In this document: positions 1 to 64,000 of the stretch, in pieces
How positions within the stretch are numbered: position 1 is the first letter of the stretch
Layout: the number at the start of each line of letters is the position of its first letter
Source: Ramazzottius varieornatus
Lineage: Eukaryota; Animalia; Tardigrada
DNA: 64,000 nt
NCBI GenBank assembly: GCA_001949185.1
Contig: BDGG01000013.1
Span: forward strand, 496,001-560,000
Direction of reading: 5' to 3'
Made by a program: the position numbers and the translations under genes
Notes under the pieces: model-generated
Seen by the model: only the letters and a program-made list of their open reading frames with translations
What the model was told of the DNA's origin: nothing
Databases searched by the model: none

Positions 1-3000
1 AGTTCTCCTCACAGTTGTAGGTCAGGTTGACCAGGCACAACAGTGAACGCAGCACAATCTCCTGAGATTTCTCTCGAGGTATGACATCAGTAAAGCCTGA
101 TATCGAGGTCTGTATCAGCAGCGGAATGAAATCGGGCAGGTGGCCCAGCTCTTGCCTCCACAACTCTACAAGACACAAAAAAAGAACTCAGACCAAAAGG
201 CTAGTCAACTATCTCGTCGTTCTATGCAGCATTCAGCTAGAAGAGGGACTTACCAGCATGGGCGATGACATTGATCAGGTTGCTGAAGATCGCTCGCAGA
301 ATAGTGCCGACTACCGCATTCACTCCCGGCGGGTTTTTGTTCTTCTTGTCCAGCCGACTTACGCACACTTTTATCAGCCTAGAGAGGAAGACTGCAAAAT
401 GTTTATCAGATGTTCTACATACTTCTGGGTAAGTAAGGTACGTACGTATGGTGTGGGGAAGAAAAAAATCAAACATGATTGTTTTATCAAGTGGCGCACT
501 TTGTTATTGCCGTTGGCCGACACCGTGCGCTACGATGGAAAACGATCTTGTCGAGTCTGTAAGTAGCGCACGTTCTCAGTGTTACTGGCTGGAAGAGTGC
601 GCCACATGTTTAGCGACCGCAATTGCCTTACCGCACTATCAACTCGAAACCGGAAGCACCGGAAGCGCCCTTGTGCGTACAGAGGTACAGTGAGTTCTCC
701 CTGTTCTCGTGCATCACCTGTAAGAAAACGGACGTCAATAACAATAAGCCAAGCTGTACATTCTAAGGAACAGATGAAACTGATGGAACCGATGGAAAGG
801 ACCTTGTAGAAGAACTCGGTTAGGCGATCGACAGCTTTCAGGTCCGCCATGGTGGGATCCTTCTCCAGCCTCGGCAGCAGCATCTCCAAGTGAGCTATAC
901 AGTACTCGAGGATGCCCTGTCGCCGGATCTCGTCGATAAACCACCGTAGCTGAGACCCCAACTTCATGATGACGATGGCCTCAATCACTAGACGCGAAGC
1001 CTGGAACAGAAAAAGTCGAGCCTTGCAGAAACCCACTTCACAGGCACCAAAAATAGAAATCAGGATTCCGACACAATGGCGCCTACGGCAGAATACCCTG
1101 ATTTCTACCAGAGCCTACCACACATCACTCAAGTCAGTTTTTGTCACTCCTGACTATTCCTAGTTTCCAAAAACTGTTTGCCTTCAAGTGTTCAATCATT
1201 TTCTAAGATTTATCTTCAGTATGCATCTTGGAAATATTTTTCTCGATTTTCATAAGAAATTTAATCAGGTGAAATTACCGTCATATCTGTCTTGGCGACA
1301 TCTCGTCCTCGTCGATACTGCGTCAGTCTCTCTAACACGGACCAGACACCATCAACCACGTTCTTATCCGGTTGTTTCTGCTTTGAACTCTTCTCCAAGA
1401 TTTCCTTGAGTATGTTGAGGCCTTTCCTGTCCAGGTTAATCTTCAAGCTATCCGTACTCTGCACCAACACCACAGCTGCCACTGCCAGCGACAAGTTCTC
1501 GTTGCTCGCCGCGTCCTTGAAGTAATCAAAAAGTTTCTCCCGGTATTCACAGGCGAAGAAATGCCTACGAACAAAAACAACGTCTGATGCGAGTCAACAG
1601 AACAAAATGGTCCTCGACAAGATCGTCTTCCAGGTGGCGCACGCTGCCAGCCAACAGCACCAAAAATGTGCGCGACTTGGGAGAAGACTGAAACTCGATA
1701 AGATTACTTTGCAAGTGGCGCACCTTTCCGGCTGTTCCCACTGGACACGTGCGCCACTTGAAAAGCAATCATGCCGACTTTGACCAGCTTCCAAACTTGA
1801 TAATAAATCTAAAACCAAATCGAATAAAAATTTTCCATAAAGCTGAAATATCTCAGACGAAACTCATACACCAGAAAAATAATCACATCAAAACCATCTC
1901 TCACATCATGGTTCCGGGGTTGATTAGCTTCAGCGCCAGCTTGATCGCGTTCAGACATCTTACGGGCATTGGATGCTGCGGTCCCAGTCCCTTGATCAGC
2001 TGCATCAACTCCATCTCGATATCTTCCGACTTCTTCTGGAGGAAAGAATCGTCGAACGCAGCCACTGGTTTCTTTGCCACCGGTATAGCGAAATCATCCA
2101 GCTTTACTACCGCCGTCTGTTCTGTTTTCTGTGAAATATCTTTGGCCTTGTACTCTGGTATGACTGGCTGTGATGAGTTTGGACCTTCTTCCACCTTGAG
2201 TGTTTTTGGTGGACTGCCTGACGGTGTCTCTGTGTCTGGGTTAGTTTTCTCAAAGCTACGTTTACCCACTGAAGTCCTAGCTCGGACATATGTCGCTGGT
2301 TTCTTTTCAGGAATGGGTGGTATTTTCGGTTCTATGAAAGCCACTTTCTTTTCCGGAGGCGGACGTTGGACCTTCTTCGACGGTTCTTTGAAGACGGGAA
2401 CGGGAGGAAGCTTCGATGGAAGTTTCACTGGCGTTGGCGGGAAAGACTCCGCTTTTGCGAGGACAGGAGGCAAAGGTTCGTAGAAGTCCTTCTTATTCTG
2501 AGTATTCGTTTGTTTCGCTTTCGGACGAACTGCTTTGGAGCCTCTCGTGGGCTTCAACCCGGGGACAGCGGGCCTCTTGAAGACTCGACTTCCGACGGAT
2601 GTCTTGCTCTTCGTCAGCGGCGGTGTTCTGGACCACGCTTTATCTGACCCAGTTGAACCATTCGAACCCTGCAAACCCATGAAGGATATAGGCAAAGGAC
2701 GAAAATGAAATACTTTCGAACGACAAACCAGATTCGGTTCGTACACAGATTCTGTTCTGGACCAAGGCCGTGCTGATATAAAGGCCGTGCTATGGCAAAA
2801 GGCCGTGCTCCATTAAAGGCCGTGTCGATCACAGGTCGGTGCCAACGTACCTGCGAAGAAGTGGATCCTCCAGAAGACGACTGTGACTTCGGCTTGATTT
2901 TCTCCTCTTCATCGCTGCTTTCGGCGTCGAAGTCGTAAGGATTCGATACTGGAGGGTTCACCGGTGCCGGCAGAGCTACCGGTTGAGAGGAAGAAGTGGA

Positions 3001-3937
3001 AGGAGCGGAAGAAGGCAACTTGGGAAGCGGAGCGATCCAGTTATCGGGCGAAGCTGAGCGTTCAATCTTCTTGGAGGTTGCTGCTCTACTCTTTGCGTTC
3101 TTCTTCGGTATGTCCTCAGCGTCTAAGCCTTGGGAGCTAGAAACCGTTGGCTTGGTAGACCTGGAAAAAGCTGCAGGAACTTTGGAAAGGAAAGCATCAG
3201 GCGAAACTGTGCGCTCGGCTTTCTTTGCAACACCTTTTCTCTTTGCGTTCTTTTTCAGCATTTCCGCAATATCAAAGTCGCAGGAGTATGCAACAGCAGG
3301 CTTCGAGCGCTGTGACGAAACTGCGGGCAATGTAGGAGGAAGTGTCACCCAGTCAACAGGCGAAGCTGAGCGATTAGTCTTCTTCGAGTCAGCTTTACCC
3401 TGCGTATTCTTCTTTGGCACCTCGTCGGCGTCAAAGTCGTATGGATTGGACGAAAGTGGTTCCGGAGGCTCCGAGGAAACCGCAGGCTGAGAACGAGAAG
3501 TGGTGGGAACAGGCAGAGTCGAGATGAGCACTGCCAGTTCGGACTGAGACTTCTTCAGGGGAAGTTGTCTTCCCGCGTTTCCTTTTGCCTTCTCCACTTT
3601 CCCTGAAACTTTCGATGGAGCGCTTTCTGCTACCTTCCTTTCGGGAGACTTCTCTGGCGACTTGTTAGCGAGGCGAGCACTGAGCGAACCCAAACTCGCA
3701 GTGGTGAATTTCTCGTTGTCACTCTGCAACAAAGCATAAACTGACGCACAAATCAATGAATCAAGCGCCCAAGTCTATAAGCTATCTTACAGGGGTAGAG
3801 GACGATCTGAGAAGTGCGTCAAAGTCGCTGGACGGATTACTGCGCCCGCGAATCGGTCCACCGACAAAGTCCGCAAAACGGCGTGGAGGTCGAGAGCCGT
3901 GTCTTGTGTAGACTTCGCGAGATCTGGGGGCATTCAT
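1..3937 (-). CDS. WAPL: Wings apart-like cohesin release factor (multi-exon, 3' end runs off the window)
   Basis: Exon 1 (ATG 3937) reads MNAPRSREVYTRHG...SDFDALL, resembling the WAPL N-terminal KTYSRKG...FDEVF. A long S/P/K-rich region follows. The helical domain LIKGLGPQHPMPVRCLNAIKLALK...NLSLAVAAVVLVQSTDSLKINLDRKGLNILKEILE and WFIDEIRRQGILEYCI matches the WAPL domain. Confidence 0.85.
488..608. repeat. Tandem pair of 49-bp palindromic elements (CAAGTGGCGCAC-N25-GTGCGCCACTTG family) in a WAPL intron
   Basis: Units at 488-536 and 560-608, both with 25-nt spacers, 72-bp period. Confidence 0.85.
1631..1760. repeat. Tandem pair of 49-bp palindromic elements in a WAPL intron
   Basis: Units at 1631-1679 and 1712-1760; the second has perfect 12-bp arms. 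Both are preceded by a CTCGA(C/T)AAGAT flank. Confidence 0.9.
2764..2825. repeat. Intronic minisatellite (AAGGCCGTG x4, 17-18 bp period)
   Basis: Four AAGGCCGTG units seen directly within the WAPL intron at ~2669-2850. Confidence 0.8.
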
Positions 3938-4447
3938 CCTGCTGTAAAGCTTTCAAAACGCAGTCCGATCTACCTACCAAACAGTCCGAAATGGTCGGTG
4001 AACTTCAAACAGCCTATAAAGTATGCATGATTGAATAGCACCGTTCAGAGAACAGCGAACGTTTGTCCACTTTAGAACACAAACGTAAGAAGTCGGGAGT
4101 AAGAATTGGGAGACAGGCAGGGCTGCTAGCTTGCTGCCTGCAGAAGTGAGACTGGAAGAAGAAATCGGAAATTTTGGAAGATAAACTTGAAAAAGGAAAA
4201 AGCACAGCAACACACGTTACTAGACTTACGTCACACAGGTTATGTTGGATTGTTAGTAAGTCATGTCGTCCGTACTCTCGTCCAGTACGTCAGCCATATG
4301 ACATCATAGGCTGCGATTCTAAAACGCGAATATTTTTCTGGCGAGTGCGACCTCCACGGACCACAGCTTTACCTCGATGAAATTTTGCCGTCGTTACCGT
4401 AGATCTTGCTCACTGTTGTGTATCTGTAGCGGAATTCGAGGATCACG

Positions 4448-7400
4448 ATGACCCACAGGAAGAAGCTAGAAGACGACTGGGAGACGGAGACTAGCTCGGA
4501 TTCGGATGACTCGGACGACTCCGATGATGACAGTAAGTCAGCTGTTTTATTATCACTGATCGTACCTCGAGGTGGTGCACTATGTCACGTGTGTGTTCTG
4601 TTTTCCTGGTCCATGGTCACGTGGTGAGTGCGCCATCCGAAAGTTCTGTTGGACTGTTTTGCTGTTCTGCTCGGTAGCTGATTGACTTGATTTGTGGCTT
4701 AGAAATTGACTTGTCTGACTTGGACGATGCTACTCTAGATGAGATGGCGCGCAACATGGAGATTGCTGACGACTTCAGCGTTCCTAATGGGCGGCAGGGA
4801 ATGGGTCACGGTCGATTTTTGGTCCACACCGGTTCTGGGCGCCAGCTGAATCCTCAATACGTCCAAGTGCAGCATCCCCAAGGCTTGAAAGGCAAAGCTG
4901 CTGCAGACTACTGGCGCAACTACGGCCGAATGAAGAAAATGGCCGCCAAGAACGAGAAGGCCATGCATGGTACATCGCCCAAGAAGGACAAGAAGGCAAA
5001 GATGGAGGACAAGAAAGAACGACGACGGCTGAAGATGGAAAAGAAACTACAGAACAAAGATCCCACATCGGTAAAAAGGAAACGGTAACTAGCTGTCTTT
5101 GCGCAGGACGTCAGCGGCGTCCGTTTTACGCACCGGCGCTCAGGCTGGAATGCGTTGCGAATTCTGACGTCGTGAGCGCGCCCAACTGGTAGAATGGGCG
5201 GTTTACTTCGCTGTCATGCACGTGCGTGCTTGCCTTCCGTCACTGTTGCACGACACTATGTGTGCATATGCCTGCGTGCGAATGATTGTTCTTGTTTCCG
5301 TTTTGCAGTTTCCGGCGCTTTTGCTTCCAGACAAGATTCGGCAGAAAATCGACGAGACCGTTGATACTTTCAACAAGTACAGACGTGAGCAGCAGAGTCT
5401 AAAGAAGAAGAAAGAACAGCAGGCGGTCGTAGAGGATTTGTCTCCGCCTGTGGACGAGGAGGTCGATCCGGAGGCCATGGGAGCTTCTGAGGACCAGTAT
5501 GAGCGCATGCGTGAGATCGCTCCCGTGGCTCAACAGATTCGCATGGCTTTTCCGAAGGTTCCCACCAAGTCCGATATCGACGAGTCGAGAATCGAAGGTT
5601 TGAGTATGACCTACTTGGATGAGCTGTCGCAGAAGCAGAGTAACCTTGCATACCAGGAAATGTTGAAGTTCAGAAGGAAACTGCCAGCCTTCCAAGTTCG
5701 ACAGGTGGGTTGGAACATACCTCACATTTCCTCCCTCAAAACTGATATGAACGATTTTTTCTTCCCCTTTACAGAAATTGCTGGATACGATTGAGAACAA
5801 CCAAGTCGTCGTCGTTAGTGGAGAAACCGGTTGCGGGAAAACTACCCAGGTAATTTACGTACATCCTTCATTACCAAAATTTGTTGAAAGTTACTTTAGC
5901 TCATTGAGGACGATGCGGTTAACGAAGCTTCGTTGGTGATTTTTAGTTGCCTCAGTTTATTTTGGACGACTGGATCGAACGGGGGGATGGTGGCCGATGT
6001 CGCATCATTTGCACTCAGCCGCGTCGCATCAGCGCCATCTCAGTCTCGGAAAGAATCGCCAAAGAACGTGCGGAGAAGTTGGGAAAATCTGTCGGCTACC
6101 AAATCCGCCTCGAAAAGTACAAACTGCTTCTTGGAAATTTTTTTGGCTGCTTTTTTAGCTCGATATGATGATGTTGTTTTCAGGGTGATGCCGCGAGAAA
6201 CGGGCTCGATAACAATGTGCACGACGGGCATCCTTCTCCAGTGGCTAACTGGAAACCAGTAAGACACTTTTCACTGAATGTTTCTGTCTGAGTTTCCTGT
6301 GGGAACTGTGAATTAACTTTGTCTGTGCCTTTTAGAGATTTGAATAAGATATCGCACGTGATTGTCGACGAAATTCATGAGCAAGATATCTTGTCGGACT
6401 TTCTGCTGATCATCCTAAAGGATCTCCGCATACGTCGTAAGGATCTCAAGATCGTCCTCATGTCGGCCACCATGAATGCCGAAAAGTTTTGCGCATATTT
6501 CGGTAAGGCACATTAATGAACTATCTGAAGATTGTTGTTCTGGAGTTTCAAAAATGTATCAAGGAAACATGATTTTCTTGCAGATGATTGCCCGATGGTT
6601 CATATTGCTGGCTTCACTTTCCCGGTCCAACAGCTTTTCCTGGAAGATATCCTGGCTCTAACCAAGTACGAGTTTCTCTTGTAGATCTTGTTTACTCCCA
6701 ATTAGGATTTCTAGTTCTGGCTTTACGATAGTTGTTTCTCTGTAGTTATGTCCCTCAAGACAATAAGATAATGAAGAGGCCTCCAAAACGCCAGAACGAC
6801 CCGGAATGGAACAACTTCATGTTGTCTCTTCGGAAGAAGAACTTGACTCGCAAAGTGCTGGAAACGCTCCATGACTTTGACGAGAGCATTGTCGACTTCA
6901 ACCTGATCTTGACGCTGATCCGGCACATAGTCAAAACTACACCGGAAGTAAGTCCGCAGTTTCTCAGCAAGCGTGATTTAGACCACGTGACATTTGAGTT
7001 ACTCTGTCCACTGCTCAAATGTCTTTTCGAATATTTCAAAGTTTTGGCTTAGTTTTTATATGTGTTGATACAGCGAACAGAGAAGAATGAGTTTTATGTT
7101 TCGTTCTTTTTGCAGGACGAAGCCATTTTGGTCTTTCTGTCTGGATGGGAAGATATAAAAAAACTGAATACTCTCTTAGAAGGCGCTTTCGGTTCTGGCC
7201 AACGGGGTAGTCGCTTCCTGGTAATTCCTCTTCACTCCATGATGCCCACTATCAACCAACGCCAAGTCTTTGAACGTCCGGAGAACCAAAGAAAGATCGT
7301 CATTGCAACCTCGATCGCTGAAACCAGGTACATCCCTCTCGGCAGTTGTTTCATCACTGGCGCACTCCACACCTAGTTTTGCACACGGTAATGCGCCTCT

Positions 7401-10006
7401 TGGTCGAGGCTGAACTCATCTCACTGCAGTGGCGCGTTTCGGTAGCGTTTAAGCATTGCCAGTGCGCCACGTCACACGGAAGGCGCGCAGTCCTGACAAA
7501 GTGGCGCAGAATATTGCTTCTGGCAGCAGAACAGTGCGCCGGTTTCTTCGGGCATTTAATTTTTTGTCTTTGCAGCATCACGATTGACGATGTGGTTCAT
7601 GTCATCGACACCGGCAAGATTAAAATGAAGGACTTCGACGTGGCGCGCAATATCAGTACGTTGACCGCTCAGTGGGTTTCCGTGTCGAACGCCAAACAAC
7701 GCAAAGGACGCGCTGGACGGTAAATCGAACTCTCCCCCCGCTTTGGACCTTTGTTGTAACGTTCAGCTTGGGTCTCGCGGCTTAAATAATGGCACCCTTT
7801 CTTTTTTTTGCAGAGTCAAGAGCGGTGTCTGTTATCACCTGTTCACTTCCTACCAGTACAACCTGCTGGAACCGTTTCCCTTACCGGAAATGAAGCGTAC
7901 TCGCCTGGACGAACTCATCCTACAACTGAAGGTACGTTGTTTCTGAATTCTTACGAAATTTAGCGCCGCTATAAACCGGCATTCCGCGATTGATTGATTC
8001 GAAGGCGAGTAGGGAAATCGTAACACTCGGCATCACGCACCTGTATACATTGAATCGCATGTTTTTCATAGGGCGTCGCTACGCAGGTGAAAGATGCTCA
8101 TTGGATAGACTTCTCTGATCGTTCTTGCTTTGCAGTTGCTTCGTTTAGGCTTGGTCCAGCCTTTCGTCGAGAAGGCCATGGAGCCGCCCAGTCACGAAGC
8201 GGTTGTCCAAGCTCTGGACCTGCTGAAGCTTATAGGGGCCTTGGATGAGGAAGAGAACCTAACGCCGTTGGGTAGTCTGCTGGCCAACATGCCCGTTCCA
8301 CCTCAGCTGGGCAAGCTGATGTTCCTTGCCTGCATCTTCCAGTGTCTCAATCCCATCCTCAATGTGACTGCCGTCCTCGGCTACCGCGAGCCCTTCTGCA
8401 CGCCACTGGGCAAGGAAGAAGAAGCCAGGAGAGCAAGGAACAGCTTCGGCGCTGGGCTGAGTAGTGATCACTTGACGTACCACGAAGCTATGAAGGTAGT
8501 AACTGTGATTTGCGACCAATATCAGTCCCATGAGTTAGAATTGGTTTCGGTTTTCACGCACCTGCATACTCGCTTATGAGATCTCCTTTAGAGGGGTTCT
8601 ACTTTAGGCAGGTACGTGAATGACGCTGATGGGTGTTGGTTCACGTACCTGCATACCAGAAGATGCGGTCGTAAAATGGCTCGCCGTATGCAGGTGTGGT
8701 GGTTCAAGCTTCAACTGTCTGCGTACGCGTGGGCATGCTTGCTGTTCGGCGCCTTGTATGCACGTGGAGAAAACTGGCCTCGTAGTTGTTCTGCCGTTCG
8801 CATTCTTCCACGCCAGCGTTGTTATGTCTTTTCCTAGGATTATGTGGATTGCGTGATCAAGGACGGGCATAATGCCATGAAGTACTGCTGGGATTCGTAC
8901 ATGTTCAACACCACTTGTGTGGTAAGTACGTTTAGCATTGTGATGGAAATTGCAAGATGGTGGGGATATTGGTAGACTTTGTTGCTTATTCCAGCAACTT
9001 CTCAAGATGAAGAAGCAGTTTGCGTACATCCTGCAGAGCGCGGGTTTTATCAAAAACGCGGACCCGATGGACGGATATGCCAACCATAACTCCGGTAACT
9101 CTTTGTGACTGTCATCAGTTTCCTTAACATCCTGAGAGACTGTGTAGTATTGTGGGTTCGTACAGGCGATGACGACATCATTCGGGCGGTTCTGGCTGGC
9201 GGCTTGTATCCCAACTTGGGCACCGTAAAACGTCCAAAGAACAAACACATGTCGTACGTCATATTTTCCTTTCGGTTCGCATATCTTCTTGGATCTTATG
9301 TCTGGTTTAGGGTGCCGGTGTTGACGCAGAATTTCGCCGACAAAATCTGCGTGCATCCTAAGAGCATCCTGTCACGTCAGAACGAAGCTGAAGGCATCGT
9401 CGTTTTCTTCACCCAAGTCAAGACTAGCAAAATCTACATTCACGACTTGACGCTGCTGAAATCCAACCTTCCTGTCGCCCTTTTCGCCAAGCGAAGCACA
9501 GTTGGCAAGGTATGTCGCAATCCACATAGTTGAGACTCAAATCGGTCGAAGCAAACAGACTCGACAAGATCGTTTTCCCAACTGGCTCTCAGCGTCAGCC
9601 AATAAGACCGCAAATCTGCGCAACTTGGGATAACAATCTTGTAAAGTTTGTTTGCCGATCTTCCGTTTGCTTTTCAGTTTTCCAGTTTGAAATTCTAACT
9701 GCAATTTCGCGTTTTGTTCACCGAATATGTTGGAACCTCTCTTCCTTCGTTTCGTAGAAGAAAAGCACGGTGGTGGCGACGATCGACGACTGGCTTCAGC
9801 TGAAGTGCATAGGTCCAGGAACGTACCAGTCTGTTGAGAAGCTGAGGAACGCCCTCGACGAGATTTGCCTGGACTTTTACCAGTCTCCTCCTTGCCAGAA
9901 ACTCCACATTGCAGAAGCCATTGACAGCAATCAGGAACGTTTAGCAGCGGCCAACAGCATCATCAAGCTGGTCATTGAATGCTTTAGATTTAAGACGTCG
10001 GCCTAA
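4448..10006 (+). CDS. DHX36: DEAH-box RNA/G-quadruplex helicase DHX36-like (multi-exon)
   Basis: [67 protein letters not shown]2 domain ([19 protein letters not shown]), HPKS OB-fold. N-terminal HPQGLKG resembles the DHX36-specific motif. Confidence 0.88.
7354..7545. repeat. Three tandem palindromic elements in a DHX36 intron
   Basis: Units at 7354-7402, 7426-7473 and 7498-7545; 72-bp period, 24-25 nt spacers. Confidence 0.8.
9559..9650. repeat. Palindromic element with extended inverted flanks (DHX36 intron)
   Basis: ACTCGACAAGATCGTTTTCC-CAACTGGCTCTC-N25-CTGCGCAACTTG-GGATAACAATCTTGTAAAGT. Confidence 0.75.
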
Positions 10007-12042
10007 GCAGCCACCACCCACGCCCTTTTCCCGTCCTGAAGATTGTGAATCGATGGACCCAATCAAGATGCATTTCGCTTTTGACGGTTTCCCCTCGTTC
10101 CCTTTCTACAATGTATTTTATTCTGTTTTGTACTTGGATGCGTTTGAACTGTTTCACTGCTCGGTGGATGATTTGTGATGTTTTAGCTAGTGGAATATTT
10201 AATGAAAACTGTTAGCAAGGACTAGATGTATCTGGTATTGCTGGTGTTTCCTCACGTGTGATTAGGATCTTATTATGGATATTGGCGTAAACATATTAAT
10301 CTTTAACTGTGTTTGACCGTGTTTGATCGCCCTCGTGCCTGCTACATGCGTACCGGAAGTTCGATTGTGTGTGGATCGCGAGCAAACCAAGGTTCTCGGT
10401 TGCCGCTCCCATCGAGGTCCAAACCTTGGGTTGAGTGCTTATGCGTTCCTGTGAAGAGTTAGGTTTTCTGGCCGGTTTCTCTAGGATTATCTTCCTCCAG
10501 GTATTACGTCTTCTCCTCCCTACACCATCCTGTACTGCAGGCTAGTTCGAACACGACGGAAGGAAGGGATTCGGACAACAGGGACACCTCGCGAATACCG
10601 AAGGTTCTCCGATATTGTAGCTGATTGATAACTCAGGAGACATGCACGCAAATCTAGTACAGTGTAGGAACAGCATCCCGGCCCGTGTTCCCATTTGGAC
10701 ATTTTTCACGGTTTCTACTGTAGTAGGGACTGCCGATTATGAAACTGTACTTCCACCTGGAACCCGTATATGAACTTCATGAACTTCACGTCATTATACG
10801 CGCGTAACATCCCTTATGGGGTTGGTGGGGCCAATTGACATACTTCGCGAAGTTCATGGAGATTTAAAGCTAGGAAAGTTCGAGAAATTGGAAATGAAAA
10901 CTGTTCCAGTCGTCGTCTTTCAAAAACCTCGTTGACAGTACAAGTCCGACACTGCTTCCGAGGTTCATAGGATAGCTCACGGTAGCGAGCGTCGCAAGTC
11001 CGTTCAGCACGAGAGGTTGACGAAGTAACCCGGGGGACACTGGTGTAGGGCAAACGTCGCCCAACTGAAGATTAATTGTAACTCCGGGGCTTTCGCAACA
11101 AGCTGATGTCTCTGCACCATTTGATACTGTGGGTATGACCACCCGGTTTACACTTTACAGCATTTCCTCGGGTTTACCGATGCGAGTCACGTATCAAATG
11201 GTCAATAAAAAAACCGAGCCTAGAAAAAGGACCTATATACCGATGGGCTTCTGCGCACGTACACCTGAATTCGTTCCATGAACACGGTTACAATATATCA
11301 AGATAGACAGCAGGCCGACTAGTGCGTACGGAACGATTCAAAAATTGTTGAGCGGCGACTCTGAAACGAGTGGCGCCAATAATACAGGACTCGGCCTCGG
11401 GACTATACGAACCGCTAATATGGAACAGTGGTGACACCGTGACCACAAAAGCCACTGACCAACTTAAATCAAGCATCGTAGCACACTTCTTTGTACCCAT
11501 CAACATTCAGGAAACCTTTTTAGGAAAACGATTCGAATTTAAAGGCCCGTTAACTGAGAAACAAAAATTGATCGACAACCCAATTATACGTTTTGCAGAA
11601 GTCTTTTTCTGCAACATGAACACATCGCCGACGATAGAAGAATCTACGCGCCAGGTACGTTTGGCAGTGTAAGCGGAAACTTCCGTACCCCGTACAGGGA
11701 TACCTGCCGATCGAGTTCACCCATTACCGGCTGCTGTCAGACAGATGGACACGCCTCTAACTTTGTTCATTTACCGGATGCGTTCGTACGTCACAAAGAT
11801 CATCCGCAACGCACGAAGCAACAGTCAGTGGGGAGCTGGTCGCTAGGCTTGAAATAAACTGAACACCGAACAATCTGTATGCGGGAAAAACTGTCCATAA
11901 CATGGTGCGGACAAAACTTACCACAGTTCGTCAAGCTATGGCTAGTTCCATCAGACAGCCTCTGACTATCAAGCACTCTAACAGGAAGGACAGAACCTTC
12001 ATTTTAACGGCGAAAAAGTGTCTAGGATACCTGAAGTTCGTC

Positions 12043-12284
12043 AAAGTCTGCGTCAAACTCTGAAAGAGGCACGAGCTACCACTTCGCCACTTCTGTGGCT
12101 TAATAGTATTGAGAGCATCGTAAAGACTTATCATTTCCGTCCGGGGTTGTAGTAGCATCGGCCCTGAGCCCAAGACGGGTCGTTCTTCTGGCAGTGCATG
12201 CCGCCGCAGCAGTTCCCCCGTGACCCGTTGGCGCCTTCATAAGGCTGATCTGCAACATGCGGACAAATGATCAGTTAGAGGAGT
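12043..12284 (-). pseudogene. Inverted orphan duplicate of ICK peptide intron end, exon 2 and 3' UTR
   Basis: Near-identical reverse complement of 13225-13464. Cys2 TGT>TAT (Tyr) and a Q>R change; no exon 1 found upstream. Confidence 0.85.
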
Positions 12285-12919
12285 TATGACACACCCATGG
12301 TTTTGCGGAAGAAGCCGGAGTAAGCTAAGTAGGGCCTGCCCAAACTCTTCTCTTGTGACGTCACTTTTACGTCGACGCAGCTGACTAAGGTCACGTCTAA
12401 TAGTGTGGCCGGCACTGGCTACACGTACCATTTCCCAAACATCATCGACTGCGTATGTCGAACTTTTAGAGGATACTGGAGAAGAACAGAAACAACTCCA
12501 TCCGTGCTGGTGCTTCTTCTGGACGGGACGCTTTCCTCTGGCCAAATTATGTATTGCGAGGTGGTTATTATTACAGCCTTGGTATGATGTACATCACTAC
12601 AAACGTAAACGGCGTCAACGGGCAAAAAGCTACGTACCCGGCCCAAAGTCCACGCGGTGGACGTTTGCTGTGACAGTCAAGTAGGCAGTGGAGTGTGGAA
12701 AGCCCATGCCTGGCTGCACCTGTTTTCGTGCAGTCCTCTTCTGACGTGAAGCCTTTGAGACACAATCTGATAACGGTCCTTCAAACCTTTCCTCTAACCC
12801 TTCATTAGCTTGCTTGGCAGATGTGACGTAAAAACCTATTTATTCCGGTCCTCACGCTGTAATCGATTCTGTTACATGGAAATAACCAGAGATAAACATC
12901 GATCTTCCGCGTTCGGTTA

Positions 12920-12948
12920 CCAATAGGGCAGAATTTCGCGTATAAAAA
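12920..12948 (+). promoter_or_regulatory. CCAAT and TATAAAA boxes upstream of the ICK peptide gene
   Basis: CCAAT at 12920-12924 and TATAAAAA at 12941-12948, ~125 bp before ATG 13071. AATAAA at 13518-13523 downstream of the stop. Confidence 0.55.
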
Positions 12949-13070
12949 GAGCCGCGATGGACGGACAGAAACACATGACCAGTGTCTTATTCGATTTCTT
13001 CCTGACAAGCTTTTCCGTTTACTATTAGTATTCTAAACGCTCGGTCTACCCGTCGTTTCTTTCCGTCAAG

Positions 13071-13376
13071 ATGAAGCTTCTCGCTCTCCTTTTAGTGTGC
13101 TTGGCTGTCAGCAGCTGTTTGGTGGTAGTAGTCCAGGCTTGCCAGGGTCACGGTAAGTTTAGAATTTTAACACCGTACTATACAAGAGTACTGCTTGTAC
13201 TTCGCTGTTCGCCTCAAGTCAACCACTCCTAACTGATCATTTGTCCGTATGTTGCAGATCAGCCTTGTGAAGGCGCCAACGGGTCACAGGGGAACTGCTG
13301 CGGCGGCATGCACTGCCAGAAGAACGACCCGTCTTGGGCTCAGGGCCGATGCTACTACAACCCTGGACGGAAATGA
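13071..13376 (+). CDS. Small secreted inhibitor-cystine-knot (knottin) peptide, 2 exons (13071-13152, 13258-13376)
   Basis: MKLLALLLVCLAVSSCLVVVVQA signal peptide plus CQGHDQPCEGANGSQGNCCGGMHCQKNDPSWAQGRCYYNPGRK. Framework C-x6-C-x9-CC-x4-C-x11-C; GTAAG...TTGCAG phase-1 intron; C-terminal GRK. Absent from the ORF track. Confidence 0.88.
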
Positions 13377-14230
13377 TAAGTCTTTACGATGCTCTCAATA
13401 CTATTAAGCCACAGAAGTGGCGAAGTGGTAGCTCGTGCCTCTTTCAGAGTTTGACGCAGACTTTTGTACAAGCTATTGACTAGATAACAACATCACTTCT
13501 GTCCAATCTCGTGATGCAATAAATTTTCCTGTGTCATGTAGTGTTGATTCGCCGAAACGATTTTACATCTGCGCTAGTTCATACATACCACTCCCAAAAA
13601 CAGGTCAATTTTGCTGTTGTCTATCTTTCGGATCACCCTTACTCGCACGCGCTCCTAACCCTCTGAAAGATTGTCAAGGGCACAGGATTCCAGTAATTCA
13701 TGCTTCAGTGCATCGCCTACTCGATTTACAACTTGGAACGAAACACTCCCGCTATCTCATTCGACTTTTGACTTCCGACTAACTGTTAGCTTATTAGCTG
13801 TAGCAGGTCTTGTAGCAGGTCGTGTAGCAGGACTTCAGGTATGCGAGTCGAAATCGGGTGTTTGAACTGTCACGTCTCGGTGGTAGGACCGCAGCCGAAA
13901 ATATTGATAGTCCCGCAGGACTGCTCAGAATAGAGCTTCTAGTAGACTACTTCATTTTATGCGTCATCGGTAGCCGGATTATCGAATGCACAGTTGCTTG
14001 TCAGGGCCCCGGTTACAATGAAACTTGATCTAATTGGATCTGGTGGCCTGAGGCGGGACGAAGCGCGGAAGTACAGTTCGTCCCATTACTGTTTGTAGAT
14101 CCCAACTCCGTGGGCTCCTATTGGTCGCAAGCCGAGTGCTGTGGCGGGATGTATTGTCGCAAGACAGTGTCCGCGTGGGCCGAAGGCAGATGCTACTACG
14201 GAGCGCCGCACAGCGGACAAGGTTGCCATG

Positions 14231-14606
14231 AGCAAGTCAGCATGGATGTACCGGTAGCCAGCACGGACCTGCCATCCACTGTTATGAACAATCAATCATT
14301 GAGTAACGTGAAATACCGCTTTCGGTTCGATCAAACAACGCACCGTTCGTAAGTGCAACGTGGAACCTATCGTGGTATAGCCTGGCTGTTTTATAGTCAG
14401 TCGTAAAAGCAGGATTTATTTTTTGCGGTCAGACGTTGGCTGGGAAAAGCCCAGGCTAGATCGTTAAAGGATCCACATTACACTTAGAAGCGGTCCGTGG
14501 TTTGATCGAACCCGAAGCGATGTTTTACGTTGCTCAAGGACTGATTGTTGATCATCGTGGATGGCAGGTCCGTATTGGCTACCGGTACATCGATGCTGAT
14601 TTGGCT
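14231..14606. mobile_element. MITE with ~120-bp imperfect TIRs and 3-bp (ATG) target-site duplication
   Basis: Arms 14231-14355 and ~14481-14606 are inverted. ATG at 14228-14230 and 14607-14609. Removal restores the in-frame exon end (GCHGRTH|GT) as in the intact paralog. Confidence 0.85.
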
Positions 14607-14812
14607 ATGGAAGGACCCACGGTAACCAAGACAAACTAGGTGGTACCTATATGAATTTACACGTGTTGTCATTGACCAAGTGCCACTGAAGCTTACTTGA
14701 CCATACAGGTTCATAAGGTGGACTTTCCGAAGGACTTCTTAGCGCAGATCAGTTCAGGCGTACCATGGAAGCCTGTGAATCAAGCTCTCAGCCAGATCAG
14801 TATCCACGAGTA

Positions 14813-15253
14813 CGAGGGAAAAGTTGCAAAAGTTAGCCCGATCGTATAAAGCGTACGAGGTAAACGACATAATTCTGGCATTCTGATTTTCGCACCATAA
14901 TTCGGGCAACGCGAAAAGTTTGAACATTATTGTCAACGCTCGATTCATCTCTCATCGTACGCCTGTTGATACTACATTAGGCTTTTTGACATTGGACAGA
15001 CCCATCCCTCCCCCAGGCCAAATTCCCGTGCTCCACAACGCTTTGTCGTTCTCAAACCTATCGAAAACTCGACAAGAGGGCTCAGTCTACCTCAGGAGAC
15101 AAGAAGCAGTTCATTGCGCGCAGCAAGAGCTGAGAAAAAAATGCCCGAATCATGTCGTTTATCTCGTAGGTCTTTTGATAGCCTACTTCCATTACTGGGT
15201 GGCTAAATTTATAACTCTGGCACCACCCGGCTAACTTTATGACTCTTCCCTCG
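14813..15253. mobile_element. Non-autonomous Tc1/mariner-like element (TA TSD) with a nested MITE
   Basis: TA-CGAGGGAAAAGTTGCAAAAGTTAGCC ... GGCTAACTTTATGACTCTTCCCTCG-TA. Splits CCACGAGTA|CTGAAAGCC of the GH19 exon. Confidence 0.85.
14856..15166. mobile_element. Nested TA-flanked MITE, same family as 36877-37212
   Basis: TA-CGAGGTAAACGACATAATT ... AATCATGTCGTTTATCTCG-TA; internal sequence aligns by eye with 36877-37212. Confidence 0.8.
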
Positions 15254-16247
15254 TACTGAAAGCCATTCAGCTAGCCGGCGTGACCAGCAAGGACGAACTG
15301 GCCATGTTCTTGGCGAATGTCTACCATGAGAGGGCAACACTGCCATACGTGTCCGAACTCAATGCAGAGTCGGGTTACAGCACATAATCCGGTAGTCTCA
15401 CCTATGAAGTGGCGTGGGTATATTCAACTGTTTCATGAGTACAAATATCGCGATGCATCCATCAAGTCAACGGTCTTCCGTGAGCTTGGGGGATATAAAG
15501 TGGAACAATGATTTTCGGATGGACCCTGACCGGTGTAGTTGTTGTTCGGGCATGATGGTACTATGTATATCCATTTAGGTCGCCGACCGAAAGATCGTTC
15601 TCGTTGTTACCTTGGTGTAAAGCGACCTGACCTCACACTTACCGGCAGGTTTTTACACTGGTGCAGAGTGTTGTAAAGCGATGCTTTTGGGTTTCTCTCC
15701 AGCTTTCTTGGTTCGCCTAATATAAATTCAAGCTTCACCGTTACTGTACACCCTTCTCGACAGTGACGCATTATCGAAGTGAGAATTAATTATCACTATA
15801 GTCTGTTTTAAGTCAGTGGCAGTTGCACGGGGAATCACACGTGTTCAGCCAGCTCTAACTGCAACCAGCGTGATTACTATTTAGCCTTTTTCTATCTGAA
15901 TTAAGGTATCTGAGGCAGTGTTATTTTACTAAGCAATTAAAATTATTAAAAGTCACGTGCTAAGGTTAAGTCTACGTGATCAGCTGACTGTAAGTTAAAT
16001 CAATTATCGCTGACGAATTTCAGTTATCAAAATTAAAATTCGATTTCCTATCATGGATCAATCAATCAAGCAGACACCAACCCGCACAATTAAAACGATT
16101 TTAATTATTTAGATCGATTTCCTATTAAAATGATTAAAATAACACTGAATTCTGAGGCCGCACGTGATGTAAATCTAATATGGATGAGAAAACAAGAAAG
16201 CAGCAGAGAGAATGAACAAATTGTGGAAGGCGTCTCGTTTCCAAGCT

Positions 16248-16637
16248 TTAGCAGTCATGCAAGTACCAATCGACAGGTATAACACCGAGGTGCAAGGGGG
16301 CCAGTTTTTTGAAAGCTGCTGGAGAAAGGTCGATGTGCTTCGTCTGGCATCCGGGGCATTTGTCCACAATCCTGACCGTAACAGTGGCACCGCTTTTCCT
16401 AGACGTGACAGTCGCGCACTTTCGGCAGATGGGAGCGTCGTTGGGGTTGGGTAGTTTCCCGTATCTGTCGTAGGTGTCGGGACTGACCGCCGCAACCTTT
16501 TCGCTGTCCGAGTTGAGAAAGCCACAAGCACCGAGGCCGTCGCTCGGGTTGTAGTACGTTGCTTTACCACTTCCGTGTGCGCCTGTAAACACCATCGAGC
16601 TGGCCACGAAACACAGACAAACACGGAGGAAACTCAT
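16248..16637 (-). CDS. Secreted RlpA-like double-psi beta-barrel (expansin/loosenin/barwin-like) protein, intronless, 129 aa
   Basis: Signal peptide MSFLRVCLCFVASSMVFTGAHG, then GKATYY..GLGACG..VAAVS..CRKC..VTVRIVDKCPGC..HIDLSPAAF..LGVIPVDW. Confidence 0.88.
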   Translation of the reverse strand: MSFLRVCLCFVASSMVFTGAHGSGKATYYNPSDGLGACGFLNSDSEKVAAVSPDTYDRYGKLPNPNDAPICRKCATVTSRKSGATVTVRIVDKCPGCQTKHIDLSPAAFKKLAPLHLGVIPVDWYLHDC

Positions 16638-17239
16638 CTTCGTAAAAACCTCAGACTCTCGCAAGGTTCCTATGAGAAAAATGCCGAGCTGTCTGACAGT
16701 GAATGAATGTGTGAAATTTGCTGTTTTTATTCTTCCAATGTTAGTCATATATCGCTTATTGCGTCACAAGCTACTTTATCGATTGATCTCCATGCACTGC
16801 CAGGGCTGTGAGGTTAAACCACGCGCACTACTTGACGCTAGATGTTAAGGAGCGTCTCAACGTGGATAGGGTTCACTAAGAGAAAACGATTCTGATTAAA
16901 TCTTGAATTTCTGGAGGACTGACTCAATCTAGTTCTGAACGCATGAATTTCGCTGGAACTCTGACCGCGTGCATCGATTCCAGGGCTTTTTTACGACACT
17001 TCCAGTCAACAAGTCGCCTCGACTTCGATCGTCTTTTTCGCAGAACACTCCAGTACTAAGAATTGCTTTCCCTAAACACGGCGTGGTTATGTATGATTGA
17101 AACTCAGTTAGCCGCTTGGGCTACTTAAAGGGCACTGCGGTGACAGCACACTACGAAATGCCACAAATCAAACTCTTGTTCTTTCCTTTGAAGGTTATTA
17201 ACAGCAACTCTCACAACTTATCCCTTCTGTCTATCACAA

Positions 17240-18272
17240 ATGAGGCGCTTGGTTGAATCCTTTTTCGTGTTAGCCATCGCCATTCTGATGTTGAAAGACA
17301 CCACAGCTTGTCAGGGTCACGGTAAGTACCATTTCGACCTATGAGTCTTCTTTACTAGACTGAGGACCTCGTGCTGATATAGGTATTATTCGAAACGTTG
17401 CCGGTTTTACAGATCACAACTGCGTGGGCTCGCACGAATCGCAAGCCAACTGCTGTGACGGCCTATATTGCCACAAACCGGTATCCACATGGGCTGAAGG
17501 CAAATGTTACTACGGAATGCCGCACAGCGGGCAGGGTGGCCATCAGAAAACGCACGGTAAATAAGACAAACTGGCTGGTACTCATACGTATGTAACTACG
17601 CGTGTCGTCATTGACCAAATTTTACTAAACTTTACCGGATTATACAGGTTCAGAAGGTGGACTTTCCGGAGGACTTCTTAGCGCGGATCAGTTCAGACGT
17701 ACCATGGAAGCCTGTGAATCAAGCTCGCAGCCGGATCAATATCCACGAGTACTGAAAGCCATTCAGCTAGCCGGTATCACCAGCAAGGAAGAATTGGCCA
17801 TGTTTCTGGCAAATATCTACCATGAGAGCGCGACGTTACGCTACGTGTCTGAACTGAATCCGGAGGCCGGATACTCCGGAGGCGTTGCCTACAAAGGTCG
17901 AGGGTATATTCAACTGACTCATGACTACAATTATCGCGATGCATCCATTGGAATGTATGGCGACGACAGACTGGTCAAGAATCCTGAACTTGTAGAGAAA
18001 GATCTGGATGTCGCGTGGGCAGTCACGGCTTGGTTCTGGAAAGCTAGGGTAAGTCGTCAAGATCTCATCTCATGTTACATTTCTTATGCTGATTGTTACT
18101 GATTGTACTGATTGTTACATTTCTTGTTCTCCAGGTCAAACCCACACTCAATCTGGCGGACTTCGACTCGTCTGTTAAAGCCATCAACAGTAGGGAGCTG
18201 TACGGGTATAGCGAGCAGCTAGCGCGCCGTAAGCGATACCATAGCGCTATCAAGAATATCCTCGTGAGTTGA
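17240..18272 (+). CDS. Secreted ICK-domain + GH19 chitinase/lysozyme-like fusion, 4 exons (17240-17321, 17413-17556, 17648-18048, 18135-18272)
   Basis: Signal peptide, then CQGHDHNCVGSHESQANCCDGLYCHKPVSTWAEGKCYY, then a Gly-rich linker, then ELAMFLANIYHES..VSE..YKGRGYIQLTHDYNY..NPELV..AWFWK..SVKAIN. Canonical splice sites and a continuous frame. Confidence 0.9.
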
Positions 18273-18502
18273 GTAACTACTCACCAGCTTACCACTGCGC
18301 CTGCTGATATCACTTCAGCACACCCCAAAATAGTATTCGATCGAGTGTTTCACCAGCTCCTTGCCTTAATTTCTCCCCTTCTCCCGGGAAGATTTCAGCT
18401 TTGTTATAACCTCTCATTGGATCGATTGTCGACATTTTAATGACTTTCAGATTTCAAGCAGCCCTAATAAATGTAACTGATATCGAAAGTTAATCTTGCC
18501 CA

Positions 18503-19487
18503 CTATTCATCTTCCCAAATAACACATTCTTCCTCATCGGCTTTTGCAGGTGCCATCATATCAATGACTTTTAAACTGGGTACCGCCTCTTGGGTAACTG
18601 GCACCACCAACAAGGGGACGACTTTTTCCATATTAATGGCTCTCTGCGGGTGCGAATTCATCTGCACAACTCCAATCTTCATTTTGGACTCGGCTTCCTG
18701 CGCATTCGATTCCTCGATGGCCGGTGCGGTATCTTCCATGCTGGCCAGCTTCAGCCTGGGCACTTCCTGCTTGGAGAGATGTATGGTCGGTCTGGGCACT
18801 GTCCGCTGAGGTGTGGTGGTCAATTCCTTCTCGTTTCTCGTTGTCGAATCAGGTTGTCTGTAGTAGAAGACGGTTGCTGACGCCGTCTTCTTCGTCCGTA
18901 TGTGGGTCGACTTCTTTGCTATTACTGTCGTCGTTGTGGTAGATGGCGTGGTTGTCTCGTCGACCGGCCCTGCCTCCTCGGCAGCGTCTTCAGGCTCGTC
19001 GGAGCCTTCATCCGCTACTGGTTCTTCGGTCGTGGTGGTGCTGGTAGTCGCGCTGGGAGTAGCGGTGGCGTCATCGTAAAACTCGGTCAGACCGTCGATG
19101 ACGGAACAACGAACCTTACGCTTGTAATTGCAGGCTTTGATATAGACATCGTATACCATGTTACCGGGACAAACCTTTTCCGTATACATGCCATCTTTGC
19201 ACTGGAAAGACAAAGGGTAAACTTTTACCTCAGTACAGAATCGATCTGCTGGGAAATGTTACCTGCAGGTAGGAATTGCAGGACATGGGATGACGAAACT
19301 CTCCGTCGCCAATCTGACATATTTCTCGTAACAGCAGTTCCGACTCTTTCAGCTGACGTCGGTACCGTTGGTGAGCGGAGAGATTTTGATCGCCTTCTTG
19401 AAATGGCAATGGCGACGATATGACAGATCCAAGAGACACCAATAGCGACAACAGACGGAGAGAGCACTGCACAGTCGAGACTTCCAT
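18503..19487 (-). CDS. Secreted chitin-binding type-2 (CBM14/peritrophin-A) protein with Thr-rich mucin tail, 2 exons (19263-19487, 18503-19201)
   Basis: Signal peptide, RYRR furin-like site, CQIGDGEFRHPMSCNSYLQCKDGMYTEKVCPGNMVYDVYIKACNYKRKVRC six-Cys domain, and TTSTTTTEEP-type tracts. Confidence 0.85.
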
Positions 19488-20037
19488 CTTCAATCAACCG
19501 ATAAAGCCTCGCTGGACGGGGAACTGTCTTGGTTGAATAGAACGGCGACGATCAGTGTCGAAGATGTCACTACGTCTCATCAGTACATGTAAACAAATTT
19601 CTTCTCGATCACAGTGTCTGCGAACGAGGTCGAGCCGACAGTAGAGTAGGCTACTTCGTCTAACGAAGAACGGCTTGTGCAAAATGAGCGTACTTTTCTC
19701 TGAATGATGACTGACCAGTGCGTGAATAAAAGCATCTTCAGCCATCATAATCTGTCCCACCGTCCTACTTCCGACAAGACAACTAGCCGTATGGCTCTTA
19801 TTTCGATGATGACTTCGAGATCGAGCAGAATGAATCACCAGCTGCTCTTCGGTGCGTCAAAAGAGCGGCTGTGCATAGCAAGTCACTCGTCTGAAAACAG
19901 ATCTCACCTTCAACTTGAGAACGGTTTTGAGTTTACTTTCATCTTCGACTGCTGTTTGAAAATTTACGGGGCAGTGCAAATTTCATACAGTCAGCCTAGT
20001 CAGAAAGTGTGACTGCCTAACAAATGTAATAGAAAAA

Positions 20038-22285
20038 TTAGCTGCAGGGATCGTTTACGGTGAACGGTATCTGCGTCAGTTCGCCGATCAAATCTTTTCT
20101 GGCGCAGTCAACTGGCGCATACATCTGTCGAATCGTCGCGCTGTGCGACATGATCCCTCCGAAGGCGTGTACTTCTCCGGCTTGTTTTGCGGTAATCAAG
20201 TTGCGGTTCTTGTCCAAGAACTTTCTCAGCCACTTGTACTGGCAATCACAATGCAACAACCACAGATAGTCTCTTTGCTCTACCGTCATCGTCCCGTCCA
20301 AAGGGATCCCACCGTCGAATGCCACCTGTTGCAGCAGGGGTAAACTTTCGTAAGCTCCTTGCTCAATCCTAGCCACGGTGGAATTATACAGCACCAGCAT
20401 GGTTAATCGTGGGAAGAACAGAAAGTCATCCTGGCCGATAACCACATTCCGGCAATTGCTCAATCCAATATGCGTGATTGCTGGTAGGTTTAATGATCGT
20501 AGCATGGACATAGCGAGGCCGTCAAAATCAGCGATGATTAGGATAATAATCACGTCAGCCGCTGGCGCGAAATCGTCGTTGGAAAAGGTCCTGCGGCCTT
20601 TGATGGTAAATTCCATACCGCGACTGGCGTTGAGTCGTCCGATGTTTGTCAGAAACTGGCCAACTTCCAGGTTGTCCGCTGCTGCTTCGCATTGCGTGAT
20701 CAGACCAAAGCCTCTCTTGCAGTTTTTGGAGCCCGGCATGACCCGGCAGTTTGCTGTGTTAACGGACGAGCATTGCCGCCGATCGATGTCCCTTATTTGG
20801 AACTGGGCATGCTTGAGCAGCTGTTTCCTGTCGACCTACGCACCCAACCGAAAACTGGCGCTTTGTCCTTGCCACAGTATTTTAGCCTTCACTCATCAGC
20901 TTGTCGACTTGTAGGCTTACCTGGCTCGTGCTGGCAGGTGTGGCCGGTTGATCCGGTGGATCAGGCGTGATATCAAGTAACTTCGGGTTGGACGGATCGG
21001 CAGTACTGCTTTCCAGCTGGTGACAACCGTAAGCAGTTTGGATCTTGGCGATATCCAAAGAGCTCAAGCCGTCCAGCTGGCCCATGCGGCTGTTTGTCTT
21101 CTTCGGTAGAATCGTCGGGCCTGACTGGTTCATTGCGAAGACGGTGAAGGGATAATGCGTTAAAGACTCGACATCGTACGGTCCGGCTGATGGCCCGTAG
21201 TCGACGTAGGCGTTGAAGTAGTTGATGGCGTCTGGGAGGACGTTGTCCCGATTGATCGTGACAAAGGTGTTGCGGACGACTCGAGCGTTCTCGTGGAAGA
21301 GGCCTAGTGCGTGAAGAACGAGGTGCTGGATGGCACCGGGCTCTTGGAGGCAGTCTTGAGTAACGGAGATCAACTGTTTACCGCCTTGTCGACCCACGTT
21401 TGAAAAACATCTGGAATTTGAATGGAGAGTTTTGTCATCCTCGGTCTTATGAATTCTACAGTCTGTGTTGATGGTGTACGTACGCAAAGCCCTTGATAAA
21501 GTTAATGAAATCGACTTCGGTTTTCCTAGGGACGAACTGAATGCAGGATCCTCCGAGAGCCTGCTGGATTTGTTGAAGAGCATTTTCTATGAAACGTCGG
21601 TCCGAGTTTCCTACAAAAGACACAACTAAATGGAATGCCAATAATTTGGGCTAACTTTAAATTTCAGTGCTAATAATGATGATAATACTTCGTACGCAGT
21701 TTGCTCGTGGTTCCGTTGATCGTGTACGGTATTATCCCGTTCGACCAGCGAGAAGATGAGTCGGGTGTGAAGATCGTGGTTACTGTTTTCGCTCGTAGCT
21801 GCAACATTAACAAATAAAAGGAACTCGAACCGTTTCTTCATTAGTTTACGCAAGCTACCACAATATGCGGTGAAGATGGGATATTTGCTTAGGTGAGAGT
21901 GCTCAGAAGACCGCAGTCCTTACCACTGATGGGGGCTCGTCAGTCTCGAAACCCATGAGGTCGCCTTCGAAAACATCTGGGTCAAATCGGTCGCGTGGGT
22001 CTCTTCCGACCGTGGCTGAGACGACATCCGCAGAGATCAGCGAATACCAATCTGAAATTCACATTATAGTATTATGATCCGTCTTTGAATTCAAAATATC
22101 AGAAGGCTCGCTGGTTATTAAAGGACAAGACCGAATTCGACAGACCTACGAAACTCGAAAGTCCGAGAATAGTTGATTGGACAGAATTTGATCGACTTAC
22201 TGTCAGGAATAGCTCTCCCACTGACGGGATATCCACGGAAAACGGACAATAAGATGGCGGATAAAAGCGCTAGAAACGGATCCAT
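20038..22285 (-). CDS. Astacin-family (M12A) metalloprotease-like protein, probably inactive, fused to a C-terminal LRR-like domain
   Basis: Signal peptide, FEGDL prodomain, CIQFVPR, CFSNVGRQGG, QHLVLHALGLFHENAR, YDVESLTHY, MGQLDGLSSLDIAKI. In-frame splice into an exon with LRR/LRRCT-like WLLHCDCQYKWL. Confidence 0.8.
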
Positions 22286-24097
22286 TTGACCGGCAAGGGT
22301 TCACCGGAAGTGGAGCGCTATTATTCCTCAAAAGAAAACGTATGTGGCATCAAAGATCGCAAATTAGTAAGTTGTCCACGTCTCGCAGTTTCTCCTATAA
22401 ATTCAATATTGACAATAAGTACCCCACGTGAAGCGCAGCATAAGTCATGTTTTCGTCATGATCACGCTGGGCGGACCTTCCGGGGAATGCAGTTGTGACG
22501 TGCTATCATGAAGCAGAAGGTCTCCGGCGCTGTGGCTGATACTCTGCGCATAAGCTCAAAATCGTAGTCAGCGGCTGTTTCTTTACACCACCTATAACCG
22601 ACTTAGATATGAACTACTTCGGCAAAATTTTGATGTCCAATCCAGGCTACCTATACCTTCACGCCGCTTGAAAGTTCGAATCATTCTTGCTGATTTATGC
22701 TTCTAGTCCGTGCGTGTCGTTTGGGAAACTCGTTCCGATGAAGTCATTGACTTGTCTTTCAAATTTCTACAGGTTTTGTGGTCTTCTTGGCAATCAGATC
22801 CGGGAGAGAAAGGCTTACAAGCACAATGTTCGTAGTTGGGCAAACTTCGTCGAAGCAAATCGCGAAAATACGAAATCACAGATAACAGAAGTGACAAGCT
22901 GGTTACCAAGTTTACAATCGCTGAATATCACACGTGAAGCTGGTAACCAGAAACATCACGTTTCTCTTTGGATGGAGCAGTCTTGAGGGGATGTTCCACT
23001 TCCACCGGAATCTCCGGTCCAAATTGTTTTGATTGTTCCTCTGTCTCCACAATACCTGCGGTGACAACAACTGCTAATCCTTCATAAACGACAAGTATAG
23101 AAAATCTCCAGTGAACTGACCATCGACCAGTTTGCACTTGATTTTCCTGCGGAAATCGCAGTTCCTGGTTTTGATGTTAAAATACATATTTCCTGGACAG
23201 TCGATCTCCGAGTAGGATCCATTAAAACACTGAAAGACGATGGGGTGGAAATTAGCCTGAAAACGACATCAATCGATAATAGTGTATTGCTCCATTCTTA
23301 CCTGAACATAAGACCCACAAGCATACGGATGCCCTACAGAACGTAAGAAACAAACCGGTTATGTTAGAGCGCGAAAATTTCGAGTGCACGGCGTAACACA
23401 GCCGTTAAGATGCCCAGGACGGAGCGAAGCTCTTACCGAAAGACCCGTCGCCATTGTCGCAGATCTGGAAACACATCGAGACTGAAGCAAGCGCTCAAAA
23501 GAGGAGAAAGGAGTCACCAGAAGAATTAACGTACTCTACGTAGGAAGGGATCCATTTGACTTCCTTGTCGCTTGACCCGATTATGGCTCGAAGTATGGTA
23601 GGCAGGAAGCGCCACGGCTACAGCTGTTCAAAATCGGAGCAGTTAGTCCCCACTATCATGAAGTTACCGTCGGGGTGTAAGGAGAGCGCAGCAACGTACC
23701 CGCAAAGGTCAGGATCAAGATATCCCACGCCAATCGCTGTTCCATATTTCGGTGAATAGAAAAAAGGGTTTCCAGCACGCCAATACACCACGAAGTCAGC
23801 TTTGTCCCTCAAGCTCACCCCGAAATCTCTGGCGAGACCTAATCAGTGTAGTCTCACAAGCGCAAAGCAAGATGTCCAAAGCTGAGCATTGTCGATGATT
23901 GTTCTAACAAGCGAAGTAAAACGCGGAAGCAGGTCAATAGAAGAAAGTTCTTGGTCGGTTAAATAATCGCTGGCGGCGATATATCAGTCAAGTTTATTGG
24001 TTAATTTTCGTTTGCGAACTACTTGTGAGTTCGGAATAACTTCCCTATCGACCTAGCCGAACTCCGTGTTTCCCGAAAGATCGCTTCAGTCTGCTTG

Positions 24098-25725
24098 TTA
24101 GATACCCAGGTTCCCATTTGCACCGCTTCGTATGAAATCCAAATATTTGAAGACATTGGTGTACCGGGATCCTTGTCCTGATCCACATTTCCCTACAGCC
24201 AGTCATCCAAGTCAGGAACGGAACAGAAGAAAGAGATGAGGTTTTCAGCTGTTGTTTTACAAAAGTCGTAAAGTAAATTTTATTACCAACTCCGAAGGAA
24301 ACAACTCCACTTTGGTAGTACGACTTGGTGGTCATATCAAAGCAGACAAGTGGTCCACCACTGTCCCCTACGGCAAAATTTCACCTAGATTAGCTGTATC
24401 GATATCTCGACCTCGAACTACAGTACTCGTACCGTATACAGTATAATTCTTCACAAAGATACAGCCGGACGAAAAAACTCGAGTTACCGTAACAGTTGTC
24501 AGTTCCGACGATTCCGCCCGCGCACAAAAAGTTATTGCCATCCTGTCCACCGGTATAATGGCACTTTGGTCCAAAATTCTTCAGAATCTGCTGGTAGATG
24601 AATTTCAACGGAAGAGGTACCCTGTCGTTTGACCCACTGTCACTTTCTTGGCCATATCCGCTGTTGACGCACCATTCACCGACAGATGGCTCTTTAGTGG
24701 GTAGACAGACTGGGCATGAGCACTGGGCGTTGATGTCGATGTCGCGATCGAGAATTAGCACGGCGATGTCGTTGCCGAGGGTGCCATGGTCATACTGCGG
24801 ATGGCGGATGATCTTCGCCAGGTTGAAACTCTGTCCGCAGTTCCTGGCGCCATGGGGGGAGGAAGAGCCGTTGAATGCGCTGTCCAAAGCACCGACCATC
24901 ACAATAAACGCAGTAGGAGACATTAACGCGGCTCCTCGGCTGGAAAGACCAAAGTTTTCAACACCGCAAACTCGAACGACGAGTCGCGTTAACGGGTAGA
25001 TGGAAGGTAAAGGAAACTCACAAGACTGCTGTCCCAAGTGGCGCATGCTTCCGGCCAATATTATTGAATACGTGCGTCACTTTAAAAACTGAACCAGACT
25101 AATTTTCCAATTGGCGCAGTCTACCGGCTATCACAATGAGAACGTGCGCCACTTGAGACCACGATCATGTACGTTTTGTTTGCCGATCTTCCAAATACTT
25201 CAGAGTAACGCAGTGCGCGGCTGTTAGGATCTTCCGGCTGCCGATGATACTTCCTCCGCAACGGACCAGACCAGGTACGGTCTTCATTTGAATGGACACC
25301 TGCCAGCAAAGGAAGCCACCTGTGTCGTCGTTCACGTCCATTCCGCCAACGATTCTCAAAGTGGATGACTTGGTATCCGATGCCGATGGCGCTGAAATTG
25401 ATATGACAGAGTGTCAACGGGTAAGACTAGTGGTGAATATCAAAATATCGTAGGTAGGTGAAATACTTTTGCCGCTTCCGTTTTTAGCAAGGACCTCTTT
25501 TTCCTCAAGGAGCATCTTTTGCGCGAACATGACGGTAACAGGTGGTCGCGGTGGCTCTCCCGTGGCGAACTGACTGGATAGATCGAGCGGGTCCGTTGCA
25601 TGACTGAAGCGTGGATGACCACAGAAGCTACAGTTGACCATACTAACATGAATGTTTAGGAGGATGGATAACAGGAGCAAATTCGAAATACGGCTACTGG
25701 AGATGCTCCGCGGATGACCTGCCAT
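24098..25725 (-). CDS. Secreted trypsin/chymotrypsin-like (S1A) serine protease
   Basis: RIVGG activation site, LTAAHC, NDIAVL, GDSGGPLVC, GVVSFG; catalytic triad intact. Confidence 0.9.
25035..25155. repeat. Tandem pair of palindromic elements in the serine protease intron
   Basis: Units at 25035-25083 (25-nt spacer) and 25108-25155 (24-nt spacer). Confidence 0.85.
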
Positions 25726-26317
25726 CTTGTTCTTGACCTCGGAGAGCGGTTCTGCTTAACACGAAGCGTTTGTCATATTTTAGATTTGTTTAAGACGTAG
25801 CTTCATTTCTGTGAACTTTGAATCGGGTGCGAACATCGCCAAAAGCTTGTTCGTTGTAGATCTACCGTCCTCTGACTTATAGCTATTTGTCAAAAAACTT
25901 ATAAGTGTCGAGTACCCATCCGATAATCCAAAAATTACCAAAAATAGAAGCGGAACCGTTCGCCGCGAAGAAATTCTTAATCTTCAACACAAAAGTCAAC
26001 GCGCAAACTGTGATTTTTACAGCATTGGAGTGGACAAAGAAATTGACACGTAGCAGAAGCACCGGACACGATACTCGTATTTGTAACGTGACGCAAGTCC
26101 AAAGTCCAACTTACTGTCACGCTGTTCGCGTTGATTGTCTTGGTTACTTGATGCTTGACCAAACATCATAAAAAGTTGAAAACCACTTCCATCGTTGAAC
26201 CGGAACGACTTTGATTCGTTCATTTCGGTGTCCATTTTCCGAGCGGCTAACGGGATTTACCAGTCATCTACCATAACATACTTTCTGATCCTTGTTGCAC
26301 GACCGTAGAGGAAGAAC

Positions 26318-27324
26318 ATGGCGCCGAAAGGAATTACAGGAGTCACCGTTAACACGTTGCTGACGGAAATTTTGCCAGCGTAAGTCCATCTGCTTCGTTC
26401 TGCTGACTTGTACTACTGGTCAGTTGATTCTGGTTGCACACTGACCAGCGGCTGCTGTGTCTTCTTTAGGATAGTTGTACCGATCGCTCTGGGATGGCTG
26501 ACCAACAGCGCTACGAGGAATGAACTCCAAACGTGGTACAGGGTAAGAATGGCTTGCCGAATAAAACTCTGTGAAATGCGCTTGTCTGCGTGAACCTGCA
26601 TACTCTCGGGGCTCTGTGTGAAACGAAGGCGACAGTATCCAGGTGCAGGTCAGTCGGCGCATGTCTGTTATGCTTCCTCACTGACAATCATTTTGTTCCA
26701 GAATCTGAAAAAGCCTTCATGGACACCTCCGGATAGCGCTTTTCCCATCGTCTGGACCATCCTGTATGCAATGATGGGTTACGCGTCTTGGCTGATCTAC
26801 CAGTCCGGTCCGATGAGCGTCATTCGCTTCCCACTGATCATGTACGCTGTCCAGCTTCTACTGAACATCAGCTGGTCACCCATCTTCTGGAAAGCTCATG
26901 CCAAGAACATGGTATGAACAGCAGTCTCTCGATTGGATATGATATTCTGATATTTCGAACTTCGAAGCCCAGCAACCGACACTCGTTAAGACCGTTTCCC
27001 AAGTAGCGCACGTTTTCAGTGCTGTCGACTGGGAGCGTGCGCCACTTGGAAAAATGGTCTCGTCAAGTTTGTCCAGGCCCACTTAGTTTTAAGTTGCAAC
27101 TGTAAGGCTGGTTGTAGGCTCTGTACGAGATTTGTGCTCTGTGGGTGGCCATCGCTTCGTGCATCATCATCTTCTACCCGTTGAACAAGGTGGCTTCCTA
27201 CCTGATGATGCCGTACCTGGCCTGGGTGACGCTGGCTACTGCTCTGAACTATCGCATCGCCAAGGATAATCCACGAAAAGGAAGAACTTCACCTGCAGGT
27301 CGCATCAACAGCAAGCTGACCTAG
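26318..27324 (+). CDS. TSPO: Translocator protein (TspO/MBR family)
   Basis: [61 protein letters not shown]. Confidence 0.92.
27000..27048. repeat. Palindromic element in the TSPO intron
   Basis: CAAGTAGCGCAC-N25-GTGCGCCACTTG. Confidence 0.9.
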
Positions 27325-27658
27325 CCTGACAAAAGTTTTGGGTAGGCTGATGATAACCATAGGCCTGAGTATTTTGTGTGCATTCTTCCATGGTGAATTC
27401 CACCTTGATCCATTCTAGCACCTCTTTGCTACTATGTGATTTTTGACAGCGGAAATGTCCACCTTTTTTACCCATTTATGTTGATGTTTTAACAGAATAA
27501 AAATCAAACCCAGGACCATCGCAGTGAACCACGAAAATAATCACCATTTTCGAACAAAATTGGACAGTAGAAGATAGAAACGATTCGCTCACATCAGGAA
27601 GAAAGACGAAAGAAGAGAAACGATATCACAGTTTGTTTAATTTCACAGGAAGAAAAAT

Positions 27659-29891
27659 TCATGAGGGCTTCTCGTTGCCGCACGTTCGGGAAGTTTCCCC
27701 TCCGTGCCTCCGAGATGTCGGGTGAGTGCTGGGTTTGCAGAGAAGCGCCGCTCTCCATCACAGGCAGCAAGAACAGAGGTTTCTTTAGGTAAGGAGACAG
27801 AGACGGTCAGTAGTCAGTTTTTCCCCTCAAGCGAGACTGATGTCTGACCTATCCGTGTGGGACATCAGGGATTTAACGAAAGCCAAACATCCCCAGGATC
27901 GCGAACCTGCAAACAAAGTTTGAGTTAGCTTCCCGCGGTCCCGGATTCTTCCTTTCTTCCACTCTGAAGACCTTCTAATAAAATTTGACATTTATGAATA
28001 AAGGTACTAAGCTTTCGGTGGGCTTTTCGCACGGGCTTACTTTGCTCAGCTTACTTTTGGCCGGAGGTTTATCCTTGCCCTGATCAAGCGGCGCAGAGGC
28101 ACTTGGTTCCACCTTCCCCACTTCCCCTTTGCCTCTCGACTGAACCGAAGGCGGCACCACGTCGCTCCTTTCATTGTGTTTCGAGACGGAAAAGGCTCCT
28201 GAAGGTATCCTGCTCGTCGGTGGTGTCATTGTGACTTCCCCTCTGGGCGTATCCACATAGTCTCCACGTCCATCCGCTTTCCTGTCAGGAGACTGCACAG
28301 GCTGCAACTGAAGCCTTCCCTGTGCAATGTCGTTTTTCAACCTAGCCTGCTTCTTCTCGCGTTCTTTCTTGTCGTAGCCAAAGTCCAGGTTGACGTTCTT
28401 CTGCAGCCAGTCGAACGGAGAAGCCATACCGGAAGAAGAGTCGGTGGTCTCGTTAAGGACCTTCTGAAAGAGGGAACGGAAGAGGTTGTAGTTGGGCAGT
28501 TGATCGTAGGCCAGCTGGCGGGAGGCTTTGAGGGAACGACAGAAGGCGTCGGGCAGGTCCTGGCAAAGGTCTTCAGGGGAGATACTGCCTTTCTTGATAC
28601 CGATACGTTTAATCCGGTCGATGGTACTGCCATCGTGGATACCCTGCCAGGGAAGCTTTCCTGCGGGAAAAAAACAACGTTGGTCAATTGCTCCCTCGAC
28701 AGTCTACAGGGGGAGAATCGAACTCCTCTAAGCATATATACAGTAGCATGACAGAAAAAGAAAACAGTGCAACCACCCACGATCATGAAAATGACAAAGG
28801 ATTAATTTTTCGGTATCGTTACAATGTCCAATCGAGGATTAGGATGGCCACGGAGAATCGAAACATCCAGATTGCTACGTTATACTGTATCTGTGAGTGA
28901 TGAAGGGGGGAAAGGCTGTGATTTAATGGCGGCGTAACGCTTCAGACCCTTCAAAAGTCAAAATCTACGTGTTGGGGCTCTTACCTTTGGCGAAATAAAT
29001 GAACAACAAGCTGAGAGATTCCAGGTCATCGCGATAACTGGGCTGTTTGCCCATGTGAGTCCTCAAGCTCATGTAGCGCGGTGTTCCAGCTGGCGACCTT
29101 CGTTCATACGGGTCCGGAGTCCATTCCCTGGCCAGGCCCAAATCCACCACATGTATCACGTTCTGCGTTCGACTACCCGGAAAGCCAATCAAGAAATTCT
29201 CCCCCTTGACATCCCTGTACAATATCCGCTCCGAGTGCAACACCTCAAACCTGTCCATCAACTGCAGGGCGATCATGGCGATACACGGTATGGAAAACTT
29301 CTTTCCGCACCGCTCAAACAACTCTTGCAGATTTGGGCCCAGTAACTGCATGACCAGCGCTCTGTAGGGCCCGAGGTTGGCCAGGGCTAAAATGTTGGGA
29401 AATCCACCGGAATTTCGTTGCAACTTCCTCAGTAACTTGTACTCTCGGTCCAAACACGGACTAGTGCCGTATTTGTTCAGTTTCTCCAGCTTGATGGCCA
29501 CATGATCCAAAGCCTTACTTCCATGAGGCCTCCTGTCAGCGATCTGCTGGCTGAGCTGGCCAATACGAATAGTGCCGAAACTGCCTCGGCCGATGACAGC
29601 ACCACAAGTGTATGAACCAGCTACAGTGAGACCGCGCAACGAAGATTTCTCCCAGTCGCGAAATTCTTTGCTCAAGGAGGAATGCCGAGCTTCCATCATT
29701 TCAGCAGTGGTGAGCTTTGGCTGGGAAAGCGGCCATTGATGAGAGGTGCGGCCTTGGGGATGCCAGTTGGGGTTGAGGGGAGAATAGGGGTCTTCGTCAG
29801 TCGAGGAAGTAGCGGTGAAGTGACCACTGGTCGTCTGATCGGCAGTGTCTCCTTCGAAACTTACGTGGTTGGCGTGGGAGTAAGCCTGCAT
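27659..29891 (-). CDS. Casein kinase 1 family Ser/Thr kinase (divergent)
   Basis: IGRGSFG, VAIKLE, LVMQLLGPNLQELF, YRDVKGENFL, DLGLAR, GTPRYMS, SYRDDLESL, LPWQG, PNYN. The 3' end is approximate. Confidence 0.88.
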
Positions 29892-30332
29892 AACGATCCA
29901 ACAGGGACAAGAGGAAGCACACGGCTAGACGGGCTGGTTGAACCCGGCGACAACATTGGTGATCCGATCAACTGGAACTTTTAGAGGGTGAATCATATAT
30001 GAATTTGCCGTCCTATCTCATCATCGAATGTTATCCTTGATCAACCCGGCGCGGCACCGTTTCGACACTTTGTTACTTATAGTTCAGGGGTCGTTTAGAG
30101 GTTGAAGGCCTATGTCCAGCCTCTGGACATTGCTAGGGAAAGTGCCCATGACTGCTGTGCGTATATATGCTGTACAAAGCCGAAATTGAATGGAACAAAA
30201 AACTTTTCAACGGATGTACTGGGTTTGCGAAACTCAAGGCACTTTTTTGACGCACTCGTAATTATGGTTGCACTTCAGCCTTGTCTCACGTTCTAAATCT
30301 CTTGGGCGAATTTGACTGTAGAAGATTCTTTT

Positions 30333-30381
30333 CAAGTGGCGCACACTTCCAGCCAATAACACCGAGAACATGCGCCAATGG
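30333..30381. repeat. Palindromic element (intergenic)
   Basis: CAAGTGGCGCAC-ACTTCCAGCCAATAACACCGAGAAC-ATGCGCCAATGG. Confidence 0.85.
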
Positions 30382-30933
30382 AGAAAGCAAATTCTGTGCG
30401 TTTCATTTGCCGCCTTCTAAATGATTTCTCAAAAGTTTCGGCCAAAGTCTTGTTTGGTAACAAAGCGACTCTTATGTAAATGTAGATTAGCTACGGGTAA
30501 AACTAGCTCTTGAGGTCAACTGGTTATATTTGTCTTGAGATTAGCGCTATGGTCGTCTTACGCTCTTGTTTATTTTGAGTGGTATCTGTGCCTTCGGTTT
30601 CAGAGAGAGCACAGTGTAGCTCAAAGCCAAGGCAAAAGGACTTCCGAACCGCTACTGTACAGTACCATTGACAAAGTCGATGGAGGTTGCTCATTATTTA
30701 AATTTGTACTACGTCTCGTTTACTCTTCAGCAGTAACAAGTTTAGCCGGCTGCGCAATGTTGCCAGTCCATCTCTTTTTACACTACACACGATAACAACT
30801 ACTGATAAAGCCTCAACCACACGCGCCATTCTTGGGTCTACGTCCACCGCTTAAGATGAACTTGAACTTCTGAACACCGCAATTTATATCCAGTCCGTCG
30901 AATATTCGGGATCATCTTTTATTATCTCGACAA

Positions 30934-33168
30934 ATGTCGTCGTTAGGTTTGTTGAGAACAGCAGGTGCCAGTCGTTTCACGATCTCCTTCGTATCCGCCT
31001 GTCTACTGTTTTATCTTCTTGGAACCCTACAATCCAGAATTGCTATTGTTTATCACTGTATCGAGATTCTTGGACAGTGTCTTTTGTCTGCCATTCTGTC
31101 TGGAGCAGTCGTCTCTTACTTGACCTACTATTCCAACTTAAAACTGAAAAGTTTGAAGGTTGATCCAACCGGTAAAGCTGTACTCATCACGGGATGTGAT
31201 TCCGGGTTTGGGTAAGTTCCCATCCCTCATTACAAGGTCCAACAGTGGTCACCCAGATCTTTATCTCAAGTGGCGCACGCATTCGTTGCTATTGCCTGAG
31301 AGCGTGCGCGACTTGCGCGAACGATCTGGCTCAGTTCATTTGCTGAGCGCCCAAATGACGGGCTTGTCCATGTACGCAGGTTCGAGACGGCGCTGCGGTT
31401 GTACTGCGGTGGTTTCCATGTGTTTGCCGGATGTTTGGACAGCGAGATCAACGGAGGTGCAACTCTGGCCAAGGTCGACGGTTCGCAGCGTCTTGTTCCA
31501 CTTACGCTGGACGTGACGAACCAGGAGCACGTGAACAAAGCTCTGGAAACTGTCACTTCCGGGTTGGCAACCCACAACTTGGGTCAGTATAATATTTCAT
31601 CTTCCTACGCATAGCCACGCATACTAGCCGCATTTTGACATTTCGTTTTCCAGAACTTTGGGCTATCATCAACAATGCCGGTGTAGTCACATTTTGTGAA
31701 CTGGAGCTTTGCAGCCTCGACACCGTTTCCGTAAGTGAATCGAAGGACAACCGGAGAATGTTTTCTTCGCGATTATCTGGGACAGAAAAATTAATCGCCA
31801 CGAATCGTTTATCACGACGATATAGAACCTCTTTGAACTTCATAAATTTCTAAATTGGGCTGCATTGGCTCGCTGCCTTACTTTTACTGACGTTGACGTA
31901 ATGTGAGAAACCACACATGACGCAAAAGCATGCAAAGTAGGCATCGAAGATGACAAGTTGATCGTACGTCGATCGCCTCTTGTCACTTTGTTGAAACAGT
32001 TGCTCCCAATCATCTTCCGTCAACTTCGATGAGTTATTGGCTCATCTCACTAACTCGCCCATGCCACTCAATCTTTCAGTGGACCGACCTCACCCACTTT
32101 CCAAATTACAGCAGTTCGAGATCACTATAGTTAACCCGCGCATTGCTTTCATTCACATATCTGTTTCAGAAAATACTGGAAGTCAACACGTTGGGCGCCA
32201 TTCGCGTAACGCAAAAGTTCCTGCCGCTCCTTCGGCAATCACAAGGTCGCCTCATCATGATCTCTAGTTTGGCAGGCAAGCTGGCATACCCCGGCCTCAT
32301 CGCTTACTGTATGAGCAAACACGCTCTGGTGGCCCTCGCTGATGGACTGCGCCAAGAGCTGAAGAAATGGAACATTTCCGGTACGCGTACTCTACTACAA
32401 CCTGGATTCTTGTTCATGTTGGACCAGTTTTGCCTTTCTAGTGTCGACCATACTGTGTACGGGCTACCGAACTCGCATGCTGGACCCAGCCAAGCTGCTG
32501 CGCGAGATGGAAGCTCACTGGAGGTCGGCGCCGGAAGATGTTCGAGCAGTATATGGAGAAGGCTACTTCCGCTCATTCTCCACCAAGTGTATACAGCGCC
32601 TAGCCAACCTCTCGGGTGAAGTGGGTGAGGCAGTGGATGTCATTGTGACGGCGACGGAGAGCATCTACCCCAAAGACAACTACTACTCCTGTATGAAGGG
32701 TCAGCTGCGAGCTTTGGCCCGCTTTCTGCCCACCTCAGGGCAGGATCCCTACATGATGATCTTTGAGTCTTTCCAGCCGTTATTGTCACTGTTCCGCAAG
32801 GAGACGAAACCCAATCCTGACTTGATGCTCGAGCATCTGCTGGAGCCGGCAAAGAGGATGGCGGCTCAGCGATCCATCTCGATCGAAAACCCACTGGTAC
32901 TCGTCATCCGCTTTGTTACATATATCTTCTCCTCTGGCCTTCACGTAATATCTCTGTTCGATTTCAGGAAAACCATGATCAGGAGCCCATTGAATCGTCA
33001 AACAGAGCCGAGACCGAAGCCGACGATCAGGAGAAGAAGGGAAGCGAGGGTGAACAAGAGATTGATGTTAATGGTGACGTACAGGGGCAGTCGGTACCTG
33101 GCATACCGGAAGTTACCGGTATTGAAGAGGAAATCTCCGACGTTTTTGCGGGAAGAACAGAGGACTGA
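30934..33168 (+). CDS. Short-chain dehydrogenase/reductase (BDH1/retinol/17-beta-HSD-like)
   Basis: AVLITGCDSGFG, VFAGCL, LWAIINNAG, LEVNTLG, YCMSK catalytic motif. Confidence 0.9.
31267..31315. repeat. Palindromic element in the SDR intron
   Basis: CAAGTGGCGCAC-N25-GTGCGCGACTTG. Confidence 0.9.
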
Positions 33169-34591
33169 GCACACTGCATTTTGGTTTCTTAATTTTGTTG
33201 TACAGTAGTATTAGTGGAATACGTACCCCTTTGTAATAACTTTTCACACTTCGCACAACAAGCCGCTCAGCTCGTCATCGTGTTCAGCCAGAGAAGGCGC
33301 AGTCCTGCCGGTTTATTATTTGGACTCTGTCTTTAGCTGGTTTCCGTTGGGATCACCGATAACCAGACCGTAATTCAAACTAAAAAAAACGGGGAAAGCC
33401 CATACCTAAAGCCGGGAAGGGGTGCATTTCCTACGAAGGAAAGACACCCCTTCCAACTCTTCCATTCAGTCTTTTTTTGGCTGCCCATCGGAAATGCCGA
33501 TTGCAATCGGATATGCCGATTATGAAACCGCAATTTTGATTGAAATTGAAGGAGTTTAATTTTGGTTAACGTGGGCAGACCACTGCTTTCCCATCCCACT
33601 ACACCTTCCTTCCTTTTCCCGCTTGGCCAAGCTCCATGCTGGCTCATTTTCTTACGCTCCATTCGGTTTCCGCACTGGATATCGGGTTCCTTAACTGTAC
33701 ATTCATCCTCTGTGATCAAGACAACCCGCATTCCTCTCGATATGCTTCGTGCCGATGGGCAAACTTCGTTTGGTACACGTACGAAGGGAAAGTTTGTGAA
33801 CAGTAAAACGTTTGGAACACACGCCTGATTGACCTGTGTAGTGCCGTATGGATCGACTGTAATACTGCTCCTGCAGTGGGCAACGCATCTTCGAGATTTT
33901 CTATGGTGCCAGGAAGGGGTCATTTGCCTTCCTCCCAATACTCTGTCATGAGCCAAGAGTCTCAGCCAATATGTAAAAGCTTTGACTTCGGGATCGGCGA
34001 ATGACATGGTCCGGATGCGTTAAGATATCTATCCTCTCTACACAAACGAAAGCGCGCAGCGAGCTGCATGTCCGGTGCAATTCTCATGTTTTTTAATCCC
34101 AACATCTAACCAAATCGCTCACCAACTACAGTACAGTGTTACACGAAAATACTGTAAAACTTCTGTTCCGTACGAATCTGCTTTAGGGAATATCAGCAAA
34201 TGCCAGCCTCGACAGTGGAACTCTCAACCCAAGTTTCTGGTTAGGAACCAGCAGAGATACTGAAAAACGAAAACAGCGATTGAAGAAGAAAGAAGCGTAG
34301 AGAACCGACTGTTTTGCCGGTAGCGACAGGTCTGCCCGAGCCCCTACACAAGGCAGGACTGTCAATATCATTTGAACTAACGGACAAATGATGGGGACGA
34401 TCGGTGAATGCATCATTACGGTAATACTACTGCAGCATTCGTCGGGAACTTTACAGAACTTGGAGGCTTCGTACTACATTCTTCCGCCGTTACGCCTGCC
34501 GTTAGTTTCATCGTCTTAAGCTCGGTGCCAGCCCAGGTACTGTATTACAGTTATCGGTCAAACAGCGACACGACAACAACGCCATACACCA

Positions 34592-36275
34592 CTAGAGCAG
34601 CGAAACTGCCACTTGATCCGTAACGTACGTACACTTTGGGTTCAATTCAGCCGGCAAACGGCGTACTTTCGTTAGTTTCCGAACGGAAAATTTGCCGCAA
34701 GAGCAGCAGGTGCTGCAGATCCGGGGATCGCAACTAGCTCTTAACCGGAAGCTATCGTAACTATTGACGTGTCGAACTCTGTCCCGGAAAGGCTGATCAG
34801 TCAGCCGAGCTTTCTTCTGGGCAATCCGACAAAAGAGGCTTCGCAAATGGTCCATCGTCAGGTTGAAGACGGCGTAGATAATGGGGTTGACGCAGCTGGA
34901 GAACCATGCGGTACATTGCGAGATCAGGATGACGGCGTACGGCACGCTGTCCTTGAGGCGGTAATCGGTCCAGACGTTTAACAAATTAACGCTGAAATAC
35001 GGCGTCCAGCAGAAGATATGAGCCAACAGGACCAGGACGGTCAGTTTGATGGCCCGTAGCTTAATTCGGCCGACGATTCTGGACCTTCTATCCGCAGAAG
35101 GCTGCTGGAGAGGGCTGGCTACTCCCAAGGGCAAGCAGGCAACGTCGACCGTGGTGGCAATCTTGACGCCGCTTATGGTCACAGCGCACAGGGGAGCCAC
35201 AAAGACACACAGGGCTAGCCAGGTGACGTTGAGCTTCCGTTGCCAGCTGGCGGAATATCCGTGGCTTCGGCAAGCCAGTATTACCTGTCCGTTACTGACC
35301 ACCCCGGTGTCCACCTGCCAAAATTCAAGCTGCTGGCCATGGTCTCGGTGTTGGACCAATTCAACTTAAATCGAAATCGATCGTTAAAAAAACATTCATG
35401 AGGTTGTATCGAATAATTCGGGAGGCCGACCAACGAAACGTACACGACCGATATCCTAAGTGGCGCATTCTTCCAGCGAATAATATGTGCAAACTGCAAA
35501 AATTCGCTGCGTCCGCCCATCCCTTCATCGTTGACGTAAAGTACAGCCCCGGTCCGCCTTTACTACCTGTCTAACCTCCCCCCTCTTACGGGGTGCATCG
35601 TTACGTACCTCTGCGTACTGCGAGGACGCAGCGAATTTTTACAGATAATTATGAGATCGTGCGCCACTTGGAATGACGATCTTGTACGTATCGTTTGCCG
35701 GCCTGCCATTCCATGTGGTACCTGAAGAAATATGAAAATTTGCGGAATGGAGACAATTGCCGCTAGGCAAAATGAAACGAGGACCATCAAGCGATTGCGC
35801 TGTGTGGACCGAGATAGCGACATTGGTCGGCAGATGGCTTGATAGCAGTCGTGGCTCATGCTGACCAGCACGAAGGCCTTCCCGACAAACAGGAAGCATT
35901 GCGTGTATGTTGACACCTTGCACGTGATGTTCCCGTACGGTCCTCTGCCAAGAACGTCCCAGTGTAGTTCTGCCGAGATACTCAAGACCGCTGTTATTAT
36001 GTCTCCTGGTAAAAAGAAGGTGATTGCGCAGCCCCAGTTATGAATTAAATTACAGTAATACAGTATAATTCACCTATAGCCAATGACGTAACATAAACGG
36101 AGACAGGCCGATGATGATGTCCGCTTGAACAGTGTATAATGAAGAGGACCAAAGAGTTGCCAATTAATGCAAATATCATGGTGCCAATCATAAGAACAAT
36201 AAAGGCCGTAGACTGATAGATGCTAACGGAAGTAACATGCGTCGACGACAGGTTTTTGATCACATGTCCATCCAT
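34592..36275 (-). CDS. Class A neuropeptide GPCR (vasopressin/CCAP/GnRH-receptor-like)
   Basis: GNSLV TM1, SLAIGD TM2, CK TM3, D-C-Y-QAIC, SIPQIFIF TM4, CWTPYF TM6, SCVNPIIY TM7. Confidence 0.85.
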
Positions 36276-36876
36276 GTTGAAAGCCGGTGGAGTGACCTTC
36301 ACAACAGCGATCGCGCGCTGAAGAACTGAAGAGAAGCGGTGCTTTTAATGCTATGGATGCGGAAAGAACTCAACAGAGGATCCAACGTCAACAAGGAGGA
36401 TGCTGTGATTGGTAGAATTAGTCGATGATCATGACCAACAAGAGGGATTGCACCGTACCGTAACTTCCCGTTTTACTAAGAAGCTAGTATGTTTAGATCC
36501 TAGCGGTTCGAGTATTTGCTGCACGCCATCCGGAAGATGGTAGATGATTACCGGTTCTCCGCCCGGACTTCAGCTGCTTCGTCATACGAATGGGATAGTT
36601 CCACAGTCCGTACTGTCGAAGGGCCTACCTTGGATCTGAACGTCACATCGATAAACTTCCGGCAAGGGTATTCCGAACCAGAAACCCGAGTCTCCTGTTT
36701 GCACCCCGCCCGCGCACGGTTTCCACTGAATATCGCTGCCCTGACGGAATGGCGTGTTCTCCCAAGTACCATAAATATTGACAGCTTCATAACAGACACT
36801 TTCTCCGAAATGCACTAGGTCCTCTCAGTGAATATGTTGCAAGCTAAGAAGGAACCCTGCTCAAATAAGTACGGTA

Positions 36877-37212
36877 CAAGGTACAGGACATAATTCGGGC
36901 ATACCGTTTTTCACATCATAATTGGGGCAGCGCAAAACGTTTGAGCATTATCGTCGACACTTGATTGATTCCTCATCGTACGCTGGTTGATACAACTTTA
37001 GGCTGTTTGACATTGCACAGACCCGTCTCCCAAGACAAATTCCTCTGAGCTTCGATGTTTTGTGGTTCTTCAACCTATCAATACTATGAAAAGAGAGATT
37101 GATCTACCTCGGGAAGCAAGAAACAGGTGATGACTCGCTACAGGAGCTGAGAAAAAATATACCCGAATTATGGTGCGAAAACCGCTATGCCCGAATTATG
37201 TCCTGTACCTCG
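36877..37212. mobile_element. TA-flanked MITE (Tc1/mariner-like), same family as 14856-15166
   Basis: TIR C(A/G)AGGTACAGGACATAATTCGGGCATA..., flanked by TA. Confidence 0.85.
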
Positions 37213-38965
37213 TAGTCTAGGGAGCTCTTGTTTAAGCGGAAAAGTAAAAGATAAGGATATCATACCATGCCCTATCCCCCTACCAGCTTGATGGGACAAC
37301 CGTTTCGACCGGTTTGATTTCCTACAGGGTGAGTACGCCAAGTGACTACAACCTCGTAATATTCATGGCGCTCTCGACTGAGTGTATGTTGGTCCCCATC
37401 ACTATTTTTTCTTGGTTTAGTATCCCTTTTGCTATCTTTTAAAAATAACTTGGCCAGAATGAATGGCTAAAGGAAGTCGAAATTCAACCCAAGACTAGGG
37501 AGGGTGCAACCGCATACCTGCTCCAGCGTGAAAATTTCGCTGTTCCTTCCTCCAGGAAAATAATCCGTTTTTCTCTCATCTGCACTTCTAAGTTAAAACT
37601 GCTGATCACAAATTGCTTGGCGGTAGTTTAGCTTTTGCGAAAATTATGGTGGTTCATTATACCACTTGTTAATTTATTGATTCGGCAATTTTAGCGAATC
37701 GTTCCAAAATATTGGGTGGACGTCTGAAAATAAAGTTTCTCAAAATGGTTTCCGTCTTTTTCCGGTAACTAAAAGCAGGAAGGGGAAGCCGCACTCATGT
37801 GGAGCTTGAATCATAAACTTCTCGTGAGAGACTGAGGAAAACTTGAGTGCGGGGAAGACTTTTGACAAACACTGTGTTCGCTAGAATCAGCAGCTTTCTC
37901 AGAATTCGGGAAAACTTAGGAAAATTCTTGTTCGATTCTTTGACGAGATCTTACGATTTTGACGTTCAAGAAAGTTAGTTCAAAGACTGAGCTATAAGAC
38001 AAACAGTCATAAGTAAGAAGTCTTCGTTTAGAACATAAATCACAATTTGTTCCACGAGGAGTGGTTTCCCGGCAAAATGGTCGAGTTCGACGGTCTTGAT
38101 TCATGCATCAAGTTAGTTTGACTTCATTGTGATCTTTTCCAAATTCTGATACGAACCTAGACAGATGTACCTCTGCTAAAACCAAATTGGGAAGAAATGA
38201 CGGCACATGGAGTGCCAGAGTGCCCGTTTTGTTCCTGCCGGAAAGTTTTCTTAACCGGAAGTCGTTCCAGTCAACTGCTCCAACCCAAGTCTCAACGCAT
38301 CCAAATGGGCTATATCTCATTGGAAGCAGCGTAAAAAGTTCCACACATTATGTGACGGGACGAAAGGAAAGCAAACAGTCTGAATTTTGTATACGCCAAA
38401 GTTCCAGGTGGTAGCCACTTGGCGTACTCACCCTGTAAATCGAGCGGAACCATTACGGAAGGGTGTCGGACTTGAAGGCGGTTAGACGGACTCATATAGG
38501 CTTTATTCCCCATCAAAAACAAAGGAGAAAAGTCCGTTTACGGGCTTAGGGTGGAAACGAATTTAGATATCCTCTTTCGAGAGGAGGCTAGGGCATTAGT
38601 AAGTATTTAGCTGAGTATGTGATACAAGAACCGGGAAACTCCTCTACATTTGTGAAATTCAAGACTGTAAAACGAAAAAACACATCTCACTGTACAAGAT
38701 AGAAAAGATAGGTCAGGTGTTCCTCAGGAGCTCTTTCATCCGCCAACATCCCGCTGTTCCGGAGAACAGTTTTGAGAGCCAGTATCATTGACAGAGTAGC
38801 TCGGAAGATCAAGCTCTCTGTATGCTCCACGAGTATCGACCCGACGGGAAGGGTTCAGTTACCCTCATCCACCCCCTGCTCCACCTGAAACACAGCAGAC
38901 ATATAGCAACCATCAGACCTTCGCTCAAGCACCACGTCGGCAAACGAAGACCCAGATCGTTAACC

Positions 38966-39014
38966 CAAATGGCGCACAATCTCAGCCAAGAACAATGTAC
39001 ACATGCGCCACTTG
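38966..39014. repeat. Palindromic element
   Basis: CAAATGGCGCAC-N25-ATGCGCCACTTG. Confidence 0.8.
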
Positions 39015-40708
39015 GTCTGAGTGAGTCAACTGCCGACGTCCCAATCATGGAAATACTGAAGATGAACGTACATGGCGGTGGAGCTGCTCCTCCGGACCTC
39101 GACAGCCCACCTATATTCCTTCCACCCCCGAAACCAGAACTCGGCCCACGTCTGAAAATATACGGTTACAGCCTTACGGGAGGAAGCTGGACTTGTCATC
39201 ACACTGTTGGAAAGACTTACCTCGAAGCACTGCTACTTCTCGACTGACTCCTGGAGCTTGAATCGCCTCCAATGGAAAACTGAAACAGCCAAAATTTGAC
39301 AGTGTTTCACAAAGCCCCGGGAGAGGAAACATTGAGAGGAAATAACCGTGGTTACTCGTTAAAGTAGTAGTGCTTACTGGAAGAAGGGTTCTGAAACTGC
39401 AAATAGAAAAGCCACACGTCAGCAACAAATAATCAACAATCAAGCGACACATCAGTTATACGCCCCAGTGTGCAGTCCTGACGGGAAAGTGGGGCAATTG
39501 GTAATGAGAACCAATACGCCTAGTGCGCCATAGCACTGAATAGACGGTTATGCGGATGTATTGTGACTCACAAGAGGACAACACCAAAAACGAAGGTCAG
39601 GAAGGTGTCCCACACTCGCGTAAGAGACCATCCTCTGTTTGATCCTCCGATCTCTCCTAGAATACATGATTATACATCCAATGGTCAGCGATTATGCCTG
39701 ATAATCGAAATATAAGGGAAACGGTACGATTGCTTGACGACGTTATCACGTTATCAACTTGTTCAACCCGAAAGCCCGAAGGGTTGCTTTTACCTCCTGA
39801 AACGTACGGCATGACTGCCAGTCAACCTCTCCTCGCTTTCTTCAAACCCAGGCAAAGCGTGGACCAGATTCAGACGGGAGAAAAGGCTGGGAACTGAGAA
39901 CGTGGAACGTGAAGCAGCAGAAAAAGGAGAAATGATTCCATGAGGCAAATCAAATTTCCAATCTAAGGTGGCATCACGTGTCATGTTTCACGTGGTGGAA
40001 TGAGTCAGCGGACTCAGACTGTCTCAGAGTGGAAGCTGTACGTACGTGTCCATCCCGCCCACGAACGTGCATTCTCGAGCATGCTTTCCCATCGAACGTG
40101 CGAAGAACACGCACTCCGACATGGAAAAGCATGGATCTACTTTCCTGTTACCTTTCTGTTCAGTAAGATCATATATCGAGTTTGCATTTCCGGTCGAATT
40201 TTATCATTAAGTACGATGATTTTGAAAATTCTCCTCACATTTGAGTCACGTCGGGGACAAGTGCAGGTTTTTACAATAGAGCCGAAATCAGCAGCAGAAG
40301 TACTGCGGAATGTCCGAAGACCACAAGAGACTTTTACAGTTCAGTGAGTGGTCAGGCCGATTGCCGGTATGAACGATATGTTTGTCCAGTTATGGATACC
40401 TGCATGCCTTGTAGTAACAACAAGACGCAACAAGTACCGTCGGGCTTGTCAATAACGAATGGCGCGCGATGGCAATCGTGTCAAAGAGCACTGGTACATG
40501 TAGTTCACCCGACTGTCAACAAAGGTCTGCCCTTACCTAGCCAGAAATAACATCCAGCATTCGCCAACATTCATAAAGGAAACTGATTCTCGGAACATTT
40601 TTCACAGAGCATCCATCAGCGGTACACTCAAAGAAAGCAAAAAAGCATTTCTGTACAGTAATCACATTCCGTTGGAGCCATTACATTCGCAAACATGGCC
40701 ACTATTAT

Positions 40709-41773
40709 TCATGAACTGCTAGATGTCCACGTCTTGATCGAGCCGCTATGTACAGGAAATAAAGTCACAGTTCCCACAATGAGTCGTGTTTCCTGGTCAA
40801 ACTTTGCTGCGACCTTCCATCTTGCTTCGCGGGCGAGAACCCGGATCGAAGGCGGCATTGTATTGTCCTTGGAACTGCGTGGCTCCGTTGACTTGCACCG
40901 GGATATCGTAGTGTGAAACATTGTGGATGGAATAGGGAGTTATCAGACGTGGCTCGGAGAGGAGGATAGTTTTCTTGGCTCGGAATAGCCGACTGAAAGA
41001 GAACGGATACCGTGTGTGAAAAATCGGGCTAAAATATGGAAAATACGGCCCTTCAAAATTTCAAGCCTGGAGCTTCACCGGAGCGACTTTAAAAATGAAC
41101 TCTAGCGCGATGGAAGTCTTTGTTCTAAACCCGCGCAGCCGAAATTATTCATCAGTTTCCTACCTGGCTCTTGTAATCAGGCATACAATGGCAAGCGTCA
41201 AGGCGATCGCAGCAACCAGTGGCAATATGATGGCAGCCGGTAACCAGTCCTTTAAAATCCAAGAACAAAATTAGCAACGGGCAAACGAGAGCAAAAATCC
41301 GACGAAAGCTCAGGCGGACCTACAGGGTTGTAACTAGTGGGATAGAACGTTTGCTGGTCGATCAGCGGGCTGTTTTGGAAATTTCCTCCGAAGTTGGGGT
41401 CGCCGTTGAAATTATTATACGCTGGATTACGGTTCAGGTCGTCGATGGCTGCCTGAAAGCGTTGACGGTTGGGATCCACTGCGTCCATCAGGATGTCCGA
41501 GTTGGTCGTGCTACTATCGGAAGTAAAATTGTCGAAGAAGGCCTTCGTAATATTTGTCCAAGAGTAATCGCTTGTTGCGTTCTGAACAGAAGCCTCCGTG
41601 GCGTTGTTTGGAAAGAACACATCGGTGGATGTGTCGTTCTGCCAAGGGAACTCGTTGGTGAAGTTAGCAGAGTCACTCGGCATCCATGAGACGTTTGAAA
41701 TTAGCTCGGATGGCGCTGACAGCGTACTTTCATTAGCGTTTGAGAGCTCTCCTAAACTGGCAGGATAATCCAT
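40709..41773 (-). CDS. Putative single-pass membrane protein with S/T/N-rich glycosylated ectodomain, unknown family
   Basis: Many NxS/T sites in 41310-41773 and a hydrophobic exon DWLPAAIILPLVAAIALTLAIVCLITRAR at ~41164-41250. The last exon is uncertain. Confidence 0.45.
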
Positions 41774-42395
41774 TTGGTCAATAGGTACGCGGAAGAGAGG
41801 AGAGAGGAAATGCGTATGATAAGAACAACAAAGTTGAGAGCTAATCAAATTTACAAGTGCGGCTTTGGGTTTCTTCTCGCACGTCTCACGTTACATCTTT
41901 GGCGCAGTTAGAGAATTAATGTGCACCGGTGTACATGTGTGGCGAAAAGTGAACGAAGGGGAAATGTAACAGTCCGTCTGTTTACCAATCTGTGGTCTGT
42001 TTGTATGTTTGTCAAGACGCTGAGCTCGAACGGCGTGTGTAAAGAAAAGTGTCCGTGAAAAGCGCCAACGACGCTGCTGTCTGTCATAGATAACTTGTGG
42101 ACAACTCCCTCATGCGATTTCGCATGGACAACTCCGCTAGTTTTACCTCGCACAGTATAGTCCAGCTGAAAATTTCCTTGACAGCCCATTTATTGTGAAT
42201 AAACTGGATCATTTAGAAGTGGCTAGAATAGTGTAGAATAATGAAAGAAATTTCCAGAATGATAAATTCTGAATTTTGAAGTCTCATGGTCAAATTCCTC
42301 CCAGTCAATCAAGGGGATAAACCTTGATAAACGGCAAAAGTCGTGTATTTTTCTGAGACTTTCGTAAGGTGTCAAGATGTGAAGGTACGTGTATA

Positions 42396-42606
42396 TGGGC
42401 CAGCGGCAGAGTAGATCGGTAAGGCGTGGCCAGATGACATCATATGACCGGGGCATGAATCCAATAATATTCGTAGTCTGCCAATCAGCGAACAGAGTTT
42501 TTGATATGGACAATTTTGATTGGCGCATTGCTGATAATTTCTCTTTATTCCCGCTCCATACTTCCTAAATAGCCCCGCCTTACCGATCTACTCTGCCGCT
42601 GGCCCA
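42396..42606. mobile_element. MITE with ~31-bp perfect TIRs, TA-flanked
   Basis: TGGGCCAGCGGCAGAGTAGATCGGTAAGGCG ... CGCCTTACCGATCTACTCTGCCGCTGGCCCA. Confidence 0.85.
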
Positions 42607-42820
42607 TATATATACCGGTGCAGCAGAACCAATGGCGGGCAGAGCCTTCTGTCCACCTCTGCACCAGCGCATAACAAAAAATGGCAGGGATTCAAACGCT
42701 TGATTATTATGCAGGATACACAACCGAACGACAAGATTCAGTGCTTGCAATATGCGGAAGGGACTAAATTGGCTTGTGGACGGAAACTAGATTATTTTCA
42801 CCCTCGTCGAAAGGTACATT

Positions 42821-45800
42821 CTACTTCACCGCTGACTTGTCTCCTGAACTGTGAGACTTAGTCGGGGACAGTGATGTGGCTGCAGTCTCCGAGCTCATCA
42901 AATGTGAGAAGACCTCCGTGGAGGGGCTTACAGGTAGCAGCAAGCCTTGCGCCAATCCCTCTTTGTCCAAGCCCGCCTTTCTCTTGATCGATGTCTTGAT
43001 ACGATTGATGCGCGAATGCTTTCGTATGTGCGGCTTGTCAAAGTTGAAGCATTTCTTCAGGCACAGCAACTTGATGTAGCCACGTCGGAAATGTTCGATG
43101 GTCAAGGCGTAGACCATGTAGTTGACTGAGCTGTTGCCGTGAGCGGTCAGCAAGACCAGGATGTACCAGAGATAGCTGACGTCGTGCTCCAGGTGAAGAA
43201 CGATCAACGAGACCAGAGGGAGCCACATGATCACGTAGATGATCAAGACGCGAAACAACGCTTTGATGATCAACAGATCGTCGTAGAACTTTTTCGAAAC
43301 CGAACTGGTTAGTGGAACAGGGAGGATATTGGCCGAGTTGGGCGGGGCGTCGGTGGGAGCGGTTTGAGTATCCTTTTGGCTGGAGTAGAGAATGCGGCTG
43401 CGAGTCAGTTTGGAGTCCTTGACTTTGAGGTAGATGCCCAGGTAGCAGATGAAGCAGACGGTCAGTGGGAAGAAAACGCCGAAGAGGACATAGAAGAGCG
43501 CATAGGAGTGGACGTGGTTGGCGAAGGTGCAGACGAAGAAGAGGCGGGAGAAGCGAAGGTCGCCCCAACCGACGTGGTTGGGCAGTTCGATCAGGTAGAT
43601 GACGATCCAGACGGAAACGCACATCAGACCGGTCCTGACTGGGGTGTAGATTTTGTCGTAGATTTCGTACTGGCAGATCAGAATGTACCTAAAGCAAAAT
43701 AACCATTCCAATTGAATAAATTTTCATTTATTTCCACTGAGTGCGGAATGAGATGTTTCCAGTAGTGAACTAGAAATCAGCCTTGCTATGTAGCAAATCA
43801 CTCTAAAAAAAGCGGCTGAAGACGTATATAAAGTAGCACAGGTTCAATCGTATTGGGATACTCAATTTAAATTTTCCTCTACCACATTAAGATCTTCTGG
43901 ATAATTCCCGGCCGACGTATCTGCGGAAGCGAATTAGCTAGGAACTCCTCCAATTTCATACCGTAAAATTTTCGGTGTAAACAGTTTAAGTCACATGAAT
44001 TTAGACAACCTGGATCATTGCCGTAGAAAAATTCTACAGCACGGCAATCGGAAGCGAGAAGCGGAAAGCTAATAAGCAGGCAGTGCAAACTTTGAGAAGA
44101 ACTGATTCTAATTCGCTTATCGGGATAAAACTTTGCTGACATCATAACGGGGATGACTACACAGGAAGCCGACTGGCCAGACTTCCATTTTTTTGAAAGT
44201 ACTGTAATTTCCGACAATTTCAGACCGAGAAGTGTTAAGCTCGTAGACCGAAATCCAAGTCACCTTACGTCAAGGTGCCGATCAGCGGGATCGCATGGTA
44301 GAGAAAGGACACCAGACTGCTTCTTAGTGAATTAAACTGGAAACTATTGTTATTGGCAATAATTGTTGTTTATGTGCTAGTTGACAAGATTTCCTTGATG
44401 TTGACGCTCATAGGCGCGCTTGGTGTAGGCTGGTCAGTACATACGGATTTCCGCCCTTATGTACAGTGCGCTTCCTGGTAGATTTCCTTCATGGCACTTT
44501 CGTCTTGACCATTCGCCATGTCCGACTGTGGACTCATCCCGTTCTTGTTAGGAGTGTCCATGTTTTGTTTCTGAAAGACTTCCCGAGAAGATGTTCTCGA
44601 TAAACAACTTTAGTTTCGCTCTTTGTATCGCGCGAATGTCTTACCACGATCCTACCCTTCACGCTTTGGTCTTTCCATTTTCAACAAGAAAATGGGGTTT
44701 TTGAGCTCGCTAACGAAACCACTGTAGCTCAGAGGAACAGGCGCATGGGACGCTAATGCGCCACGCCGTCACTTCCGCCTCGGTCTCACCGATGGACTGT
44801 AAGCCACCCTCTAGTTGCATCTGCGACAACCAACGTCCCGAACTGCCCAAATAAAATTATAACCTTGTTTCTGATTATCGCTTCATGTTCATTAATACTG
44901 GATTACTGATGAGAAAGACATTTTGCCGACATTTTCTGGATGGGAAGATTTGTTTCCTCGATCGTCGTGCTTGCACGTTTCTCGTATCAGGGATGCAATA
45001 GAGAATGACAGTTGGAATCTTAGTTCCTCTTGCGGAAACCTAATACAGTCCTACCTTTGAGATGTGACAGTTCAAACGCCCGATTTCAGTTCCGGATGGT
45101 ACGTGCGTACACGGGGCTGCTCGCTATGCTGTTCGCATGAGACCGATCAGCTGATCGGACACGTGCTTGCTTACTTCATCAAGTCAAGCCATAACCGGAC
45201 GTCGATCAGCTGATCGTGCTGCGCAGTGCATGGCCAGCAGTCTCGTGCAGAAACGCGGTTCGGTTGCAGAAGAAGCAATTGTCACATCTCACAGGTAGGA
45301 CTGTATGGCTCTTGGGACGAAAAGCTCACCTGTTCACCGCAATCATCGCCATGTTCCAGCAGGAAGCCAGGCATCCCGTTGCGCACAAGGTAGAGACCAC
45401 TGCAAGGAAAGACTTGTTGATTTAACGTTGACGTTGCGGCTTATCCAACTGAGGTTCTAGCAGATCGTAATTGCACTTTTGCACGGCGACATATCCCTTG
45501 CTTTTGTTGTCGGTACGCTCACCGGAGCAATAGATGGGTCGCGTGACGAAGTAGACTTCCCCATACAGCGCACCTGTAATAAGGCGGTTTGGTGAATGCC
45601 TCCGATACAGATTATGGTACTTGACTTCCGCCTCTCGATTTAAAAGTTGCCATCAACATCAATTTAGCCAATCAACATTAATCAACATCAACAAGCAATC
45701 AGCGTTAATCTGCAATCAACATCAGTCTTTCACGAAACAACGACAGGCCAGTCTCAAGTGAGATTTGCTACTCGGAATGTCAAATGTTGACCGTAAAAAA

Positions 45801-46896
45801 ACGAGGGCGCTGTCTGCAGTAAAGGTGTCGGTTGTTTGCCGACGGATACAGTTATACATACCGTATTAAACATTAACATCATGTTCCAAGGAATCAACCT
45901 ACTTATGCATGGTGTTTACTGATATCGATACTTACCAAGAGCGTTGGACGGAATAGCGACAGCAGTAATACAGAGATCTGCAATGGCCAGGTTGACGATG
46001 AAAGCGTTGCCGGTGTGCCTCAGGGCGTCCTCCACAAATACCGAGCCAATTACCTAGTCATGACAAAAAACACCGTTACACCGAAACAGTACTACCCTGG
46101 CAAAGAATATGAGACCAGATCATTAACGTCACAGTAACTGTAACGAACGCAATTTCTACCACGACCATGCTACTGTAACTCTGACTGCATTTGTTTCAAG
46201 AACGCCAGTACGTACAGGCTTCGCATTTTGTAACGAACGTGGATACAGTATCAGTGCGCGTCTGTGGCTCACAGGCCGATGGTGCTTCACCTAGTTTTAT
46301 CATGGTCACGTTCACGTTCAGGATAACAAACAACTCGTTTTGGAAGAGGTATTACCCTGTTATCAGAAGGTCCTGTTGCTCAACTGGATGTCTAAAGCTA
46401 GGTTGCAACGTGATCTCAAAGTAGCGCCAGGCCGCTCGTCATCCACATACTGTGATGATCGATGCTTGCATCACGCCCAGGAAGATATCACTTTACTCTG
46501 TGTAAAAGGGAGCCGGAACACCAATTGGGCCTGCTGGAAATAATCACAGATATCTCGACGGGCTGGTTGAGCTTATCCCAGATAATTACCCTGTCGACAC
46601 GACGGAGTACTTCCGCACCATGCAGGAAGTCGTCTCAGAATCCCCGATCGGGAAAGATAACTCACCAGAAGATTCCCCAAGGTTCCGGTGAAGCACTGGA
46701 TGGACAAGCAGGTGACGAAGAAGTACATCAAGGCCGGTGTTTCGTTGAGTGGATGATGCGAGTGCTCTTCTTCAGCGTTCATTTGAACGTACATGTCGCC
46801 AGGCGGCTCCGTCGAGCTCGAGACTTGGGCGATCGTGGACGGCAGACTCCTAACCAGCTGGGAGTACGTGGTGCTGCTCGGTACCGGGGCGTCCAT
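42821..46896 (-). CDS. Melatonin-receptor-like class A GPCR (multi-exon)
   Basis: GTLGNLL, GNAFIVNLAIADL, IAVNR|YILIC (NRY motif), MWLPL, AHGNSSVNYMVY. Confidence 0.85.
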
Positions 46897-48261
46897 TATC
46901 CAAAACAACAAAGTAGTTTCGCTAGCAAGGATACATCAACCACCTGAATCCGTCGCAGGAAAAAATGTGCTGGAGAAAAACCCTAAACAAGCTCAGCAGG
47001 GTTCGACTGCAGGACCGTCCGGAGGTCTATGTTCCTTTTATACACACTAACGGAGCTGGAAGGTGGTAGCGCGACGTATAGCGAGGACAAGCGGGACCAG
47101 TACAAGTACAGAAGACATACGGTTTTACATACAGTGAACACAGCTCGTGGTGACAAGATGGTACAAAGGAGAAACGACGAAACTGAGGGAGTAGGCACAG
47201 CCTGAATAATATACCGCACGGCCTTGCGGAAACGCGGTACTTCCAGCACAAACTCGGGACGGTGAAGGAATCAGCGCACAGCCCCTGTGAGCGCATATAT
47301 CAGTACTATGCGTAAAGTACGTCCAGCATAGTAAAGTGCCTTGATCTCGATTGCATTCAGAAAGTAACTCCTTAGCGGTCAAGCCGAACCCATATTTTTC
47401 ATTCAGACTTGGCCAACCGCAGGCATCTAATGTCAATGCCAAAGGGAGAAGGGCACCGGAAATTGGACCGGAATTGTTCGACAAGACTATTAAATGTTGA
47501 TAGACCTGCCGACCGTTCGGGTGACGCGTTTCCATTCGAAGTCAGACGAAGACCTCATTTTAATCTGTGAAAGTACAGGGCACGCGCTTGTCGCCAGTCC
47601 GACCTAGAACTTAACTATTCAGTCAAACACTGGCAACAAGTAACCTTCTTCCGCTTCTGATTACCTAGTCCATACGACTTGGCCTCCTATCAAGCTGATC
47701 TTTCTTTTATCTACGGTGCATTATTCTTATAGACAGTAAGTATACCAAGTAATCTCCGGTCTGAACCCGCCGAATTCTCGCGATAATCATTGCTACTGAT
47801 TCCAGATCTTCGGAGGCATAAACAGTTTCTGTGACCTTCCCGGCAGTCAATGCCACTGCCTTCAAAAACTGCGCTGTTCTTCTTCCTTGCACGAGTAAGG
47901 TACGTGAAATCCATCAACTAGGCGGTCAAAGACCTCGCAGTACGGCATTTTCACAGGAAGACTGTTCATTGATTTTGACACAATTAGCACGGTGGGTGAA
48001 CCACCGGATGTCATTTTTCTACTTCTTCTGGCGGTGGGATCGACTTACGTTTGTATCAATTTGCATGAGCCTGCGGAAGAGAGTACGCCGTAGGGTTTTC
48101 TGTGAAGTTAACAAAGGCATCTTCAGAACCGTCCAATAGCATTGCATTAAGGTTTGAATTCTGGATCATGCATGGAAAAAACATGTATTGTAACAGACAA
48201 GAAAGCGTGCGTCATCAAAGAAAAGACTTTTCGTCCGGCCAGGCACCACATGTATACGCCA

Positions 48262-50104
48262 TCACACGGTCTGAGAAGGAAACTTGGGCCAGAAAATATT
48301 CCAGAATATTGCAAAAACGAAGGCGGCTACCACGATGGAAAGACAGATCCACCACAAGACGCGTTCCCAGGCCATGTCTCGGAAATGGCGCAATGTTACC
48401 ACTCCCAACAGAAAGCCGCATAACGCTCCACTCAGGTGAGCTGTGTATCCGATGTTTTGATGCTCGGGCCCGCTGTAGAAGTAGCGGTAGTAGACGGCCA
48501 CACCCACATCCACCCCAACCAGAAGAAACCAACAGAGTAGGCGCAGCCAGTTCCAATCAATCTGCTTCCAATTCTGAAAACCAGCCAAGCGCTGAAATGA
48601 GTAACCAAGGACGTCAGTCATCTTTTGAAACCTCAGCAATGAACAGAAGGTCTCGACGTCACAACAACGACCGTAGGCTTTCATGCGACGCCCAATGGCA
48701 CTGATCGGGTAATTTACGGAGATGGACGGTCTTCATTTTCAAAGTACATCCATCCTGTACATAATATTTGCAAATGGTGTTTGCAACGCTATAATTTGTC
48801 ACGACCACGATTTAAAATTCCCTGCATCGACAAGGCAATTTTTGCTTTCGACTCACGATGATGATGCTAGCGAGATGCGCTGCGATCAGGGCGTAGACAC
48901 CACCACTGGCGCCAGCCAGAAAAACGTTCGGGTCGGTTACAGAGGTCCCCAAGGCACCAGCGATCACTCCGAACAGGTACACGATGGCTAAACGAGTTGC
49001 AAAAGTCATTTGTTGGAAGCCTGTATTTATTCTACGCTTGAAAAAACAAGACATGTGCGGGCCAAGGAGAGTAGGAGGAGGACCCACCTACGCGCCAATA
49101 TTTGTGCACAAGTTCCAGCGGTATCCCCAGAAAGAGTTGGACCAGCAGGTTTACCGTCAGATGCCACCATCTGGAAAAAACAAATTTGGTGAGCGGAAAA
49201 CCTATTCTGTTATTGGTTGGAGGAAAGAGTGGGTGGTACCCGGCATGGACCAGCATGTACGACAGGAGACGCCAGGCTTCCTTCCGTCGGTAAGGGCTAT
49301 AGATGAATGTGTTGTTTAAACTGATGCTGGCGTCCATGGCTGTTCCGGCACTCTGGGTGAAATAGAAGTAAAGAAAGACAGCGAGCTCAACCAGCGAGAT
49401 GGTCAGAAGAAAGATGGGTGGCGGAAGGCAATTGTACTCCTTGAGCTCGGATTCCACGAAGGCCGCTCGGTGTGACTTGGGCAGGATAGTGTAAGCGGTG
49501 CGTGCCAGAGCTCCGCGGAACTTGTCAAGGTGCGCTGATCGATCGACGTTCTCCACCTGTAACCCTCAACAACAATACGTAATCGATTTCCAGAGCAAGT
49601 TTCTTAGTAGCGTTTCGATGCCCACCAGGCGCAGAAATTTGTGGAAATCCAAATGGTCGTCCTTATGGACTGCAGGCTGAGCAAGCATTTTCTCCTGGAT
49701 GTTGGTCGGTACTTTCAACGCATTGGTTTGCAGAGCAGTTTTCAGTTGAGCCATTGGGACTTTGCCCGTGTTCGATGAGTCCAACATTTTGAATATTCCA
49801 CGCCATCGCTACAAGAGAGCATAGTACTGTATATCGTACAAAAGTGTTCCGATTGTCCGGGGTAAACAGACGAAACGCTTGTGGCTACGGAAGATGAGTC
49901 AGTATCAAGAAATTCAAATGTCGAAACTAACTCGTTCGAACTCGGAGTCCTTTTTATGATGTCCGTTTTCCAGGTGTTCGTCGGCAGCTCTTTCGGCATC
50001 GAGGACAACCGATGCGCCGTGGGACATTCGGTTCTCCTCCATGGCGTTGTTGATGAAGGTCGAGCCATTTGGGCCGAGGTACGGATAGATCGACGCGCTA
50101 GCCA
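48262..50104 (-). CDS. Rhomboid intramembrane serine protease with N-terminal EF-hand-like region, paralog 1
   Basis: [42 protein letters not shown]. Confidence 0.9.
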
Positions 50105-50821
50105 TGTGCCGTCTGAGATTGCTGCGAATCATTTCAGCCCCTAAATGTTATCTGCCATCGCGTCGACAGGGCAAGTGGATTTTCTCTGCGATGTTACACC
50201 ACTACAACAGGCCGGCCCGGTACAGTGCTACAGAAACATCAGAAGGAAACATCAAGTCCTACAGATGCTCGATGTTGGAAGAGATGGTTAAGGATCGAGG
50301 GAAACGATCATGTTGTGCGTAATGAGGCTGGAAAAGCTTCGGAATAACAGTTGGAGACTCTCACAGGTCCCAAACGAACCGCAAGCGCGGCCTGTCAGGA
50401 TTGCTTCCTTGTGAGCGAAATGAAGAAACCTGATCACACTCACGGTGATGAAGGGATAATACGGAGCACATACTACTGTAGGCAGGTGAAATTAATTCTG
50501 CATGGATGCGTGGAATTATTATTGGTTTGTTGTGTCCTTCCCTGATCAAAGGTGACAAGTAATTACGAACTAGGAATCGCACAAAATGAAAACTCAGTGA
50601 TTACTCACGACCGCGCTCTGCGAACGTCGGAGAATGAAAAGGTCGCCTACCAAGTCCAACAGAAATAAAGCTCCGCAAAACGTGGATGAGAAAAACTTGA
50701 AACAATCGATCAAAAGGCCGAAAAATGGCAAAAAGTCGAACGTGGATAACAGTTTTCCAAGATAACGATAAAACAGTAAAACTATTGTCAATACAAAATA
50801 AGGGAAAGCTCGGACAAAAAT

Positions 50822-52941
50822 CTACACGATTTGGTCCGGGAAACCAGGCCAGAAAATGTTCCACAAAATAGCAAAGATAAAAAGCATAAAAGTAAGGACC
50901 AGGCATATCCACCAGAAGACGCGCTCCCATGCCGCTTTGCGCAGGTTCCTCAGGCAGACAACGCCCATCAGGAAGCCGCACACAGCGCCGCAAAAGTGCG
51001 CCGTGTACCCTATGCGCGGTCGATCCGTTCCTTCGTAGAAGTGTCGGTAGTAGACGGCCACACCGACGTCCGAACCGACCAGCAGTATCCAGAAGACCAG
51101 CCGGATCCAGTTGTACTCCATCTCTTTCCAGTTCTACAAAAAAGACAAAAATGATTTTATGAAATCATTGTACACGCAGGACGAGAAATTACGGCACAGT
51201 AGAAATTATGGTACAGGCCTTTTCGCTACGGCGGTAGGGGAGCACGTACGTACGCAACCGATTCACAGTAATACACTTTTCGACACTTTTCTACGGTCGA
51301 ATTTCCTTTTCGCCGTCCTTTCCGCCTGTCCCATAATTTTTACTGTACCATAGTTTCTCGTCTTGCGTGTACAGCATCTTGATACTGTACAAGTGATCCG
51401 TATAAAGTGACCGTAGAAAATTTCCAGAATTCATCGTTGTCTCTCCGTGATGTACGACAGTACTTTCTGACTCGAGGGACACCGAACACTAAGGCTTATC
51501 AAGAATGATCATTTTCAGCTGAATATTTCACATGAATGAAGACTTACAATAACGATACTGGCCAAATGAGCCGCAATCAAAGCATATACTCCACCGCTAG
51601 CTCCTGCCAGAAAGACATTCGGGTCCGTCACCGAAGTTCCTAGTGATCCAGCCACCACTCCCAACAAATAGACCAGAGCTAGACAACAACAAAGCAAACC
51701 CCCATAAAAATCTTACAAGGATAGTTGGACAAGAAAGACCCGAAGTGCCCATACGTACCGACTCGCCAGTACTTGTGGACGAGCTCCAAAGGTATCCCCA
51801 GGATGAGTTGAACCAGCAGGTTAACAATCAGATGCCACCATCTGAAAACAGACAGATTTACAGGCGGAAGGAAGGAAAGAAATGGAAGGAAAGTTACCCA
51901 GCGTGGACCAGCATGTACGACAACAGCCTCCAAGCTTCCTTCCGTCTGTAAGGATTGTACAGTAGGATGTCCTTGCGATCCACTCCGTGGTTCATACCCA
52001 TGCCTCCCTTGATAGTGAAGTGATAGTACAAGGCCAGACCTAGCTCTGTCAAGGAAATCAGGATCATGAAGATGGGCGGTGGGCAGCAGCTGTAGTGCCG
52101 CAGTTCTGACTCGACAAAATCTGGACGATCACTTTCAGGGACGACCACGTAGGAAGCTATAGCTAGCACTTTCTGGAAACGATCCAGATGTGCGTGTTCA
52201 TCTACCAACTCCACCTATAAAAGAACCATAATCTATAAGTTGGTTCAGAGACCGCGGAATGACCATCCGAGAACTTTCTCACTCTCACTTTCAATGGCGG
52301 AGTACCATCCACTTTATGCACGTCGACTGCGCTAACCGACCGGAACGATACAATGTGCGTTGAGCGCCCGCATCATGCGGCGCACATTGTCCATTGGTAG
52401 CCATTGGTGTGCGCCACCGGAGCCCGGAAGCAACAAGTTTTACACTCTGGTATGCCGTAAGGCAGAAACACTTGGGACCGATTTCACGTCACCATCAAGT
52501 GTCTACCACCAAGTGGCTTTGGACGCAACAGCGTGACTACCACAGCCAAACACGGTTCGACAAACCAAATTTAATTTGATTCTTACCAGTCGAAGAAATT
52601 CATGAAATTCCAGATATCCGTCGCGATTCAAGTCTGCTCTTCGAAGTAAATCATCTCGGATCTGTTCTGGCATGCTCAACTCCTTGCCTTGCTGCAGCCG
52701 GTGGATCATGTGTCGGATCTTGATCTTTCCATCGCCGTCCACGTCTAGCTCTTGAAAGATACCCAGCCATCTCTGTCGAGATAAGACACAGGTGAGATTC
52801 ATCTACCAGTTCACCTGTGAGGGAAACCATTCTTACGTGTTCTAGCTCCCAATCCGGCTGGTAGTCTTTCAGGTCCATCCGTCCCGGACCTCTTCCCACA
52901 TATTGGGACTCCATCTTGCCGCCTTCCAAGTCCGGATACAT
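50822..52941 (-). CDS. Rhomboid intramembrane serine protease with EF-hands, paralog 2
   Basis: DVDGDGKI and [15 protein letters not shown]-hands, [27 protein letters not shown]. Confidence 0.9.
51173..51369. mobile_element. TA-flanked MITE in the rhomboid intron (family shared with 62520-62716)
   Basis: TIR CACGCA(G/A)GACGAGAAA...AATTATGG; the internal region matches 62520-62716. Confidence 0.85.
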
Positions 52942-53512
52942 CGCACTGACTTCGTTAAGAGGAGGTGAGAGTCAATCGACAATTTACGCGTTGATAAGTA
53001 ATGACTTTCCCGTCGTTTCCGGTTTCCGCCAATTGTTCGCGATCGATAAGCACAACCCTCGCTTAAAATTTCGTAATGGTCGCAAAATTAGTCATGAGCT
53101 TCTACACAATGCAACCAGAGGAGATATGGTACTACTAGCTACAAACTCAGAAATGTAAATTAAATTTTGTCATGGCTGTTTATCAGCGAAAGGCAGAAAG
53201 ACAACAAGCGAGAGTAAACTGGGTGTGTTTGATCAGTTCTCCTCTGGTTCTCGCTCCTCTCGTTCATGCAGACATCGCTGACTCTCCGCCGTCAACAGCT
53301 ATATAGACTCATAGTTCAAGTTACAGATTAGTCATCTACACACTACGGTTCGTTACTCATGATATGATCCCATGACGTCCAAAAGGAGTCGGACATGTTA
53401 CCATTGCCCACTTGAACAAGCGCGGCGATGTAGCAACTCACGATTGTTAAGCCTGTCTGCGATGACATCACGCGGCTCGGAAAGCGGGGTCGCTAAGATC
53501 GTTTTTCAAGAC

Positions 53513-55528
53513 GCAGTGGCGCGCTCTTATTGCCGGAAAGTTTGAATGAGTGCGTCACTTGGGAAACTATCTGTTCAACTCTATTCGCTGAGCGACTGGT
53601 CGCGCTTCTATTCTTCCGACTGCCTTGACAAAGGTGCTAGACTTTCACTGGTTCATTTTTTAGGAACGAGGGAAGAATGCCGCGGTATAAGTCTTGTGCA
53701 GTGGTCGATTGTTGCCTTGTTGGAACAGAGTCTCACCCACCACCAAAGAGAGCAACTGTACAGGAATCCTGCACTCCTTCCCGAATAGAGAAGGGTATCC
53801 AGCTGAATACGATTTTTAGGTCAAGTTCTGCGGACGTGAAGATGACGGCCCAACAGACATAGGTGAGCCGGAAAGCACTGAAGTGGACGAAGAGAATCTC
53901 ATTCACACCCTTCCTGTTTTGCACACGGACGAAAGAATAGCTGTCCCGTTTGGGTCAGAAAACGGACTTCCCCGTGAACGCACACCAGAGAAGCTGATGG
54001 TGGAAGACTCTGGGAACACTGTCGGAGAGTTGATCGTTAAGACTGCTGAATCCGACTTGATAGATGAATAAATAATAAACCAGCCTTTGAAGCTAGACTT
54101 CCCGATGTACCGCTGGCAAAGCTTCCCGCAAAGTGGGTTCTGCTCTCAGCTCAGCTGGATTACGTCCTTTTCGTAGAGGTCGATGCAGTCACGACAGAAA
54201 TTCCTCGTCAAGTTGCAGTATTACTTAACGCGAGTGAATTTCGAGCTCGGCAAACAAACTCGGCAAGACTGCTCTGTCAAGCGGCGCGCGTTGTCCTTGT
54301 TCTCATTTGAACGCGTGCGCCACTGAAAAAGGCTGTATTTCCAAGCGACGCAGATTCTAAGTATTATTTGCTGGGAACGTGCGCCACTTGGACAGAGGAT
54401 CTTGTCGAGTTTGTGTGCCTAGGTCCCCGCCCCTTTTTCGTGGATAAACAACGAGATTATCCCATTGTTGTTTGATTAAGCCCAATTGAAATACGGATTG
54501 ACTTCTAAGTCGGTGCGTTTTCTTTTTTTTCAGGTGTAGTGATTCGGTTTTCCGGTTTGGAATACGCCGGTAAGGCCTCTGAGCAGTTCTTTCCTCTGTC
54601 AACCTTGGAGATGCTGGAGCTGTTGCTGGGATCGGTCGCTACTGCTCGACGCTGCTTTAGTCACCCCAAATGCCCTTCCTGTGCCTTCAGCCCCGCTGAA
54701 TTCTTCCGGTCAGCCCTTGTTGATTCGTGCCGTTCCTTCGGTGGCACTTCCGGTCGAGCAAAACGTCGAGAAACCCAGGCGTTCCCGATGGTCGCCCAAC
54801 TGCGAGCTCATCACATCCAAGTTTCGGACTAAGTGCAGCAAAATGTGCGTTCACGGCCTCGAGAAATCGAGAAGAAGAGATCGCTACAAGAAAAAGAGGA
54901 AGAATGGCAAAGTCAAAGTCAAAGTCCGCGAACCTGAAGAGGAGCCTTGTCGGATTTATTTCACCGTTGAACCGGCCGCTTAGATTCCATACTGCCGTTA
55001 TCTTCTTTAGTCGTTGCCAAAAGGTCTAACTTGGACACGTCGTGTTGAGAATTACTGCGGGCAAAGAACTTGACTTGCGTTCCTACTTTCTCCCTGAGAA
55101 AGCTTCACCTCTGTAGAGATGTTTGCCGAGTCGGTCCGTGAAAGTGACGAAATTATTCGTACTTCTCAATTTGATCGACTTGATGTTCCGTTGACGAGGG
55201 GCTAGTAACTCAGCCTGTAAGCTTCTCCGATATCCTCCTGGCGAGCCTGGCAGAAAAGTGGGGCGCTTGCTCTGTTTTAAGCCAGAACGTATTCTCTTTG
55301 GAGACACCGATGTAACGACCATGGACATTCCCCGCCAAGTCGCCGTCCGGCCGACTGGAGTAAGCTCAGAGCTCAGCAAATAAACTCGGCTAGATTGTTT
55401 CCTCAAGTGGCGGACGTTTTCAACAATATTGGCTGGAAGGGTGTGCGACTTGGAAACGACCTTGGCGAGTTTTATTTCCCAAGTGGCGCACATTTTCAGC
55501 CAATAACATCGAGTGGGTGCGCCACTTT
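53513..55528. repeat. Five palindromic elements (53513-53561, 54278-54326, 54342-54390, 55404-55452, 55480-55528)
   Basis: All have 12-bp inverted arms and 25-nt spacers. Confidence 0.8.
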
Positions 55529-56191
55529 GAAATATTTGTGTGTCGAGTTTGGTTTCCGAGCTCCCGTTCTTTTGGAAGGATTATTACTGTGATGCTTCCT
55601 GAACTTCGCGAATCACGTGATCGCGCGCGTGGAGTTAAACCCCGGTCCGGTGACTATACAACCCTCGGGGGGATGTTTTGCGCGTATCATGACGTGTTTC
55701 GCGAAGTTGAAGAAGCATTACAGTATTTTACGAATGTTTAAGAAGAATGTTAACAATCGTTTTTTGGTTTTCAGGTGTGAAAGTTCGGATTCGTGGGTTG
55801 GTGTGAAAGTTCGGATTCGTGGGTTGGTGTAAAACTGAAACGCTTTCCAAGAATTCTTACCTCTGACCATGCTCGCCAGATTCGAGTTGTTGGCGGTTTG
55901 TTTTTGTTATTCAGGTCGTCCCGTCGAAGAACCTCTTTCAACTCCGAGGAAGCCGTTAGTAGGCTGTTATGGCCACTGCCAACATCTAGGCAGCCGAAAG
56001 TGGGCAACAGTGAATGGCGACGCATACGGCAATCCTACGGGAAGTGCGAGCTTATCATCTGGGGCCGCCTGACATGGCGGTGTGATAGCTGCTCGAACGA
56101 CCTGTGGAATGAAAGGAAGTGGGACAAGTACAGACAGACGCCGAAGTGGGTGAGACTGAATGGAAAGACGACGGGGGAAGGTGAAGAGTAA
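53677..56191 (+). pseudogene. Degenerate THAP-domain / P-element-like transposase-derived sequence
   Basis: MPRYKSCAVVDC ... frameshift ... LHSFPNR...DF*VKFCGR, with TAG where THAP has Trp. Two related CELI...C-x2/3-C segments at ~54800 and ~56045. Confidence 0.45.
55774..55830. repeat. 26-bp perfect tandem duplication
   Basis: GGTGTGAAAGTTCGGATTCGTGGGTT x2 plus GGTGT. Confidence 0.9.
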
Positions 56192-56766
56192 GACGGAGTA
56201 CCATGTCGGATGTCGAAAGTCCGTTTCATTATTGTGCCCGTTACCTTGCCCTGATCTCGTGCTCTTTTGGACGAATGTAAGTGCTTGATTTTTCTAATTT
56301 CCAGTTTTCTCTTATTGTTGATTTTGAGGATTTCTCCAGTTTCGTAGCTCACGAGTTACGACAAGAATGAACGATGTTTCCTGGTCGTTGTTTGGTCCTC
56401 GTCTCCTGAGCGCTGACCTAGCGAATTTTGAAGTAATAAAATATGACCGATAAGGTGGTTAAACAATTCAGATAGCACTTGTATTCGATCAAAGACCTGA
56501 AATGGGCTCGTAAGATTAGGCGGTACAAAAAGAACCTCGAGGACCCCGTACGTCTGGGACAAACGTAGGCATTTAATATATTATCGAAATCATTTACAGT
56601 ATCTTTATACACAAGTCACATCACGCGGGCCTTTGTTTACGATTCCGTTTAAAGAACAGAGCATAGTACACTTGCACTCGAAAGTTTAATTATAGTTCTC
56701 AGGGTTAGATTGTTTTGCTGATTGCAGAATTTTGTTTCGACTGCATGTGTTGACATATAGAGAGTC

Positions 56767-59700
56767 ATGGGAGTTTTGATCAAGACTCATCCCATAGATG
56801 TAGATGGGGTTGACAGGGATACTACGCTACTAATTATCCCGCAAGATGACCCTCCGAAATATGAAGCGGAAATGGAACCCAGGTTGAAGAAGCGCAACAG
56901 GTCGTGCTGTGTTTTGACCGTCATCCTGTGCCTGCTAACCATCCTCACCGTCCACTTTCTTATCCTACCCAACTCGTACCCTTCCACGCTGTTCAGCAAC
57001 CTGTTCAGCGACACCCCGAGTGAATTAGACGTCCAGTCACCGTCCATCTTTGTCAGCGTTCAAGTGGTGAATTACGAGACAAATATTTTATCCGTCGATT
57101 CACCTGACGACAGTGAAGTCGACCATCCGGACCGTTCGTCTGAAGATGTATTGGTGGAAGCCTTGCTACTGGCAATGCTCCAAGAAGCAAAAGAGAGCTT
57201 CGACGCTGAGGAAGCTAAAGAGAAAAGAAAGGAAGTGGAAAGTAAAGGAAGCAGGAATATCAAAGACGATGTCGACGATGATATTCTTACGCCCGAAGAC
57301 AACGACGCTGCCGAGGTTGAAAGCAACGCTGTCTGCTCGACCATGGCGGACGACGATCGCTTTGACTGTCTTCCACAAGGGGACATCAGCGAAGCATCCT
57401 GTATGGCGAGAGGGTGCTGCTGGAATCAACGGTCATCCGTACAGGTATGCTTCGATTTTCATACTATGAAATCAGAATTTTCACGGTAGCTTTCTGCTCA
57501 GCTGAAGTGGCGCATTACGTCACGATTGTAAACCGTGTTACGCTACAGTGTCATACGGTTTTCCGCTACCCGATGACGTACAACGTTTGTTGTGGTTTGA
57601 GCCTCGATATTTCGCTGGGCTGCGCTGACGTTGAGTAAGTTCTGAACAGATGATTGTGTGACGTCAGCTGGCCTTATGTTTCGCATTGGTTGATTGATAT
57701 GCGTTTGATTAGACGTATTTCGGTGGGATGGTGAGCCGTCGGTGGGGAGCATTATTCCCTCCGTTACGAAATCCCGCGGTGAAATCCCGGGTGTACCCAA
57801 TCCCGTGCTATATATATATATATATGCCGGGATGGACAGATCCCGGGATTACTACAAAAAACCCGGGAGCATGAAATATCGGGGAACCCGAATTCCGTGC
57901 TACGTAGTACGTATATCCCACGATCGACAAATTCCGGGATTTGTACGGAAGACCCGGAGGGATGAAATCCCAGAGGAACCTTACAGTAAAAGTCCCGGTG
58001 ATCTCTGCACCATTCTCGGGAATCGCATTCTGTCGGCACTCGCTTTCGGGATCCGTAGAATTTTTTTATGGTTAAGTGAATATGCTGTGAGTAATGACAG
58101 TTGTGAGAGTTTCCCACTTTGTGTGAAACCAGACTGTTCGAAATCCCTGTGCCTGTCGGGTTCCGTCTCTACTGACCCGTTTGAATTCAGCGCACTAATT
58201 CCTCTTCTGCACAATGCGACCGTTATGGATCGAATTCGTTACTTTACCTGGATCTCACTCCATGTTGCATCAGCGCTTGCCAAACGCTTTTGCATTAGGT
58301 TACAGAACGGGATTAATACAAAAAAACCCAGGAATGTAGTTTCCCGGGATTATTTGTCGATTCTCGATTTAGTAAATGTATCGAGTGGAGAATTTCCATA
58401 TGTGGGAGTGATCCCGAGGCTTTAGACCACCGGGATTTTCGAAAATTTCCGGGATTTGAGTTTCACGAGATTTGCTACCACTACGTCCGGGATTGTAGTT
58501 CAACGGGATTTTTTGTGATTTCACGGGATCTGGGTGACCCGAGATTTAGTACCACCGGGATTACGCTCGGAAATAGTGAGTCGCGGGATACTGAAATCTC
58601 GGGATTTCGAACCGGTACCGAGCCGTCGCTTGCTTGTTGGTCTTTTGATTGGTTGGTTGTTGCAGATGGTTAACGGGACCGTGAAACTTGGACTTCCGGC
58701 TTGCTTCTACCCATATAAGTACCCGACCTATCGTCTAGAGAACTACAAAGAGACGGCCAACGGCTTTGAAGGAACTCTTCAACGAAGCAAGGACGCCAAA
58801 GACATCTACCCGAACCCTATCAACTCGCTTCGTCTCCAAGTCATCTTCGACACAGCCCAACGGCTTCACGTCAAGATCACCGACGCAACCAAGGACCGCT
58901 ATGAAGTGCCTCTACCCGTACTTCCGGGAGCCCCATTCTCTAAACCTGACACGACGTTGTATGACTTTGTGGTTACGAAGGAACCCTTCAGTTTCCAGGT
59001 CAAACGAAAGAGCACGGGAGGAGTCCTCGTCGATACCGCGACCAACACTTTCGCGTTCTACGATCAGTTCATCCAGATTAGCTCCCTGCTCCCGTCCAAG
59101 TATATCTACGGCCTGGGCGAACATACCGACGCACACTTCCTGCATTCTGTCAACTGGAAACAGTTCACCATGTGGACCACCGACATTTATCCGAACCTGG
59201 TACGGGTACTGATCGAAGTGTTCGTGTTATCTATTGAGTGGCGCACCCTACAGGTCAATAACATTGAATACATGCGCCACTCGATAAAACAGTGCTTTCG
59301 GCTTTGTTTCAGGCTGCGCACGCTCTCAGCCGACAGCAGCAAAAATATGCCACACTTAGTAAAACAAAACAAAAGCTCGGCATACGTTCGTTCTTTACCT
59401 TGGCCACTTTTCTGCGGGCTTACTGAACCCGGTTTGAAAACAACCAACGCTCGTCATACTGCTTTTGTGATCGTTACCGTGGGAAAGCGTATTTCGGCAT
59501 GTTGCTTTTGGATCGGGTGCCGAAATTTGGGTTTGTGATAGTGTTTTCCTCTTTGCAGGAAACGCCACTATACGGTGTCCATCCTTTTTACTTCTCCATG
59601 GAAGAAGACGGAGATGCCAACGGCGTCCTTCTGTTCAACTCGAATGCCATGGACGTGATCCTGCAGCCGACGCCGGCAATCACCTACAGGACCATCGGCG

Positions 59701-62369
59701 GTGTCCTGGACTTTTACTTCTTCCTGGGTCCTTCCCCACAGGACGTGACCAGTCAGTACATGGAGCTGCTAGGCAAACCTCAGATGCCTCCATACTGGGC
59801 TCTCGGTTACCATCTCTGTCGTTGGGGCTATGGGTCCGTCGAGAACACTAGGAAAGTCATGGAGAGGAACTTGGCGGCTGGTATACCTTTGGACGCTCAA
59901 GTAGGCCTCGTCGAAAACTGTCAAGTGTACAGGGCAAATGCAGACACGATGTAACACCGGTAGAAGTCGGAAGTCAGTGCTGACCGTTTGGAAAGATTTA
60001 CAAAAAGAGCCAGTAGCATTTTTCGCATTGCCAAGCTCGACAAATAAAATGGGGCCAGGCCGCTTCCCCCAGTGGCGCACGCTATCAGCCAATTACACTG
60101 GGAACGTGCGTCACTTGAAGCGACGATCTGCATTAACTCTTTTACCGACATTTGATTTTTGTTTCTTTGTCGGACTTTTATTTGTGTTGAAGGAACATTT
60201 TTATGATTGCAGTGGAACGATATTGATTACATGGACAAGAACAAGGACTTCACCATTGATGGCAGCAAGTTTAACGGCATCACCGAGTTCGTCAACGAGG
60301 TTCACGCCAAAGGTCTGCGATACGTGGTGATTGTCGACCCAGGTATCAGTTCAGCTGAGGCACCTGGCTCTTATCAGGCTTACACCGACGGACTTGCCAT
60401 GAATGTCTTTGTCCAGAACGCATCGGACCAAGTCATCGAAGGCAGAGTATGGACCGGTAACCCACAGGTAAGTGAATCAAGCAGTGTTGGGAAAGAAAGC
60501 CCTGGTAAGTTGGTTGTTATGGCAGGCATACCCGGATTTCACCCATCCGAACATCAGTCAGTACTGGTTGAAGCAAATAACGGATTTCCGCAAGGTGGTG
60601 CCGGTGGACGGTCTGTGGATCGACATGAACGAACCGTCTAACTTTGTCGACGGAAGTATGGTGGGATGTCCAAAAGACAGCAGCTTGGAAAATCCCCCGT
60701 ACTTGCCGAATATCGCGGGCAAGACACTGAATACTAGAACGCTGTGTATGACCGCCAAGCATCACGCAGGTATAATCCAGCGGGAAGAGTCAGATAGATT
60801 TCGTCTCTAAACGAACCCGTGCGTCGAAAAAATGTCAAAATGAAGATTCCGGTTTTTGTCCGAGGCTTCAGTTTGGACGGTAACACTTCAACGGTTCAAG
60901 TACGAAAAACCGTAGGAACGACGTCAAATAGTATTTACTCGTCGCTGCGACCGCTGAGACCGAGTCAACAGAGTTTACAGAGGACACTGACACGAAATGG
61001 ACAATTTGTGTAGCTCTGACTTTTTTTTCTAGGTCTTCACTACAATCTGCATTCCACTTACGGAATCTACCAAGCTAAAGCCACTCAAGCCGCTTTGCTG
61101 CAAGTCTTCCCCAACAAGCGCCCCTTCGTAGTGTCCCGGTCGACTTTCGTTGGTCAAGGCCAGTACTCGGCTCACTGGACGGGCGACGAGAGCTCCAGCT
61201 GGTCAGACCTGCAGACCAGCATCGGCGACATTCTCAACTTCAACATGTTCGGCATCCCCTTCGTCGGTGCGGACATTTGCGGCTTCGGCGACAACGCCAC
61301 TGAAGAACTGTGCCTGCGATGGCATCAGCTAGGCGCTTTCTACCCCTTCTCACGCAACCACAACGCCGTCAGCAACCGCGACCAAGGTAAGCCCTTTACT
61401 GGGGCATTTATCAAGTGGCGCATGTTTGCCGTTTTATTTGCTGGAAGCTTGCGCCACTTGGGAATGTAATCCGGATGCGCTACTTTTGCCGAGCTGCCGT
61501 TTCTGCTCACATCGAAAACTGCTCCACTGCATGGTACCGTAATTAGACCAACGTGCTCTAGAGATTATTTTCCTCCAAAATTGTTTGTGGTTACAGATCC
61601 GGCTGCCTGGTCGCCCGCCGCCACCGAAGCCATCAGAACGGTTCTCCTAACCCGTTACAGTCTGCTACCTTACTACAGTACCCTCCTCTTTCGGGCTAGT
61701 ATAAGTGGCCACACTGTAGTCCGGCCGCTCTTCTTCGAGTTCGCGCACGACAAACGAACTTACTCGATCGACGCGCAGTTCCTCATCGGGTCCTCCGTCA
61801 TGCTCTCCCCCGTCACCACACCCAACACCACCAAGATCCTGGCGTACTTGCCGGAAGGTCGCTGGTTCGACTTTTACAGCTTGAAAAAGATCAGCGATAA
61901 GGGTGGTGAGTGGATTGAGCTGGATGCTCCGTTGGACAAAGTCAATGTGCACTTGAGAGAAGGAGGGATTGTCCCCATGCAGAAACCGGAAGTGACGACG
62001 GGGAAGACTCGGCAGAACCCGATTGACTTGGTGGTAATGCTGGATAAGACCGGGAAGGCATGTGGAGAGGTTTACTGGGATGACGGTGAACAGATGGACG
62101 TATTGCAGAAGGGCGACTTCTCACTGGTGCAGTTCGAGATGAAGAATGGCAAGTTGAAATCGACAGTAGTGAATGATAAGTACAAGGATGTGCCGGCGAT
62201 GGGCTCGGTCAGGGTGGTGGGACTGGAAAGAACGGTCAAGAAGGTGGTGTGGAATGGTGGGGAGGAAGTAGACTTTGTGTTCAATGACCATACTGTCATG
62301 GTCAAGGTGGGAGAAATGCTGGGAAAGGAGAGTACGGTGGCCATGGAATTCGAAATGGAGTTTTTCTAG
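56767..62369 (+). CDS. GAA: GH31 lysosomal alpha-glucosidase / maltase-glucoamylase-like
   Basis: N-terminal TM segment, trefoil domain ([14 protein letters not shown]), [53 protein letters not shown]. Confidence 0.92.
57742..58619. mobile_element. Foldback/hAT-like non-autonomous insertion in the GAA intron
   Basis: Multiple AATCCCG repeats in the left arm and CGGGAT(T) in the right arm. Flanking 9-bp direct repeat GAGCCGTCG at 57733-57741 and 58620-58628. Confidence 0.6.
59235..61460. repeat. Palindromic elements in GAA introns (59235-59283, 59310-59358, 60069-60117, 61412-61460)
   Basis: 12-bp inverted arms with 25-nt spacers. Confidence 0.85.
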
Positions 62370-62519
62370 TTTGAATGAAATCTTTCATCCCCAGCAAACT
62401 GTGTGTACTTTGATTTACTTTGTGCTGACATGACTTGTTTTAGTCAGTCCACTTTTAAGAGGTGTCACTTGGACCGCTGAACTCACTTTTCTACGTACAA
62501 GCACAGTCCGTTCTACGTA

Positions 62520-62716
62520 CACGCACGATAACAAATAATGGGCCAGTAAAAATTATGGACCAGGCTCTTTCGCTACAGCGGTACGGAAGCACGTACGTAG
62601 GCGACCGATTTAAAGTGATACACTTTCCGACACTTTTCTACGGTTGAATTTCCATTTTGCCGTCCTTCGCGTCTGTCCCATAATTGTTACTGGCTCATAA
62701 TTTCTCGTCATGCGTG
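62520..62716. mobile_element. TA-flanked MITE (family shared with 51173-51369)
   Basis: TA-CACGCA...TGCGTG-TA; same length (197 bp) as the other copy. Confidence 0.85.
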
Positions 62717-62924
62717 TACTGTATAAGGTAAGAGCTGGGCAAACAAAGCATAGAAGAAATTTGTTTTCCATCGGCGCGTTTCCTGGCTCGAGAAGCGCAA
62801 ACGAAGAGCAACCACATCAGACTGGGTAGCTGAGTGATCCTACGGCACCGAAAGAGACGAGCAGAGAGGTTGGAAACTTCTCCAACAGGCGATGGGATGA
62901 ATGTTGGAAAATCAAGACCTTGTA

Positions 62925-64000
62925 TCAATGCTCAATGTCTTTGACAAAAACTGGTCGGCGCATGATCGTATTGCGTTGTAGATTGTGAACTTCGAAGACC
63001 TGCTTCAGTGTTTCTTTTGTGCCACTTAGCCAATAAGACGTATGACTTTTGTCACGGAAATTGATGCGTCCTCGCGGCTCTGTGACATATTCTGTCCTAT
63101 CCAGCAGATCTTTTGTGCTTTGCCCTATTGCGATGCCTCCATCTGCAAAGCAACGAAGTAATAAGCAGGAACACCACCACGTACCACTCACACCGTAGAG
63201 CCAGATAGCTGTGTACCTTCTCCCATGGAGCTCAACAGTCTTAGACTGAAAGGGACCAAATCACCGTAGACGAAAAACCGCGGTATGGCTGTATTCATCA
63301 CACCCCCTACTAGCGAGCCCGATCCAAGGGCTATCCTCCCCCGAACCCGGAAATCTGGCTTGTTGGACAGCACGAACTCCACCAAGGTTTGTTGTAGGTC
63401 CAGTGCGTACTTGGCGGCCTGACAAGCATGGTTTTCGTCTGACGGCGGTACTCCGGCCATTGCCTGCGGAAACATACCCGGTTTTCGTCGGTACAGTACG
63501 ATGGCTACCTGCAGACGACAACCCACGATTGTTGTCTCTTGAAACTGGGCCATTCTGGTCAGCGGAGACATGGCCACAGTATGGAGGACTGCGGCGAATA
63601 GGCCGTCCAGGCTTTGGATGACTTCGGTGGCGTTACTGAGGGTTTTCAGAACGCTGGGCGTCATTATGTCACTGGCGACTAGTGTCACTGATCTGTAAAG
63701 TTGCGGTTGGTAGTGCTCCGTTGAGGCGTTTCCTATCAGTCTCCTGAAAAAAAGAAATTCGTCGGTGTCGCTTTGCGCTTGTTACCGTATGGCCGCATCC
63801 GCACTGGACTCGGGCTTTCACTTCCGTATCTGCCCTACTGAAAATCGACTTTCTGCAGATTGCCAGTCTGATCCGGGCCTGAATACGGAAATACATTATG
63901 GAGCCTCGACTGTACCATGCAGATGCCAGCTCGTCAGTAGAAGCTACTGCACACATGATTAACGGCTGTTGAGTGATCAGTCCTGGAACAGGCCTCAAAT
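62925..64000 (-). CDS. 3' end of a degenerate adenylyl/guanylyl cyclase-domain protein (receptor guanylate cyclase-like)
   Basis: GRIALGSGSLVGGVMNTAIPRFFVYGDLV, EPRGRINFRDK..TSYWL, and VTLVASDI resemble the class III cyclase fold. Confidence 0.65.

Follow-up and report, generated by a model that had tools for sequence, protein, structure and literature searches.

Positions 12043-19487 of the analysed stretch of 64,000 nucleotides of the Ramazzottius varieornatus contig C13 (the window) hold four intact genes, all with canonical GT..AG introns where introns are present. They encode a free knottin, a knottin-GH19 fusion protein (RvY_16177), a DPBB protein and a CBM14 protein. Transcript contigs, spliced or unspliced and from several studies, were present over all four genes. 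Signal peptides were called by eye, the signs being a hydrophobic N-terminus with small residues ahead of the cleavage site, and by this measure all four products look secreted. A sequence-only reading had described four adjacent intact genes for secreted products, with two dead duplicates beside them in a repeat-rich setting, and the gene positions, splice sites, transcripts and N-termini agreed with this description. The four transcribed neighbours look like defence or food-digestion factors.

The free knottin gene lies on the forward strand. Translation of its exon 1 (13071-13152) gave a signal peptide ending A-C-Q-G-H at a phase-1 GTAAGT donor, and exon 2 (13258-13376) encodes the mature six-cysteine peptide, whose P-G-R-K-stop terminus is a possible amidation signal. 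The whole product has 66 aa. Exon 1 was matched exactly by spliced contigs from four studies, the 105-nt GT..AG intron was spliced out in X1, X5, X7 and X8, where loose poly(A) ends were seen, and the poly(A) site was located near 13536-13540. Transcript contigs of this gene were abundant. The Pfam search matched the peptide to no knottin family. Among solved structures its top match was Alo-3 (E = 0.013), as it was for three members of the family (E = 0.013, 0.003 and 0.026), and in the best of these three matches all six cysteines align. With E values of about 0.003-0.03 the likeness of the family to Alo-3 appears marginal; the earlier naming of the peptide as a knottin was upheld, with a resemblance to a known antifungal member.

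RvY_16177 comprises a signal peptide, a knottin and a GH19 domain in 254 aa, and the public protein (P0037) was identical to our exon-by-exon reading of the locus. Its forward-strand exons encode the signal peptide, also ending A-C-Q-G-H at a phase-1 donor (17240-17321), the knottin (ICK) module with the start of a Gly/His-rich linker (17413-17556), the linker and most of GH19 with the catalytic Glu135, Glu144 and Thr166 (17648-18048), and the C-terminal part of GH19 (18135-18272). All four introns of the knottin gene and RvY_16177 were spliced exactly as predicted in contigs from 2-4 independent studies. The splice junctions of RvY_16177 exon 2 were found in X5 and X7, and the 86-nt intron before exon 4 was spliced out in X5, X7 and X8. 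The transcript has its 3' end near 18445.

The GH19 domain was matched by Pfam (Glyco_hydro_19, 2.5e-10), and the two catalytic glutamates and the water-holding threonine are conserved in alignments to solved GH19 chitinases and in the family alignment. The domain is minimal, with neither loop 2 nor loop 3. As loop 3 is lost with its disulfide, and the GFG motif as well, 4 of 6 positions of the published chitinase signature (PMC8547705) are missing. The earlier assignment to GH19 stood, whereas 'chitinase' and 'antifungal' are therefore unsafe labels. A loopless GH19 was without antifungal activity, which was conferred by the wall binding of an added element (PMC11018821), and in GH19ED the absence of loop 3 is linked to a lower affinity for chitin oligomers (PMC8547705). 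Language-model features placed the domain beside short phage and bacterial GH19 clusters. Together with the missing signature positions, this suggests that peptidoglycan, and not only chitin, is a possible substrate, or that the enzyme may be a weak one.

The first exons of the knottin gene and RvY_16177 are both 82 nt long and share their ACQGH end and donor phase, and ACQGHG or ACRGHG is read across the same donor position at three further family loci. Exon 2 of RvY_16177 shares 50% identity with knottin exon 2 and 68% with its counterpart in the ICK-GH19 pseudogene described below, and the ICK exon has matches at 9 places in the genome. These features indicate that the genome holds a family of two-exon knottin genes, with a signal-peptide exon (ACQGH), a phase-1 intron and a six-cysteine exon, and that exons 1 and 2 of RvY_16177 are paralogous to the knottin gene. 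In all of the nine nearest GH19 relatives (9/9) the protein starts directly with the GH19 domain and has no leader, and an 80-aa N-terminal extension occurs only in RvY_16177 among these ten. Its closest paralogue, a GH19-LysM gene on contig C6, shares the intron after WFWKAR in the GH19. This points to a copy of the two knottin exons ahead of a GH19 with leaderless relatives, by which a leaderless glycosidase would have become a secreted, knottin-tagged enzyme. The direction of the shuffling was inferred from family sizes and the leaderless relatives rather than from a rooted tree. A knottin-like module followed by GH19 was also found in P0047, P0049, P0099 and P0105.

Later, the free knottin gene was copied twice, giving a full copy 112 kb away and a dead fragment. 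The fragment (12043-12278, reverse strand) consists of exon 2, the adjoining 3' flank and 29 intron nucleotides. Over 236 nt it matches 13229-13464 in inverted orientation with 98.3% identity; it has no exon 1 and carries a Tyr codon for the second cysteine. The other dead duplicate is an ICK-GH19 pseudogene (14097-15462, forward strand) with three blocks 76-93% identical to the live gene. One of its cysteines is lost, its frame is shifted and broken by stops, its exon 1 and 3' part are missing, and it is interrupted by two repeat insertions. These are a palindromic low-copy MITE-like repeat (14236-14614; 75% reverse self-match, about 8 other loci) and a MITE of about 300 bp bounded by terminal inverted repeats (about 14854-15150; 214 candidates, among them at least 40 copies with 86-93% identity). 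In the contigs the coding blocks had essentially no transcript cover; traces were observed at 14660-14859 and in the inserted repeat, whose contigs continue into unlike sequence. This second ICK-GH19 copy has decayed and gathered MITE insertions. A third MITE of about 232 bp (15916-16147; at least 40 copies, 86-93% identity) lies in or adjoins the DPBB 3' UTR, and transcript contigs break at 15915 and 16147.

The DPBB gene (16248-16637, reverse strand) is a single exon for a secreted single-domain protein of 129 aa. Unspliced contigs were found in four runs and the unspliced transcript covers 16080-16765, with a cDNA 5' end near 16685, where a cDNA adaptor is joined. The protein was matched by Pfam DPBB_1 (4e-14) and by the solved structures 5ntb (4.5e-19), 9ce9 (3.4e-15) and EXLX1 D1 (7.6e-12); by sequence it is of the papain-inhibitor / RlpA-like class. 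An expansin was ruled out, as the defining CBM63 second domain is absent, and the earlier expansin-like label was given up, the best solved relative being a protease inhibitor. A loosenin-like action is possible. The nearest named kin are from fungi and actinobacteria (42-48% identity), and the homologue search found no animal match outside the R. varieornatus genome. With these kin, no such animal homologue and no intron, the gene looks foreign-derived, in agreement with the horizontal transfer that the earlier reading named as the usual explanation for such proteins in animals; its GC3 is host-like.

The CBM14 gene lies on the reverse strand. Exon 1 (19263-19487), read from the sequence, encodes the signal peptide and the first two Cys of the chitin-binding domain, and exon 2 (18503-19201), covered by contigs, the last four Cys and a tail of 199 aa that is Thr-rich and acidic in composition. 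The 61-nt intron with GTAACA..CAG ends was read from the sequence only, and the six-Cys spacing of 12-5-9-12-7 runs across it. Pfam CBM_14 was matched with 1.2e-4 (profile positions 19-53). A poly(T) loose end placed the poly(A) site near 18422, so that the gene overlaps the 3' end of RvY_16177. The predicted gene is real, but with at least 80 CBM14 domain matches in the genome such genes are common and this neighbour may be incidental.

Tardigrades possess a chitinous cuticle, and GH19, CBM14 and loosenin-type DPBB proteins are all able to bind or act on chitin, so they might serve moulting and development by remodelling the cuticle, eggshell or gut lining of the tardigrade itself. We consider this quite improbable. 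Animal moulting normally relies on GH18 chitinases, Alo-3-like knottins are not known to take part in it, and the GH19 is of the loop-3-less form linked to a lower affinity for chitin oligomers.

Secretion into the gut is another explanation. The products would break the walls of food (algae, yeasts, bacteria) and organise the chitinous gut lining, and would not be immune effectors. CBM14 peritrophins are typical of the gut lining, and Chlorella, which has chitin-like glycans in its wall, serves as food for R. varieornatus in the laboratory. The window also contains further secreted hydrolase genes, namely an astacin (20885-21641, reverse strand), a trypsin-like protease (24390-25359, reverse strand) and a trefoil + GH31 glycosidase (56767-62366), and a further CBM14 exon (23134-23235, reverse strand). 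These neighbours, however, lie at distances between several and tens of kb, with GPCR and kinase genes between, and a very abundant small knottin fits a defence peptide better than a digestive enzyme set, which leaves a digestive role conceivable but doubtful.

The sequence-only reading had seen a convergently assembled toolkit. Loosener, hydrolase and binding or toxic peptide would be co-adapted and co-regulated for wall attack, kept by selection and convergent with plant PR-3, PR-4 and hevein. Secretion and transcription of all four products agree with this, as do the Alo-3-like knottin, the head-to-head arrangement of the DPBB gene and RvY_16177 with about 0.5 kb between the transcript starts, and the overlapping 3' ends of RvY_16177 and the CBM14 gene. 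According to PMC11869483, citing Monschein 2023, single-domain DPBB loosenins act on chitin and cellulose networks. Against the toolkit, two of the four members are paralogues made by local duplication and exon shuffling; their adjacency results from these processes rather than convergent assembly and is therefore no evidence of selection for clustering. The full second knottin copy has no GH19 or DPBB match nearby, the four remaining GH19 loci and the one remaining DPBB locus sit on other contigs, and short intergenic distances are expected in a compact genome. We regard the toolkit as unlikely.

On balance, we favour a group of secreted-protein genes partly built by local duplication and exon shuffling. 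The free knottin would be secreted and act as an antimicrobial or antifungal peptide. The aromatic-rich knottin of RvY_16177 would serve as a wall-binding or targeting module that supplies the surface binding missing from the minimal GH19, and the tagged enzyme would then attack microbes or walled food by cleaving their chitin or peptidoglycan. The DPBB protein, from a presumably old and foreign-derived gene transcribed divergently from RvY_16177, may be a protease inhibitor or a loosenin-type polysaccharide loosener, and the CBM14 protein an ordinary peritrophin-like chitin binder, maybe just a neighbour. Fungi parasitise tardigrades, from which no antimicrobial peptides are known (PMC7056985); the locus offers candidates for the first such peptides and a new GH19 domain architecture.

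Alo-3 (PDB 1q3j) comes from the beetle Acrocinus longimanus, and PMC4874388 describes it as an antifungal peptide of the knottin type. It has in common with the tardigrade knottin the six-Cys C-C-CC-C-C framework with nearly equal spacing, the NGSQGNCC..YCHK..W..G.C core and the form of a small secreted peptide. Unlike in Alo-3, the first Cys of the tardigrade knottin is encoded within the signal-peptide exon, and the tardigrade-type module also occurs fused to GH19 or another Cys-rich domain and as tandem arrays of 2-6 repeats.

The plant analogy drawn earlier holds for the design of RvY_16177, where a small Cys-rich module precedes GH19 as in plant class I chitinases (PR-3: hevein/CBM18 + GH19). 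In both, the GH19 has the same pair of catalytic Glu and is accompanied by a signal peptide, a small disulfide-rich module at the N-terminus and a flexible linker, but the module of RvY_16177 is a six-Cys knottin instead of an eight-Cys hevein, and its catalytic domain is without the loops, disulfide and GFG named above. Non-plant eukaryotic GH19 groups have no known CBM in GH19ED (PMC8547705). The closest relatives of the catalytic domain are leaderless short GH19 proteins, among them those of rotifers, together with the tardigrade's own GH19-LysM paralogue, with the same minimal loop set and 46-57% identity (46-51% for Rotaria magnacalcarata, varying by search). Unlike RvY_16177 they have neither signal peptide nor knottin, and the C6 paralogue and P0041 bear C-terminal LysM repeats.

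The tardigrade DPBB protein resembles the Streptomyces mobaraensis papain inhibitor SPI (PDB 5ntb) and the fungal effector RsRlpA, which are likewise secreted single-domain proteins of about 110-130 aa. The alignment with SPI covers residues 19-121 and takes in the DKCPxC and HIDLS motifs. RsRlpA inhibits papain (PMC7662947), whereas the tardigrade protein is the product of an animal gene and a putative inhibitor. Fungal loosenins and bacterial EXLX1 have the DPBB fold in common with it, as well as conserved Thr and Asp positions in the groove of expansin D1. The structure 9ce9, of a single-domain protein deposited as RlpA-like DPBB, may be that of the loosenin PcaLOOL12, and the tardigrade sequence is nearer to SPI than to 9ce9.

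The four genes that the sequence-only reading had described as intact were translated exon by exon. The knottin gene has two exons on the plus strand (13071-13152 and 13258-13376) and encodes 66 residues. It is followed by the single-exon DPBB gene (16248-16637, minus strand, 129 residues), the knottin-GH19 gene RvY_16177 (17240-17321, 17413-17556, 17648-18048 and 18135-18272, plus strand, 254 residues) and the CBM14 gene (19263-19487 and 18503-19201, minus strand, 307 residues). The signal peptides were called by eye. All four genes were borne out by this reading, by the database protein of RvY_16177 and by transcript contigs. The database protein, P0037, is letter for letter the exon-wise translation.

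The transcripts were examined by comparing 6,000 letters (13060-19059) with the contigs of four runs, each from a different study. The runs themselves were only guessed to be RNA, but the contigs contain splices, poly(A) tails and cDNA adaptors and are therefore derived from RNA. The 105-nt intron of the knottin gene was spliced out in all four runs. RvY_16177 has three introns (91, 91 and 86 nt); two runs show all of them spliced out, and a third run shows this for the last. Every junction observed in these two genes was GT..AG and lay exactly at the predicted site. The DPBB gene was covered by unspliced contigs, with a cDNA adaptor joined at 16685, and poly(A) ends were found near 13536 for the knottin gene and near 18422 on the minus strand for the CBM14 gene. 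The 61-nt intron of the CBM14 gene lies outside the compared stretch and was read from the sequence alone. The word depth of the contigs was hundreds to thousands for the knottin and tens for the other genes, which is only a hint that the knottin is highly expressed, as contig depth cannot rank genes. In X8, a run from a cDNA library with adaptor, a 5' end was observed at 17691 in exon 3 of RvY_16177, 13 nt before an in-frame methionine. This position was considered as the start of a leaderless, GH19-only product. It probably reflects a truncated cDNA, since a 5' end of this internal kind is seen in that library at 13272 too, within knottin exon 2.

The surrounding window also contains ordinary intron-bearing animal genes for GPCRs, a kinase, a rhomboid, an astacin, a trypsin-like protease and a trefoil-GH31 glycosidase. 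The locus therefore belongs to the animal genome, and contamination as its source was ruled out. Further secreted-looking extracellular proteins are encoded in the region. Just downstream of the four genes, at 20038-21641 (minus strand), lie an astacin metalloprotease gene and, after it, a cysteine-containing LRR-like frame. A further CBM14 exon is found at 23134-23235 (minus strand), and 24390-25725 (minus strand) encodes a trypsin-like serine protease that carries a signal peptide of its own. On the other side, at 1749-9533, several long open frames of up to 380 residues are without a match in Pfam and may represent lineage-specific genes or mobile elements in decay.

The GH19 domain of RvY_16177 was compared with the family profile and with solved structures. 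PF00182 was matched with 41 bits by exon 3 and with 35 bits by P0037 (cut-off 25.5), which places the protein in GH19, and 39 solved GH19 chains were found as matches. In P0037, Glu135 and Glu144 align with the catalytic acid and base of the solved chitinases, and Thr166 with the residue that holds the water; all three show little or no variation in the family alignment. The best solved matches were loopless chitinases from plants and moss (7.6e-15 to 1e-13), and the SPN1S endolysin (4ok7) was matched at 4.6e-11, only partially. The domain is of the minimal form, with no loop 2 and a distance of nine residues between the two glutamates. Loop 3 is deleted together with its conserved disulphide, that is, with both signature cysteines, and when aligned to 3hbd and 5h7t the domain has D-F-D in place of the G-F-G motif.

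The 'CHIT' signature of GH19ED consists of Cys97, Cys105, F/L/W151, Gly190, Gly192 and F/Y/L222, and four of the six positions are shared by 62 of the 63 chitinases that have been characterised (PMC8547705). Four of the six were mapped in RvY_16177 (the loop-3 cysteines and the two glycines of G-F-G), and all four are missing. The 'ELYS' signature of endolysins is defined by Ile33, Arg109, Gly118 and L/Y173 in SPN1S numbering, and loss of loop 3 has been linked to low affinity for chitin oligomers (PMC8547705). In a comparison of language-model features, short GH19 proteins of phages and bacteria formed the nearest large clusters. The earlier designation as an ICK-GH19 chitinase thus holds for the knottin-GH19 architecture and the catalytic residues, whereas most of the chitinase signature is missing. 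Because of the minimal loops, the missing signature and the phage- and bacteria-like features, we name RvY_16177 a GH19 glycosidase that is predicted to act on either chitin or peptidoglycan.

The knottin modules of the free 66-residue protein and of P0037 share a C-C-CC-C-C framework of six cysteines, spaced as in knottins. In P0037, the cysteines are at positions 24, 31, 41, 42, 47 and 59 (spacing 6-9-0-4-11). The free knottin ends with P-G-R-K-stop, a possible amidation signal. When knottin exon 2 was compared with solved structures, the best match was Alo-3 (1q3j), a knottin-type antifungal peptide from a beetle, with E = 0.013. Two tandem-repeat relatives of the module also matched Alo-3 first (E = 0.003 and 0.026), and in the former match all six cysteines are aligned. 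None of the Pfam knottin families matched the module at E <= 0.05, with only insignificant traces of Toxin_7 and Tachystatin_B, and the relationship to Alo-3 is therefore suggestive but not proven. As to the knotted disulphide topology (1-4, 2-5, 3-6), the Atlas model of residues 22-75 had assorted small disulphide-rich domains as neighbours (TM 0.5-0.59), which is hardly informative at such a short length, and the Atlas feature search with the module gave no usable match. A literature search on tardigrade knottins returned nothing relevant.

To place the module in the genome, 55.8 Mb in 200 contigs were searched, and the knottin-encoding exon matched nine places. The knottin locus with its flanks (12282-13599) has been copied 112 kb away on the same contig with 94% identity. 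This second copy (G000:C13:621651-622969, minus strand) comprises the complete gene and about 790 bp upstream; it encodes the same mature peptide with a slightly different signal peptide. Four more knottin loci are located on contig C14, all with a signal-peptide exon that ends in ACQGH and is followed by a phase-1 intron. On this contig, L013 (G000:C14:283223-286309) and L014 (G000:C14:320100-323186) are two inverted copies about 37 kb apart, one of them interrupted by a run of N, in which signal and knottin run in one open frame into a different cysteine-rich domain. In a library of 1.84 billion proteins, the module was also found as tandem arrays of 2 to 6 repeats.

The exon structure of RvY_16177 points to the origin of the fusion. 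Its exon 1 is 82 nt long, ends in ACQGH and has a phase-1 donor, exactly as exon 1 of the knottin gene. The second exons of the two genes are 50% identical, and the GH19 domain is encoded by exons 3 and 4. The closest GH19 paralogue, L001 (G000:C6:744123-747293), is about 73% identical to RvY_16177 and shares with it the intron position after WFWKAR. In place of the knottin it has a C-terminal LysM domain, and no obvious signal peptide was seen. P0041, which has four LysM repeats, is 57% identical, and a GH19 protein of the rotifer Rotaria magnacalcarata is 46-51% identical, depending on the search. When the nine nearest relatives, including the latter two, were aligned, all nine lacked a leader and had the GH19 domain at their very start, and the extension of 80 residues with signal and knottin was present only in RvY_16177. 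The simplest history would be that two exons of a knottin gene were put upstream of a leaderless GH19 gene, generating a secreted, knottin-tagged enzyme; this direction is inferred from family sizes and the leaderless relatives.

A signal peptide, a six-cysteine knottin-like module, a linker and a GH19 domain were also found in at least four representative proteins, P0047, P0049, P0099 and P0105, which align collinearly with RvY_16177 from end to end (35-39% identity). The knottin-GH19 design is therefore recurrent or older than R. varieornatus. At the other four GH19 loci of this genome no knottin exon was detected and none was matched by the knottin-encoding exon; for the paralogue on contig C2, none was present within 1 kb upstream. 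At L005 (G000:C7:229716-232904), a protein-kinase reading frame is located directly upstream of a divergent GH19 frame. A recent bacterial origin of the GH19 domain was unsupported, with the best bacterial segments 26-41% identical compared to 46-57% for the rotifer and leaderless relatives, in a scan of bacterial genomes that was pattern-based and hence limited. Literature searches on tardigrade GH19 gave only false positives by accession number, and RvY_16174 to RvY_16179 were not mentioned in the searchable literature.

Two dead duplicates with mobile elements alongside were also confirmed. The first, at 12043-12278, is an inverted copy of knottin exon 2 with its flank, 98.3% identical, in which exon 1 is absent and the second cysteine codon encodes tyrosine. 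The second, at 14097-15462, is an old copy of the knottin-GH19 gene, 76-93% identical by block, with a lost cysteine, stop codons and a 10-nt frameshift, and without exon 1 and the 3' part. Its transcript coverage was confined to an inserted repeat and a trace at 14660-14859. Two insertions split this pseudogene, one a palindromic low-copy element and the other a 300-bp MITE of which there are at least 40 copies. The third of the MITE or repeat insertions, again a MITE with at least 40 copies, is at 15916-16147 by the 3' end of the DPBB gene.

The DPBB gene encodes a secreted single-domain protein in a single exon and matches DPBB_1 at 4e-14 with 53 bits (cut-off 28.8). With its conserved cysteines and the H-x-D-L-S motif, it belongs to the single-domain RlpA-like DPBB class of SPI, RsRlpA and the loosenins. 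The closest solved relative was the Streptomyces mobaraensis papain inhibitor (5ntb, 4.5e-19, residues 19-121), followed by the RlpA-like DPBB protein 9ce9 (3.4e-15); the motifs are aligned for both. Bacterial expansins came third and with their first domain only, EXLX1 (7wvr, 4jcw) aligning over the first ~100 residues. The protein ends right after D1 and the CBM63 second domain is absent, so it is not an expansin, which corrects the earlier label of an expansin-like protein. The Barwin profile gave 27.8 bits (cut-off 21) as a partial match to profile positions 48-100 of 119, and solved barwins matched at E 2.6e-4 to 5e-3 over ~50 residues.

Both inhibitors and wall looseners are known in this class. 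RsRlpA of Rhizoctonia solani is a single-domain DPBB protein with protease inhibition (PMC7662947), and SPI is the other documented inhibitor of this kind. Fungal loosenins are described as loosening networks of cellulose and chitin fibres (PMC11869483 and a paper cited there). The two classes have conserved Thr and Asp positions in common, and therefore the sequence by itself cannot choose between inhibitor and loosenin.

The named DPBB homologues are from agaricomycete fungi and from Kitasatospora/Streptomyces (42-48% identity), and among the 23 matches none was from an animal outside this genome. In a phylogeny of 24 sequences, a check proposed by the sequence-only reading, the tardigrade genes fell on long branches into a polytomy with fungal and actinobacterial sequences, from which no donor can be named. 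At L007 (G000:C1:7307494-7310640, open frame 1279-1662) there is a divergent second DPBB gene, in which the CPxC cysteines and the Asp of H-x-D-L-S are replaced; it may be a functionally shifted paralogue. The GC3 of the DPBB gene is 64% and matches its neighbours. The fungal and actinobacterial kin, the missing match in other animals, the divergent second copy and the host-like GC3 fit an old foreign acquisition that was later duplicated.

In the CBM14 gene, exon 2 alone matched CBM_14 with 22.5 bits (cut-off 22.1; profile positions 19-53), assigning the protein to CBM14. The six-cysteine chitin-binding domain (spacing 12-5-9-12-7) is split by the predicted intron and followed by a tail of 199 residues, of which the first 75 are 35% Thr and Ser and the remainder is acidic. 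The earlier term CBM14 mucin is a fair description in the sense of a mucin-like peritrophin. CBM14 domains are common in this genome, with at least 80 matches including the exon at 23134-23235.

Whether the four genes form a convergently assembled toolkit, as had been proposed, was judged from their arrangement. The DPBB gene and RvY_16177 are head-to-head with ~0.5 kb (about 16685-17170) between the transcript starts, and the 3' ends of RvY_16177 and the CBM14 gene overlap by ~24 nt. This layout allows shared regulation, but such close spacing is also expected in a compact genome. As read from their exons, the knottin gene and RvY_16177 lie side by side through common descent, and there is no linkage among the remaining GH19 loci, the further DPBB locus and the second copy of the knottin gene. 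We regard an assembled toolkit as a hypothesis, and a rather unlikely one. In our reading, the four genes are a real set of secreted effectors, for which a role in defence is somewhat more likely than one in digestion.

To our knowledge, the immune effectors of tardigrades are essentially unknown. A review of tardigrade immune pathways states that antimicrobial peptides are still to be found and documents fungal parasites (PMC7056985). The transcribed Alo-3-like knottin family provides concrete candidates for such peptides, and the DPBB gene, which is expressed and well integrated, is a candidate for an old foreign gene in a genome where such claims have been disputed. RvY_16177 is a clear case in which a pair of signal and peptide exons before a leaderless catalytic domain gives a new secreted enzyme. 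The ideas on the knottin, the knottin-GH19 protein and the DPBB protein are directly testable with recombinant proteins.

A loopless GH19 of moss is without antifungal activity, which is conferred by wall binding through an added loop (PMC11018821), and in RvY_16177 the aromatic-rich knottin might supply this wall binding. In the non-plant eukaryotic GH19 groups, no known binding module has been recorded by GH19ED (PMC8547705), so the knottin is an added new module. We tentatively propose that the knottin represents a new family of chitin- or wall-binding modules, that the free peptide is the first tardigrade antimicrobial peptide, and that the fusion to a minimal GH19 supplies a wall binding comparable to that of hevein and loop II in plants. 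In this view, an antifungal chitinase of class-I-like design would have arisen independently, through exon shuffling, in tardigrades and in the carriers of the P0047 and P0049 type. The plant class I chitinases (PR-3) have an N-terminal hevein domain (CBM18), whereas RvY_16177, which has no match to Chitin_bind_1, carries a six-cysteine module of the knottin pattern.

Follow-up and report, generated by a model that had tools for sequence, protein, structure and literature searches.

INTRODUCTION

The glycoside hydrolases of family 19 (GH19) carry accessory modules that largely define their classes: plant enzymes have CBM18, bacterial ones have CBM5/12 and CBM13, and others have LysM or peptidoglycan-binding modules. 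In the most recent survey of the whole family, which comprises both chitinases and endolysins, no known CBM was seen on metazoan, fungal, or oomycete GH19 groups (PMC8547705). The Ramazzottius varieornatus gene RvY_16177, located in the window analyzed here (the whole 64,000-nucleotide stretch of DNA), encodes an animal GH19 that does bear an accessory module, of a kind that no profile library recognizes.

Plant class I and class IV chitinases resemble the RvY_16177 product in their arrangement of a signal peptide, a small disulfide-rich N-terminal module, a Gly/Pro-rich hinge, and a GH19 domain, and they share with it the catalytic Glu-Glu-Ser/Thr set. Hevein-type peptides also occur free, as antifungal peptides, and the knottin family to which the RvY_16177 module belongs likewise exists as free peptides. 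The RvY_16177 module, however, has six Cys in knottin rather than hevein spacing, its host is an animal, and its GH19 domain is shorter (~170 aa) and lacks the loop-3 disulfide and G190/G192. The RvY_16177 fusion arose independently of the plant hevein-GH19 proteins. Fungal CBM1, a small cystine-stabilized module that binds cellulose or chitin, is a further parallel, in that a disulfide-rich mini-domain of ~35 residues is connected to a glycoside hydrolase through a flexible linker, rich in Ser, Thr, and Gly in the fungal enzymes; the two modules have no sequence relationship, and they differ in Cys pattern, kingdom, and catalytic families.

The module itself is comparable to Alo-3 of Acrocinus longimanus (PDB 1Q3J) and the tachystatins of horseshoe crabs, which also have six Cys with a central CC; the motif NGSQGNCC...C.K.P.W..G.C is common to Alo-3 and the stand-alone R. 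varieornatus knottin RvY_16174. Unlike the RvY_16177 module, these are free peptides, and we know of no Alo-3 or tachystatin-type peptide fused to an enzyme. Alo-3 and tachystatin are reported to be antifungal, and tachystatin A to bind chitin (PMC2853521).

The GH19 domain resembles that of L001, a paralogue at the C6 locus of R. varieornatus, and that of Paramacrobiotus metropolitanus XP_055344395.1 ("muramidase-2-like"), to which it is 73-74% and 56-62% identical, respectively, varying by stretch. The L001-type paralogue departs from the chitinase signature in the same ways, but its accessory module is a C-terminal LysM (CBM50) instead of an N-terminal knottin. No signal peptide is evident in the L001 open reading frame as read; that of the fusion came with the knottin gene. 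Our literature search found no description of a tardigrade knottin-GH19 fusion and no work on tardigrade GH19, GH19-knottin, or cystine-knot family 19 chitinases; for Ramazzottius chitinase it found no title or abstract on this gene, and it found no related tardigrade knottin paper.

RESULTS AND DISCUSSION

RvY_16177 is an expressed four-exon gene

RvY_16177 consists of four exons on the + strand (17240-17321, 17413-17556, 17648-18048, and 18135-18272), a model that matches GenBank GAV06146.1 exactly (254 aa, "hypothetical protein," database record P0001). Exons were searched singly, and full-length protein searches were made via the GAV06146.1 database record. The features of the locus are as follows.

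13071 to 13376, + strand: stand-alone knottin gene RvY_16174, 66 aa (exon 1, 13071-13152; exon 2, 13258-13376)
13930 to 15462, + strand: decayed, truncated tandem knottin-GH19 copy (pseudogene); blastn identity of 77-83% in three blocks
17190 to 17239, + strand: 5' untranslated region, with the transcription start near 17190; the X3 contig begins right after the template-switch oligo
17240 to 17321, + strand: coding sequence of exon 1, 82 nt; signal peptide MRRLVESFFVLAIAILMLKDTTA, then Cys1 in CQGH
17322 to 17412, + strand: intron 1, 91 nt, GT..AG, phase 1; spliced out of contigs X3 and X8
17413 to 17556, + strand: exon 2, 144 nt, symmetric phase 1-1; Cys2 to Cys6 (C31, C41, C42, C47, and C59)
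17557 to 17647, + strand: intron 2, the fusion junction, 91 nt, GT..AG, phase 1; skipped in the X3, X8, and X9 contigs (three studies)
17648 to 18048, + strand: exon 3, 401 nt; encodes the Gly/Ser linker GSEGGLSGG followed by the first two thirds of GH19
18049 to 18134, + strand: intron 3, 86 nt, GT..AG, phase 0; skipped in contigs of all four runs
18135 to 18272, + strand: coding sequence of exon 4; C-terminal part of GH19 (…FDSSVKAINSRE…RRKRYHSAIKNILVS), TGA stop, without LysM repeats
18273 to 18488, + strand: 3' untranslated region; AATAAA at 18466-18471 and poly(A) at 18488, where the X3 and X9 contigs end

In assembled cDNA contigs, the joints 17321/17413, 17556/17648, and 18048/18135 are all GT..AG. 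Studies P2 and P3 provide all three of them, P4 the last two, and P1 the last only. Splicing of exon 2 to exon 3, on which the two-module reading of the initial annotation depended, is thus seen in the cDNA contigs of three independent studies. The 1078-nt X3 contig (record 12) carries a SMART template-switch oligo at 17190 and runs into an A stretch at 18488, and the reading frame is open over every joint. RvY_16177 is a genuine, expressed, and selectively maintained gene, and its product is a secreted two-module protein.

Exon 1 comprises 27 codons and 1 base, ends in ACQGH, and is followed by a GTAAGT donor, making the intron phase 1. Exon 2 also contains the start of a His/Gly/Gln-rich linker of ~20 residues, and in the AlphaFold2 (AF2) model the linker (residues 62 to 80) has a pLDDT of <55, which fits a flexible tether. 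An intronless gene of fungal or bacterial type encoding a DPBB protein adjoins RvY_16177 at 16248-16637.

The N-terminal module belongs to a resident knottin family

The Cys residues of the N-terminal module are arranged as C24-x6-C31-x9-C41C42-x4-C47-x11-C59, within the six-Cys knottin (inhibitor cystine knot, ICK) pattern C-x(3-7)-C-x(3-10)-CC-x(1-4)-C-x(4-13)-C. In knottins, the disulfides connect Cys I-IV, II-V, and III-VI, the third bridge passing through the ring. A six-frame scan of the 64-kb window found the exact spacing C-x6-C-x9-CC-x4-C-x11-C at two places only, RvY_16177 and the gene at 13071, while a looser Cys pattern gave two further, unrelated chance matches, at 40787 and 19471. 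The initial annotation had claimed this identity of spacing, together with a common 27-codon first exon ending in CQGH before a phase-1 intron and a main knottin exon flanked by two phase-1 introns, and each of these points holds: exon 1 of RvY_16174 is also 82 nt long, ends in ACQGH before a phase-1 intron, and aligns to exon 1 of RvY_16177 without gaps, and exon 2 of the fusion is symmetric (1-1). RvY_16174 is spliced in cDNA, with its transcription start at 12973 and poly(A) at 13536. The N-terminal module is a diverged paralogue of the neighboring knottin RvY_16174, which is likely a representative of the family that donated exons 1 and 2. The stand-alone gene lies ~4 kb from the fusion and has far more cDNA contig depth, a quantity that does not rank genes.

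Five other copies of the knottin exon in R. varieornatus, two of which are apparently decayed, show 42-67% identity to the fused one. A profile search with an alignment of six knottin exons as the query found members of this Alo-3-like family in Hypsibius exemplaris, bdelloid rotifers, the nematode Panagrolaimus, and a gall wasp; the fused knottin exon alone gave no candidate in an index of 5.8 billion proteins. The best PDB match of stand-alone RvY_16174 was Alo-3 (1Q3J), at a marginal E value of 0.013, and the fused knottin alone had no significant match in PDB or Pfam, its PDB matches being chance ones such as West Nile virus NS1 (E value, 0.47).

The stand-alone peptides of the family are small and secreted and carry C-terminal Gly-Lys/Arg amidation signals. 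The fused knottin lacks the NPG(K/R)K amidation signal, having the linker in place of NPGRK and a stop codon, and it departs from the highly conserved family consensus at NGSQG (HESQA) and QKNDPS (HKPVST). It is a diverged, neofunctionalized member of the family. No upstream DNA similarity between the fusion gene and RvY_16174 was found by blastn, and a TATAAAA ~30 nt before the start is obvious only in the stand-alone gene.

Structure prediction had been suggested as a check by the initial annotation. In the full-length AF2 model, residues 21 to 60 have a pLDDT of 87-91, with strands at 45-48 and 57-61. A model of the RvY_16174 type superposes along its whole length on psalmotoxin, tachystatin B, hainantoxin, and asteropsins over 33-39 residues with a root mean square deviation of 2-3 Å; these ICK matches are weak (Z of 2-3; Foldseek E of >0.3), as is usual for peptides of ~35 residues. 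Weak fold matches obtained with the knottin model include the CBM1 structure 7yhf. Residues 22 to 64 have look-alikes in the ESM Atlas, with scores of <0.8, in spider-toxin families, and their structural neighbors are generic small Cys-rich modules; both are leads only. The module does not correspond to a known CBM already common on GH19s: it had no Pfam hit, no match to hevein (CBM18, PF00187) or any other CBM even at E values of up to 10, and an hhalign probability of 1.2% against the hevein modules of two environmental GH19s.

The GH19 domain is minimal, and chitin is its most likely substrate

Exon 3 alone matches PF00182 (9e-10; 39.2 bits, compared with 35 bits for the whole protein and a cut-off of 25.5) and the GH19 chitinases of the PDB (5e-14 and below), while no NCBIfam family was matched by exons 3 and 4. 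The hmmscan match to PF00182 covers profile positions 104 to 159 only; the PDB chitinases align over residues 120 to 248. The initial annotation had described a Gly-rich linker leading to a GH19 domain with the Glu of HES and a second Glu retained, and this description proved correct. Exon 3 encodes E135 (in YHES), E144 (in SELNP), and Q164, T166, Y169, and N170 (in IQLTHDYN), all of which align with their counterparts in the solved chitinases BcChi-A, spruce class IV chitinase, and ChiC. The roles of the corresponding GH19 catalytic and subsite residues (the acid and base Glu, the water-holding Ser/Thr, and the Gln, Tyr, and Asn of subsites -1/+1) have been described (PMC8547705). In the AF2 model, residues 85 to 254 have a pLDDT of 83-98, and Foldseek matched this model with a probability of 1.0 to >40 GH19 structures, with target-normalized TM-scores of up to 0.77. 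The domain has the bilobal alpha-helical fold of the family and is a minimal ("loopless") GH19 with the full catalytic set, in which E135 would act as the acid, E144 as the base, and T166 as the water holder. Comparison of RvY_16177 with L001 gave a saturated pS of 0.82 and a dN of 0.21, and the GH19 half is under strong purifying selection.

The chitinase (CHIT) signature of the GH19 Engineering Database (GH19ED) consists of C97, C105, F/L/W151, G190, G192, and F/Y/L222 in rye numbering (PMC8547705). An alignment to 3hbd showed four of the six residues to be missing, C97 and C105 being deleted with loop 3 and G190 and G192 being replaced by Asp (DFD); position 222 is Ile, and only position 151 (W) fits. 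Loss of loop 3 has been tied to low affinity for chitin oligomers (PMC8547705). Failure of the signature does not, however, exclude chitinase activity, since one characterized fungal GH19 chitinase lacks most of it (PMC8547705). The endolysin (ELYS) criterion combines I33, R109, G118, and L/Y173 (SPN1S numbering) with phage or bacterial origin; the origin of the RvY_16177 GH19 is eukaryotic, with introns.

Taken with the history described below, we consider it probable that RvY_16177 encodes an exon-shuffled, secreted knottin-GH19 protein in which the knottin is a targeting arm, with chitin as the likeliest target. After secretion, the knottin would act as a targeting or wall-binding module, perhaps being antifungal or membrane active itself, and would hold the tethered GH19 domain on a surface of GlcNAc polymer, where the domain, as an inverting GH19 enzyme, would cut beta-1,4 glycosidic bonds. 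The knottin would then replace the LysM repeats that do the same job in the parent gene, in parallel with hevein and CBM1. The target is most likely fungal or other chitin, attacked for defense or digestion, and the main alternative target is peptidoglycan.

An antibacterial, lysozyme-type muramidase, with a GH19 domain that cuts peptidoglycan and a knottin that is antimicrobial or targeting, is the alternative that deserves the most weight, although we regard it as rather unlikely. The domain matches the phage endolysin profile phrog_181 at 5.5e-26 and 92.7 bits, compared with the 35-39 bits of Pfam GH19, and because endolysin profiles outscore the chitinase-centered Pfam model, a peptidoglycan substrate is a live option. 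Absence of the loop-3 disulfide and of G190/G192 points the same way, as does the highest target-normalized TM-score (0.77), which belongs to the PWe2 endolysin; the family itself includes endolysins (PMC8547705). Sequence comparison, on the other hand, ranks chitinases first among the solved relatives, with spruce class IV, moss BcChi-A, and Streptomyces ChiC at 8e-15 to 1e-11 and the SPN1S endolysin at 6.5e-11. The parent paralogue has LysM, and its P. metropolitanus orthologue was automatically named "muramidase-2-like," but LysM binds chitin as well as peptidoglycan, and the knottin family resembles the antifungal Alo-3. In the GH19ED, the chitinase subfamily includes the metazoan and fungal groups, and the fungal chitinase without most of the signature also weighs against a muramidase (PMC8547705).

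Alternatively, the knottin could be the actual product, freed from a precursor by proteolysis for antimicrobial or signaling use, with GH19 as a carrier or pro-domain. The stand-alone members are indeed small secreted peptides with amidation signals, and the predicted disorder of the linker would leave it accessible to proteases. We consider this very unlikely: the fused copy lacks the NPG(K/R)K processing signal, and its linker contains no dibasic site; the GH19 half has kept all catalytic residues, with a dN of 0.21 against saturated synonymous sites; and a much more represented stand-alone knottin gene is available 4 kb away.

Should the knottin of RvY_16177 prove to bind chitin or cell walls, a new CBM family would be established, and the probable targeting role would make the knottin a clear case of an antimicrobial-type peptide turned into an enzyme targeting domain. 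The gene is relevant to tardigrade innate immunity or digestion, of which little is known so far, and a compact knottin-GH19 protein of ~230 aa could serve as a scaffold for antifungal or lytic enzymes.

The fusion arose by exon shuffling within the genome

The GH19 half of RvY_16177 is 73-74% identical at the amino acid level to the resident paralogue L001, which encodes GH19 and four LysM repeats, and exon 3 is 72% identical at the nucleotide level. Both genes have a phase-0 intron at one position, after WFWKAR, with the donor context TGGAAAGC.(A/C)GG before GTAA in common, and the protein alignment extends past the linker into the Gly/Ser-rich N terminus of L001. In the tree, the tardigrade GH19 clade that includes RvY_16177 has a support of 100/89.5, and the sister pairing of RvY_16177 with L001 has a support of 96/61. 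The RvY_16177 domain groups with tardigrade, rotifer, and fungal GH19s, and its nearest nontardigrade relatives (rotifer, metagenome, fungal, and insect) are 40-52% identical. No LysM remnant was seen in the 3' untranslated region of RvY_16177 by blastn or in the open reading frame listing.

Exon shuffling inside the genome produced the fusion. The local knottin gene family contributed exons 1 and 2, and it has in common with RvY_16177 the 82-nt exon encoding the signal peptide and CQGH and the phase-1 intron; the knottin exon shed its amidation signal and stop codon and acquired a phase-1 donor. The GH19 side is a duplicate of the resident gene for GH19 and four LysM repeats, in which the phase-0 intron was kept and the LysM repeats were lost. 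After joining, the fusion was duplicated in tandem, and one copy decayed. That copy, the pseudogene at 13930-15462, has lost its start codon (ATG to ATA), its donor (GTAAGT to GTTACA), and Cys2 (to Ser), contains an in-frame TAA, is interrupted by insertions at 14236-14614 and 14814-15252, and lacks exon 4. Between the knottin exons of the fusion and the pseudogene, dS is 0.83 and dN/dS is 0.23. The fusion is old: its synonymous sites have reached saturation, and a tandem duplicate of it has already decayed. With a phase 1-1 exon, a neighboring donor family, an acceptor paralogue, and a fossil copy, this history of exon shuffling is unusually well documented.

The initial annotation had proposed that a resident knottin gene captured a foreign GH19. 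The first half of that proposal stands, in that a resident knottin family fused to a GH19 and supplied the signal peptide and exon 1; the second, that the GH19 was foreign at the time of fusion, is not supported, the GH19 half having an intron-sharing resident paralogue, L001, of 73-74% identity. A recent horizontal capture, in which a bacterial or fungal GH19 landed beside the knottin gene, would accord with the rare and patchy distribution of GH19 in animals (tardigrades, rotifers, mosquitoes, and few other insects), with Kickxellomycotina fungi as the nearest named nonanimal relatives, and with the DPBB gene next door. It is nevertheless disfavored, and we hold it to be highly improbable: the immediate relative is the intron-sharing paralogue in the same genome, several GH19 paralogues occur in three tardigrade genera, the synonymous sites are saturated, and GC content is flat over the locus. 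A search with a 14-row alignment as the query found no closer donor among bacteria, the best aligned segments being 25-49% identical, or 27-38% when at least 120 query residues were covered. The genome has a history of controversy over horizontal transfer, and exon shuffling within it corrects a tempting reading of that kind. Gene-prediction chimeras are common in draft genomes, but an annotation or assembly artifact, whether from merged neighbors or meaningless read-through, was rejected as extremely improbable because exact GT..AG joints between exons 2 and 3 are present in the cDNA contigs of three independent studies, a contig is bounded by the template-switch oligo and poly(A), the frame is open through the joints, and the old tandem copy keeps the same exon order.

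Six-Cys modules were probably joined to GH19 more than once in tardigrades

The architecture that the initial annotation called unusual is present in RvY_16177, but it is not unique to it, since two other tardigrades, H. exemplaris and P. metropolitanus, have proteins in which a signal peptide and a six-Cys module precede a GH19 domain of another clade. H. exemplaris OQV15013.1 ("putative Chitinase 6"), P. metropolitanus XP_055350779.1, and LOC129601429 resemble RvY_16177 in having a C-C-CC-C-C module, a low-complexity linker, and a GH19 domain, with Cys1 right after the cleavage site. They differ from it in Cys spacing (x6, x5-6, x4, and x9-10), and their module shows weak profile similarity (39%) to the Alo-3-like family. 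A single clade for all six-Cys-plus-GH19 proteins of tardigrades was rejected (delta lnL, 127), and the Hypsibius and Paramacrobiotus fusions are probably an independent join. Different six-Cys modules on different GH19 clades imply that the join arose at least twice in tardigrades, where this solution recurs. We tentatively suggest, as a possibility that falls short of an even chance, that the knottin represents a new, animal-specific family of chitin- or cell-wall-binding modules that was recruited at least twice onto GH19, in convergence with hevein and, in RvY_16177, in exchange for LysM. Three tardigrade genera each have several GH19 paralogues, and the transcript P0020 may represent a third independent knottin-GH19 case.

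Architecture of the RvY_16177 protein

Translation of the third exon retrieved GAV06146.1 at 100% identity, a 254-aa "hypothetical protein" (RvY_16177; UniProt A0A1D1VYW9) whose sequence is exactly that of the four-exon model in the initial annotation.

Exons of the fusion gene (window coordinates)
17240-17321: exon 1, 82 nt, MRRLVESFFVLAIAILMLKDTTA-CQGH, donor GTAAGT, phase 1
17413-17556: exon 2, 144 nt, phase 1 on both flanks
17648-18048: exon 3, 401 nt, followed by a phase-0 intron
18135-18272: exon 4, 138 nt, with TGA at its end

The protein joins a module with the knottin Cys pattern, through a disordered tether, to a GH19 fold whose catalytic set is intact; it is an animal accessory-module GH19 enzyme whose knottin-type module had not been recognised. 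In the full-length AF2 model (mean pLDDT, 87), the knottin scored 87-91 and the GH19 domain 83-98, while residues 62-80 (pLDDT <55) are predicted to be a flexible linker. Foldseek assigned a probability of 1.0 to over 40 GH19 structures. The GH19 half matched Pfam PF00182 above the cut-off and solved GH19 chitinases at 8e-15 to 1e-11 (spruce class IV, moss BcChi-A, and Streptomyces ChiC). Alignment to the solved chitinases placed E135 (YHES) as the catalytic acid and E144 (SELNP) as the base, with Q164, T166, Y169, and N170 on the conserved IQ(L/I)(S/T)xxYN.

The GH19 domain is very short (~170 aa). Loop 3, including the Cys97-Cys105 bridge, is deleted, and Gly190 and Gly192 are both replaced by Asp. 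When the PDB was searched with exon 3, the top match was 7f88, an engineered loop-3-less chitinase. The domain thus lacks the signature by which the GH19 Engineering Database (GH19ED; PMC8547705) defines the chitinase subfamily, and the phage endolysin profile phrog_181 (5.5e-26) scored above Pfam's GH19 model; the substrate may therefore be either chitin or peptidoglycan. A muramidase is unlikely on balance, though these two observations earn it serious consideration. We lean towards chitin: the domain's best matches by sequence are chitinases, the GH19 groups of eukaryotes are assigned to the chitinase side of the family, and the module joined to it is similar to an antifungal peptide.

A resident knottin family

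The six cysteines of the fused module (C24, C31, C41, C42, C47, and C59; spacing x6, x9, 0, x4, x11) are spaced identically to those of a stand-alone gene at 13071 (RvY_16174, P0217, 66 aa). Both genes have an 82-nt first exon ending in ACQGH and a phase-1 intron, and their exon-1 alignment is gapless. In cDNA contigs the stand-alone gene starts at 12973, is spliced at 13152/13258, and has its poly(A) at 13536. The initial annotation had proposed that a resident knottin gene supplied the signal peptide; this neighbouring gene, and the exon-1 structure common to both genes, bear this out.

A genome-wide search of R. varieornatus found nine knottin-exon matches, four of them in the window (the fusion, the stand-alone gene, and the first two copies listed below), one ~113 kb away, and four on another contig.

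Further knottin copies (window coordinates, or G000 for the R. varieornatus genome)
12146-12235: minus strand, RvY_16173 (P0219), inverted copy of the stand-alone knottin exon, Cys2 to Tyr
13930-15462: plus strand, pseudogene, decayed tandem copy of the whole knottin-GH19 gene, absent from the initial annotation
G000 C13:621883-621978: minus strand, L007, knottin exon ~113 kb downstream on the same contig, peptide identical to that of the stand-alone gene
G000 C14:284723-284809 and 321600-321686: L009 and L010, knottins of the same family, …CQGDNCCGGMYCQKNDLSWAEGRCYY…

RvY_16173, annotated as 62 aa without a signal peptide, is probably a pseudogene or a mis-modelled gene, and L007 either arose by recent duplication or is duplicated in the assembly alone. 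At L009 and L010 one open frame runs from the knottin into a further Cys-rich region without a Pfam match; here shuffling may have placed the module in another type of protein.

A profile of the knottin exons revealed a strikingly conserved peptide family (consensus C.GHD..C.G.NGSQG.CCGGMHCQKNDPSWA.GRCYYNPGK), with members in Hypsibius exemplaris, the bdelloid rotifers Adineta and Rotaria, the nematode Panagrolaimus davidi, and the gall wasp Belonocnema. The mature core (CCGGMHCQKNDPSWA.GRCYYNPGK) is near-identical among the family proteins P0217-P0232, and over the entire precursor, including the signal peptide, members share 43-77% identity with the R. varieornatus stand-alone knottin. The distribution is patchy and centred on moss-dwelling, desiccation-tolerant meiofauna. 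Extreme constraint or transfer between animals might account for this pattern.

The fused knottin is a diverged member (42-67% identity to other copies) and alone gave no significant match in the PDB or Pfam. For the stand-alone knottin, the only noteworthy match among PDB sequences was Alo-3 (1Q3J; E=0.013), the antifungal knottin of the beetle Acrocinus, with which it shares NGSQGNCC. The family's AF2 model, with a mean pLDDT of 85, matched mostly ICK peptides, including spider toxins, asteropsins, Alo-3, and chitin-binding tachystatins, as well as other small Cys-rich domains (IGFBP-type, colipase); full-length superpositions had an rmsd of 2-3 A with weak scores (Foldseek E >0.3, Z 2-3). 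The model thus fits a knottin fold without proving it. Within this fold class, antifungal activity has been published for Alo-3 and tachystatin, and chitin binding for tachystatin A (PMC2853521).

The fusion gene encodes a secreted-type precursor, with the hydrophobic N-terminus and Ala-Cys junction common to all family members. It lacks the NPG(K/R)K amidation/stop signal and has GMPHSGQGGHQKTH and a new phase-1 donor in its place. Given the replaced signal and the retained catalytic residues, we regard a precursor whose real product is the peptide as improbable.

Origin of the catalytic half

Three GH19 loci were found in the R. varieornatus genome, including the following two.

G000 C6:744123-747293: minus strand, L001, GH19 then four LysM, without a signal peptide in the ORF read
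C6:1078459-1081611: L003, signal peptide directly before a GH19 of the other tardigrade clade

Fusion exon 3 shares 73-74% protein identity and 72% DNA identity with the GH19 part of L001, both genes have a phase-0 intron at exactly the same position after WFWKAR, and the protein alignment extends through the linker (SEGGLSGGLLSADQF in the fusion, SGSGTMSTLISPEQF in L001). In an ML tree, RvY_16177, L001, and two P. metropolitanus GH19(-LysM) proteins formed one clade (support, 100/89.5), with RvY_16177 and L001 as sisters (96/61). The nearest GH19s outside tardigrades (rotifers, metagenomes, mosquitoes, and Kickxellomycotina fungi) were 40-52% identical, and the best bacterial or archaeal matches among 185,579 genomes, from Nocardia and Myxococcota, 25-49% (27-38% over at least 120 residues). 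Taken together, the identity, intron, linker, tree, and distance of these outside matches argue that the immediate source was a resident intron-bearing paralogue, not foreign DNA. The initial interpretation of a foreign GH19 joining at the fusion event therefore falls, and a recent foreign capture is highly improbable. The fusion itself, a knottin donor resident in the genome, the supply of the signal peptide by that donor, and a module distinct from hevein all stand. The window, from the tardigrade Ramazzottius varieornatus, is eukaryotic and flat in composition (48% GC). A P. metropolitanus isoform, P0012 (793 aa), joins a kinase-like region to GH19.

In the fusion, the knottin would serve as a substrate-targeting module in place of the parent gene's LysM repeats, would hold the enzyme on a GlcNAc-polymer surface, and might contribute antifungal activity of its own. 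Candidate physiological roles are defence against fungi, food-wall digestion, or cuticle turnover.

Age and constraint

Comparison of the fusion with L001 gives saturation at synonymous sites (pS, 0.82) and a dN of 0.21. The tandem pseudogene has ATA for ATG and the donor GTTACA in exon 1, Ser for Cys2 in the knottin exon, and a TAA in frame near the beginning of exon 3; it carries two insertions and lacks exon 4. Against the live copy, its knottin exon has a dS of 0.83 and dN/dS of 0.23. The fusion is therefore older than an old duplication, and it has evolved under constraint. The pseudogene insertion at 14236-14614 contains an inverted duplication. At 14770-15143, cDNA contigs of two studies (X1, X8) lie on the insertion within the pseudogene and continue into unrelated sequence, possibly marking a repeat or mobile element that is transcribed.

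Transcription of the locus

Twenty public R. varieornatus runs were transcriptome-like, with 0.24-0.43 of the sampled words from a 5.6-kb stretch present. Contigs from four runs (0.34-0.43), one from each of four studies (P1-P4), were mapped onto 12900-18500. The fusion joints 17321/17413, 17556/17648, and 18048/18135, every one GT..AG, were all recovered: all three in P2 and P3, the last two in P4, and the last only in P1. Exons 2 and 3 are thus spliced together, as the initial annotation supposed, in contigs from three studies. One 1078-nt contig spans 17190 to 18488: a SMART template-switch oligo directly precedes its first genomic base, and it closes with a poly(A) run placed 17 nt downstream of AATAAA (18466-18471). 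The sequence features, the identity to GAV06146.1, and these cDNA joints confirm the knottin-GH19 fusion and make an artefact scarcely conceivable.

Neighbouring genes
16248-16637: minus strand, intronless secreted DPBB/barwin-like (expansin-like) gene, PF03330 4e-14
18503-19213: minus strand, Thr/Ser/Pro-rich ORF, convergent neighbour of the fusion, with a partial peritrophin-A chitin-binding domain (CBM14, PF01607 1e-4) at its start

The DPBB gene sits between the pseudogene and the live fusion gene, and cDNA contigs over 15914-16700 show the oligo and poly(T) marks that transcription of the minus strand would leave.

Recurrence of the architecture

Five of 216 fetched GH19 relatives have a signal peptide, immediately followed by a C-C-CC-C-C module and a low-complexity linker: RvY_16177, two P. 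metropolitanus proteins, H. exemplaris OQV15013.1 ("putative Chitinase 6"), and the transcript P0020. True hevein modules occurred in two environmental sequences among the 216. The other tardigrade fusions fall in a different GH19 clade from RvY_16177, and forcing all four tardigrade fusions into one clade, a constraint group defined after tree inspection, cost 127 log-likelihood units (AU p ~3e-126). Their N-modules differ in Cys spacing and have weak profile similarity to the Alo-3-like family (39%), whereas that of P0020 is similar (94%) and hevein modules are not (1.2%), which sets the N-module apart from hevein. No Pfam CBM matched any of these N-modules, and GH19ED records metazoan, fungal, and oomycete GH19 groups without a known CBM (PMC8547705); the module is therefore not a known CBM common on GH19s. 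In the literature library searched, no paper combined "GH19" with "knottin". The design of a 6-Cys N-module on GH19 is not unique to RvY_16177: it recurs in tardigrades, and public annotations already contain it without recognising it. The transcript P0043 (311 aa) encodes a GH19 protein whose N-terminus carries a different Cys-rich module twice (…C.S..G.C….C…….GKCP……CC…), another unrecognised accessory module on a eukaryotic GH19.
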